Source of the DNA: Anthoceros angustus
Taxonomy: Eukaryota; Plantae; Anthocerotophyta
Direction of reading: 5' to 3'
DNA: 64,000 nt
NCBI GenBank assembly: GCA_010909165.1
Contig: MU008162.1
Location: forward strand, 310,001-374,000
Part shown: one piece after another, positions 1-64,000 of the stretch
How positions within the stretch are numbered: the first letter of the stretch is position 1
Layout: every line of letters starts with the position of its first letter
Made by a program: the position numbers and the translations under genes
Notes under the pieces: generated by a model
The model's input: the letters and a program-made list of their open reading frames with translations, nothing else
The model's database searches: none
What the model was told of the DNA's origin: nothing

Positions 1-310
1 GACTCTTCTTCGTATTGTCTAAGAGTTCCAAATTATTGCAAACAAGCATCAGATCATGCATATAGACTATAATGATCATCATGGACTCTCCCACTCTCTT
101 CAAATAGATGTTCCAACTTTCTTGAAATCTCTCGCTTGGAAGAACTTGTCAATCTTAACATACAAGGTAAGTGCAAATTGCTTATTAATAAAGCCATAGA
201 TTGCCTTTAGCAATTTACATACCTCATTTTCCCGCCCTTACGCTTCATATCCTTCTGGCTGGTTCATGTAGATCTCTTCTTCCAAATCTCGATTTGGACA
301 TCCATGTGAT
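1..310 (-). mobile_element. Ty1/Copia reverse transcriptase remnant running off the window edge
   Basis: Minus-strand translation gives HMDV...LEEEIYMNQPEGYE...EVCKLLKAIYG..KQ with stops and frameshifts. Confidence 0.8.
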
Positions 311-2863
311 GTATATACCATGACTGATTTCATAACCATATGAAGGGAGGTTGCGGTCTATGTGCTCATATATGATGGTCGTTGTATGGGTCTTGCAGTA
401 TTACCCTTTGGAGATAGCGTATGTCAAGTTCTCTTTAGACTCTCAGCTCATGGACCTACTTCCGAACAAGTGCTGAGCGAACATACTTTCATTCTCCCCC
501 CTCCTAAGCAACTGAGAACACATTGCTAGACAAGAATCAGATGTAGGTGAGTTTGCTGCCCTGAGTATCTGTAAGAGATTGCAATGTTTGTCCACCTGAA
601 GTATGCAAGGGACATTAATATGTGATGGTGTGCCTTGCAGCCAAGAAGTTAGAGCAAGCTGAAAGCCAACTACCACCTTCAGGGCGCATGGGTAGCTTCT
701 TCACCGCTAAATCGTAAAATGCTGTGTCATCGTGCAGTCTTCTTGTACACATAAACATTCATATAGAAGTAATGTTAGTTGAGCTTGATCAGGTGAGAGT
801 GTGATGCACCTTTAGAAATCTACTACCGGAACTGAACGCCTTTTCTTCTAGCACTTGTGTTCAATCTGATCGGAGAAGCGGGGAGAGGGAGGGACCTTTG
901 CACGGTTTGCACCCTCAAGCATCATCTTGGTTGGCCAGCTTGTTGGCACGCAGACCAGATATACGGTGTAGGTGGCACACTCTTGAACATGTAACCCCAA
1001 ACCCCAGCCATCAATTTGCACACATGATGGCAAGCCGTTGCATCTGTATTCATCGAACAGGAGCGAACATCGAGGGCCTTCGTATGGGAGCCTGAGATAT
1101 CCAACAAAAATGTGCATGTGTGTTCTAGGTGAACATAAACATGTGTATATGTGTGAGAAAAACCCTAAACAGTAGGAAAAAAACCTGGATGACAACATCC
1201 GAACACCTGAGCCCAAGTTGTGAGACATTTGTACCGCATACGGCCTGTCATGCGATGATGTGGCCCGTGTAAGACGAAAGAATCTTGAAGATGCCGAGGC
1301 ATCTAAGTGTAGAATACTGGCAAAGAAAAAGTTGTCACACACAAGCTGCCTGACTTCAGTATTCCATAGATATTCTCTAAAAGATACATGAGTTTCTAGA
1401 AGATGTACAAAGTTTGTTAGTTTTAGAGCACTCTTCATAGCCTATCATATTTAGGGTCGTCATAATTTATTTTAATATATTGTACTAAATTATTTCTAAC
1501 AAATGAAACGGCTGCTATGTTTGCCCTGAACGACCATGGTTTCCAAGCAATGGTGGCCGGTGCTGTGGGCTGAAACCTGGCATACCCTATGGGTCAATCG
1601 GACCAAGGTGGTCTACGCAGGAGAGAAACCCAACCACACAAGAAATGATGTCTTTGATCTACGAACTAAACCACATTGTACACGTAGACTGCTTGATGGC
1701 ATCACCTCCATATGCATCTCTTCCATGGCTGGCAATGAGAGAGGCTCTCCCTGCCCGAGGACTGAGAAAGGCTCATTCATCGGGCAGTCGTCACTAATTC
1801 GATCGTTTGTCACAATTCATGCTTCACAATCCGCGTGTCACAGTCTGTGCTTCACAATCCGCGCTCCTAGCTCCAGTGGATTGCTCGCTGGAGAGCACTT
1901 GCAACCATGGACTCGCTCCTGTAATCCATGTGGGGGAGCTCTGGGGAGCCACATGCAGCAGCTGCTATTGAGCAGGATGGCGGAGCTCGTCGAGGCTGTG
2001 GAAACTAGAGAGGAAGGCGTCCCCAGTGGAGTGGTCTGCCGCAGCTGAGTTTTGGAGACCATCAGGTCGATGCGCCTTCCGGCAGCCAGTTGATGCTTGC
2101 GGCCGTTGCAAGGCATGGCGGGAATTGCTCTTCTCAACACTGCGTCCGACTGCTTGCTGCTGTGGCGCTTTCGGGGGAGGCTCCGATCGGCACTCTAGAG
2201 TTGCAGCTATGAGATGATGGTCGTTGCATGCGGTGGCCTTGTGATCTGCCAAATTTCAGCAGTAGTGCCTTGGTTCGCATCTCGACTGTGGATCGGGATC
2301 TGGCAAACTGGTTGGAGGACGGTCCGCAGAGCAGCACGGACGATATGATATCGACCATACCCTAGCTTGGGCCTGTTGGCCTGTTGGCTCAATTTCATGA
2401 GTTGTTTGGCTCAATCCGGACTTCTGCTGCAGCATGTAGCTTGTGCTTCCTTCCGGCTAAGCGGGATCCCTTGCCTGTAATGGGCTGCCAGTTGCGTGTG
2501 GTCTTGAAATTGGAGAAAGTTTGCTACAGTGGGTCCAGGAGAGTCCGCCGGTTTTCCGCTTCCTCCTCTCATTTGCCACATGGTGACCAGTATCAGGGTC
2601 ATGAAAATAGCAAGGAAGGAATAACATCTCGTCCGGGGCTGTTATACATTCCTATATATTTGTCCCAGGTGCTCGGCACTGTGCTCTTCTCACTGTTTCT
2701 ACGTGGCCATAACATTGCACATCTGATCATCGTGTATTGTTGCCAAGTCGAGCTATGGCTTGGGCAAGAATTCAAGCTTTGGTGTCTTTGTGTGTTATGA
2801 CTAACTCTTATCTGCCAGGGCTGGTATGTAGGTGACACGTAGAGATTTGGAGGAGGTGGAGAG

Positions 2864-4430
2864 ATGAGGGCGTTTGTGACGGGGGCATCTGGATTCATTG
2901 GCAGGGAGTTGGTGAAATACCTTGTAGGCGATCATGGCGACACTGTGGTGGTCCTTTCCTCTTCCGAGAAAGCAGATGCTGTCATACGGGAAGCTGTTGC
3001 GGAGGTTGCCCCAAAATCTGCTGCATTCCTGCCCCTGGTGGATGACTACGTCGAAGTCCTTCGAGGCGACGTGAACGATCCCCCGGAGTTGCTTATCCAA
3101 GGCACTTTTGCATTTGCTTTCAGCCTGTTCTCAAGATTGCAAAGTGGTTTTGATTCCCCTGCTGCATCGTTTGAGCTAGCGTAAGGACTGTGTGCGTTCA
3201 GGAATGAGGGGATGCGATGTTTTGTATCACCTTCTGGCAGTAGATTCGTGGGACCTGTCTTTTAGGGACGTAGTGGAAGGCACTCACAAGTTGATTGAAG
3301 CAGCAAAAGTAAGAAGTGGACCGCCTTCGTTCTGGATCATGATTCTATCTGGGGTTGAGATGAAGAGTGACAGCAGCTGCAGATGTGCTAAGACTTCCCA
3401 CTCTTGCTCACTGCCGTTGTCTGATCCAAGCAGGCTGCAAATGTTCCCAGATTTGTACACGTCTCCTCAATTGCAGTGTTCCAGCGTCCAAGAAAGGTTA
3501 AGGTTGGGGTTGTAGATGCTGAAGAAGACGATCCCAGAAATCCTGCACCCTTTCTCCACTACGCAACAGCCAGTTCAATTGCAGAGGACATTGCTTTGGC
3601 GGCTGCCACTGGCTCTTTCTGGACAGCTTGTGTCAGGTAATTCAACACACATCTCTAGCTAGGTGGGGAGTTTGAAGAGCAGACGAAGAAATTATGTCTC
3701 ATCCGTCCACACATCCAGGATACCTTTGGTTCACGGGCCACACGATGGTGTCCTGCTCGATTTTCTGCGAAATGCTATGGCTAGCAAGAAGTGGCAGTTC
3801 GCCAAACCCGATGACTTGCGAGTTTCAATTCTGTCTGTTCGTAATCTTGCGGTGGGCCTCCGCCTCACTGCTGTCAAAGGCCGCTCTAGGCAAGCTTACC
3901 ACTTCCAAGACAGTGAGTCCCTGCCATCTTTGTGGTTGCCATCTTGCAAAACAAATGCTGCGTTTAACATTGTCGCAAATTGAGGATGAGAATTGACTCT
4001 TGCACCTTGGGCAGGGGAGTCGCCGATGCTGGCCCGAACATTTTTCTCAAGATATGCGCAGTGCATGCCAGACCTGAAAGTACCCACATCCGAGGGAGTG
4101 CTTCCTGACGCTCGATGGAAATTGGCCAAAGTGATTGAAAAACTGCCTCCCCGCTTTGCGTCCTTCTGGAAAGGGAGGTATTGGAGTCGACAGGTTTTGG
4201 CTCTCGTCTGCTGTAACCTCACTTTCAGCAGTGCCAAAACAACAAAGGAGCTGGGATACGAGCCTGTGACATCCTTCGAGCAAAGCATGAAACAAACAGC
4301 TGTTTGGGCCTCCCAGTTCCAGGACCAGGATGAGAACCTGAACCAGACGCAGTTCCGGTCCCTGTCCCGGTCCCTGTCCCGGTCCCAGACCCGTGGGAGA
4401 GGGAAGGTAGCTCTAGCATTTGACAGGTAG
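2864..4430 (+). CDS. Extended SDR / NAD-dependent epimerase-dehydratase (3-beta-HSD-like), 5 exons: 2864-3101, 3202-3308, 3434-3636, 3719-3912, 4015-4430
   Basis: Rossmann motif MRAFVTGASGFIG, GCDVLYHL, RFVHVSS, R-IPLVHGP and SSAKTTKELGYEP. Exons join in frame, with intron 1 requiring a GC donor. Confidence 0.85.
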
Positions 4431-4686
4431 AGTTGTTTACCAGCCAGGGATTTTCAAATCTGTACGTGTAACCGTGCTACTCTGTCTTCCTTTCTCTACG
4501 TGTTCTGTCAGGACTGTGAGGTCCTGGAGCATTAACTTGGAGATAGTGACATGACCGCATTTTGAAGATGCCGTGCCAGCTTGATGTAAGACTTCTGCGT
4601 GCCTTTCTCGAAATTGAAAGCGGAATCTCATTCTAAGCATGTAAGGCTGCTTGTGAGTAAGCAGCATTGCTGGGATTGTGACCAAC

Positions 4687-6068
4687 ATGGCCGCTTACCT
4701 CACCTTGTTCACCTTGCGCACTATTTTGCTCTCGCTCCTGCTGCAAATCCTCCTGACAGCTTCTAATGGTGAAAGTTTGCTACAAATTCTGGAAGAGCTT
4801 TAAAATTGCTCAGATTCTGATCATTCCTGAAAGTGACATCTGGAGATTCTGCTGACGACCACCGTTGCTTTGTGTTTTGTAGCATGCAGAGACCCAAGGC
4901 GACTTCAGCAAGGGGACGTCGTCTTCAGCTACAATCAGAGCGACCCATCGGGGCCTTTGTATTGGGGGAGCCTCAATTGGCCCAACTGGGTGACATGCGG
5001 AACAGGCACAGCGCAGTCCCCTATTGCGCTCGTCAGTGACAGCCAAGCATTTGCAGGGAGCGGGAACGGGAGCGATCTGGGCCCTTTGAATTTCCAGTAT
5101 CAATCTGCTCCCCAGAGGGCCACGCTGCTGAGGAGTCACCAAGCAATTGAGGTTGAATATCAAGGAAGCCACCAGTTCTGCATTCAATGCTTTGTTACCT
5201 TGACTGTCAGCTGGCTGGCTGCAGGTGGATGTGCAGGAAGGCTGGGGTCTGATCCGAGTGGAGAATGTCTCCTACCACTTTAGCAACTTCCACTTCCACT
5301 CCCCGAGCGAGCACACAATCGACAACGTCAGGTAATCCAAACTCTTGTGCTAACTTTCCAACAACCAGTTGTATGTAAGCGTCATCTCCCCTAGCCTGCT
5401 TTGAATGCATGCCGAAGGTCAGGAATATATCGTACAGTAGACCCCCGAGGTCCAAAGTTCGAACTGCCTAGTGATTGTAAATGTCTGTTTCACCAGGTCC
5501 GCTTTGGAACTGCACATCGTCCACAAGAACCAAGCTGTCGGCAGGATTGCAGTCCTGAGCATTCTCTTCGACGTCGGACGAAAACACAGCCACTTCTTCA
5601 GGCAGGTGAGTCGTGAGTGATTGCACACACTTTTTCCTTTCTGTGGGCTTATAAAACGTGGAGTTGCAGAGTATGGCCACTGACTGGGCCATGTCCTGCC
5701 CACAGTTTTGGGCCCATCTTCCCGGTGTGAGACAATCCTCCAACAGCAGCAGTGATGCGAAGGTAAGCATCAAGGGATTGGACATCCAGAAGAAGTCCAA
5801 GTACTGGCGCTACCAGGGCTCCCTCACCACCCCACCTTGCTCAGAAGGTGTCACTTGGACTGTCATGAAAGAAGTGGAAACTATGAGCAGAAAACAGATG
5901 AGGCAATTCCAAGCGGCGTCCCCGGTATGTGTGCATCTTCAGGTTTGCTAGTGGGTTTACAATGCAAATGACGTGGAGGCTGATGCTCACTTTGGCGGAT
6001 TGCAGAAGCGCAATTCCAGACCGCTGCAGAAATTAAACGGCCGGCAGATCTCCAGTTACGACAATTAA
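4687..6068 (+). CDS. Secreted alpha-carbonic anhydrase, copy 1 (exons 4687-4768, 4883-5151, 5225-5331, 5497-5605, 5706-5924, 6006-6068)
   Basis: Hydrophobic N-terminal signal, [44 protein letters not shown] and NSRPLQ-LNGR. All introns are GT-AG and in frame. Confidence 0.95.
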
Positions 6069-6140
6069 GACGCCGATAGTAGCTCGCTAGACAGGACTCC
6101 AAAATTTTTCTTCCGTTCAGTCTTTCATGCACGAGAAGGC

Positions 6141-9100
6141 TCAGAAGCCAAAGGCAGCACGCTGAATGAAGTCAGGCCGCTTCTTCTTAGGAAACCGCAC
6201 CATCCCCACAAGTTGAAGCTCTGCAGCAGCTTTGGAGAACCTTGCTCTGTTTTGAGCACGTTAAGATAAACCCGCACCAGGAGAAACAAAAATTGCACAT
6301 CCAAGAAACACCTGGAAAGGAAAGGATGGATACTGGATGACGGCATTGCTGACAGGAGGCGTAGGTTGTGAAATCGGGGGCGCGGGTATGGGATTCTTCC
6401 GGGGCCGTCCCCTCTTTCTCTTGGGTGGCGATGATGCGTGAACTGCTGGCGCGCTACTGGACAAGACTGTGGCAAACGACTGGTACCAGTCGTGAACGTT
6501 GATATGGTCGGGATGCTCCTGAGCCAATGAAAACCTGCCAGCACGGAACACGAATGATGAGGAGCCACCGTTCGCTGTGAGGCCTGGACTCGATTCGGAA
6601 CAGGTTCCACTCACCCTAGGCAGGCATCCGGACTTGTGTCGCAGTGGGATGTGGTAGGGGCACAGCATCCACACTGCAGGCGAGCCTGCGGATGGGCCAA
6701 GTCGGATTGAACTTTTCGACGGATCTCCCCGATCAGTGCCTGGAAGGCAAGCAATCAAGAGTGGTGAGATGGCAGAAGTTAACTGCCTGACATGCATGCT
6801 GCCCAGTACGGCTTTCTTCCAAGGTACCTGCTTGAGGAATTCATGCCCCTTGAAGCAGACCACCTCATGCAGAGGTAGTGATTCCACTGGAACCAAGTAT
6901 TTCCTGCAAAGTCACCACGGTTGCATTGTGGTGAACACGAGCATACCTGACATAGAGAGAGCGCATCGTAGCCAAAGGATTTCAGTCCGCGAAAATCTTG
7001 CTAGGGGATGGTGGATCACACTTACTCGACTACATGTTCGAGAAACTCTGCAGCTGAGGCGCCAGCCGAGTTTGCCACTGGCTTCTTGGCAGCAATGTTC
7101 ATTTGTTTCACCATGCTGTAGTAGGGGGGCGGACAAGGTTTGTGATTTCAGCCCAACACACAATACCGGTATGCCAGACACGTCAAGTCCAGGCACTAGA
7201 CACATGCCATATCACATGACACCAGAGAGTACACTCACTTTCTGAGTTGAGAGCGATTCATCCCAGCCTGAAGGGTTGCTGCTGGGACTGCTTCTTGAAG
7301 AGGTATCTTGTCTCCGTCTAGGATTCTGGACCTCAAGGCAGAAACTTGGTCATCTAGCTGAAAGTTTTAAGAAGGCGCAGATTCAGAGTCATTAGAGTGC
7401 AGCATTTGCAGGACAAAATTAGGACGACGTGCAAGAAAGCAGTTGCGTTTGCCAACCTCCTTCACGTGGCCCGTTATACATTTCCACTCGTCCACCAGGC
7501 TTGTGAGGATTGGCAGTGCTAAACCCCTGATGCCATTACACAAGTCAAGGCAACGACACCACGCAGCAAAACCTCTTAGCTGCGATTGAAATATGATCAG
7601 ATCTGACAAAAGTGAAACCTTCACACAAATCGTAATACTCACTTCACTTTAGATATTATGTCAAGGAACTGGTTTGGGGATGGTTGCAAGGCTTTGCAAA
7701 ATAGATCAATGAAAGCATAGCCAACTTGTTTCCCAGCACATTGGAGACACTGCAAGCAACAGAACACAGAACACAAAGATTCCAAGTCTGTGAATTTGTG
7801 CTCCTCATAATGTACACCATGGCTCTCTCCAACTCGCGACTCAATACAAGAAGTTCGAGGAGACAAAGCAAAAGCTATAGTTGACTTACTAGCAGTGCCA
7901 TGCACCAGTTCTTTTTACGGCGTCTCAGCTCCCATAAGGAATTGGCAATCTCTGTGCTGGAGACATCGGTGTTTCTGCTGCTGAAGTGGCAGACGAGGCC
8001 AAATTAAGCATAATCCTTCACTGAGAAAGTCGACAATCCTGTTAAACGATTGCCTTCATGAAGATGTACTTTACTTGCTTAGCCTCTACACAAGACAGGA
8101 TTCAATGGAATCTCATGAGATAAGGAAGTAGCCTACACAAACCTTTGCATCGAAGAAAGTGACATCACATACTGGATGTGTACATCTTTCAGGGACGAGC
8201 AGTGTTCTTCAAACTCGGCCTGTCGTTTGATAACCATTGCAAATATTACATTACTTGGCGAAAATGACCAAACAGGCTTCTGACAATGGATAGTCACCAC
8301 TGCGCATCACAGAGGGACAGACGTGTACAGTACCTGGCTTTCGGCGTTAAAAAGTTTGGAACACAGAAAACTCAGTGGCTCTCTACAGAAGTGCTCAACA
8401 CATGCAACCTGCATGAACCACCCCACAACTCTCCTGCTTAAGAGGTTCTAGAACTTGAACAGAAGGCTATAAGATGGTCAGAGCAGATGGGACTCAACCA
8501 TTTATCTTGCCTTTCAAATGGATCCAGCCACCAAGAGTAAAGGACTGCACAATAGGACTGCATCTTGTGCACCAGGAATTGACTGACCTTCAGTGAGCGT
8601 AGAAGAAAGGAGACTGTAAGATCGTGTGTTGAAAAATATGTTTGCATGAAATCTGCTACGCGCTGTCCAACTTCAAAGCCAAAGAATGACTCCACCAAAG
8701 TGGCCCTGACCACTGCTTCAAGTCGATCAGCGGGAGATCTCAAGCTGAATTTACAAGGCTTGAGTCGCTCCAAGGCACTTGCTGGCAACGACTTTCGTAG
8801 GGAATCTGCTGTCGTTGCCAATCCCATTATCAGAATAATTGGGAGCTCCCCAATCCATTCACTGTGAACGTCACGGCCAGTAATGTTACTCCACACCACA
8901 CCATAGACATAGAAAACACATTCATCGACAGCTGTGTCAAGATCATCCACAGCTGTGTCAAGGTCATCGACGCCAATAAAAGAAGAGGCCAAAGTAGCAA
9001 CCAACCAGGATGTCAGTGTAAGTCAAAAATAAACTCATAACAACATGCTCCTGACCCACCTGAGAGCAACAATCAAATCTGCCAGAACACTTGATTTGGA

Positions 9101-10386
9101 AGACTCTGCTGCCTCAATCATAATGACAAGGGGAAAGGCTTGATTGGCTGGCTCCCGATGCCATGCAGCCAAAATCTCCAAATCAGTGGTCTGGTAGAGC
9201 AGGCATTGCACATGAGCCTATAGAACCTTGCAAGCTGTGAAAGCAACAGCTTCAGATGTTAAGGCCCTTACATCTGGGTCGATACCTACAAACTGCCTCA
9301 ACAGGCAGCAAAGCGGCCCAGAAACACCTGCTCTGCAGAGAAAGTCTGAAGGTGTCAGACTTGCCACATGACACTTGGCCTCCTTCAGCTGTGCTGCCAG
9401 GTCTTTGAATGTCCTTGCATGATCAGAGGCATCGACACCACCTGCAATGTCCACTTAAGATAAGCAAGAGCCATCCTCCCTAAAGACGACAACGTGGACT
9501 ATCACGTCTGTAAAATGCTGCGATCCTCATGCGTGTGTACATACACACACATACCAAGAAACAAGAGGCCTGTATGAAGCTGCTGATTGACACCTTCCCC
9601 GCTTACGGGCCACGTCTGGACTTCCCCACCGGCAACAGATGCCGAGGAGCTGTAGAGCTCTAGCTGTTTGCTGCATGCGTGAACCCCCCATATCCATTGC
9701 CGTATGCTGTCGAAAACGCTCCTATTTTGCTCTTCCTGGGCATACTGCCATCACCCCACGAGCTAATCACTACTAGCACCCTCATTCCAGTCTGTGCCCA
9801 GTACTGCCTAAAGGTGCCATGACCCAGCCAACAAACAACCATCCCAACTAGCACCCAGAAGTACCTTGATGGACTCCTCAACGCAAGCCCAGACATCAGA
9901 AAACGCCTGTGCACGCCACAGCCTGCATTCGGCAGGTTCCCCTGGTAAACACTCACGTAACTCTGAACATTGTTCGTCAGGCTCCTCTTCTTCATCAGAA
10001 CCGCTGCCCACTGCGCTTTCCTCTGCTTCTGAAGCCTCCTCCCCAACTTCTTCAGCCTCCTGCATCCGTGCCATGCTTCTCGTCAGCCTGCGACCCTCGT
10101 AACCTTCGGCATGACCAGTTTTCACCCCTTGAGCACAGCTGCCCGTGGCAGCTGCGCCGGAATCAAGCCTGACAACTGCAGCTGGAGCTCTTGCTCCTCC
10201 CGGAGGTCCATGAAGGATATACCAACCCTGCAAACAGCAAACCACGAAAGACGTGAATCCTGGAACCTTCAATAGTCAGCCGAGAATGCCACCAAAATGT
10301 GTTGGAGAACGGCACACCTCCAACTGCTTCTCATCATGCTGTACAGCATCAGAGGATCTCAGTCCATCTCCAACGTACGAAGGCAT
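6141..10386 (-). CDS. ORC3: Origin recognition complex subunit 3 (multi-exon)
   Basis: Exons translate to motifs typical of plant ORC3: LRQFV, EWIGELPIILIMGLAT..LERL..FSL.SPADRLEAV, PVESLPLHEVVCFK, LAQEHPDHINVHDWYQSF and terminal ARFSKAAAELQLVGMVRFPKKKRPDFIQRAAFGF* (stop 6141-6143). The start at 10386 (MPSYVGD..) is inferred. Confidence 0.93.
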
Positions 10387-10462
10387 AGTGCGGTTCCCGC
10401 AACGGATGTCGCTCCTGCCCACCTTCACATTTCACGTTTGGATTCTCATCGTCCAAGCCGTA

Positions 10463-10470
10463 GCGGGAAA
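10463..10470 (-). promoter_or_regulatory. E2F/DP binding site TTTCCCGC upstream of ORC3
   Basis: Exact E2F consensus ~77 bp upstream of the inferred ORC3 ATG. Replication-licensing genes are established E2F targets. Confidence 0.65.
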
Positions 10471-11189
10471 AGTGAACATGGCGCCCTCCCGTAAAGCTGG
10501 GCCTGGGCTGCTAAAATAGAGTTTGTTTTGAGTTTTTCAGAAATCATAGACCTATACGTCACGATACATAACACTGAAAGGGATGGAAGATAACCATATA
10601 CGGAGGAAGACTGTAAAGTCATAATATAAGGAGGAAGACTTTAAAGTCATAATAAAGTAAAGAGTTATGTTGTGAGTACCTATGTTAAGTCATTGGTTTT
10701 AAAGTTGTTTCATATATCTATAATTTTATTCTCGGAAGATAAAAAAAGACCTGTATGCCATAAAAGGTCATGAAGTTATATTATCAATCACCATCTATAA
10801 TATCATACTCACGAAGATGAATGAGACATATTTTAATACCAATGTCATCAAACAAAGAAGACCAAACAACTATGTTTCTGTGCATGTGGTTCAGGGCTAT
10901 GAGTCCCCATCTTAATCGTATTTCTACCGCAAGTTATTTCAGTGTAGAGTTTTGATGACCGCTCTTCTAGATGTCATAATACAAAATAGAAGTATGGTTT
11001 AGTCACTCTTGAAGGGTCGTGGTCTTGAATATCATTTCAATCAACGGAAATAATATATATATATTTTATAATTTAAACAATACATGTCATCCATGGCTAA
11101 ATTGATGTGACGGGAAGTAGTTTAGTGCATGTGTCACCGTGGTGTGTTTCATCTTTCTTCATTTTGCAGGAAGTTGCACTCACAAAATC

Positions 11190-11880
11190 ATTGGCGCCTG
11201 CTCCAGCCTGTGGCTTTTTCGCTTCTTACTTGCGAGTGCGGCTATGCCTTCAATGATTCTGGGGTACACCTTGCTCGTTGTTCCCAAGCAGGTCATCGCA
11301 TTGCCACTCACGACGCCATCCGCGATGTCATGTTCGCCATCTCTCGCGAAAGCGGCTACATGGCCTAGAGGGAGGGGGGTATACTCTCCGTCCAGGTCGT
11401 TCAATCAGGGCTGACCTGTACCTTGTCCGTGGCGACTAGGTTTCGGTGGCGGATGTGGTGGTTACTGATCCCACACGTGACACCATCTTCGCTCAGGTCA
11501 TCACTAACCGCCCAAGTTGGGCTGCTACCAGAGCAGCGGCTCTCAAGGTCCGCAAATATAGCAAGATGTAAGCGGGCCACCTCTTTATTCCGCTTGCACT
11601 AGAAATGTATGGGGCAATGGCTGAGGACTTTGACAAATTTGTCAAGTCCTGTACCAAAGCTTACCATGCGCGCAGATACGGTGCGGGGCTGACCCTCTCG
11701 TACTTCTTAGCATACTTCCGACAACGGGTTTCAATTGCCCTTCAACGAGCGCTCTCAACGGCGATCCTCCACAAGGCAGCGACAATAGGTGACGCATCTT
11801 CCTCTACCTCCGTGGTTTGCAGGCCATTTATTCTTCCTGCATATGACATTGTGGGTGCAGTAGGGGACTTTAGGTAGGGA
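11190..11880 (+). mobile_element. 5'-truncated non-LTR retrotransposon remnant with restriction-like endonuclease (CRE/R2-group)
   Basis: Zn motif CECG..HLARC..HDAIRD, then RADL..ADVVVTDP..KVRKY..FIPLALEMYG..FRQRVSIALQR. Contains in-frame stops. Confidence 0.8.
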
Positions 11881-12903
11881 GCTCAGTTGCTCCTCTCCAC
11901 CTCGACCCCTGGTCCCCTTTGGTTGTCCCCTCGTGCATGGGCTCTTCCCATCGTTTTTTCACCTCGATAAAATCTTTCTCCTTTCAAAGACATTTGAAGG
12001 CAAGGATATATAAGTAGATATAATATTAATATATTTTATATAATCATAGTTACTTACATGCCTTGATAGCTCGAAAACAAGAGACTTGACATGCCTTGAG
12101 ACGATGGGGTCCAATACAATGGGGTTTTTCATGAAAAAAATATTACTAATTTTTATAAAATAAATAATAAATGATCTTCTATGTTATAGATGGTGTTGCT
12201 TTTAATGTTTCGTGCTGCCTAAAGAAAAACAGCAAAGGCCTTCGGTGCTCTCGGCATTAGTTCTTTAAAGAAATTCTTAATAATCTACCTCTTTGATGTT
12301 ACGCCCATCCTAGCATTTAGTGTTGGAAGCTTATTCTAACTTTCAACCACATCCATATAATTTTTCATGTACAAAAAACCTCTGAAACGCTACCGAGAGA
12401 GAATTGAAGATGGGCAATTGGGCGTAGGGGTATGGGCATCGGAAGTCGGAAAGATATACGAACAAGAAGAAGAAGAATTTTATTTAAGTCACTAAGGACG
12501 GATTTCCGTCATGGGACTAAATTGTCATAGAAGGTATTATGAAAAATTAACCGCTATTCTGAATTCCGTACGGCATGGGGTGGTCGACGAGCCCATACGG
12601 AACATCGGACCGGGAGGGCACCCGTTTGGGCGAAAAGTGGGTCCCACTGCTTAGTGGGCGGACTGGCTCATCAACGAGTCAGTCCTCCATGATCTGCACG
12701 TTAGACTGATCCCTCACACTTATCCTCCTAAACCTTCCAAGGCCAAAGTTGATCGTTGATCGGGTCATCAGTCATGGCGGTCATGGTTCATCGGTCTTGG
12801 ACTGACTCATGGGCTCCATCTGCACACGTTCGGGCAGTTGAAAGGATGTTCCTCCTCCTCACACTCACAGTTCACTTCACCCCTGATCCCAAGTCTCAGA
12901 AGC

Positions 12904-14302
12904 ATGGCCAGTTACCGCACCCGGCTCATGTGGCGCACTGTTTTGCTCTCGATCCTACTGCAACACATCTTCACAGGCTCTCATGGTGATCAATCTGCAA
13001 GCTTGCTGCAACTTCTACAATTTAGCGTTAAAATTCCTTTAGAGGTCTCCGTTCCCGATTGCTGAACTGACATCAGATCTGGAGGAAAGTTGGAGATTGG
13101 TGGATGCTGACGAACCCCGTTGCACGCTTCTTTTTGTGTAGCATGCAGAGACCCAAGGCAACTGCAGGAAGCGAACGAGCCGCTCTTCGGCTACGATGAG
13201 AGTGAGCCATCGGGGCCTTCGCACTGGGGGAGCCTGAATTTCCCCAACTGGAAGACGTGCGGGACAGGTAAAGCGCAGTCCCCAATTGCGCTCACCAGTC
13301 ACTGCAACGAGAGGAAGCTTGAGGGGAGTCATGAGCTCGGGCCGTTGGAATTCCAGTACCTCTCTGGGCCCCAGACGGCCACCTTGCTGAGGAACAACCA
13401 CGGATTTGAGGTTGGGAATCAAGGGAACTGCTGGCGCTGTCCGACACTTCTGCATTGAATGCACTCAGAGATGGCTGCCTGGCCCTGCAGGTGGATGTGC
13501 ACCAGGGCTGGGGACGGATCCGAGTGGAGAACGTCTACTACCACTTTTCCAACTTCCACTTCCACTCCCCAAGCGAGCACACAGTCGACAACGTCAGGTG
13601 ATCAAAACGCCGGCCCTGTGCAGACGTTCCAACCAGCAGTTTCGGAAGCAGCAACAGAAAATTTCCGGGTCATTTTGACGCTCTGTTTCATCACCAGGTA
13701 CGATTTGGAGCTGCACATCGTCCACAAGAACAAAGATGCCACCAAGGTGGCAGTCCTGGGCATTCTCTTCAAGGTGGGACGGAAGAGCAGCAACTTCTTC
13801 AACCAGGTGAGTGAGTAAGTGCGTGCTCAAGTTTCTCCACAGTGTGAGACTGAGTTTATAGATCATCCGGAATTTGGAATTGTGGAGTCTGACCACTGAC
13901 TGGCCGTGGGCCCTGTTCTAGCACAGTTTTTTGCACAGCTTCCAGGTGTGGGACGATCCAACAGTAGCAGTACTAGCACTGCCGAGGCGAAGGTGAGCAT
14001 CAAGGGGTTGGACATCGGCAAGAAGTCCAAGTACTGGCGCTACCATGGCTCCCTCACCACCCCACCCTGCTCAGAAGGGGTCACTTGGACTGTCCTGAAG
14101 GAGGTGCACACCATGAGCACAAAACAGATGCAGCAATTCCGGGCGGCGTCCCCGGTATGTACTCTTGGTGGGTCGTGGGTCTTTGGTTTGCTGGTTGGGT
14201 CTTCACCTCATGTCTCGTGATCGCTTTGCGTGATTGCAGACACCGAATTCCAGGCCGCTGCAGAAATTATATGGCCGGCAGGTCACCAGTTACGACCACT
14301 GA
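12904..14302 (+). CDS. Secreted alpha-carbonic anhydrase, copy 2 (6 exons, same intron positions as copy 1)
   Basis: Signal peptide [69 protein letters not shown] and [18 protein letters not shown]. Confidence 0.95.
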
Positions 14303-17057
14303 AATGGGTCATTTCAGTTATCTCGGACCTACGAAGCGGATACGATCTGGTAGCTCGCAGGACGCCACTCGGAGATTCTTCTTTCATTGAATTTTCACTT
14401 TTATGTTGTATTCTGTTCTATTAGTATTGATACAGAAGTGAGATCTGAATTTCATCTCGAGTCCTCTACAACTTTTCACGTGTGAATCGCCCGGACACTT
14501 GCAAAGCGCATTACGGCCAACTTCAACGTCACAAACAAGAGAACGTGTTGTGGCCTTTTCCCTTGCCCATGAAGCTGGCAGATAGGTTACAATGGAGCTC
14601 TCCATCTCGAGATTACATTTTCAGATGTAGGGGCCAGGGCTGCTCTCCTGCATCGAGTGCTGCAGCTCGTCCCGCCGCTGGCCACACCAAAATACCGCCC
14701 ACGTCGTCTCCTGTACACGATCCTGAGACGTGTGTGATCGAGTCTCTTGTTCAGTTGGGCAATAACGGCCCAGGAATTTGCCCAACTGGCCCAACACTGT
14801 AGGGGACAGTTTGGGTGCCACAGGGATGTAAGAAGGTGGCGTAGAAGCTGACACCTGAAGGCTCCTCCCATCTGTCCTAACTCAGCTTCATGTCGACTCC
14901 TGCAAATAATCCGTGGGAGATCAGCCTTCAATAGTCAGCCTCAGGCCCTCCCGTAATGCTGGGCTGCAGAAATAGAGTTTTGTTGTGCCTGAATTCATAT
15001 ATATAATCATCTATTCAATATATATGTAGTAGTCTTAAAATTGATCAATGCACCTTTTATGTCATGCGTGAAGATGAAAAGACCTGCATGTCATAAAAGG
15101 GTCGGAGTAAACGAAAGCCTAAAGTCATGTAATCTTTTCTCTAAGATACAAAGCGTCCACTCACAACAAAAAAGGGTATGGAGTAAACATTATCAACCAT
15201 CATCCATAATAAAAAGGGATGGAGACTTTATAAATTAGTAGAGATGGGAGTTTCATCTACACCAAGACGGGTGGAGAACAACCCACTAGAGGGCCCAGGC
15301 CAAGGGGGACTACCCCGCTCGATTGTCTACGCATGATGTCATAGATAAAAAAGACTTATTTACCACTAAAGTTGTCCAACAAGTACTACCAGCTATTATC
15401 GTTGTCTTGATTATCACTTATCAGTTATAAAGCAAAGGATATGCTGTAATAAAAGGTAATGACCGAGAAAAGGATAATGCCCTACTTTATGTCTAGGAGA
15501 ATGACATACGCCTTGGTTTGGAAAAATCAGGGCATATATTTCCCTCGCCTTTAATTTGATCCCTTGGAACATAAGTCATTGGGCAACATGCTATGGATGA
15601 TGCAAATCTCAGTGTTGGTTATTTTAAAATGGGTTTAGCATAAGCATTCATGCCTAACTTGTAACTGCATTAAACTTACATACATATAGGTTAGTAGTAT
15701 AGTAAATGAGCCCGAATTAGTTCAATATAAAAAATAATAAATTAGAATATAAAACCATCACAATAAGTTCCCTATATTTGTTACTTTTTGTAGCACAAAA
15801 GAAAGAGAAAGCCAGCACATAAAAAAGTGCTTGTGTTCATTTGTGCCACTATTATAAACTTTAACATGCTATCAAAGCTCATAATATACCATAGTTATAA
15901 CTGCTTAATATAAGCAAGCATAAAATATGGCATAGAGATTCAAGGATCTTATTAATTTTGTTCTAACATGTAGGTCAAACTATAGATACATAAGTAATAT
16001 CTCTTGCTGTCAAGTGTGGATTCGGAAAGAGATTGAACTAGTGTCTAAATTTGTCAAAAGAGAACCTCAAGCTCAGGCTCTCATAGTTTTCAATCCCTAT
16101 AGACAAGATGAGATTGAAAATCACATAAGAAAGAGAAAATAATATTGGAAAAAATTAGGTGGATAATCTTTTTAGTTAATATATTTATTATTAAGTACCA
16201 TAGAGGCCATTAAAGTTAGGCTCTAACTAATTAGTATTTTTAAATTCCAAAAATATAAAAATTACCACCATCTTGTGCCGAAATGCCAAAATATTCCAAT
16301 TGCAAAGGTCGGACCAACAAGCAAAGCCCCGGCGCGCAAGGTGATGTGCGATTGTTGAGCAAATTGCATAATGCGGTATGCGGGCATGGGTTGTCGCAAA
16401 AAACGGGCATCTATTACCCGCATTCCTCACCTCGACTGTCTTGCTTTCCGACCTTGAACTCGAATGCTTTCTCCAAAGTGACTGCTGCGAGGATGATGAA
16501 ACAATGTACACTATCTACCTATACAGTAAACATGTATCCATATTTAGATATTATCTACCCATTTATTTAAGCCAAAATTGAATAACCCTTCAAATGAATA
16601 GCCGAACTACTCCTTGGAAAAAAATTAAAGGGTTTGGCACCAATATGCCAAACGGCGGTGGCCTCTATGGGTAGAGCCTCAAATTGAGTCGTTCTTGAAT
16701 AAAAAACCGTCTTTTTTGCCTGATATCTAGACTAGAAACTTTGTAAAAAATCACAGCCACTCCATCGCCTTCAACTGTATCTTGAAAGCTTTGTACATCT
16801 CAAACAAGGGAGGATAACATCAATGAATGGATGAAAGAGTGTTGAACAATTCACAGAGAATCATCATTGAAGCATCAAAGAAACGAAAAGAAAACCCTCA
16901 AACAAGAGAGAGGTGGGACTCGTTGAGACGTGAAACACGTCACAAAAGTGGAATCACAAGACAAGATCAAGCACCAGCGTGCCCCAGCTTTGGAGAGAAA
17001 TCCATATATTAAAAAATTTCTTTGTAATTTTAATCATACAAGTCACCCATGTCTAAA

Positions 17058-17724
17058 TTAGGGTTCTGTTGGTGCGAGTAGGCTACTTGTGTTCTTTTGC
17101 TCCTTCACCGCTGAAGATGAGATGAGTGCATCTAACGTGGCTAGTATTGTCTCAGCATATTTGGTTGACTGTGCAGGCACTATACATCGATGTGACGGCC
17201 AATACTTTATCGCTGGTGTCAAAGTGATGTGCTTCATCTTTCTTCGTTTCGCATGATGCAGCACGGACATGTCATCAAGGTCGTGGAGCCAAAACTCAGC
17301 GCGCTTCCTTTTCAAACTCTTATCAAATACTATCCTTCTGAACGGCGTTTTTTCAAATACTATCTTGTTTGAACAGGCGAGGTCGCGGTGTTGGGATATG
17401 ATCCCAAATAGGACGCTTGCGTTTCAGACATATCTGTAGGAAATCATATATAAAACATCATTATAAATGTTTTGTATTTAAAGTAAATTGATTAATATAC
17501 TTATGTTTAGTGAGAACTCCATGAAAGAAAATCTAAAGCAAGAAAAGAATTTTTACCAGAGGAGTATGTAGCAAATTGAGAGGCGTGAACACCCTGTATC
17601 TTGCAACCTGCCTATGCGTTGGCTTGCTGCCAGGAGGTTTTTTCACACCATCTTGATCGCAAAGGTCACGCGTACCACTAACCAGACGGCGAAAGAATTG
17701 CGATATGCCAGACAAAAAGCCCAT
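17058..17724 (-). pseudogene. Orphan two-exon basic protein, copy 1 (exons 17724-17557, 17433-17058; one frameshift in exon 2)
   Basis: Homologous to 62308-62922 (GFL..I..FF, KRKR..WDH.P, FWLH, KRRKMKH, VP.QST..A..IL.TL.AL.S) with the same phase-0 GTAAAAAT..AG intron. Exon 2 is 376 nt (3n+1). Confidence 0.6.
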
Positions 17725-18109
17725 GTTGAACCGTCCACTAACTTTTGTGAATACCACAATGATAAATAATACGTAATTGACCTACTCTCCTCGACCGCAA
17801 TCACTCCTAATCAAATCAAGGAGTCCGGTTCTTGATGATCTATGTCTTAGACATATCTCTCACACTTATATGCCTAAACCTTGGATAACTTACATATATA
17901 GACTATTATATAGCCTGTTCGAGAAAATGGATGATTCGAGGGCCAAGGACAAATGGATACTAGGTCAAGCGAGCAGATAAATAGATAAATCACAACACCA
18001 AAGCCCAAGGGCCAAAGACAGGTGGCTACTGGGTAAAGTGAGCAGATCAATACACGGTCACAAGTTATAATACCCGCCCGAGGAAGGCTAATATTTGATC
18101 ACTTGATTT

Positions 18110-18662
18110 CAACAACACATAACGGTCCAAAGGTCATGGACCATGGTCCTGTTCAGCGCCGTGACACATGCCGATGATGCATAGAGGCAGAGCGGTTTCC
18201 AGATGATGTTCTTTCTCTTAGCGCACAGGGCTGTGTCTAATCCTTCTCCCTCCCGCCACACGGGGCTGTGGCTGCTGTTTCCAGGAGGCAAAAGGGGCCA
18301 GGGATATGGCAAGACAGCACCAAGAAGGCAAGAGTGCTATTTCTGCCTGTGGATCCCTAGTCATCTAACATTGATCCGCAAAGCATCGCCTCGAGCGCAG
18401 GTGCATCACCTGGTCCAGTATATGCATACACTTATGCTCTTCGGATTTTACTTCCTTCTAGTGTTTAAAGGAGCCGCGAGTATGTTTGTTTGTACTTTGC
18501 AATCATTCTATGTCACCACATCCTTCCTTTTCATGCTCTCCTCTTTCAACAATCTGTAAGTGCACATGGCTGCCCATCTATAAGGCAGCAAAGCTTGCAT
18601 AGGCCTTTAGAAGGCACGCAAAAGTAGCATGGCCCTCTTGCTCCATTGGTCCATACAAACCA
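18110..18662 (-). pseudogene. 3' part of a degenerate PLS-class PPR gene interrupted by Copia A
   Basis: Continues the PPR motif across the insertion (GLYGPMEQEGHATFACLLKA..GSHVHLQIVER..DVVT). The left boundary is approximate. Confidence 0.6.
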
Positions 18663-18681
18663 TAAGGAGGCTCTGATACCA

Positions 18682-18853
18682 TAAGGAGGTTGAGCGGAGC
18701 GAGAGCGTAGAGAAACTCTAGTAGTTAAAATTACAATAATGAGCATAACAAAATTGTTTAAATATTATGTACGTGTCTATTCACTAAGACAACCCTAATC
18801 CATATAACACAAAGATTATTAACTGTGCGTTAGGTTTAACTCCTGCGCTAACA
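18682..18853 (-). repeat. 3' LTR of Copia A
   Basis: Direct repeat of 40462-40633, adjacent to PPT. Confidence 0.95.
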
Positions 18854-19016
18854 CCCCCTCTTAAACTAACCACGGTTAAGCAAAACACGAAACCACAGCG
18901 AAGGACTTCTCACGAGAACCGGTACTGGGCGTCACGAGGAGTCCTCGCTGAACGTAACCCGGTGGTTGGGCTGGCGATCCAGCTTTTGATCTGCAATCAA
19001 GGCTGCGACTTTAAGG

Positions 19017-19356
19017 ATGGAGCTCCATCTGGCTGTGCTCACCGCCAAATCTCAACTCGCGCTCTTCATCCTCACGCGTCTGTGGATTCTGTGGATTCAC
19101 AACTCGATTCAGTTGCCCAAAAGCGTCCGGGAGGATATGGCGGGCGGGAGTGGAGAGCCGCTCTTGCAGCCAACACACACGCATTGGTGGATACCACGTG
19201 GAGCTGAATATTTCACTTGTGTGGGGCAAGATGGCAGAAGAAGAGGTCGCTGTTAACCTACCCACACCTGCTAAAGACAAGGAGGGCAAGCAGAGCCTGG
19301 TGGAGCAACTAGAGGGTGTAGCGAAGATGCTCAGCAGGCTGAGGGATGAGGAGTAG
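19017..19356 (+). CDS. Antisense accessory ORF of Copia A (frameshifted)
   Basis: C-terminal WG..AVNLPTPAKDKEGKQSLVEQLEGVAKMLSRL aligns with the antisense ORF of element B. The start position is uncertain. Confidence 0.5.
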
Positions 19357-21273
19357 GGTTGCCCAGGGCACAGGCAGCCAGGTGATTAGGTAGGTCGTGG
19401 ACGCTTCATCCACCTGCTCCTGTTCCATCTGCTGTGAGTGAGGGTTCATGGCGACTGATACTGCCGTTCCTTGTGCAGGCTCAACCATCTGGCTGCCGGG
19501 GAGTGGCAAGTTTAATGAATCAGGAAGCAAAAGGCTTCCACCCCCCCTTCAACACCTCCAGATAAGAAGCATCACCAAATAGGCGTAATAATCCCATGAT
19601 CCCATGCCTTCCATATGATAGTAGTGCTTGTACTTAGGCAATCCTTTCGTAAGGATGTCGTATGTTCTCATCTGCATGTAATCCAATTTAAGGATACCTC
19701 TGAACCACATCCGTATGTAATGATGTTGCACTTCAATGTGCTTCGTTCGAGCATGGAATTTCGAGCTTTCAACTAACTCAAGGCTGCGGTGTTGTCGCAG
19801 AGCACAAGGGTTGGTTTCTCCTAGGGCCCCAAGTCCTTGAGAAAGCTGCGTTCCCATTCACCTCTTTGCTTGATTAAAGACTTGTACTCGGCTTGAAGAA
19901 CTCGAGAAGACGCTTTTGCGGCTCCATGTATCTTGAACCTAGCAAATAACAATACGTGGATAGGCTCTGCGTGAATCGAATCCACGCCCATCGGCATCGG
20001 TGAAACCCCTCAAGATAAGTTGTTTTGTCCTGTGCTCTTGTACATAAGTCCATACTTGTGAGTACCTTTGAGATAACGAAATATTCTCTTGACTACGGTA
20101 CCCTAAGCGGATTTTCTAAGAATCGCAAACTGCTTTCTAACATAATATGTCGAAGGCCCGTTCGAACGAAAATTAGGGACCCCATAGCATGCACATGGTA
20201 TGTCCTGCATGTCCAATTTCTCCTTGTGATGGGCACTGCACTTGGTCGATTTTGTACCAAGATAAGGAGTGGTGGCCCGGCCTCGCCAAGGTTGAATCGT
20301 TTGAGTATTTCATTTATGTACTTATACTGGTGGATAAAGAGTAACCCTTCTTCCCTTACACGAAGCAGTTGTATTCCAAGACAGAAGTTAAGCTCCCCTA
20401 TGTCTTTCATGTCGAATCTGCTGCTGAGTTTGTCCTTCACACTTGCTAACAGCTTTTGATCGTTTGTAGCAAATATGACGTCATCCACATAAAGAGCCAG
20501 GATGACGATCGAAACTCCTTGTGTGAGCTTGTACACGTTGCTGTCAGCTGTATTTTGGATGAAATCGATGCTGATCAGGTACACGTGCATTGTAAAGTAC
20601 CAGACACGCCCGCTTTGTTTCAAACCGTATATGCACTTCAGAAGCTTTAAAACTTTGTTCGGGTGCCGCTTGTCTTCGTAGGCTTCAGGCTGCAACATAT
20701 CTGACTCTTCTTCAAGGGCACCATATAAGAAAGCTGCAAACATCCATTTCTTTGTAAGTCCAGATCAAATTCGGCAGCATATGCAAGAAGGATTCTTATG
20801 GACTGCGTGCGAACGACGGGAGAGAAAGTCTCTTGGTAGTCGAGACCTTCAACTTGGGTAAACCCACGAGCCACTAACAAAAATAAGGAATGCTGAAGGT
20901 ATGTCAAGGCAGCTTGACATTGCGTACACAAGAGCCAGAAACCTTAAGAGCAACAATCAAAAATGTATTGTGTGTATTGAGAAGTAACAACGAGTCATTT
21001 ATATAGGCTAAACCTAATACGTCTAGGTTAACATTAATATACCTAACGTATATTTTTCATACTCCCACATAACCTAGGCAGTATTTGTGAACAGGATAAC
21101 ATATATCTCGTGAAAACGGAACGGGAAAACTCAAACGACGGGTTCTTCAACTCGCAGAGTCTGAGAATCAGTGAACAAAGGGCGGCGACAGCACCAGCAC
21201 TACGTCCCAGCTACTTACAGTCATCGCGCTCGTGATAGCTGTGTTCTGCATCATCATTCAGTGGCAAGAGTCG

Positions 21274-21675
21274 ATGGCGACGAGGAGCGGGGCAAGGTAC
21301 CAGCCTGTGGAGGGCGATGAGCCAAACGCCAGAGAAGGAGGCAGGAGGAAGAAGCCTGCGACCAAAGGCGAGGCGCAAGCCCATGGAGTGGAAACCTTTC
21401 AACCTGCAACACTATGTGAGGAGTTGTGGCTGGGAAGTGGAGGTCGCGGCGAGTGTTGCGTGAGGAAGACCCTGGAGAGCAGCAAGCACACCTTGCATGC
21501 TGTGAAGGAAGAGGTGATAGACCTAGGGGACGTGCCTGCAGTGGACCCCCTCAAAGGCATGAGGGTGCGCTGGGGTGAAGCAATCAACACTCCGCTGCCA
21601 GCGGAAGATGGAGAAGAAAAGAAGGTCCCTGCAGAAGTCATGAAACTCTCGAAGGAGATGTACAGGCTTTTATAG
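21274..21675 (+). CDS. Antisense accessory ORF of Copia B (133 aa, MATRSGARY...)
   Basis: Open ATG-to-stop frame between RNase H and the 3' LTR. The C-terminus is homologous to the antisense ORF of A. Confidence 0.6.
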   Translation: MATRSGARYQPVEGDEPNAREGGRRKKPATKGEAQAHGVETFQPATLCEELWLGSGGRGECCVRKTLESSKHTLHAVKEEVIDLGDVPAVDPLKGMRVRWGEAINTPLPAEDGEEKKVPAEVMKLSKEMYRLL

Positions 21676-21925
21676 AAAAACAAAGGGAAAAGGACGCAAG
21701 ACTAGGTAACGACTGATGGCTTCATCCATGCTCCTTCTCCTATGTGCATGAAGGTGCGGACTGACCAAGAAATTGCGCTTATATGTGCCACAGGACACAA
21801 TTAGCTGTAGGAAATGTAGGAAGGGATGCCAGCTCAGGCTGCAATCTGTAAACCTAAGTTACAAGGAGGTTTTTGAGATTAAAGGACACAGGTCCTCACC
21901 CCTCCCACACACTTCAGGTCAGTTG

Positions 21926-23123
21926 TTACTTACCAAGTAGGTGACTGAAATCTTTGAGCCCTAAGGATTCCATATGTAATCTGTGCTTCAGCTTGGGCAG
22001 TGCCTTAGTCAAGATATCAGCTGTGTTTTCAGCAGTAGGGACATATGTCACCTTGATAACTCCTCTTGCAACAGTATCTCTGATATAGTGGTGCTTGATC
22101 TCAAAATGTTTTGTCCTTGCATGAAAACGTGGATTGGCGACCAAGGCAATTGCTGAGCTATTATCACAATGAAGGACAGTGGGTTCCAGCTGCTCAACGT
22201 GAAGATCCTTCAGATAAGCACGCTCCCACTCAGCCTCCTTTGCAGAATCCGTTAATGAAATGTATTTTGCTTCAGTTGAAGATAACGCAATGGATTGTTG
22301 CTTCTTGCAGGACCAATTCACAGGCACAAGCTAAAAGGAAGCAATATGTGGAAAGGCTCTTCCTTGAATCTGAGTCTGAAGCCCAGTCAGCGTCAGTGTA
22401 TGCAGAAAGTTTGAGGCTTGAGGGTGATCCAGCTTGGTAGAAGAGCCCAGTTGTCATAGTGCCCTTAAGATAGCGATATATCCGCTTCACGCTGCCCAAT
22501 GAACACGTCCAGGTTTCTCCATGAATTGAGACACAGCACTAACTGCATATGAGATGTCTGGTCTGGTCCAATTGGAGATAAAAATTAGGCAGCCTACTGC
22601 ATGCCTGTAAGGTACTTTCTCCATATCAGCAATCTCTTCAGCAGATGTGGCACATTGGTCCGCAGTTAACTTGACTCCCACAGAGCCTGGAGTTGATACT
22701 GGACGGGCTTGATCAAGTTGAAACCTCTTCAGAATCTCAGTTAGGTATTTCTTTTGATGAATAACAATCAGACCTGCTTCTCTGCGACGTAGAACCTGAA
22801 CACCTAGGCAGAATTTCAACTCTCCCACATCCTTCATCTCAAATTCTGTACTAAGAAGGGTTTTAACAGTAGCTAGAATGGATGTGTCTGTGCAGGCAAA
22901 GATGCAGTCATCTACGTAAATGGCTAGGATGCAAAACGCTGAACCATCTACAAGATAATACACTGAGGAGTCTGCAGCACTCTGAACAAAGCCTAGCTTT
23001 TTAAGATGAGTATCCAACCTTTCGTTCCAAAGCATGGCACTTTGCTTTAAGCCATACAAGGCCCTTAAAAGCTTGAGTACCTTTCGTGGCCATTGCTTGT
23101 TGACATAACCTTGGGGTTGTTCC
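21926..23123 (-). CDS. Copia B pol 3' part (RT + RNase H, frameshifted)
   Basis: ALYGLKQS, LAIYVDD, TRPDISYAV, YTDADWA, SSTEAKY, CDNSSAI and FHARTKHFEIKHHYIR. Confidence 0.9.
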
Positions 23124-23722
23124 TGATGAGAATCAATAGCTCTTAGATAGAAGAGAAACAATGGAATGAATTGATTAATGAGTAAAGTACAAGCCTTTAA
23201 ATAGGCTGGGTGGTAGGGTGGTTACAACAATATGTTGTTGTAACCATAAGGTTGCAACCATAAGTTGTTGCAACTATAAGTTGTTGTAACAACTAACAAC
23301 TAACTACCTAAAGCCCTAGCTCTAAATTAATGTTTAAGTAATGAGGCCCTAATGAATAGTGCCCTAAGCTAGACCTATTTCATCACTCCCACTCACTATG
23401 AATGTAGGGGTGAATTCTAGCTTCAAAATGAGGTCTAAATCGTAGATAGACTCCCACTTAATAAAAAGTTATAAGCCTAAAAGTCCATAAATAAGCCAAA
23501 ATTGAGCCTAATATGAGCCATTAAAAGATAAATAAGCCAAAATAAAGCCTAAAATAGGAAAATAAAGCCTAAAATAGGAAAACCTATAAAGGCTATAAGG
23601 TATAAGCCCATGGCTTATCCTAATCAAACCGCCGGCCACCGATTGGTGGTTAGGGGCATACGGGCCGCCGCCGGCCGCCTACAAGCGGCCGGGGAGCCAC
23701 CAGCCGCACAGGTGGCGCTCAT

Positions 23723-23779
23723 CGCGCCGCGCGCGCCGCGCGCCGCGCGCCGCGCGCCGCGCGCCGCGCGCCGCGCGCC
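23723..23779. repeat. (GCGCGCC)n heptamer microsatellite in a CpG-rich island inside Copia C
   Basis: About 7 perfect units read directly from the sequence. Confidence 0.9.
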
Positions 23780-23969
23780 ACGCTGGTGGAGCCCGCCCCG
23801 CACTGGTGCGCCGCTGGCCGGGCCGCTCCGGCCGGGCCGCTACGCACTGTGCATGGGCGCCTGCACTCGTGCGGTGAGGTGATCTTGCTGAGCTCACAGG
23901 TGGCGCTGCTGATAAATGTGTCTCGTGTTGTTGCAGTTATTGTATTAATTTGCGCAAAATTGGAGTGGA

Positions 23970-24587
23970 ATGCGCGATATTGGTGAGTCCATTTTGCTTT
24001 TAATGTTTTTATATCCATTTGCATTGTCATCCCATTTTCCATTTTCATGCATTTCCATGTCTCATGCTTGTGAATAATACATGCTAATGTGGTGGCAGTC
24101 CTCGTGTGGAGGAAGGCGCCCCCCCATGCTCCAAAGGACGAGGCCATAAAGAAAATGAAGAGAGCAAACCGAGTAGCAAGAAGGAGAAGAAAACTTGCCG
24201 CACGTGGAGAAAAGGAGAGATTGAGCCGGGAAGCCGCCCGGGGGCGCATCTTGTGGTATAGAGAGGCACTTGCACGGGGTGAAGAGATCCCGATGTCGGG
24301 CCCCGGCCGTAATATAGGAAATGATATGGAAGATCCTAATTTCTCTTGTGAATTCCTGCAAGCATGTGCCGAGGTGGCTAAAACATGTGGAGAAAAGGCC
24401 GATGGAGAAGAGGACGTCTTGGTGGTACAAGCACTCCGGAAAACCGATGTTGTCATCAAAGAAGTCGAGGGGCTGGTAAGCCAATAAAAATGCAAAATAA
24501 ATTGCAATAAATAATTTGATTGCATAAAAATACTAATGATTGTTGATGTAGATAATCCAACTACCGAGGGCCTGGAGTATATCCTGA
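23970..24587 (+). CDS. Spliced antisense gene within Copia C (exons 23970-23982, 24099-24475, 24552-24587)
   Basis: Donors GTGAGT (23983) and GTAAGC (24476), branch-like CTAAT in both introns, AG acceptors at 24097-24098 and 24550-24551. The introns are AT-rich and flank a purine-rich open exon; splicing gives MRDIVLVWRKAPPH... Confidence 0.55.
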
Positions 24588-27500
24588 GTGTCCCAGGTAT
24601 GACGACTTCAACATAGAAGAAGAGTCGGAGGTCGGGGACTCCATAAACAGAGAGGCCCCCAGCAGTGTGTGAGGGCAGCCCGGAGAGCATATGCTAGCCG
24701 ACATAGGAGAAGTAGGGGCTAGGGAAAAGAAAAGTGAGTAGGTGTAAAACCTATAGTTAGGGGCTAGTAACTAGTGTAACCTATGCTAATGATAAGCTAA
24801 TCTACATCTATTTTGCGGATGTGGAGAAAGGGTAGGCACAAGCCATGTGAGGTTTGCCCTACCTCTACAACCTATAACAAAACAAAAGGAAAATACCAAA
24901 CTCCTATTTGCCACCGAAACCTATGCGAGCAACATACATGGTGCTTAGGGAGGAAAGGACGACCACGAAGTCCCCATGGAATATGTATGTGAGAAAAGGG
25001 ATAAAAATGATGTGGTTAGGTGCATATCCATGTGAAGAGTACGAAGGACACACCAAGCACTTGTATAGTAAGTGACCTAACTTCAGAATGACTAACTCGA
25101 CACCATTTTTCTTCTGTAACCCATGGAGTGTTTTGTAGGGTCCTTTTGGGCATTAGAGAGAGAGAATAAGGAGTACAGTGATGATTACTTGGAAATAGAA
25201 GAGGAAATAAACATGCTAGATAAACTTTGTGGATTGTAAAAATTTGAAAATACCCACTAGTTAGCTGGCTTAACCTCTTGTACTCCTAACATTTTCATGT
25301 GTTTTAAATGCAAATCTCTTCCTAATGACTTGGTTAAAAGGTCAGCTGGGTTGTTTTGAGTTGGAATATAATTGATATCTATTGTTTTATTTTCTAACAT
25401 TTCCGTATGTAATGATACTCATCGCTATATGTTTAGTTCGAGTGGAAAAGGTTCCTAGCTAAGGCAATAGCCCCTATCATCAGAGAGGTGTAGGTCCATC
25501 TTGGGGATAATTCAACTCACTCAATGCTAACCTACTCCACTATATCCTTGGAGACGAGGTGAGGACCCTATACTCGACTCTTGACAAAGCAATGGTTGGT
25601 TGTTTCTTACTTGACCATGAAATGGGTGCACCTCCTAGCGAATGCATAGCCGGATCTGATTTGCGGCTATCGGGATCTCCAAGATAGTCGGCATCGGCAT
25701 AAGTCGTTAATTGTAACTTAGATATGCCGGAACATGTTTATACATCAATCCTGTGCATAGTCCCTTTTAAATACCTGAATATTCTCTTGACACATTGCCA
25801 ATGTTGTCTTCCAGGATTCTCCAAAAATTGTGAGACTGCACTAACTTCAAAAGATATATCGGGTCTTGTGAAGTTACTTAAATATATTAAGGTGCCAACA
25901 GCATGTCTGTATGGTACTGCTGACATTTCTGCTTTCTCTGCATCTGTTTTAGGGCTCATATCTGCTGTAAGCCTTGTGCCACTTGGAAATGGTGTGGCTG
26001 CTGGCTTAGCATCTTCTAGTCCAAACTTCTTTAAGCTTTCTTTTATATATTTTGTTTGAACCAAGGAAATGGATTTATTACCTCTATTTCTTATAATGTT
26101 AACGCCAAGGGCATAACTAAGGTCTCCCAGGTCTGTCATTTCATAATGACTTCTCAACCATGCTTTAATTTCAGCTAGATGGGAGAGTGAAGATGAAGCT
26201 AAAAATAAGTCATCCACATATAGTAAGAGGTAAATTGTAATCGTTTAGTCTTCGGGATATACATGCTAGCATCCGCTTTGCTTTGAACAAAACCATATTT
26301 TGTAAGCTTGTCATGTATATCATTATTCCATTCCTTGCCGATTGCTTAAGGCCATAAATGCCTTTAATGAGCTGCATACATGGTCTTCTTTACCTTTGAC
26401 TTCATAGCCTTGAGTTGTCTCATGTATATTTCTTCTTGGATTCGCCATGCAGATAGGCGCTTTGACGTCCATCATGTGAAGATGTAAGTCATGTTGAGCG
26501 GACAAGGCTATTATAATTCGAGGAGGCAAACTTTGCTACGTGCATAGGTAGCCGGTATGTAATCTAAACCCGGTATCGGTAAACCCTCCGCTACCAGCCT
26601 TGCCTTATATCGCTCAATAGAACCATCACCCTTACGTTTGATTTTAAAGACCCATTTACTTCCCACTATTTTTCTCCCTTTGGGTGGTTTAACTAATTCC
26701 CATGTGGAGTTTTCTACTAAAGAGTTGTATCAATCACTGCTACCTTCCATGTGTCTTTCTCGGAGAGGAAAATGCTTGTTTCAAGGTTAGCGGTTCCTCT
26801 GGATCAACGTGGCTTTGTAAACTTGATAATAAGGTGTGAGAGGAGAAATGGGGTCATCGAGTGACAAGATATCCCAAAGGTGGTTCCTTCCATCCAGCAG
26901 TCCTGCAATGGTCTAGTCCTAAGATTGTACCTTGGTGCGTTGTTGAATGTGTTCTTCAATGTCGACCACTTGTTGAGTGGTTCTGCGTAACGCAGCTCTT
27001 GTTCGCTCGTCGTCGAATTCATCCACTTGCTCGCCGACGGGCTCATCCTCAAAGGAATACGATCCTCCTCACGAATTTCAACATCATAGTCGATTTCATC
27101 ATCGGTTAAATGTTGAGGTTCTTCTAAATCGGGATCCGGAGTAGTTGGTCGTCTTGGAATATATTCTAACTCCTCCTCCTCCTCCGCAATGAGGTTCATC
27201 CATAGGAGCTTCATGCGGAGGGAGTGAATGAATGATGACAAAATCATCGTCATCAAAGTGGAAGGCTCGGATGCGCAGAGGAAGGAGCATCGGGAGTAAT
27301 GGGAGATGCCCCATAATAGGAGAAAGAATATGAGATTCATGAAAGGTCACGCTCCTAGCATAAATGAGCTTTGGGTAGATGGGTCAAATAACTTGTAACC
27401 CTTAATGCCTTCGTAGCCAATAAAGGTATATTTGGCTGCCTTGGGATCCAGCTTCTTGTACTTTGGGGATGAACACATAGCGGGGATCCAAGATTCGTAA

Positions 27501-29871
27501 ATGATCAATGAAGGTTTTCTCCCGGAAAAGCTTCATATGGAGTCATGCCTTGACTGGAAGTCGGTCTATTAAGGAGATATGTTCTTTGTCAATATAGCTT
27601 CAATAACTTTTAGATAATGTAGCTTGGGTGAGCAAACACTGTGATCTCCTGAGGCGTAAATTTTGTTTTACCTTCCATTTCTTTGAGTGTGTGTACCACA
27701 CTAAGTTGTTGCGCTATACCTTGGGCAAAATTCAGCAAATTCATTGAAGTGAACTCTCCTCCATTATCGGAGCGAAGAGTTTTAAGCTTCTCGGTAAGTC
27801 TCTCGCCACATCATATATTCTTTGAAGAAAGAAAAGGCGACTCTTATGGCGGAGGATGTAGGTGAGGACGAACCGGAATAATCATCGATGAAGGTTAAAA
27901 ATATCTACAACCACTAAATGAAGGTGCGATATCGGACCACAAATGTCTGTGAACCAACTCTAAGGGTGCCTAGCCCTCGAGGATGGATTGTGGAATGGAG
28001 CTTGATGACGTTTGGTTATGACGCAAGCTTCACACCAGGGGAGAGGTTCAAGTTTAGGAATACAGGGAGTTCTATACAGGTTTCCCTTAGACATTTGGAT
28101 AAGCTTTTGGCTATTCGGATGACCTAATCGACAGTGCCAAAGCATGGTGCTTGAAGAGTGGAATGGGAGGCTACATTGATGAGGTGTAACGGACCCACTT
28201 GGACTGAGAGTTTATAGAGTCCATCTTCTAGTGTGCAGGCAGTTGTGTGATACTTATTAGTATGATAGTAAAGGAGACACAAATCGGCTTCAAGGATAAT
28301 TTGCATGTTATGTTCTTGACATAAACTAGCGGTGACACTAGATTCTTGCACATGGAGGGTACATAAAGGACATGGAGAGAGTAAGAACCCGGTGGAGCAC
28401 TTTAATGCCACGGAACCTACACCAAATATGGTGAGGTTATGGTCGCCTAGAGCACCTTTGTTGTCCTTTTGATGGCGAATCGACTCAAAAAGTTAAGGTC
28501 GTGACATATATGAGATGTTGCACCTGTCTAAATACCAATTTTGGTTTGATGGCTTGGAACTTGCCAAGCGGGGATGAAATCTTGATGGAGTTGCCGTGGA
28601 GGGCTTCTTCTTAACGGCAACATGTGCTCCTGTGGTGACCTCCTTCTTTGGCTCACCATTTTTCTTCTTCCAACAATCCTTCTCCATATGGTTGGTCATC
28701 TTGCACCAATTGCAGGTAACTCCAGCCTTCTTCATTCCTTTTGAAGGTTTAAATGAAGAAGTGGATGTTCCTTGAAAATTTTGAGCAGGAGTCGGTCTAG
28801 GAGTGAAGTTTCCGCGGCCTCGGCCACGTCCTCTTCCTCTGCCCGCGTCATTACTTGGCGGGCTGATCGGGATTTTCATTTCGACGGCGCGTCCTCCTCA
28901 ATAAGTGCTCCAATTAATTCACTTACGATATCCAGTGAGTTAATTTCTTGTTTTGTGCAGCTCTAAGGACCGCATTTTGCGTTGTCACAAAGGGCCTATA
29001 GGAGGGCGGCAAGCTGGCGAGGAGAGCAATAAAAGTTTGTTTCTCTGTAAGTTTTTCTTCAGAGGATGCATTGAAATTATTCTTTGCAATACGGAAGTTG
29101 CTCAAGTGTTGTTGTAAGGAATCAGTCTCCTTCATCCTTATAGTATATAAGTGACGTGTGGCAGTCAATAAGCTCATTCCATCTTTGGAGGCATAAAGCT
29201 GAGCTAACTTCTCCCACATCTCGGCTGCGGTGTTTGCGTCGCAACTTGGAGTACCATCGCGTAAGTCCGTTCATTAAAACGCGTCTGCCTCCGATCTTTG
29301 GCTTCCCATTCATCTATAGCGTCGGAGTCCCAAGTGGAACATTCTTCAGTACCGTTGACAATATTCCATAAGTCGCGGCTGCGCAGGACACCTTGGGCAC
29401 GATTTTGCCATACATCGTACCCCTTGCCGTTAAATCTATCTTTGTCTTTAAAGTTGTCACCTTGAATCATTTGAGGCTTGGATTCATAACGCTTTTTAGC
29501 TTTCTCCTTTTCTTCCCTTTTAAATTGCTCCCATTCATCTCGCCATATAGATTGTTGTTCTTCAAGCCATTTGGTCTTTTGGGCGGCCAAAAATTTTGCT
29601 CTGCGCCGAAGTCATCAATATCCACGTCGAGATCGTCCGACCCCACCATTGCAAGTAATTTTAATGATGCAGGTTATGCGTGGTTGACACGTCTTCTTGC
29701 ATTGTTTTGCGGAAAGAGGCGAGCACAACATTTCTTCAAATTATGAATTTCGCATCATAATCGAATCTGCAGACTTACAATCAAGTGAGAAGAGACCTTG
29801 TGAAAGGTCTCGGTCAACAAGTCTATCGTTGATAATATTGATTTGTTGTGTATTGTAAGTCAATTTCTCAT

Positions 29872-32320
29872 TGATAGCAGAGTGATTTATTCTAAGTTAC
29901 GCTCTAATGGAATCAAGAGATTGCTGCATGATCCGGATTAGGAGCGAAGATACTAGCCTTATTTTTATGTACTTAGAGATGGCGACTCTATAGCACTATA
30001 TTGATAAAGGCTAAATGTAGAAAGGAGAGCTTTCTGAGCATAAATGATATCTTGTACTCTATCTCCGACTTAGACAAAGGGCTTCAATGAGACAACATAC
30101 TTGTGCCTCTAAAACATCAACTGAGGAGAATTGAGGTCAAACTCCTCCCGAATGTAAGAAGATTTGATTTGATGTTGTTTCTTCTTCTTTGAAGCCTTGA
30201 TCTTCCTCCTAAATTCTTTGTCTTTTGGATTAAAGGAATCCATGAGAGGACAAGAAATTGATGCACAATGTGTGCATCATTGTGCGCTGGTCACCGGATG
30301 ATTCTCAAGGCGAAATCTCCACGCATTATCTTCATTTGAAGTACTACAAACGCAAAAGCATTGGAGAGTAAATTGCCTAGAGCATAAGGAAGCGAGGTGC
30401 TCAAGCACAAAGAGCTAAATGCTCGATACCATGATGAGAATCAATAGCTCTTAGATAGAAGAGAAACAATGGAATGAATTGATTAATGAGTAAAGTACAA
30501 GCCTTTAAATAGGGTGGTTGGGTGGTTACAACAATATGTTGTTGTAACCATAAGTTGTTGTAACCATAAGTTGTTGCAACTATAAGTTGTTGTAACTAAC
30601 ATAACAACTAACTACCTAAAGCCCTAGCTCTAAATTAATGTTTAAGTAATGAGGCCCTAATGAATAGTGCCCTAGGCTAGACCTATTTCATCAGTTCCAT
30701 GTATATCTCCTCTTCAATTTCACCATGTAAAAATGCTGTGCATACGTCCATTTGGTGAAGTTCTAGGTTGAGTTCAGCAGCAAGAGCAAGGATAATTCTA
30801 ATACTCTGTGCTCTGACTACAGGAGAAAAGGTCTCCTGGTAGTCAAGGCCAGCAACTTGACTGAATCCACGAGCACAAAGTCGAGCCTTGTAGCGGGCGA
30901 TTTCACCATCAGCATTCAGCTTTGTTTTGAAAACCCATTTCGACTTCTTGGTTTCCGCCCTTGGCCGTCCTTAAGTACCCAAGTATTGTTCTTGATGATA
31001 GATTGATATTCCTCCTCTCTGCGGCTTGCTGATGAGCATCCGTCCAGAGTAAGCTTCATCCATAGGCGAGGTCTAGATATAGGGAGCACGGCCAATGATA
31101 GCGAGTGATTTATTCTAAGTTACGCTCTAATGGAATCAAGAGATTGCTGCATGATCCGGATTAGGAGCGAAGATACTAGCCTTATTTTTATGTACTTAGA
31201 GATGGCGGACTCTATAGCACTATATTGATAAAGGCTAAATGTAGAAAGGAGAGCTTTACGAGCATAAATGATATCTTGTACTCTATCTCGACTTAGACAA
31301 AGGGCTTCAATGAGACAACATACTTGTGCCTCTAAAACATCAATCGAGGAGAATTGAGGTCAAACTCCTCCCGAATGTAAGAAGATTTGATTTGATGTTG
31401 TTTCTTCTTCTTTGAAGCCTTGATCTTCCTCCTAAATTCTTATGCTTGGATTAAAGGAATCCATGGAGCGGACAAGAAATTGATGCACAATGTGTGCATC
31501 ATTGTGCGCTGGTCACCGATGATTCTTTGCTAGAAATCTCCACGCATTATCTTCATTTGAAGTACTACAAACGCAAAAGCATTGGAGAAAATTGCCTAGA
31601 GCATAAGGAAGCGAGGTGCTCAAGCACAAAGAGCTAAATGCTCGATACCATGATGAGAATCAATAGCTCTTAGATAGAAGAGAAACAATGGAATGAATTG
31701 ATTAATGAGTAAAGTACAAGCCTTTAAATAGGGTGGTTGGGTGGTTGGGTGGTTACAACAATATGTTGTAACCATAAGTAATTACAACCATAAGTTGTTG
31801 CAACTATAAGTTGTTGTAACTAACATAACTAACTACCTAAAGCCCTAGCTCTAAATTAATGTTTAAGTAATGAGGCCCTAATGAATAGTGCCTAGGCTAG
31901 ACCTATTTCATCAGTTCCATGTATATCTCCTCTTCAATTTCACCATGTAAAAATGCTGTGCATACGTCCATTTGGTGAAGTTCTAGGTTGAGTTCAGCAG
32001 CAAGAGCAAGGATAATTCTAATACTTTGTGCTCTGACTACAGGAGAGAAGGTCTCCTGGTAGTCAAGGCCTGCAACTTGACTAAAACCGCGAGCACAAAG
32101 CCGGGCCTTATAGCGGGCAATTTCGCCATCGGCATTGAGCTTTGTTTTGAAAACCCATTTACAGCTTACTGGTTTCCGCCCTTCTGGCAAGTCTGTAAGT
32201 ACCCAAGTATTGTTCTTGATGATAGATTGATATTCCTCCTCTACTGCAGCTTGCCAGTGATGAGCATCTGGTCCAGAGTAAGCTTCATCCATAGAGGCAG
32301 GGTCTAGATATAGGGGAGCA
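29872..32320. repeat. ~1.22-kb tandem duplication (29872-31095 / 31096-~32320) giving a third C LTR at 31651-31913
   Basis: The C leader, C 5' LTR, GTTCC TSD and B RT segment are repeated twice. Confidence 0.9.
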
Positions 32321-35291
32321 CTCCCAGGGACAGCGGTGTGAGCAGAGTGCCTGTTGCGGAAATCAATGGACTTGTAGGGCTGCTCCTTCCATTGTTCCCG
32401 AGGGACTCGTGCTCTCAAATTGTAACGAGGAGGGGAAAGATCAGCAGGGGGTACTTCAACCTCTACAGGGTGTAAATCCTCCTCCTCTGAATCAGCAAGG
32501 GCAGCCTGGTTTTCTGGGAGCTCAGGTGGCACATGTTGCCAATCATAGTCTAGATCCTGGTCTGGATTAGGATTGTCATCAACATGCTCATTGATGGGAT
32601 CAGGAGGGAGATCAGGGGGATCAATAACAGGGTCTGCTGGATCTGGAAGGTGAACTGCAGGCGGTGGTGGTGTAGGGGCATCATCTGGCACACCACCTTG
32701 GGGAAATATAGAAGGGGGTGTGGCAAGAACATCTGTTAAAATGGATTCATCATCTGATGAGTCAGAGTCTGAAGATGGCTGAACACCAGCATGTGGGGAG
32801 GCAGAATTTAGCAGCTCTTTGAAAACAACACTGCGTGCAAGAACAGGGGTAAGTGTAGAGATATCTATCAACCTATATGCCTTAGCTTCATCTCCATAGC
32901 CTACAAAGATCAAGGCTCGTGATCTGTTATCAAGTTTCTGACGCTTTTCTGGTGGGATGTAGGCATATGCAGGTGAACCAAAGACTCGAAGGTGCAGGAT
33001 GCTAGGATTTCTTCCCCAGAACATTTCAAAAGGTGTTTTACCTTGAAGTGAAGATGTGATGAGGCGGTTAAGTATGTAAGTGGCAGTAGTGAGGGCCTCT
33101 GCCCAATACTCTGCCGGCAAAGATGCCCAGCTAAGCATACTGCGAGTCATCCCCATGAGGGTTTGGTTCTTTCTCTCCGCAACCCCATTCTGCTGAGGGG
33201 TGTAAGAAACAGTAAGTTGACGTAGAACACCATGATCCTGAAGGAAGGCATCAAAGGTATTGTTGCAAAACTCAGTCCCGTTGTCAGTACGCAAGCATTT
33301 GAGCAAACAGCCAGACTGCCCTGGGCCATGAGAAACCACTCTTTAAAGCATAGAAAAGTCTCACTCTTACGAGACATGGTATATGTCCAGGTAAACCGGC
33401 TAAAATCATCTGTTATTGTAAGATAGTAAAAAGCTCCTCCTAAAGATTGTGTTTGCAGTTTACCAGAGATGTCGGCATGCACAAGATCAAGCAGGCCAGA
33501 AGTTCTGAAGGCGAGATGTGGAAACGACTTCTCCTTCTGTTTAGCCAGCAGGCAAGCCTCACATATAGGTAAATCTTTGAAGCATGAAGGTAGAGGCTCC
33601 ACATAGCAGTCTTGTGTAGACATCTTGATGAGTGAGTTTTTATTGACATGCCCAAGGCGGGCATGCCATAACTTGGCTTGTTCACTGGCAGGTAAATGAG
33701 CTGGAGAAGTTGATGTGATAACTGGCGCTCCAGAGGATGTCTCACAGATCACGTCCAACCGATATAGCTCCGAATCAGGAACACCACGGCCAATACACTG
33801 CTCACTAGTGTTACGCCTGAAAACTTCACATGTGGTGCCATGAAAACGGAACTCCAAATTATGGTGAATCGCCAAGAGCCTGACTGACAGAAGATTCTTT
33901 GCCATGCCAGGAACATAAAGCACCCCTGGCACATTGAGAGCTGAATTGTCAGTCATAACGAATCGACAAGTACCATAGCCTTTAATAGGTAAGCTTGTTG
34001 AACGCTGCTCATCTCCAAGGAGAACAGATTGTGTGGAATCTGTGAGTTCTCTGAAACTGCTGAACAACTGTTTGTCTTTGCAGATGTGTGCTGTCGCGCC
34101 AGAATCCAAAAACCAGTTGCTAGGATCACTCGAAGAAGAAGACAAGCAAATGGTAAGGATCTTCACCACCGCCTTGCTATTGTCATGTTGAGATCTCTCC
34201 TTCGCAACTGAATTGACTTCAGGCTTGGGACGGCGGGGCTCGCCGGCTTTCTTTTTGCGGCAGTCCCTCTCCCAATGCCCTGGCACATTGCACCAATTAC
34301 AGCTGCCAGGTTTCTTTGTAGAAGACGTACCAGCAGTGGAGGTTTGTGGGCGAGAAAATGGTCGTCCACCAGCTCCTCCTCTACCTCTCCCTCTCCCAAA
34401 GCCTCCACGCTGACGTGAGGTGTAGAGAACTCTGTCGGTACGTATTTTGCTGGAGCCACTCGAACTGGTTCGAAGTCGGCTTTTCTCCTCTTGATAAAGG
34501 GCAGCAATCACAGTCTCCAAGGAAAAATTGCCAGGCTGACCAGCAGCTATGTTCTGACCGGCAGCTGCTAATGGACCATTTTGCAGAGAGACAAAGGTCT
34601 GATATGATGGAGGAAGTGTAAGCAAAAGATGGGCCACAGCATCCTCCTCTGAAATTATGGAATTCAGCTGAGCAAGGCGGGATCGAAGTTGTCGAAATTT
34701 GCTGGTGTGGGCAGCCACAGTATCACCCTCTCGCATTTTCAAGGTATAAAATTCATGCTGCACAGTGCATTTAGTCATCATCGTCTTGACAGCATATGTG
34801 TTGATTAGCTGATTCCAAATTTGGTGTGCCTTTGTATGGTTTTCCACATCAGGGATGAGCACTTCGTCGAGGCCTGTGACCAAGATGGCAACTGCAATCT
34901 CATTCATTGAGTTCCATTTGGCTACATCAGCCTGTGTGACTTGTGTGTCTCCAGTTGCTAAAACTGTTCCTGAAGCAGGGAGCACAGGCTCCTTATAGCT
35001 GCCGTCAACGACAGTCCACACGCCTCTTGCACGCAAGGTAGTCTGCATTCGAACTCTCCAAACTTCAAATTTAGTGCCATTGAACCTATCTTGGCCTTTT
35101 AAATCCGTTGTGAATGATGGAGTAGACATGCTGACCACTGAAAACGACTGTGCAAGAGGGACGAGTGGAGGCGCCGGGGGAAGAGGTACCGGAGGTGGAA
35201 TAGGTGGTGGAGTAGAAGGGGAACTACCCAATTCACGTTGACGACGAAGGTAAGGAGACAACGGAAAATTCAGTAGATCTCTTGTAGACAT
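31914..35291 (-). CDS. Copia B gag-pol 5' part (Gag, protease, integrase, start of RT; one frameshift near 33330)
   Basis: CNWCNVPGHWERDC knuckle, WFLDSGAT, LWHARLGH..CEAC, LRTDNGTEF, PQQNGVAERKN and RYKARLCARGFSQ. Confidence 0.93.
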
Positions 35292-35579
35292 ACAAAGACA
35301 AATTCACCACATAACAGGTAAGAACGGTTAGGTCTAAAAAGACATTTTTAGGGTTTGATTGAGACTTCAGCAGAAAAAAGGCTAACTTAACTCTACTGAC
35401 TTCTTTTCTAGGACACGATTGGATTCAGGTGAAACGGTTAGTAACCGTCTGCGAGGCATCAGCGGAAGGAAGGGGCAAGATGGCCTTGGAAATCACGTAG
35501 TAGAAAGGGGAAGGCCATGGAAATCAAGGAACATCTGAGAACAATGATGCCAACACTAGAAAAGGTCACAAATATTAGT

Positions 35580-36137
35580 TCAATCTGATCGCTCCTCATC
35601 AGAGGAGCGAAGGGTCATGTTCAACATCTGCAATTGTCTAGAAATTACACTAATTCCAGATGAAAATGTAGAAATCATTTTCTGAATTTTAAAATCTGCA
35701 GAATCCAAGCGCTTAGAGAATGTCTCTTGCCGCTGGATGACTGCATTCAGGGTACCTTCTAACACTTGTACCTCTGATTCAGAATTCAATGAGTCACTTG
35801 CAGATGTACTGGCTGGCTTGGTACATGGTTGCGGTGCTGAAATTGGCCTCTTTAAAAATGGCTTTGCTGAGCAGGGATCCTTCTTAAGCAAACTCCCACA
35901 ATTGCAGCACGGAACAACAGTGCCAATTGTAGCAGGTCTGTGATGCTGATTATTACGGCCTTTGTTGCGCCGATAATTCTCCAAGATTAGAAGGTCACGC
36001 TCAGCCTTGGTTTCTGCACCGGTCCACGGGATGCTGGTTGGAATGCCTGAATGTGGATTGAGGAAAGCTGGTCTAGAGAAGGTCTTAGAAAATCCTCCTC
36101 AGCCACCAAGTCCGCAATTCGATCTATTTCTCGGCAT
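35580..36137 (-). CDS. ORF0 of Copia B: extra sense ORF between PBS and gag (186 codons, one internal TGA at codon 13)
   Basis: MPRNRSN... starts ~30 nt after the PBS. Its C-terminal helical segment VLE-x6-I-x8-R-x12-STFS is shared with the leader of element C. Confidence 0.55.
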
Positions 36138-39100
36138 TGCAACCTATAGCATCATCAGCAGCATTGTTTGCTCTGATACCATAACAAAAATAAGGAATGC
36201 TGAAGGTATGTCAAGGCAGCTTGACATTGCGTACACAAGAGCCAGAAACCTCAAGAGCAATAATCAAAAATGTATTTTGTGTATTGAGAAGTAACAACGA
36301 GTCATTTATATAGGCTAAACCTAATACGTCTAGGTTAACATTAATATACCTAACGTATATTTTTCATAGCCACGAGCCTTGCTTTGTATCTCGCCACTTG
36401 TCCTTGTGCATTAAGCTTGATTTTAAAAACCCACTTACAGCTGATTGCCTTTCTTCCAGGTGGGAGGTCTGCAAGTGCCCAAGTCTCGTTTTTAATGAGA
36501 GATTGGTACTGTCCTCCACCGCAGCCTTCCAATCGCTCACCTGTGGACCAAGAAAGGCCCCGCTGTAAAGTGGTAGGCTCATCCGGAATATCGTGGCTAG
36601 CTGAGCTGGCGCAACTTTAGCAAAAGAGGTTCTACGAAAATCAATAGACTGGTAGCGGGGCTCTGCCCATTGGTCGGGAGGGGGCCTGTGACGAGTAGAA
36701 CGTCGGCAGCTCCTCCGGTGGCTCGCCGCCAGGGCAGCATCAACATGATCATCAAGCGCATTAAGAGCATCCCCCTCGTTATGCGGAATGGGAGAGCATC
36801 CCCCTCGTCATCTGGAGGGTAGTGATCGCCCAAATCAAGATCCGGGTCATCCTGCAGATTGAAGTTGTCGTGATGACCAGTAGCAACATCAGGGTGAGGC
36901 ACGTCAAGTGCGAGGTGGTTGATCATCGGCAAGAATATCATCGGTGTTCAACCGCGAAATCCTCCACCGGACAATATCTTCGTGATCCATATCGTCAAGA
37001 GGGTAAGTGGAAGCAGCCCCTCATTCTCCAAGTCATCCAGTGTCTTTTTCGAGATGTTCGAATCAAGTATCTGCCCCTCAGATAGGATTGTGGAGCAGGG
37101 CTTGTGGCTCAAGGAAAGTCACACCGAGCAAGCAACATGGATCCAGTTAGGATTGTATGCCTTGTAGGCTTTAGTTAGTTCCTTGTACCCAACAAAACGC
37201 AAACCTTGTGCTCGAGGGTCAAGTTTCCGCCTTTTCTCAATGTATGTAAGCAAATGCCTGATCCAAACACCCGCAGATGTAGCGTGATGGTTTCTTGCGC
37301 CAAAAGACCTCATAAGGTGTTTTGTTGGGAATCGAACTTGTCAATATCCTGTTAAGGATGTAGGTTGCTGTCACCACAGCCTCCGCCCAATAACCTTGAG
37401 GTAAACCTGCCCAGATGAGCATGCTTCTAGTCATCCCGAGTAGAGTTTGATTTTTGTGTTCTGACACACCATTCTGTTGGGGTGTGTAGGGAACCATAAG
37501 CTGCCTGAGAATTCCATGCTCCTGGAGAAGACTGTCAAAAGATGAGTTGACGAACTCCGTGCCATTGTCAGTCCTTAGAGTTTTGACCAGCATTCCAGAT
37601 TGCCTTTGTGCGATTTGAAGCCAGTCCTTAAAATACTCAAAAGTTTCACTCTTTAGGCGCATGGGGAATGTCCATGTATACCTACTATAATCATCTGTTA
37701 ATGTGAAAAAGTATTGAGATCCACCCAAAGATGGGGAATGGATCTTGCCTGAGATATCTGCATGGACTAACTCAAGTACTTGTGTGGCTCTTTGTGCAGT
37801 GCATTCGGAAAGGGTAATTCCTTCGCTTAGCTAGAATGCACGACTCACATTGAGGTAAATTTTAAAACACTTGGGCGGGGTTCTCGTGACACTGTAATGG
37901 ACATATCAATCAATTTTTCTCACATGTCCTAGTCTCGCATGCCACAAGACCGCTCCTTTCGGGAGGAGGTACCAGTGGAGTGTACAACATGTTGACTAGC
38001 TTCTGTTGTGAGCAGGTTATGTCCAAGCGGTAAAGGGAGTTATCTAAAATCCCTTAAAGACACACCTACTAGGAGATTCCTTTCTATAAAACAAGCGGCT
38101 TAGAATCGATACATAGTGAAGGTGGGCGCATGAGTCGACTCATCGACATGAGGTTTTTAGCCATGCTAGGTACGAAGAGAACATCTTCGATGGTGAGGTC
38201 TGTTATCTTCGGATGGAAAACACACGTGCCTCGCCTTCAATATGCAGACTAGTTCTAGGCGCTCATCACCAAGGAGTACCTTTTCATGGACATGAACAAG
38301 GTTGAGTGAGGTAAACAACTCCCTCTTTTTGCAGATGTGTGTGGTAGCCCCGGAGTCGAGGTACCAGCTCTCATCATCATGTGTCGAGCTTGACAAACAT
38401 ATGGTGAGGATCTTGACTGGCGCCTTTTCAGCAGGTTTGTCCTTCACTGCAACACTTGCAGCAGGTTTAGCCTGCTTCTGGGGCTCACCAGCTTTACGCT
38501 TGCGACACTCGCGTGCCCAGTGGCCAGGTATGCCACACCAGTTGCATGTGCCTGGTCGTTTAGAACTTGAAGATTCAGTCCTATCCTTGGCTTGTCCTGG
38601 GAAATTTCCCCCTCTGAATTTGCCCTTTCCTTTAGGGCGAAAATTCACAGCGAAAACCTTTTCCCCTTTGGATTGCTTGTGCAGCAGATGCCAAACGAGT
38701 TTGCTCTTCTTGGTAGAGAGCTCCGATCGTGTCCTCCATGGTAATGGGGCAGCGGTATCACGGCAATCAGCAGACCGATCTGGAAACTTGTAACGAAAGA
38801 TTGATAAGAGGGTGGTGGTGAGGAGTTGGGAGATAGCTTCGACTCATCATTTGTGTTTTGGTGATGGATGAATTTGTGCTCAAGGTGGCGAAACTTGCTG
38901 GTATGTGCGACCATTTTGTCTCCTTCCTTCATGCGTAAAGTGTAGAATTCCATGCAACTGTGACAATGTGGCCATTGTAGTGGTGTGATAGGTCTTTTCC
39001 AGCTGATCCCAGATGTCCTCCGCGTTGCAAGAAATTCTACATTAGGGATAAGTGCGGCATCCCATTGACAATGACCATAGCAACTCCATTATTGTGCTCC

Positions 39101-40461
39101 CACTTGGCATACTCGGGTTTAGATTGTGGGTCGGGTTTGAGAGAACCATCAACACTAGACCCATACACCACGCTATAAGTATGGTTTTCATCCGGACACG
39201 CCAGATTGAGTAGCGACCTCTAAACTGTCCTTGTCCTTTACATCCGAACTAAAAGAGACAAAATGAGTGGCCATGTTGATCCGGGGTTTGGGTTGCGAGG
39301 CTCAAGTTATTGAAGGCGTTGATCAATGCATTCAATTTGTGGACATAAGGCACCTAAAGACAAAAACTATGGTAGTTCTTTGGGCGGTAAGTGCTCTTAT
39401 GCTCAAGCGCTAGACTATGTCTCTTGCAGACTAACAATGCGTGTCCAGGGGGCAGGTGAGGTGGCGGCTGAGGGGGGTAAATCTGACGTATCTAATCCCT
39501 CACAGGCTAGCTCCTCATCCACCTTCCTAGGTCTTGGCAGTGTGAACAGACACCTCCTTTCAAGAAGAACGTTTAAGTTACATCGTTAGGGTTTCAGACC
39601 AACATTTGCATGACATTTCAAGTCACAAGAAAATATGCTCAAAAAAACAAAACCCTAACTGTCATGTCCCTTGCCTGTGAACAGGTGCAGCTCTACACAA
39701 GAACCTATCAGCACACAAGAAGAGAGATTAAACGAAAAGGCACCGTCTAAAAGGTGACGCTTCAGATCTGAGCAGAAAAGTGCTCCTGCTCCAGGGCGCT
39801 CCGCTCAATGGCAGCGGAAGATCTCACAAAGCAAGAATGGGCTGATCATCATCAGCATGTGGGCACCCAAGCTCCAATTCGGATTTTTAGGTGCATCATT
39901 CGCAAGAATTCGAGATAAGTCATTGATGTCCTCACAATTTCGTTCTTGCAAGTTGAAATTGCTTGCTCGTGTCGATCAAGAGTCTCCACTCATTCTTGAG
40001 AATCTCCTGGTTGGAAAGTGATAGGACAACACTTTTCCACATCGAATAGCATGTGCTCTATCGACAATGTTTGACCAGCGATTTGTCTTTGTGTGTGCAG
40101 GTGGGGCCGACGGAAGATTCAGCCGTCAGGCGTCGAATGTCGAGGCGGTCTGAGAATTTGTTGGAGGTAGAATAGGTCGGGATTCGCCCCTTCAGCAGCT
40201 CCAGAGCCTGTCAATTTGTTGGTTCCTATTCAACTCCCAAGATGGGCGGTGGTATCCCTTTGAGCAATGAATCAGCTGCCAAAGACGCAGGGTAATCGTG
40301 TTCATAAAGGTCAAGCACCGTATCAAAATGGTGCTATATTTTGTCTTGGTGGGCGTCCCTCACGGCGTTGTCTTTGTGATGATCCACGCGTAAACCTCTA
40401 TTAGATCCTCTCGGCATTTTTAAGAGAATCACTCAAGAACCAAAGCATGGCTCTGATACCA

Positions 40462-40633
40462 TAAGGAGGTTGAGCGGAGCGAGAGCGTAGAGAAACTCTA
40501 GTAGTTAAAATTACAATAATGAGCATAACAAAATTGTTTAAATACTATGTACGTGTCTATTCACTAAGACAACCCTAATCCATATAACACAAAGATTATT
40601 AACTGTGCATTAGGTTTAACTCCTGCGCTAACA
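40462..40633 (-). repeat. 5' LTR of Copia A
   Basis: Direct repeat of 18682-18853, followed on the element strand by the iMet PBS. Confidence 0.95.
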
Positions 40634-41200
40634 AAAAGTAGCATGGCCCTCCTGCTCCATTGGTCCATACAAACCAAGCGCCTCTTGGCGTGCATACCCA
40701 CCAATCAGGGCAATCCATGTCACCACATCCTTTGTGGCCATGCTGTCAAAAACCCGGCCGCCGTGCATCTTTCAGTTCACCAAATTTTGCATAAATGTGG
40801 AAAAGGCAGGTGACCACCTGCATGTCATCCAGCAGTCCCTCTTTCAACAATCATTGAGTGCATGAGCTGCCTGCCCTTCTGTAAGGCACCAGTGCTTACA
40901 AGGCCTTGAGAAGGCAGGCCAAAGTAACAAGATTACACAAAATCAGCCCCTGCTGCTCCATTTGTCCATACATACAAAACAAGTGCCTCATATCCGAGCC
41001 CTTGCTCGACATACTCAGCTATCAGTGCATTCCATGTCACCAGGTTCTGTGTTCATGCAGGCCATCAAAAGTCTGGCGTGCATGTTTCAGTCCATCACAT
41101 TTTGCATACCTAGATACCAGGGCATTCCATGTCACCACACTCAGCTTAGCAAGTTGAAGATGTAGGCCTTGCTGTCAAAAACTTGGCGTGGCGAGCAAGC
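40634..41200 (-). pseudogene. 5' part of the degenerate PLS-class PPR gene
   Basis: ARQVFD, VVTWNALVSRYAKC, NLVTWNALIAEY, LLKA..GALQKGRQL and YAKFGELKDA..VFDSMATKDVVTWIALIGGY motifs with frameshifts. Confidence 0.8.
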
Positions 41201-41254
41201 TTGCCAGCAAGTCTTGACTTGGCCCGCGTCACCTAGGATGGGTAAGGTGTCCGG

Positions 41255-41690
41255 GTAGTCGTTTACAACGTCATTTACAACGTTGGCTCGTTTACAACCT
41301 AAATGACAACGCCATTTACAACGTGGTTGCCTTGTAATCTAGGTTGTAAAATAGGTTGTTAATAGGAGGTTGTAATCGGCGATAACTAGGTTGTAAAGTG
41401 GGTCTATTTACAATGTACAATATACATTACAACCTCATTTACAACCTTCAAACACCCTTACTTTAGCGTCATTTACAGCGTCATTTAGCGTCGTTTACAA
41501 TGGTTTGCAGCGTGGTTTACAAGCGTGGTTTACAAGCGTGGTTTAGCGTGGTTTGCAACCTCATTTACAACGTCATTTACAACCTCATTTACAACCTCAA
41601 AATTCACGAATCGCTAGTTTACAACACAATCTACAAGGTAGATTACAACTTGAAAAATTCACGTCTCAATGATTTACAACGTTGTTTATA
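41255..41690. repeat. Dense array of TTTACAAC/GTTGTAA motifs in both orientations (possible DNA-transposon subterminal repeats)
   Basis: Many copies of the motif, with more at ~42725-42780. No matching opposite TIR was found. Confidence 0.6.
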
Positions 41691-42278
41691 CATTAAAATA
41701 TATTATTCTACAAAATAGTATACATCTCTTTTCATACATACGAAACATAAGGTATACTATATGGTATCATATATCGAAGATCAAATTATACATATCATAC
41801 AATACAATACTCTTTATACAATATATGATAATATTGACAAAATAATTATTGAATTAAATAAATAGGTATCTAATTAAGATTATAAATCTATGAATTTAAT
41901 AATGTAATTAATTATATATCCATTCCATTTAAATCCTAATTTTTGGGCAGTATATATACATATTATTTTAACTAAATTTGGCCCCTAATTAGGGACCAGA
42001 TTTACATAAAATATGCATACATAATATCTTAAAATTAGGATAAATGAAGGCAATATATATTGTAACATAATCCGCGCCTTGTAAGTTCGCGATCTTTACA
42101 AGGCGGTGCATCTAGAATGCTTGCACTTGAAGGTTGTGATGATCCTCCTACTAGATATTCTCCCGGATTTGAAGGCCATCATATGTGCGGTCAAAACAAC
42201 ATGCATGTGAAGAGGAATATAAGATGCAAGTCAAAAATCCAATAGAGCCAAAGCGAGATTAGCTTACATGACACACTT

Positions 42279-42432
42279 GACACACCACAAGGCCCCACCA
42301 AAATGGTAAAGAACTTGACACACCACAAGCAGCTGCACCAAAATGGTAAAGAACTTGATACACCACAAGAAGCCCCACCAAAATGGTAAAGAACTTGACA
42401 CGCCACAAGCAGCCCCATCAAAATGATGAAGA
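42279..42432. repeat. ~40-bp tandem repeat x4 (GACACACCACAAG...CACCAAAATGGTAAAGAACTT)
   Basis: Directly visible units of 38-40 bp. Confidence 0.9.
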
Positions 42433-42799
42433 AAAGTCGGGTCTAGAGCACACCTTCCACCAAAATGTCTACCCCAAAGCTTTAGCTAGATTCCTCAACC
42501 TCCTCAAGTAGCTTAGGCACACCATGGTACAAGTTGTTAAGTACCAAGTCCCATGACGGAAATCCGTCCTTAGTGGACTTAAATAGAATTCTTCTTCTTC
42601 TTCTCCTCCAGGAGCAAAATCACGTCATCAATTGCTATTGTAAATGGCCTCCTATCATATTTTTTGTGATTAATAACAATAATAAAGAGTTTAAAAAAAT
42701 AAAGAACACATTTTGAGAAAAATACTTTACAACGTAATCTACAACAAGGGAGCCATGTCATCAATCGCTGTTGTAAATTTAAGCGCCTCGTCTTTCATC

Positions 42800-43620
42800 T
42801 GCCGGTTTGTCGGGAATGGTGTTCGAACACCTTAGGGACCTCTTTCTCCCCGAAGATCCATCTAGCGGCTTTCCAGAGCTCTTTTTCTCCGGGCCGTGGA
42901 GAGATGCCTCACCGATTTCGTCTTTTGACTAGTAGGCTTGTCGCTATGGACAAGCTCGCCTCGCCTCGGGCGCGCCCACTGCGGGTTGGGGGAGGCCTTG
43001 CGGCTACTCACCAGACTATCGCCCTGGCTGCCGCCTCCCTTCTCCAGCATGACCCCTTCAATTTGGCATTGCCACTCCGGGTGCAGTAGTAGGGGTAAAG
43101 CTTGCCTTGATACCCACCCGGATTGGGTAGTCTTACTGTGGATGTCGAGAACGCCTTCACCATTTCCCGAGCGTCATCTTTGAGGAGCTTAGGGATGTCA
43201 AGCGGCCCTAGGGAGTCTTATACCTTTGTCCGTGCTTCTACGGGAGGTCCTCCAACCTCTACTACCAAAGACAAGAACGTCTCTTCGTGTTTCGGCCGCT
43301 CAGGTCTTGAATCGTGCCCAGTACTGTGCAAGGCGACCCGCTAGGCGGGCTCTCTTCGCTATTGCTCACTATCGGCCCGGGCCTCCTCTCCCATGTACGG
43401 TGTCTTCCCCTATGGCGCACGATTCTCACATCCTCGGGCCCGGGACAAAGTCAAGGAGGCCTTTGAGATATTCTCTTCCGAGCCAGGGCTTGAAGGTCAA
43501 GATGTCCAAGTCCGCTTGGTCTCCGCGTGGGATCGTGCCTACTCTGCAGCGGGAGATTGCCCGCCTTGGTCTCAGTTCTTGGGGTCCCTGGTCCCCCGAC
43601 TTCATTGGGAGCTTCCCTGA
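42800..43620 (+). mobile_element. CRE-type non-LTR retrotransposon reverse transcriptase fragment
   Basis: Across frameshifts: LVAMDK..RPLRVG/EALR, QFGIA, VDVENAF.ISR, QGDPLG.LLFAIAH, a YADD-like motif followed by HILGP, and WSP.G. Confidence 0.75.
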
Positions 43621-43624
43621 CAAG

Positions 43625-44290
43625 GCTGGGCTATGCACTTCGGGAGTTAGGAAATAAGTAGGGTTTCGCTTTTTAGGATTGAAGGATAAATAAGGCGGAA
43701 GGGGAGGAATAAATTGGGGTAGCGCTTGGACGAGGCTCCGAGTATACTCCTGGAGTGAACAACGGACCCCGTACCACTATGGCAAGTTCTGGGACTACGC
43801 CGTAATGCATAAGTCCGGAACCCACCCCAGTCAAAATAGGATAAATGCAGTAACCTAGGGGTGGGCGTGAGGACGAGGCGGGCGCCACGTGACGGCCCCG
43901 AGTGGAGGTCGGGCATGCGAGCTGAGCCTGCCGTGGCTTGCCGATGGGTGGGGTATTGGCCAGCAGCTGCCGCGCGTAAGGCAGTAAGCGGGCGTAAGGT
44001 CGAGTAAGCCATGCACTCGCGATTCTACGGACAACGAAGGCGCCTTCCGCCTGGCCAGATTACTTCCACAAGCGCGCTAGGAGCGGAGGGGTCCGCAGCA
44101 GCCCATCTCGGGTCTCACAAGTGAAGGCAAAAGAGCTTGCTCCGACCCCCTCACCTCCTCCAGCCCAGGAGAAAGAGGGCACAAAGGAGTTAGAGGCCAA
44201 GAGGGCCAAAGGGTGAGACTCGGGACCTCACTCACTCGTGACCGAGGGTCCCGATTAGGTCCGAGAACCCGGCCCTGAGAACCCGGACCG
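43625..44290 (+). mobile_element. Internally deleted fragment of the Gypsy LTR
   Basis: 43625-44100 matches the LTR start (45295-45760) and is joined to a piece matching ~46950-47115. Confidence 0.8.
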
Positions 44291-45289
44291 ACATGGGTTG
44301 ACTCCGGTCCTTACAAGGAGGGATCTCGAGAAATGCCTGCCCCATAGGTGGGGTGGCGCTTGGACGGGGCTCGGGGTATACTCGGACTCAGGTGAACAAT
44401 GGATGGGTGACTCGCCAACTCGTGTCTGCGGTGGTGGGATTAGGATTTTGGATTCTGCTGAGCAGGAAGTTGGATCATATGGCGGACCACTTCTGGTCTT
44501 TCTTCATGAGGTGGTTAAAGGTACACAAATCGATTGGGGCGGATGATCTTTGAGAGAGCGTGAGGAGAGGCGAATTTGCTCTCCTTCCCTCGGCCCTCCT
44601 TGATTTCACCTTTTCTAATTCATGTATTCGCGCATTAGGGTGTCTAGAGTTGGAGTACGCCTTCATAGGAAACGGTCGGGGAACTCAAGGTAGAGGAGGA
44701 GGTGTAAGGAGGATTAGGAAGGATTCAGTTGAGTCGCCTCCCTAGAAGATTCGGATGAAGGTGGGGAGGTTTCCAAGGGCAAGCGGAGGCGGCTGAGCAG
44801 TCGGCGAAGAAGGAAGGACAGCGAAGAGGAACCTGACACACCTAGGGTCACGGTGAAATCGGCAGCGAGGCAGTGAAGGAGGAGAAAATAAAGGGAAGCG
44901 ACAAGTTGTTCCCCTCGGTGCGGAGGAGTCAGCTGCCGCTAGGAGGAGGCGGATGAGGAAGTAGTGGCAAACCAACCCCTAGAAGAAGAGGTTAGTTTCG
45001 ATAGCCAAATCCATGACAGACTCCGGAACATTTTAGCGACATTTCAACGACCGGCCGTGAAGTGGAGATAGGTGACACCGCGTGCGAGGTGTTGTGGAGG
45101 GAATGGGCACGGGCGGATTGAATCTGCGGCCCGGCCATGGCTCGCGAGGCGGATCTCCTCGACCCGGTGCCATGGCTCTCACAGGCGAGTGTGCGGGGAC
45201 AACGCGGAAAAGTTGCTCAAGGAAAGTTGGAGAGCCTAGAAGGCGAGAACAAGGTGGCAGAGCCTTGACGGAATGCGAAGGCGGCCCTA

Positions 45290-48200
45290 TGTAAGTGGGC
45301 TATACACTTCCACAGGAGTTAGGAAATAAGTAGGGTTTCTGTTTTTAGGATTGAAGGATAAATAAAGGCGGAAAGGAGGAATAAATTGGGGTAGCGCTTG
45401 GACGAGGCTCGGAGTATACTCCGGACTGAGTGAACAACGGAACTATTGGCAAGCTCCGGACTACGCCGAGTAACGGGATAAGTCCGGAACCCACCTGTGT
45501 CAAACAGCACGGTGAAAGTAACCTAGGAGCGGAGGCGTGAGGATGACGAGGCGGCGCCACGTGACGGCCCCGAGTGGAGGTCGGGCATGCGAGGCCAGAC
45601 TGTTTTGCTGCAGGCCGTTAAGGCAGTATTCACGCCGCCGCGCGCGTAAGGCCGCAGTAAGCGAAGGGTCGAGAGCCATGCACTCGCGCCACGGACAACG
45701 GCAGGCGCCTTCCGCCAGCAGCATTTCCACAAGCGCGCCAAGGAGGGAGGTCATGCCGCAGCCTCCGCATAATCCTCACTTGCGCCCGCAATCCGGCTCG
45801 CGCTTTTGGGCGCCACCAGAGCGTGGCGCATCACAAGGTTGGAGCAGCGAACGCGGCGAGGAACATCGTGCCGGACTCGCCACAGCAAAGAACAAGAGGA
45901 GGAGAAGCAATGGCACCCAAAAGCCGACGGAAGTCTGGGAGCCATGGACCTCGTGGAGCGCAACATTGTGACCCGCTATCCGGACTTCGGGCCCGGCCGG
46001 AGGAAGCAGGGAATTGGTGCAGAGGCATCTGACGTGTTCCAAATGGTCTCGGACCTTTGACAACGCTACTGAAGATGCCGGCGATCAACAAGGAGGTCCG
46101 ATCCAAGAACCTCCGGAGGACTCGAGGCGATGGACCTTGAGGTCCCGAGGATGGCCTACAACCGCCCAAGGAGGAAGAAGGGGCGGTGCCGAGCCCCTTA
46201 AGGCGGGGAAGATAGGGCGCCACGCGGCGGAGGCTCGAACGCAGCGGACAACCAACGGATGGTTGATATCCGATCCGCCGATACCGAGTAAGGGCGGTAG
46301 CCGGATCATTGTCCATTGAACTCGCCACCAAGGTGGATCACCTTGGTGATAACTTGGTATTCTCGCATGCGCCCAAGGAAAGAGCGACTGGGAAGGATTA
46401 TCTTCGCCTGGTGAGGCACGAAGCTAAGGAGCGAGAAGCCCCATCGCCGACCATACCGATTCATGTATGGGGACATTTCGAGCCCTCAAGGAGGGAGAGC
46501 TTGAGCGGGCGCCCAAGGGCCGGAGGCCCCGCCAAGTAGAGCGTGCAAGGGCGCTGAGGTGGGGGTCGCCCTTCAAGACCAAGCGGACTCGGAGGAGGAC
46601 GATCGAGGGATTCCTGACTCACGTCTGAGCGAACCCCTCACCACCTGAAGTTTGGGAGGCGATTCCCCTTCCTCCTTTTGGTGCCCTCCGAGCGGCATGG
46701 AGGGAGCCGATGCCGAGGGCGTTGGCGCACCGGCTGCAAATTAACAACCACGACGGGCCGAGCCCCGACGAACTCAGGGAGCCAAGAGGCGGAAGACGGT
46801 GCCGCTTACCAACGCAAAGACCTCGAAGGTGCCGACTTACCCCGCCCACGGAGTGGCAAGAGGTCAAGAGGCGAAGGAGGGTGAAAGGGACGTGGCCCAA
46901 GGAGCTGGAGGTCAGGCAGCAGCCCACCCCGAGCCGGCCCTGCCCCCGGGTGAAGGGGCAAAAGAGCTTGCTCCCGACCCCCTCCTCCGAGCCCTGTGAG
47001 AAAGAGGGCACAAAGGAGTTAGAGGCCAAGAGGGCCAAAGAGGGTGAGACTCGACCACCACTCGTGACCCGAGGGTCCCGATTAGGTCCGAGAACCCACC
47101 GACTTACCCCGGACCGCGGGTATGGAGGTCCTTGGCGGATCGAGAATGCCGGCCCCACTACGGACTTTGTGGGGCCTCAAGGCCGTGGAAGAAACACGGC
47201 GAAGTCTCACTATGGACGGAATGCTTTGGGGTCTCGTGGTACAATGAGAAGACCTGTGGAAGTGGAGGCCACCCGAGGAGGATGGTGGAACCCAAGAGCA
47301 AGTGAAGGCGGCCGAGGCAAAGGAAAGGCGGAGTCCCTCGCCGGATCGAGGAAGGGAAACGCCGGTGGCGGAGCGAGGCCCGTTCAGCAGACTGGGTTAA
47401 GGTTCTTCACCAGGCGAAACAAGCAAGCTGGGAGGCCCAAGCGGGCGGAGGACCTTGCTGCGAAGAGGGAAGCGCAGCAGAGGCGGAAGAGGCCCGGGCA
47501 CAAGAGAGAGCTGGACCGGCGGAGGCGGCCCGGCCAGAGCAAGCCAAGTGGGCGGCCCGTAAAGGCGGCGGCGAGCTCGTGCAAAGAGCGACCGGGATCA
47601 CTACACGTGATCGGAACCGGTGGAGAGAGTCGCAGTACCGAGGCTAACTGGCCGCCGCAGCGTGGGAGGTGAAGGGAGGCCGCACTGGGAGATAGGGGAT
47701 CTCCGAGCACACCGGCAGGAGGAGAGGCGGCAGATGGAGGATGAAGGACACTGGAGCTACAACCCAAGATGCGTGAGCGCAGTGATTCTCAACGAGAATC
47801 CACGACTCGAGCACGAAATAGAGTGCCTCGCTCCGTCAAGACGGAGGAAAATCGGCGACTATCCAAGGAGTTGGACGCTGCCTGCTGAGGGGAGGAAGTC
47901 CGAGCCTGGACGGAGGTATCTCGACCGGAGAGGGAGTCATGAAAAGGCCGAATGAACGGGAGCGAGCACCGGAAGCGTAAAAGAAGCCGCTGGTCCACCG
48001 AGAAAGGCGGAAGCGCTATGTAAGCGGGCGGCGGAGGGAAACGGAGGAGCAGTGAGCAACAATGCAGGGAGGTGACCGAGGCCGCCTTGTAGCCTCACGT
48101 GATACCCACACAACGGAGAGGTGGCCCAACAAAGCAAGACGCCTCCCTAACACTTATGGCGGAGGGAGTATCGGCCCGCACACGTGGAAGAGGCAATTCA

Positions 48201-49610
48201 ACAAGTCGATTCAGACTTTGCCTATTACCACGCCGAGCCCTCAAGGCGAAGCCTCGACGGCCGCCGCACCGGACGGACTGGAAGGCTCAAGGAGATGAAG
48301 GCCAGGGACAAAGACAGGGACCCTAGTGGCCCTGCTTGAGATGACGGAGCGCGGAGAGGAGCAACCGGGAGGAGCGAACGAGGGAGCGGCGGATGCGATC
48401 GAGGTAAGCACCCCGCACCTCATGGAAGGAGGGGCCAACGGCGAGCCAGGGCGATCGAGCCGGGAGGACTTGAGGAGAGCCAGGAGGAGTCCCGTGAGGG
48501 AGGAAACCCGGGGAGGACTTTGTCCGACGAGAGACCTCAAGTCCGGACCCAGAATAAGTCCGGACCAAGTCCGGACCTGAATAAGTCCGGACCAAGTCCG
48601 GACGACAACTGACCCCGAGGTCCGGACCCTGAGACAAGGTCGGACCTAGCCGGCCGGACCAGAATAAGCCGGACTCGGTCGTGGAGTCGAGACAGACCTC
48701 GAGGACCGGGTCGCAAGAAGGAGGAGCCCCTTCGACTTACGCTTAGGGGAGCCGATAGCGGGTGGCCCCACCGGCCAAGGACCTGTGGAGGGGCCGGGAG
48801 GATGACGCTGGTAACGGCGGTTGTCGCACGAGCCCAACCCGGCTGTGATTCCGGGAGAGAGGGCCCCGCCACGGATCATCCGATTGGGTGCACCACAACC
48901 GCTGTGACGGGATTGGACCACCCATTCCGAGGGGCAGGACCTTCCCACACACGAAGGAGATAGGGGATAGTGGTAGGATTAGGGTATACCGAAATGGCTA
49001 TCCGTAATAGGGGTGTTAATAAAGACGCCACCTTGGGCGCAGATAAGAGGGCCGCCTAGTAAAGCATCTTTCTCTGGTGTTGATGCCGCCTGCGCACCTT
49101 TGTGAGTCTTCTTGCTAACGTGAGTCCCGAGTCACCGAGCAGCACGATACCCGGGAGATTGATCAAGGTCCCGTGACGACTTAACGCGCTGTGTGTGTGC
49201 GGAAGGGTGATCGATCCGTGTCCCCGAGCGCCGACACCGAACGATCGAACGCTGAGCCGGAGGAACTCCGGAGGGTGTAGAGCCCGGACGAGAGGCCCGG
49301 AACGACGAGGAGGTCCGATCGAACCGCGCGGCCTTTTCTAAGATCAAGAGTGTAGCGTGAGAGGAGAGAGGAAAGGATGATGCGTGAGGATGTATGTGAA
49401 CGATACGGACGCGAACGGGTCCTTAAACGCTTGGCCATACCGGCCCGCAGACGGAACGCCAGAGTAGTTAGGAGTATGTGTGTGTTGACGAACGAGCGCT
49501 AAGGACGAAGAATCACCAAACGCAGAACGGGCCTATCATTTGGGAACGGACTTCTTCCTACAACGACACGGATTGTGCGCGCCCCGGCCATCGCGAAAAG
49601 TCCCGCCACA
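45290..49610 (+). repeat. 5' LTR of Gypsy element (~4.3 kb)
   Basis: Collinear with 55139-59519 throughout and followed by the PBS. Confidence 0.88.
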
Positions 49611-52600
49611 TTTTGGCGCTGCCGGGAATGAAATCGGCCTGGTGCCGCAGTGCGCCCTTAGGAAGAGAAGGTAAGTGAATGCGTGGCGGTCGAGCGACGG
49701 CCAAGAGTGAACCGTCGGAGGATCGGACGTGGTCACCGCGCTCTCCGAGCCGTGAGAGGAGAGACGCCAAACCCAACGAGAGCACCGCCGATCGAGGAGG
49801 AGAACGTGGTCGAATTGTCGGACCAAGACGAGTACGGGTACAGGGACGCCAACGGAAGAAGGTAGGATGCCACGCCTAACCCATCGATGGCGCAGCCATG
49901 GCCCCTACCGACCAAACAAGCGACTCCATATTCGGAGGGAAGAAGGAGCGGATGCGAGACCTTTGTGGAGGACTGTGTCCAAAGCCAACTTCAACGGAGA
50001 GGGAGTCGACGCATCCAGCTTTTCCAAGGGGTTCTCCGAGGATTCAATGGTATCGGAGAAAGTACCGACCACCGGAGAATGCCCCACCCGCCTCGCTTGA
50101 AGCTTTGAAAATGCCTTCTTAGAACGGTTTCGAGGATCACCAGAGGGGTATGTATTATCAAAGTTGGAAAATCAAGCGAGGGAAGAAGGAGAAGCCGGGC
50201 TCAGACATCGAGCGGTTCTATGCCCCGAGGATCGGCATCCAACCCATACCACGATGCAAGCGACGGTGGTTCGCGGGTCTAGCCAAACCCATGGCTGTGC
50301 ACGCCCCGCCGCCGAGAAGGACGTGGGCAAGGCGGTCGAGCGGAAAACTACGAGGAATCGCTACATCGAGGATAAAGAAATCCAAGGAGGCAAGAAGAAG
50401 AAGAAGAAACGGGGTGGACTCGAGGAGGAAGAGTCTTGAGGAGGAGGAAGACCAATCGGAGGTGTCTTCGGAGAGGAGGAGCCGTCCAAGAAGAGACGGA
50501 GGTCTCTAGCGAGGAAGAGTATCCCCAAGAAGAAGAGCAAGAAAGCCCGCTAAAAGAAGCAGGTAAGAAGGAGGTGGTGACACCAAGACCGTCCGAGAAG
50601 CTCCACCGGACCCGACTCCCTCAAGGAGGTAGCAGTCCGGAGGACCGGAAAAGTGATAAAGAGAGTAGAGGACCGCGAAACCAAAGTTAAGGACCGAGAG
50701 CGCGGAAAACACCGATCGTGTGCCAAGAATACCATTCGAATCCAACCGCCTCAAGGCCGGCATCAAGTGGACTACGAATACGAGGAGGAGGCCGAGGAGC
50801 AATGGGAAGAGGCCTATCGTATGTGAAGCCCTCCGGGCCGCGATATCCCAAAACCATGTATCCGCCAACCGGAGGTCCGTCAATACAACGGGCCCCACCG
50901 ATGCAAAGACCGCATGGGAGCCCCTTCGTATCCTCCGACGGCCGTGGTCTGGAACTGCGGAATCTCGCCATTACTCCAACGCGTCCGCACTCCAACGAGG
51001 CGGTAATGGGGACTTCGAGCGTCAGGTGGCGATCAAGCGGGCCGGGCATATGACAGACGCTATGTCCCAACCCCGCACAAGGACGTGACGATATGCCACA
51101 CCAAGCGGAGAACCCCGACCACCAACGCCACCTCCTAAGACTACTGCACGGCAAGTCAAGATGCTGGGCCATGGAGTGGGAAGAGATTCCAGGTACGCGA
51201 GATGGAAAAGAACAAGAAGGTACGGGGGTGTCGAAGGAAGGGAGTCAGGAAATCTTGAGGTGTCTACTAGGAAGGAAGGAGCGACGAGAAAGGCGCCAGT
51301 TGAAGAACAAGATCGAGGAAGCGCCACGGGACGCCGAGGAAGGCAATCAAACGGAAATACCAGCAGGATCCGACCGATGAAGGAGGGCTGGACGGCAGCC
51401 GGAGGGATTACCCAAGGAAGTTCTCGACAGATGTGGAGAGAAGGGTGCCTCCGCAGCTTCCACCGGACGTAGTCCGGAGGTGACCGAGATGTTGCAGGAG
51501 GAAATGCGCAAGCATCCGGAGAATACCGTAACACGTGACCCGGGAGAGGATGAGGACGCAGCAGCAGGATCCTCGATTGGGGTAGAAGCCTCGCCTTTAA
51601 TGTGGCGACCGATGATGAATCGCAGCACCTTGTGTCCTTTCGACACCGCCGAGGGATAACCCAAATACCGCAAGAGGTCCGGCCGTTAGGGAAACCCACC
51701 TCGGAGCACCAAAGCCGGAAAAAGGAAGTGAGGGTGGTGTCCCATACGGACCTGGCCAGTGGTACAAGTGGAGATTGGATGTATCATCAAGGATGATGGA
51801 CACGGGTCCGAGTCAACCTCATCACCGGCACGAAAATTGGGCTTCACATCCTTCAACCCTCAACGAAGACTCGAGAATGGCGTATATGTCAAGAAGAGAT
51901 CCGCGGGGAGTTAACCGAGTCTTGGCCACCATAGCGCGCACCCTACAAACCGGATTTTGTTGTGATCAAACCGCCGGACCATTAGGGTATGAGGTGTTGT
52001 CGGCCATGGTGGGTTGGCCCAGAGCTACACTTTGGAAGGAAGGAGATTCACTTCAAGCCGTGGACCGGGACCCTAAGGTGCGAGAAGGGAGGGTTGCTAT
52101 CACCGGAGCAAGGACACCTATTGTGGGAAACTGTGAGCACTAGGCTGGAGGACTCCACCGCAATTTAACAAGATAGTTCCGAGGAGGCGACTTTCGCCAA
52201 GATCCGGGTCCGAGGAGGAGATGGACTACCGCGGATGCCTTTGGTGCGAAGTGATTGATTGTTTTCGAGTAAACGCCACAACGGGCCGGAGGAAGGAAGT
52301 GAAGAGGAGGTCGGACCAGACAAGGGGAGACAACAAGAGTCGGACCAAGGAAAAGCGACATCAAGGAGTAACACGATTCACCTCCGACGAGCTCTTCGAG
52401 AATGGGGATGCGAGAGGACGATCCCCGAGAGGAGGACGAGGGTTTGGACGCAAGGCAAAGACGGAACGGAGACGTGAACCCGGACGACGTGGAAGAAGTG
52501 GAGGTCCGCCGCAAATTCTCAAGTTTAAGAAAGGCATGCCTCCGGACCAAGGAAGGACTAAAGTACTGGGGAGTTTTATGAGGTGTTCGCCTTCAAGGTC

Positions 52601-55138
52601 ACATGAAGGGCATTCAAGAAGTGGGAGAGCATAAGATCGATTTGAAGCCGGAGCGTGCCAATCAACGGACAATACAAGCTCAACCCCAAGTATTCGATCA
52701 AGGTGAAGGAGGTCCTTGATAAGTACCGGAGGCACATCATTTTCCCCATCGTCCGAGTGGGTCGCGCCGATTGTGGTGGTTCCCAAGAAACAGGACAAAT
52801 TCGGTATGCCAAGATTGAGGAAGCTCAACGCCGAACGGAGAAGGACCACTTCCCGATGCCATTCAGACGACATTTTGGACAAGGTGGTCGGACGGACTAC
52901 TTACTCCTTCGGATGGCTACTCCGGATATAACCAATTGCACCTAAGGGAGTTTGACCGACAAGACGACCTTCACTACGGAGTGGGTACGCTTTGCCTACA
53001 AGAGAAGTGCCTTTGGGATGACCGGAGCGCTGTGGTCGCTCATGCGTATGGTGACCAACGCCTTCCGTGACTTCGAGGGACTTCATGGAGATATTCCCGG
53101 ATGATTTTGTGTGCATGGGGAGCAGGACAAACACCTTGGGCATCTAAGAAGGTGCTTGAGCGCTGCCGGAGACTCAATTGAGCCTACACCCGAGAAATGC
53201 TACTTTGGAATGACGGAGGGAATCTTGTCGACATCGGGTGTCGGCTGAATCGAGGTGGACCAGACAAGGTCCGGTCATCCACTCCACACCACGAACCTAA
53301 AGGAGCCGAGAGGTTTCGAATGGTGGGATACTACCGGTTTATTAAGGACTTTGCGAAGAGGGCGCTAAGCGATGTAATCATGCGGAAGGAGGAGGTTTGG
53401 ACCGTCACGGAGCGAGAGGAGGCCTTCGGGTAACACCTTGGTAAGCGCACCGGTTCTAAGAGGACCGGATCGAGCAGAAATTTCATGTGTATGTATGTGT
53501 CCGCTTTGCTATCGGAGTAGTGCCGAGCCGGCGAGCGCGCGGATTATCCCGTATACTACCGGACGACACCACCCACGCTGAACGAAAATACACAACTAGA
53601 GCGCCAAGCAATGGGTATGGTATATGTCAAGAAATTCGACACTACCTACCCAAAGTGAGTTTGTGTTCTATGTAGACCACTTTGCTCAAGCATCCGGTGA
53701 ATAAGACGGACTGTCCGGACGGATAGCAAGGTGGATATTGTTGCCGCAGGAGTTCACGTCAAGTGGAAACAAGACAAGGGAGGCAACCAAAATGCGATTT
53801 CGTCACGATTGAAAACAGAAAGGTGTTGAGAGATCGAAGATGCGCTCCGGATGAGACATTGGTTGCCGCAGTAAAGTACAACCGGAGGAGCCCAGACCGA
53901 ACCCCAAGCTACGAACCGGGCACTTAGCAGAAGGGAGGAGGGCTCGGCGTCCGACCTACGAAGAAATAGAGCGGTCTGGGAATGGAGCTTCAAAAATCGA
54001 CTGTGGGATGAGGGAGGCATTCGTGCACTATGCTCGACCCTTCGTAATGTACAACGGTGTGTGTTCAAATTAGGGACGGAGTAGAACGAAGGTACTTGCA
54101 ACCCAGAGAGGGAGCGGCCAAGGGAATGCAAAGGATTGGGGTGGACACTACGCAAGACAGTCACCACCAAAAGATTTTGAAGCGGGATACCGGTGGCCAA
54201 CAATGTATGGGGACACCCACCGCTTAGAAGAAGTGTGATGCTTGTCGGATCGGAAAGCCAACCCCGACACAAGGCCGCTAGTACCGATATTGGCACCGCA
54301 CCTTCAAAAAGTGGGGTATTGACTTTGTTGGACCTATACCCACGACAAGACACACACAAAGGAGATACATCCCGGTGGCAACGGACCATCGCACTGTGTG
54401 GGTAGAGGCATGGCGAAGAACGGACCCGCAAATACCGTGGCCAAATTCTCGATGAGAACATCATAACCCGCACGGATGTCCGCAGTTGGTAAGTGATAGG
54501 GGAACCCATTTCCTTAATGATGTGGTGGCCGCCATGACGGAGTATTTCGCATCAATCATCGCAAGACGGCACCCTACAATCCTAAGGCCAATGCCGACAG
54601 AGAAGACAAATGGGCTCATCCAGGATCTCGAATAAACTCACGGAACTACGCCCATGATGGGATACCAAGCCGCCATCCGCACTGTATGCCCGACAGCAGA
54701 AGGTGACCACACAACGGACCCCTTACTTCTTGACCTACGACACCTCCCGTAATGCCGAGAGTTTGAAGTGCCCACTTTTCGAGTAATGATGGAAGGAGAC
54801 TGAAGAGGAAAGCCACCGAGCGACTCTTGGGGTTTGTCAAGACAGAGGATGGGAAGAAGCTCACCAAGATGCATTGGTGCAAAACCAACAAAGATTTGGC
54901 ACGATCGCCGATCGGAATCGGGGAGTATGTAAAGGAAGGGACCGCCCTCCTTTATGATAGTCGCATGCATTTTCTGCAAACTTCACCGAGATGGATGGGT
55001 CCGCATCAAGTGGTGCAAGTATATGACAACGGGTCCGTCCACGGCGCCTAGATGGAGAGTGCTGCCCACTCGGGTAAACGGGTGGCGGTGAAGAAGTATA
55101 TTTTAGTGTTGGAGACGCCAACAGATGAGAAGGGAGTA

Positions 55139-58100
55139 TGTGGGCTATGCACTCGGGAGTTAAGAAATAAGTAGGGTTTCTTTTTAGGATTGAAGGATAA
55201 ATAAGGAAAAGGAGGAATAAATTGGGGTAGGCCCGGACGAGGCTCGAGTATACTCCGACTGGAGTGAACAACGGACCCATTACTATGGCAAGCTCGACTA
55301 CGAACGGATAAGTCCGAACCCACCCAGTGTCAAAATAGGATAAGTACAGTGAAAGTAACCCAGGAGCGGAGGCGTGAGGATGCAGAGGCGGCGCCACGTG
55401 GACGGCCCCGAGTGGAGGTCGGGCATGCAGAGGTCAGACCGTAACCTTGCCGAGAGGCCGCAGGCAGTATTCACGCCCGCGGCCGCGCGGCGTAAGGCCG
55501 CAGTAAGCGAAGCGAGGGTAAGCCATGCACTCGCGCTACGGACAACGAGGCGCCTTCCGCCACTTTCGCGCCAAGGAGGGAGGTCATTTCGCCGCAGCCT
55601 CCGCAATCCTCACAGCCTTGCGCCCGCAATCCGGCTCGGCGCTATCTTTTGGGCGCACAGAGCGTGCACCGCTAAGGTTGGAGCAACGCGAAGGAGGAAC
55701 ATCGTGCCCGGACCCGCCAGCAGCAAAAGAGAGAGGAGAAGCAATGGCACCCAAAAGCCGACGGAAGTCTGGGAGCCATGGACCGTGGAGCGCAACATTG
55801 TGACCCGCGCTATCCGGACGGCCCGGCCGGAGGAAGGGAATTGGTGCAGAGTGGCATCCGGACGTGTTCCAAATGGTCGACCTTTGACAACGCTACTCTA
55901 GTCCGGAGTTTGCCCGAAGATGCGGCGGCGATCAACAAGGAGGTCCGATCCAAGAACCTCCGGAGGACTCGAGGCGATGGACCTTGAGGTCCCGAGGATG
56001 GCCTACAACCGCCCAAGGAGGAAGAAGGGCGTGGTGCCGAGCCCCTTAAGGCGAAGGGAAGATAGGGCGCCCAGCGGCGTTGAGGCTCGAACGCAACCAA
56101 CGGATGGTTGATATCCGATCCGCCGGATCCGAGTAAGGGCGGTAGCCGGATCATTGTCCATTGAACTCGCCACCAAGGTGGATCACCTTGGTGATAACCG
56201 CTGGTATTCTCGCATGCGCCCGGGGAAGAGAGCGGAAGGAAGGATTATCTTCGCCTTCGCCTGTGAGGCACGCAAGCTAAGGAGCGAGAAGCCTCCATCC
56301 GACCCCACACCGATTCATGTATGGGGACATTTCGAGCTCCCAAGGAGGGAGAGCTTGAGCGGGCGCCAAGGCCGGAGGCCCCGCCAAGTAGAGCGTGCAA
56401 GGCGCCTGAGGTGGGGGCCCTTCAAGACCAAGCGGACTCGGAGGAGGACGATCGAGGATTCTCCATACGTGAGCGAACCCCTCACCACCTGTGGAAGTTT
56501 GGGAGGCGATTCCCCTTCCTCCTTTTGGTGCCCCTCCGAGCAAGACAGTGAGGGAGCCGATGCCGAGGGCTGGCCCGCACCGGCAACAGCCAACAACCAC
56601 GACGGCCGAGCCCGACGAACTCGGGAGCCAAGAGGCGGAAGACGGTGCCGCTTACCAACGCAAAGACCTCGAAGGTGCCGTACTTACCCCGCCACGAGTG
56701 GCAAGAGGTCAAGAGGCGTAAGGAGGGCAAAGGACGTGGCCCAAGGAGTGGAGGTCACCGCGCAGCCCACCTCGAGCCGGCCTGCCCCCGATGTGAAGGG
56801 GCAAAAGAGCTTGCTGACCCCCTCACCTCCTCCGAGCCCTGTGGAGAAAGAGGGCACAAAGGAGTTAGAGGCCAAGAGGGCCAAGAGGGTGAGACTGACT
56901 CACCACTGTGACCGAGGGTCCCGATTAGGTCCGAGAACCCACCGACTTACTCGGATCGGGTATGGAGGTCCTGGACCGAGAAATGCCGGCCCCACTACGG
57001 ACTTTGTGGGGGCCTCACACGGCCGTGGAAGAAACACGGCGAAGTCCTGCTACCGCCATGGATGCTTTGGGGTCTCGTGGTACCGGAGAAGACCCTGGAA
57101 GTGGAGGCCACCCGAGGAGGATGGTGGAACCCAAGAGCAAGTGAAGGCGCCAGGGGCAAAGGAAAGGCGGAGTCCCTCGCCGGATCGAGGAAGGGAAACG
57201 CCGGTGGCGGAGCGAGGCCCGGGTTCGCAGATCAAGGTTCTTCACCAGGTCACAGCAAGCTCAGAGGCCCAAGCGGGCGGAGGACCTTGCGTAAGAGGGA
57301 AGCGCAGAGGCGGAAGAGGCCGGCACAAGCAGAGAGCTCGGGACTGGCGGAGGCGGCCCGGCCAGAGCGCCAAGTGGGCGAGGCCTGGCGGCGAAGAGCC
57401 AAGCCGCTGCAAAGAGCGAGGGATCACTATGACGTGATCGAACCGGTGGAGAGAGTCCAGTGAGGCTAACTCAAGGCCGCACAAAGTGCTATGGAGCAGC
57501 AAGGCCAAGACTGGGAGATAGAGATCTCCGAGCACAAAGGAGAAGGGAGGCGGCAGCAGATGGAGGACAAGAAGGACACTGGAGCTACAACCCAAGATGC
57601 GCTTGAGCAAGCAGTGATTCTCAACAGAGAATCCACACCGAGCAAAACAGTAGTGCCCGTCTCAAGACGGAGGAAAATCGGCGACTATCCAAGGAGTTGG
57701 ACGCTGCTGCTGCTATGAGCCGGAGGAAGTCCGAGCCTGGACGGAGGTATCCGACCGCCTGAGAGGGAGTCATGAGCTAAAGGCCGTAATGAACGGGAGC
57801 GAGCACCGGAAGCGAAAAGAAGCCGGTCCACCGAGAAAGGCGGAAGGGAACGCCGCGCTATGGCGGGTAAGTCGGCGGAAAGGAAACGACGGAGCAGGAG
57901 CAGCGGGCACAGAGGTGACCGAGGCCGCCTTGTAGCCTCACGTGATACCGGCCCCACAACTGGGCAGAGAGGTGGCCCAACAAGCCGGCAAAGACGCCCC
58001 TAACACTTATGGCGGAGGGAGTATCGGCCCGCACACGTGGAAGAGGCAATTCAACAAGTCGATTCGACTTTGCCTATTACCACGCCGAGCTCCTGGCGTG

Positions 58101-59519
58101 AGAAGCCTCGACTCACCGCAGACGGGACGGACCGGAAGGCTCAAGGAGATGAAGGCCACGGGACAAAGACAGGACCCTAGTGGCCCCTGCTTGAGATGAC
58201 GGAGCGGGAGAGGAGCAACCGAGGAGCAGAACGAGGGAGCGGCGGATGCGATCGAGGTAAGCACCCGCACCTCACCATGGAAGGAGGGGCCAACGAAGGA
58301 GTCACTCGATCGGGAACAGCGGAGGACTTCGAGGAGAGCCACGGAGGAGTCCTGAGGGAGGAAACCCGGGGGAGGCGTGAGTCCGACTTTGAGGACCGGA
58401 TCAAGTCCGGACTCAGAATAAGTCCGGACCTCAAGTCCGGACTGAATAAGTCCGGACTCAAGTCCGGACCCCGGACAACTGACCGAGGTCCGGACCTGCA
58501 GACAAGGTCGGACCTAGCCGGCCGGACCTGAATAAGCCGGACTCAAGTTCGTGAGTCGAGACAGACCTCGAGGACCGGCCGCCAAGAAGGAGGAGCCCCT
58601 TCGACTTACGCTTAGGGGAGCCGATAGGGGTGGCCCCACCGGGCGAAGGACCTGTGGAGGCCAGGGGATGACGTGGTAACGCGGTCGCCGCCGCCAGAGC
58701 CCAACCCGACTGTGATTCCGGAGAGAGGAGGGGCCCGCCACGGATCATCCGATTGGGTGCACCACAACCGCTGTGACGGGGATTGACCACCCATTCCGAG
58801 GAGGGGCTCAGACCTTCCCCCCACACGGGCGAAGGAGATAGGGGGATAGGCCGGTAGGCGGCCGATTAGGTATACCGCTGGCTATCACCGTAATAGGGGT
58901 GTAATAAAGACGCCACCGCAGATAAGAGGGCCGAGGCCGCCTAGTAAAGCATCTTTCTCTGGTGTTGATGCCGCGCTCTGCACCTTTGTGAGTCTTCTTG
59001 CTAACGTGAGTCCCGAGTCACCGAAAGGTGCACGATCCCGGGAGATTGATCAAGGTCCCGTGACGGACTTAACGCTGTGGTGTGTGCAGGAAGGGTGACC
59101 GGTGATCTGCTCGCCCCGAGCCGCGTCCGACACCGAACTGACCGAACGTGAGCCGGAGGAACTCCGGAGGTGTGTAGAGCCCGGACGAGAGGCCCGCGGA
59201 ACGACGGAGGAGGTCCGGATCACAGAACCGGCTTTTCTAAGATCAAGAGTGTAGCGTGAGAGGAGAGGAAAGGACCGATGCGTGAAGGATGTATGTGAAC
59301 GATACGGACGCGAACGGGTCTCTAAACGCTTGGCCATACCGGCCTGACGGTGAACGCTAGAGTAGTTAGAGTATGTGTGTGAGTTGAGACCGAACGAGCG
59401 CTAAGGACGGTAAGAATCACCAAACGCGTAAACGGGCCTATCATTCCTTGGGAACGGACTTCTTCCTACAACGACACGGATTGTGCGCGCCTGGCCGGCC
59501 ATCGAAAAGTCCCGCCACA
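55139..59519 (+). repeat. 3' LTR of Gypsy element (~4.4 kb)
   Basis: Starts right after the PPT and ends with the same AAAAGTCCCGCCACA. Confidence 0.88.
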
Positions 59520-61476
59520 AAATGTGCCAGGAGCAGCTAAGGGCCATGTCCACCCAACAGAGGCCTTAGTAAATCAGTCAAGGGGCGATGCTACAATTGA
59601 AGAGCTTCAAGATGAGGTCTCGCGAGTCCGTGGAGGTGGAAACAATGGCGCCTCGAGAAATTCAAGAACTGCGGAAAGATACAAGCGAGAGAGAGGCGAC
59701 TAAACTCAGAAGAAGAGCCACAGCAAGCCGATGGCCACCACCGTGGGAAGACCACCACGGTGGCTAAACCGGCCACCGTCGCGGAAGAAGGAACCGAGGT
59801 GGGGGAGGCCACCGACAGGAGTACCGCAGATGGAGCGGCAGATCCCCTGGAAACCCAGCAGCAGCCGGCCCAGGATTGTCCACGGGAGGAGAGGGTAAGG
59901 ACCTCTATATCAGAAGGGCATATTGTGCTGCGGCGTCTCAATGAGGATGCTCATGTCCCTGGCTTCTGCCTGCATGGTGAGCGGGTGCTCACTCTAAATG
60001 TGTATGTGGTTGTTGGGATGAGGAGGCGGCTTTGGTCACATCTTGACCGCCACGGGCTTTGCTGGTTCTTCCGAATCGAGCGGGGCCTACCCCCAAGTGG
60101 TGATCGAGGAAATGAGCGGGCGGAGGCGGAAGTGAGTGGAGATCCACGGTGGCTGTCCAAATGAAGAGCGGAATAACAGCATAGGGCCTATAGGCAGCGC
60201 GACGCCCATGGAAGACGCTTGAAAGCTGCAGGCGTGGCCGAGGTGGAGGTTTTGGGGAGAATCGCTCGGATCAGGCGTGGCAGAGGGAGGCAGGCGAAAC
60301 CCCCAGCTACAGCAAATGAGAACTGTGACGCTTAATTTTAGAGGAGCGACACATTGCAAGCCAAGAGTTCCTTTTCGGGTTAGAGGATAGGATGTTTTGA
60401 GGGTCTGCGGAGCTGTAGTTACCGGAATTGGTAGGAGCGTCCGTCGTAGTAGGTCATATTTTCTAGACATGGGAGGAGTGAGCTGTGGAGATCCACATGA
60501 GTGTATAAGAGACCCTTGAGTGTCTCTTAATAATTGTGTGAACTTCCGTGTGTTGAAGCTATGCGCCGAGGTTGGTTGAGGACGTCCGATCAACATCAAA
60601 CCTGCTCGATGCACCGCTTTCTGCCACAAGAAGGCCGGAAGATCCTGGATGGTCGAGAGCGGGTGGCCAAGCTCCACGCCTGGGTGGCCGGGCTGGCGCC
60701 TGAAAAGAGGTAGGGATTGCCTCGGAAGGCGGAGGCGGAACCGCCGAAGGCGGATCGCCAAGCAGCACCGGTGTTTTCCGATCTTCTTTCCCAACCGCCA
60801 CCAAAGTGTTTTATTCCATGAGAGGGGTCTGTGGCCCAAGAGGGGTCTGTGTGGCCCAAAGGAGGGGTCTGTGTGGCCCAAAGTGGGGTCTGGGTGGCCC
60901 GTGAGGAGAGGAAGAGAGGATTTATTTAGGAAGGGGAAGGCCCGAAAGGGCAGACGAGTGCGCGCTGTAAGGGATTGTGAGTGTGTGTGGGGAGAATCGC
61001 GAAATGATTAAGGAGACTGGAAGTGAGTGGTGGGGTCGCGGGGAAATAGCGGTGGAGTGAGGCACCGCAGCACTTGAGGTCGTGGTGCATAACTCCCGGG
61101 AAGGATCCGATGTGGAATTCCCCGGAAGCAAAGAGAGGCGCGTTAGGGACCCGCCAGTGGTTGAACCAACCTGCGTGGCCGAGTCTTCCACCAGTGGTGG
61201 GTTTGGGTAGTCGGATAAGGGGGAAGGTAGTGATCGATGGGGTAAGTCTAGAGTCCATAGTTTTAGAACATCTTGACGCCAAACCATTCCCTTGGGATCG
61301 AATCCTAGGACTATAACGACATAGAGGGTAAATGTGGCCTCCTTGCATCTTCAGATGCAAAAACCAACTCCACAACAACTGAAATAGGTAATTTTAACTT
61401 TTTTTAGACAAATCTGGAGGCTTTATAAGAAGGAAAGTACAACCCGGCCCCATGCTTGAAGGCAAATTGGCGGACC

Positions 61477-61885
61477 AAACATGCCAGGGCAAACTCCAAA
61501 CAATCCTACCATCTCTAAAATGCAGACAAGTACTGACAGGCCCCAGGCATCCGAACAAAACCGAGATAGCCATCATGGGGCAGCGAGAAGGAGAACAGGG
61601 AGAAGGTCATTTTAGTATATCTCGGTCATTTTAGTATATCTCGGAGCTACGAAGCGGATAGGAGCTCATAGGTCACAGGACACCACTCCGAGATTCTTCA
61701 GTCATTGAATTTTCTCTTCAAATTTTGTATTGTGTCCTATGAGTACTAAAATGACCTTCTCGCTGTTCTCCTTCTCGCTGCCCCATGATGGCTATCTCGG
61801 TTTTGTTCGGATGCCTGGGGCCAGTCAGTACTTGTTTGCATTTTAGAGATGGCAGGATTGTTTGGAGTTTGCCTTGGTGTGTTTG
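61477..61885. repeat. ~140-bp inverted repeat (61477-61617 / 61744-61885)
   Basis: The arms are near-perfect reverse complements. The ORF track shows MMAISVLFGCLGPVSTCLHFRDGRIVWSLPW on both strands. Confidence 0.92.
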
Positions 61886-62307
61886 CTCCGAGATTCTTCA
61901 GTCATTGAATTTTCTCTTCAAATTTTGTATTGTATCCTATCAGTATTCATACAGCAAGACCAAACACAATCCATAATTTTGAAGCATCTCATACTTGCAA
62001 AGCGCAATGAGACATAGTTAATGACCTTATAAGGTAGATGTTCTCAAGGTGAGGAGACAGGTAACATCCTTTGTGGGAAACCTTGTTAGTTAGTCTTGTT
62101 AGTTAATAAATTACTCATTAAGTAGGTAATGTCAATCCAAAGTTACTTTGAAGAAAAATAGATATAAAATATTTTATTATAATTTTAATAATATAAGTAA
62201 CTCATAGCTAAATCCAGGTTTCATGGGTGCAAGTAGGCTAATTATGTTCTTGCTACCCATGGCTAAATCCTGGTTCCATAAGTGTGAGTAGGCTAACTAT
62301 GTTCTGG

Positions 62308-62922
62308 CTACTTGGTGGCCTCTGAAGGCGAGACAAGTGCACCTAATGTTGTTAGAATTTTATGAGCAAATTCAGTTGATTGTGGAGGCACGAAAAATTG
62401 TTCTTGTGCAGATGCTAGGGTGTTCTGTGTGTTGTGCTTCATTTTTCTACGTTTCTCAAAACGTTGCACTGATATGGGGTGAAGCCAAAAAAGGCGATTC
62501 CGTTCTAAACTCTTCTCGAAATCAGATTCTTTTCTCCTTCGTTTGATGGGGCGACGGTTCCGAGATGGGACATGATCCCAATCAGCACGCTTCCTCTTCA
62601 AAGAGATCTACAGGGACCCATCCATAAGCAAATATAACATCATTATGTTGTAAAATAGATTAATATACTTACGTTGTGTGAGAATTTCATGAAAGAGGAT
62701 ACAAACCAAAAAAGATCCTATTTTTACCGTTAGAGCATGTTCCAAGTTGTGAGAAGACGTTTGCATTATCTCTTTTGTAACGTCCCCATTTGTTAACTTG
62801 CTACAAAGAGTCTCAACATGTTTTTTGATATCATCTTGATGGTGAAGGTCATTCGTACAACTAGCCCGATTGCTAAAGAATTTCCAGATGTCACACAAAA
62901 AGCCTATGTTGGAAAAAATCAT
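62308..62922 (-). CDS. Orphan two-exon basic protein, copy 2 (exons 62922-62728, 62607-62308; 164 aa)
   Basis: Exons of 195 and 300 nt join in frame through a GT-AG intron. Homologous to 17058-17724, with KRKR/KRRRK/KRRK NLS-like clusters. Confidence 0.6.
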
Positions 62923-63058
62923 GTTGAATTGTCCTCTAACTTTCCTTGATACTACAGTGATGAATGGTAATTGATCTGCTCCCGACCACAATAAGTCCTT
63001 ATCAAATTAAGGAGTAGGTTATGGATGATCTATAAGTTGGACTGATCCCTCAAACTTA

Positions 63059-63213
63059 TTTTTATTCCTTGGATAAGTTAATCCCACCACATATATAGAC
63101 ATCTCCGGAGCATGTGGAGAAAAACATAACTCGAGATTTTTATTCCTTGGATAAGTTAATCCCACCACATATATAGACATCTCCGGAGCATGTGGAGAAA
63201 AACATAACTCGAG
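63059..63213. repeat. 78-bp perfect tandem duplication upstream of orphan gene copy 2
   Basis: TTTTTATTCCTTGGATAAG...CATAACTCGAG occurs twice. Confidence 0.95.
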
Positions 63214-64000
63214 GACCAAGGACAAATGGCTATCTAACGAGCACACAAACACACCAGAACACCAAAGCCCGCGGAATCAAAGACACCAAAGCCCGAGGAC
63301 CAAGGACAAATGGAAACTCGGTAAAGCGACCAGACGCTGAGATTTTATGAACGTTTGGCATGTAGTGTGCCAATTCCGCAATGGACCTGTTCGGACAGAA
63401 TTGGACCTGTCCAGTTGGAATTGGGCCTCGAGTGAGCCGGCATTTTCCCCACGCTCTGGCATCCGGCTGTTTCACTCACAAGTGGGAGTAGAGATCTGAT
63501 CTAGATAACTATGAGAGGTCAGGCTGTCAGCCCATAGCTCCGCCTTTCGTGCTGCTGTGACGAGTTCGACGACCCTTGAAAAACTAGAGAAACGTTTCGG
63601 ACCTCCACTTTCACGCGTTTCGTGTTCCAAATCCGGAATGTGGCGTGCCGGAATCGACCTCCCCCGAACTGGCCTGGTACAACTTGACCATCACCCATCT
63701 TGCACCGGGGATGTTTTGTTCAAGTGGTTGGTAGATCTCAAATCTCTGAGGGGCCATGATGTCAGCCCATAGCTTCGTTCTCCATCGATCGTCCCATCCC
63801 TTCCCTGCTCATCCTGCCGTGGGTAGCTCCATGCCACGACCCATGGATAAGGCTCAGCGCTCCACCAGCCCGCGTACGGGCATGTCAGCTCCCTCACACC
63901 CCTTGTACTCCAGAGTATATATCATGCCCCGCTCAATGTGTCTGCGCTAGACTCCCACTTACAGTCCTCTCCTCATCCCAAGTCTCGACAAGTTCAACCC

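What the first reader, a model, noticed from the sequence alone, without database searches (positions are those of the whole stretch)
18682..40633. Copia lineage with a three-gene architecture: ORF0 + gag-pol + 3' antisense ORF
Seen in sequence: three different nested Copia families with unrelated LTRs all carry a long leader (~0.8-1.2 kb) with an extra sense ORF before gag, and a 0.7-1.9-kb tail with an antisense ORF after RNase H. The accessory proteins are recognisably homologous between families. Established: canonical Ty1/Copia encode only gag-pol, and Sireviruses add a sense env-like ORF. Inference: protein-level conservation across diverged families implies selection, so this may be an undescribed accessory-gene system (candidate roles: anti-silencing, copy-number control, targeting).
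Basis: partly seen in the sequence, partly recalled or inferred. Interest (0 to 1): 0.82.

Follow-up and report, generated by a model that had tools for sequence, protein, structure and literature searches.

The report
Nested Copia elements with extra genes
Three young, related Copia-type jumping genes sit inside one another and all have unusually long stretches before and after their normal genes; two show an above-chance backward-facing reading frame that likely encodes a small regulatory protein, but the extra forward frame is demonstrable in only one of them, so the three-gene design is shown for one element and only suggested for the lineage.

Summary
The nest is real: Copia C sits in B, B in A, all on the minus strand, LTR pairs 97-99% identical, with 0.8-1.2-kb leaders and 0.7-1.9-kb tails; RT-RNase H groups the three (98/99). 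B, the only clean copy, carries a 172-codon leader frame (1/1000 shuffles) and a 166-codon antisense tail frame (9/1000); C has a 137-codon antisense frame (4/1000) between intron-like segments. A and C carry about 10-14 frameshifts per kb, so ORF0 is not visible in them. Cross-family homology holds only for the A-B antisense region (3/300 at protein level, 3/300 at DNA level); ORF0 homology reduces to a 10-nt start motif shared by A and B. No database homolog, fold or RNA evidence was obtained; dN/dS was impossible (no genome held). Best reading: a Copia version of the accessory-ORF layout known from Gypsy Ogre/Retand/Grande, the antisense product likely a small nuclear regulator. The scan noted the same layout on another piece of this genome (e1-10596204); its chromo-shadow idea found no support here. 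New variant of a known kind; interest 0.5.

The parts
40462..40633 (-). Element A 5' LTR (172 bp, TG...TA ends), followed by PBS 40449-40461
39275..40448 (-). A leader, about 1.17 kb; ATG at 40417 in a 10-nt motif shared with B at the same offset from the LTR; no open sense frame above chance (error-rich region)
36369..39274 (-). A gag-protease-integrase-RT start, 10-14 frameshifts per kb; interrupted by B
39586..39658 (.). Two telo-boxes (AAACCCTAA, one per strand) in the A spacer before gag
36182..36368 (-). Element B 5' LTR (187 bp, TA...TA ends), PBS 36170-36181
35580..36137 (-). B ORF0: 185 codons from ATG 36137 with one internal stop at codon 13, then 172 open codons; basic segment, CxxC motif, probable C-terminal helix
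35348..35356 (-). Telo-box in the B spacer between ORF0 and gag
31903..35303 (-). B gag-protease-integrase-RT start (first ATG 35291), about 0.5 frameshift per kb; interrupted by C
31093..32335 (.). Second copy of a 1.22-kb tandem duplication (first copy 29869-31092) spanning C leader, C 5' LTR and B pol; likely assembly artefact
30432..30693 (-). Element C 5' LTR (262 bp, TG...CA ends), PBS 30421-30431
29612..30420 (-). C leader, about 0.8 kb; no sense frame above chance
25257..29611 (-). C gag-pol, about 10 frameshifts per kb
23970..24587 (+). C antisense gene model: ATG 23970, candidate introns 23983-24098 and 24476-24551, main exon 24099-24475 inside the 137-codon open frame 24074-24487; K/R-rich N-terminal half
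   Evidence: splicing is inferred
23124..23385 (-). C 3' LTR
21926..23123 (-). B RT end and RNase H
21706..21793 (+). B intron-like segment 30 nt after the antisense stop (AG|GT, CTGAC branch-like, CAG|G), alignable to the A segment
21175..21675 (+). B antisense ORF, 166 codons stop to stop, 133 from ATG 21274
20875..21061 (-). B 3' LTR
19560..20869 (-). A RT end and RNase H (end approximate)
19382..19478 (+). A intron-like segment (donor at 19382 or 19390) after the antisense stop
19015..19356 (+). A antisense frame, 113 codons; only its last 35-60 codons align with B
18682..18853 (-). A 3' LTR

Best explanation
A, B and C are three recently inserted families of one Copia group whose long tails carry an antisense reading frame that is likely a real, likely spliced accessory gene for a small charged protein that would act in the nucleus on the element's own expression or silencing, and at least family B also carries a leader frame (ORF0) that is likely translated. 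Inferred expression scheme: the 5' LTR drives the genomic RNA, on which ORF0 is the first long cistron; gag-pol would need a shorter RNA started or spliced in the telo-box spacer; the antisense gene would be transcribed separately from the 3' LTR or tail, as shown for maize Grande gene23. Shown: structure, one RT clade within my sample, the three above-chance frames, A-B tail homology. Inferred: transcription, splicing, translation, nuclear location and role. I put a real antisense gene in the group at about 0.65, a real ORF0 in B at about 0.65, and homologous versions of both genes in all three families at about 0.25.
For: Frame length above exact dinucleotide shuffles for B ORF0, B antisense, C antisense (1, 9, 4 of 1000). 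With a codon model trained on B gag-pol, the proposed frame ranks first of six in 4 of 4 candidates and 2 of 2 pol controls; Fisher-combined p 0.0006, or 0.008 when the whole A frame is used. A-B tails align colinearly at DNA level over 350 nt (3/300) and in the antisense frames (best of 18 frame pairs, 3/300; ORF against ORF 10/2000), including an 88-89-nt segment with donor, branch-like and acceptor motifs in register, in the length and GC range of 10 host introns; in A this is the best intron-like structure of the tail (0/300). A and B share a 10-nt motif holding the ORF0 ATG exactly 45 nt from the LTR end (5/5000) and telo-boxes before gag (3 of the window's 4 matches; 0.58 expected). Broken frames in A and C are explained by sequence error: 23 frameshifts but 1 stop in A gag-integrase despite LTRs 170/172 identical. 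K/R clusters are seen directly in the C and B antisense frames. Grande gene23 has its own promoter and a nuclear product (PMC7264820).
Against: No sense frame above chance in the A or C leader, even allowing 2-3 stops; B ORF0 finds no homolog in either although power was 34/40 at 20% identity. C antisense protein shows no similarity to A or B (522 and 1345 of 2000; A+B profile 180/500). A antisense frame length is not significant (222/1000). Under exact dinucleotide shuffles the codon signal of B ORF0 and B antisense drops to about 100/1000, the A segment was chosen after seeing the alignment, and the model failed on a host exon control, where a wrong frame scored 0.103. Nominal p near 0.01 also arose in off-target comparisons (2 of 30; C leader antisense intron score 4/300). 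Intron scores for B (45/300) and C (21/300) are not significant and the C candidates score only 5.0 and 10.8. The longest extra frame of all, a 324-codon sense frame in the C tail (1/1000 by length) has no codon signal (529/1000), which shows that length alone can mislead here. No homolog.
Confidence: 0.5

Rival explanations
1. Only family B has both extra frames; A shares just the antisense gene with B, and C acquired an unrelated antisense gene independently. The layout is a convergent patchwork, as for the heterogeneous extra ORFs of SIRE, not a conserved three-gene system.
For: All homology signals involve A-B only; C groups outside A+B in RT-RNase H and is unplaced in the integrase tree; C tail is twice as long with a different intron layout; REXdb Copia extra ORFs fall into 45 unrelated groups.
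Against: B and C tails gave a weak DNA match over the antisense frames (2/300); B ORF0 against a 79-codon frame in the second C leader copy gave 63/2000; 10-14 indels per kb in C lower sensitivity.
Confidence: 0.3
2. The leaders and tails are non-coding regulatory DNA or RNA (promoter, packaging or termination signals, antisense non-coding RNA for self-silencing); the open frames are by-products of composition and the A-B similarity reflects a shared cis element.
For: The best conserved A-B stretch lies after the stop codons; a sense-frame match of score 42 comes from the same DNA; a 324-codon frame without codon signal exists in C; no protein homolog anywhere; PMC7264820 discusses antisense RNA as a regulator in itself.
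Against: Three frames exceed exact shuffles in length and four rank first in codon use; the conserved segments do not fold better than shuffles on either strand (z -1.1 to +0.3); no Rfam match.
Confidence: 0.15

Closest known systems
Ogre (Ty3/Gypsy, OTA/Tat): 5' sense extra ORF plus 3' antisense extra ORF (Neumann et al. 2019, PMC6317226; passages and supplementary tables MOESM4 and MOESM5 read)
   Same: Same three-part layout: extra sense ORF before gag (21% of elements) and antisense ORF after pol (60%).
   Different: Gypsy, 15 kb, antisense ORF often with plant mobile domain PF10536; here Copia order, 6.5-7.6 kb elements with 172-262-bp LTRs, ORFs under 190 codons and no Pfam domain.
Antisense aORF-3R genes of Grande (gene23), RIRE2, Retand, PvRetro13 (PMC7264820, parts 1-2 of 3 read; PMC11963269, passages)
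   Same: Antisense frame between pol and 3' LTR, no host homolog, basic clusters.
   Different: The named plant examples are Gypsy in REXdb terms where I could check (Retand); 97% of Retand clusters carry Transposase_28, not found here; the Retand paper's text does not mention introns (0 occurrences).
Copia extra ORFs in REXdb: SIRE eORF-3'F (74%, 3'R 1%), minor entries for Bianca and Ikeros
   Same: Copia elements with an extra ORF and longer internal region.
   Different: SIRE's is sense and 3'; no Copia lineage in the table is characterised by a 5' sense plus 3' antisense pair, but the survey counted only ORFs of 250 codons or more, and the column of the Bianca and Ikeros values is ambiguous in the file as read.
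Tekay 5' aORFs (PMC11728184, passages)
   Same: Extra ORF upstream of gag, helices plus disordered regions, no domain match.
   Different: Gypsy chromovirus, about 400 aa; conservation shown over 500 copies, which could not be tested here.

Membership tests
Ty1/Copia (Pseudoviridae) | gag-protease-integrase-RT-RNase H order with RVT_2 RT | tested here: met
   for all three elements
Ty1/Copia (Pseudoviridae) | Paired LTRs, PBS, PPT, 5-bp TSD | tested here: met
   met for B and C; A has LTRs, PBS and PPT but a 43-bp flank duplication in place of a 5-bp TSD
One lineage (A, B, C) | Monophyly of pol domains | tested here: inconclusive
   RT-RNase H 98/99 against 11 unlabelled Copia rows; integrase tree joins A, B, P0001 at 82/80 and leaves C unplaced; no REXdb reference rows
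Named REXdb Copia lineage (Bryco, Lyco, Gymco, Ikeros etc.) | Placement with reference RT/INT/RH domains | not testable with these tools
   REXdb domain file too large to read; best database relative 42% identical, next 23-26%
SIRE/Sirevirus | Sense env-like ORF after pol, about 10-kb elements | tested here: not met
   Elements 6.5-7.6 kb; no sense tail frame above chance in A or B; the 324-codon sense frame of C lacks codon signal
aORF-3R class (Grande/Retand type) | Antisense ORF between pol and 3' LTR | tested here: met
   B and C above chance, A by homology to B
aORF-3R class (Grande/Retand type) | Present and conserved in most copies of the family | not testable with these tools
   no genome held; one copy per family
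aORF-3R class (Grande/Retand type) | Own antisense transcript, nuclear product | not testable with these tools
   no sequencing run was listed
Retand/Ogre antisense proteins | Transposase_28 or plant mobile domain | tested here: not met
   no such Pfam match at E up to 0.1 and 10
Chromo shadow domain proteins | Match to the chromo shadow profile or fold | tested here: inconclusive
   no sequence match; models too poor for a fold search (pLDDT 49-50)
Ribosomal protein eS26 (for B ORF0 residues about 55-100) | Match to PF01283 above its cut-off of 27 bits | tested here: not met
   14.9 bits, E 0.038 on a segment chosen after the fact; PDB E 0.04-0.2, best hit not a plant chain and an unrelated protein close behind; A and C segments give no match

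The most novel reading that the evidence does not exclude
Probability: 0.2. Interest if true: 0.75.

Novelty: new variant of a known kind. Interest (0 to 1): 0.5.

Why it matters
Accessory genes of plant LTR retrotransposons are known mainly from Gypsy lineages and their functions are open. A compact Copia group with short LTRs that keeps a spliced antisense gene and a leader ORF would show that this retrovirus-like layout arose in both superfamilies, and that surveys with a 250-codon cut-off miss it. The small size makes the genes easy to tag or knock out in a seed-free plant model. The evidence here is one clean copy plus two error-rich ones, so the case is promising but not established.

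Tried and rejected
No genome is held for the window, so copy collection and dN/dS were impossible. No sequencing run was listed; this is no evidence on expression. Homolog searches for B ORF0 and B antisense found nothing at E 0.1 among near-length proteins (longer and shorter proteins not searched, C and A frames not searched); the ESM Atlas gave no usable hit; the 50%-representative search with B antisense returned 2 tandem-repeat proteins judged spurious. Locus scans with the gag zinc-knuckle alignment: 0 of 19 viral stretches, 31 metagenome loci and 2 genome loci; all are distant Copia (mostly 20-30% over gag) and none matches the accessory frames better than E 0.027. tblastx among leaders and tails gave no cross-family hit above 24 bits. 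A first DNA alignment with permissive scoring was uninformative. The first anchored-motif test used a mis-set offset (717/5000) and was redone from the LTR end (5/5000). AlphaFold models of B antisense (alone, and with A and C rows) had pLDDT 49-50, so no fold search was run; no complex job was sent. Rejected: the hydrophobic stretch upstream of ATG 21274 as a shared signal peptide (961/2000 against A, 94/2000 against C; no codon signal); the 324-codon sense frame of C as an env-like gene (it shadows the antisense frame, no codon signal, no Pfam match); a stable conserved hairpin in the intron-like segments; chromo shadow and eS26 membership (see tests). Literature searches found no description of a Copia lineage with this pair of ORFs; the library lacks most subscription papers, and REXdb Additional files 1 and 3, which list extra ORFs per element, could not be read and may bear on novelty.
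Full report
STRUCTURE. All three elements lie on the minus strand. A runs 18682-40633 (LTRs 40462-40633 and 18682-18853, 170/172 identical), B 20875-36368 inside A's RT (LTRs 184/187 identical, TSD GTGGC) and C 23124-30693 inside B's RT (255/262 identical, TSD GTTCC on +). Without nested parts they measure 6453, 6695 and 7570 bp. Pfam finds Copia gag, protease, integrase and RVT_2 in Copia order. PBSs are of the tRNA-Met type (label recalled). LTRs of different families do not align above shuffles. B gag-pol is 50% identical to A and 38-48% to C. In an RT-RNase H tree of 14 rows A+B have support 99/98 and A+B+C 98/99; in an integrase tree of 20 rows A, B and the Logan protein P0001 join at 82/80 and C is unplaced on a long branch. 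Loci lacking or too short for the domain were left out, and no named-lineage reference was available.

SEQUENCE QUALITY. Against B or outside proteins, A and C gag-pol show 9-14 frameshifts per kb in most segments (3-6 in three RT/RNase H segments) but few stops (23 frameshifts, 1 stop in A gag-integrase), whereas B shows 1 in 1.9 kb. With near-identical LTRs this points to indel errors of the assembly, so only B can be read directly. A 1.22-kb tandem copy across the C-B junction is probably an artefact too.

ARE THE FRAMES REAL? Against 1000 exact dinucleotide shuffles: B leader sense 172 codons (1), B tail antisense 166 (9), C tail antisense 137 (4), A tail antisense 115 (222). A and C leaders have no sense frame above chance with 0, 2 or 3 stops allowed (best 77/500). 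B ORF0 has an ATG at 36137 in frame, with one stop at codon 13. A codon model trained on B pol ranks the proposed frame first of six for B ORF0, B, C and A antisense and for both pol controls, but not for the 324-codon sense frame of C or the 79-codon frame of the C leader copy; it failed on a host exon. With exact shuffles the p values are 102, 104, 5 and 15 of 1000 (526 for the whole A frame; pol controls 21 and 85), combined 0.0006 or 0.008. This is moderate support for coding.

ARE THEY HOMOLOGOUS? Of 30 frameshift-aware comparisons, the A-B antisense pair scored best (0/100 and 1/100); two off-target pairs reached 1/100 and 3/100. Over all same-strand frame pairs of 8 region pairs only A tail/B tail passed (3/300). 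The DNA of the two tails aligns colinearly, 19144-19491 with 21458-21807 (3/300; B-C tails 2/300, A-C 74/300). C antisense protein matches neither. B ORF0 matches neither leader, although a simulated homolog at 20% identity with 12 indels per kb was found 34 of 40 times (12 of 40 at 15%). What A and B do share is AATGCCGAGA at the same offset, 45 nt from the LTR end, holding the ORF0 ATG (5/5000), and telo-boxes in the spacer before gag (3 of 4 window matches, 0.58 expected). Telo-boxes are activating 5' elements in plants (PMC3022908, abstract start in the search listing only).

SPLICING. A and B have an 89- and 88-nt segment in register about 30 nt after the stop, with AG|GT, a CTGAY branch-like motif and CAG|G; C has two candidates flanking its main exon, giving a 141-residue model from ATG 23970. 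A matrix from 10 host introns called by eye scores the A segment as the best of its tail (0/300) but not B (45/300) or C (21/300), and an off-target region reached 4/300. The segments are not unusually structured and match no Rfam family. Splicing is therefore plausible, not shown.

WHAT THE PROTEINS ARE. No homolog was found. The antisense products are small and charged with K/R clusters and no membrane segment from the ATG on. Chromo-shadow likeness found no support in Pfam or PDB and the models were too poor to search. B ORF0 has a basic segment, a CxxC motif and a helix-like C-terminus; 45 residues resemble eS26 at E 0.04, below the cut-off and not seen in A or C.

MECHANISM (inferred). 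ORF0 is the first long cistron of the LTR-driven RNA; gag-pol, 290 nt or more downstream, would need a shorter RNA, and plant Copia are known to make subgenomic RNAs by splicing (PMC5580714, abstract). [quoted passage not shown] Rivals: a convergent patchwork (0.3), non-coding cis elements (0.15), a chromo-shadow decoy (0.05).

COMPARISON AND NOVELTY. The 5' sense plus 3' antisense layout is documented for Gypsy Ogre and Tekay; among 16 Copia lineages REXdb lists extra ORFs only for SIRE, Bianca and Ikeros, counting ORFs of 250 codons or more (PMC6317226, passages and two supplementary tables; Additional files 1 and 3 unreadable). Retand (PMC11963269, passages), sunflower Tekay/Athila (PMC11728184, passages), lotus (PMC9804982, passages) and Ectocarpus (PMC12477816, passages) papers describe no such Copia. 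Eight searches found none either. The scan's own unchecked notes report the same layout on another piece of this genome and antisense genes in liverwort and fungal Copia; my elements had no sequence look-alike there. The host is called a likely hornwort in note e1-10596208; I did not test this.

VERDICT. Observation partly confirmed, interpretation partly supported. The three-gene layout is shown at the level of open frames for B, the antisense gene is supported for the group, and a conserved system of homologous proteins in all three families is not shown. New variant of a known kind; interest 0.5; boldest case probability 0.2, interest 0.75.

Noticed in passing
window 18620-18681 and 40634-40676: Element A lacks a 5-bp TSD: its 3' LTR is followed by a copy of the PBS plus 7 nt of LTR end, and a 43-nt host stretch is duplicated on both sides (42/43 identical). 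Either assembly stutter or repair-mediated insertion of a cDNA that kept its primer copy. The flank has ~105-nt repeats that look like PPR motifs (by eye, not tested).
   Followed up: partly
window 29869-31092 / 31093-32335: 1.22-kb tandem duplication across the C-B junction; in its pol part 18 of 24 substitutions fall on third codon positions, so one copy carries sequence of another B-family member. Likely an assembly or polishing chimera; it implies B is a multi-copy family under selection.
   Followed up: partly
window 18682-18853, 20875-21061: Non-canonical LTR ends: A is TG...TA, B is TA...TA, C is canonical TG...CA. Both types are known minor Copia classes (PMC9804982, passages).
   Followed up: yes
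window 35830-35975 (-): About 45 residues of B ORF0 resemble the N-terminus of ribosomal protein eS26 (E 0.04; 9 of the 10 PDB hits listed minus two unrelated chains are eS26: 8 of 10). Weak, below the family cut-off.
   Followed up: partly
window 23719-24693 (-): 324-codon sense frame in the C tail overlapping the antisense frame and a GC-rich 7-nt tandem array (23730-23783); no codon signal, no Pfam match.
   Followed up: yes
window 35129-35291 (-): B gag frame begins with a proline-rich extension of about 54 residues before the methionine that lines up with the start of A gag; C gag has a charged N-terminal extension.
   Followed up: no
window 2843-14390: Host genes: NAD-dependent epimerase-like gene, two alpha carbonic anhydrase paralogs flanking an ORC3 gene on the minus strand; introns are short (46-165 nt) and about 50% GC.
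   Followed up: partly
window 43600-60500: GC-rich (55-62%) region with a ~9.85-kb direct repeat (about 45300-49500 against 55000-59400); six long frames from it gave no Pfam match at E 0.01. Not explained.
   Followed up: no
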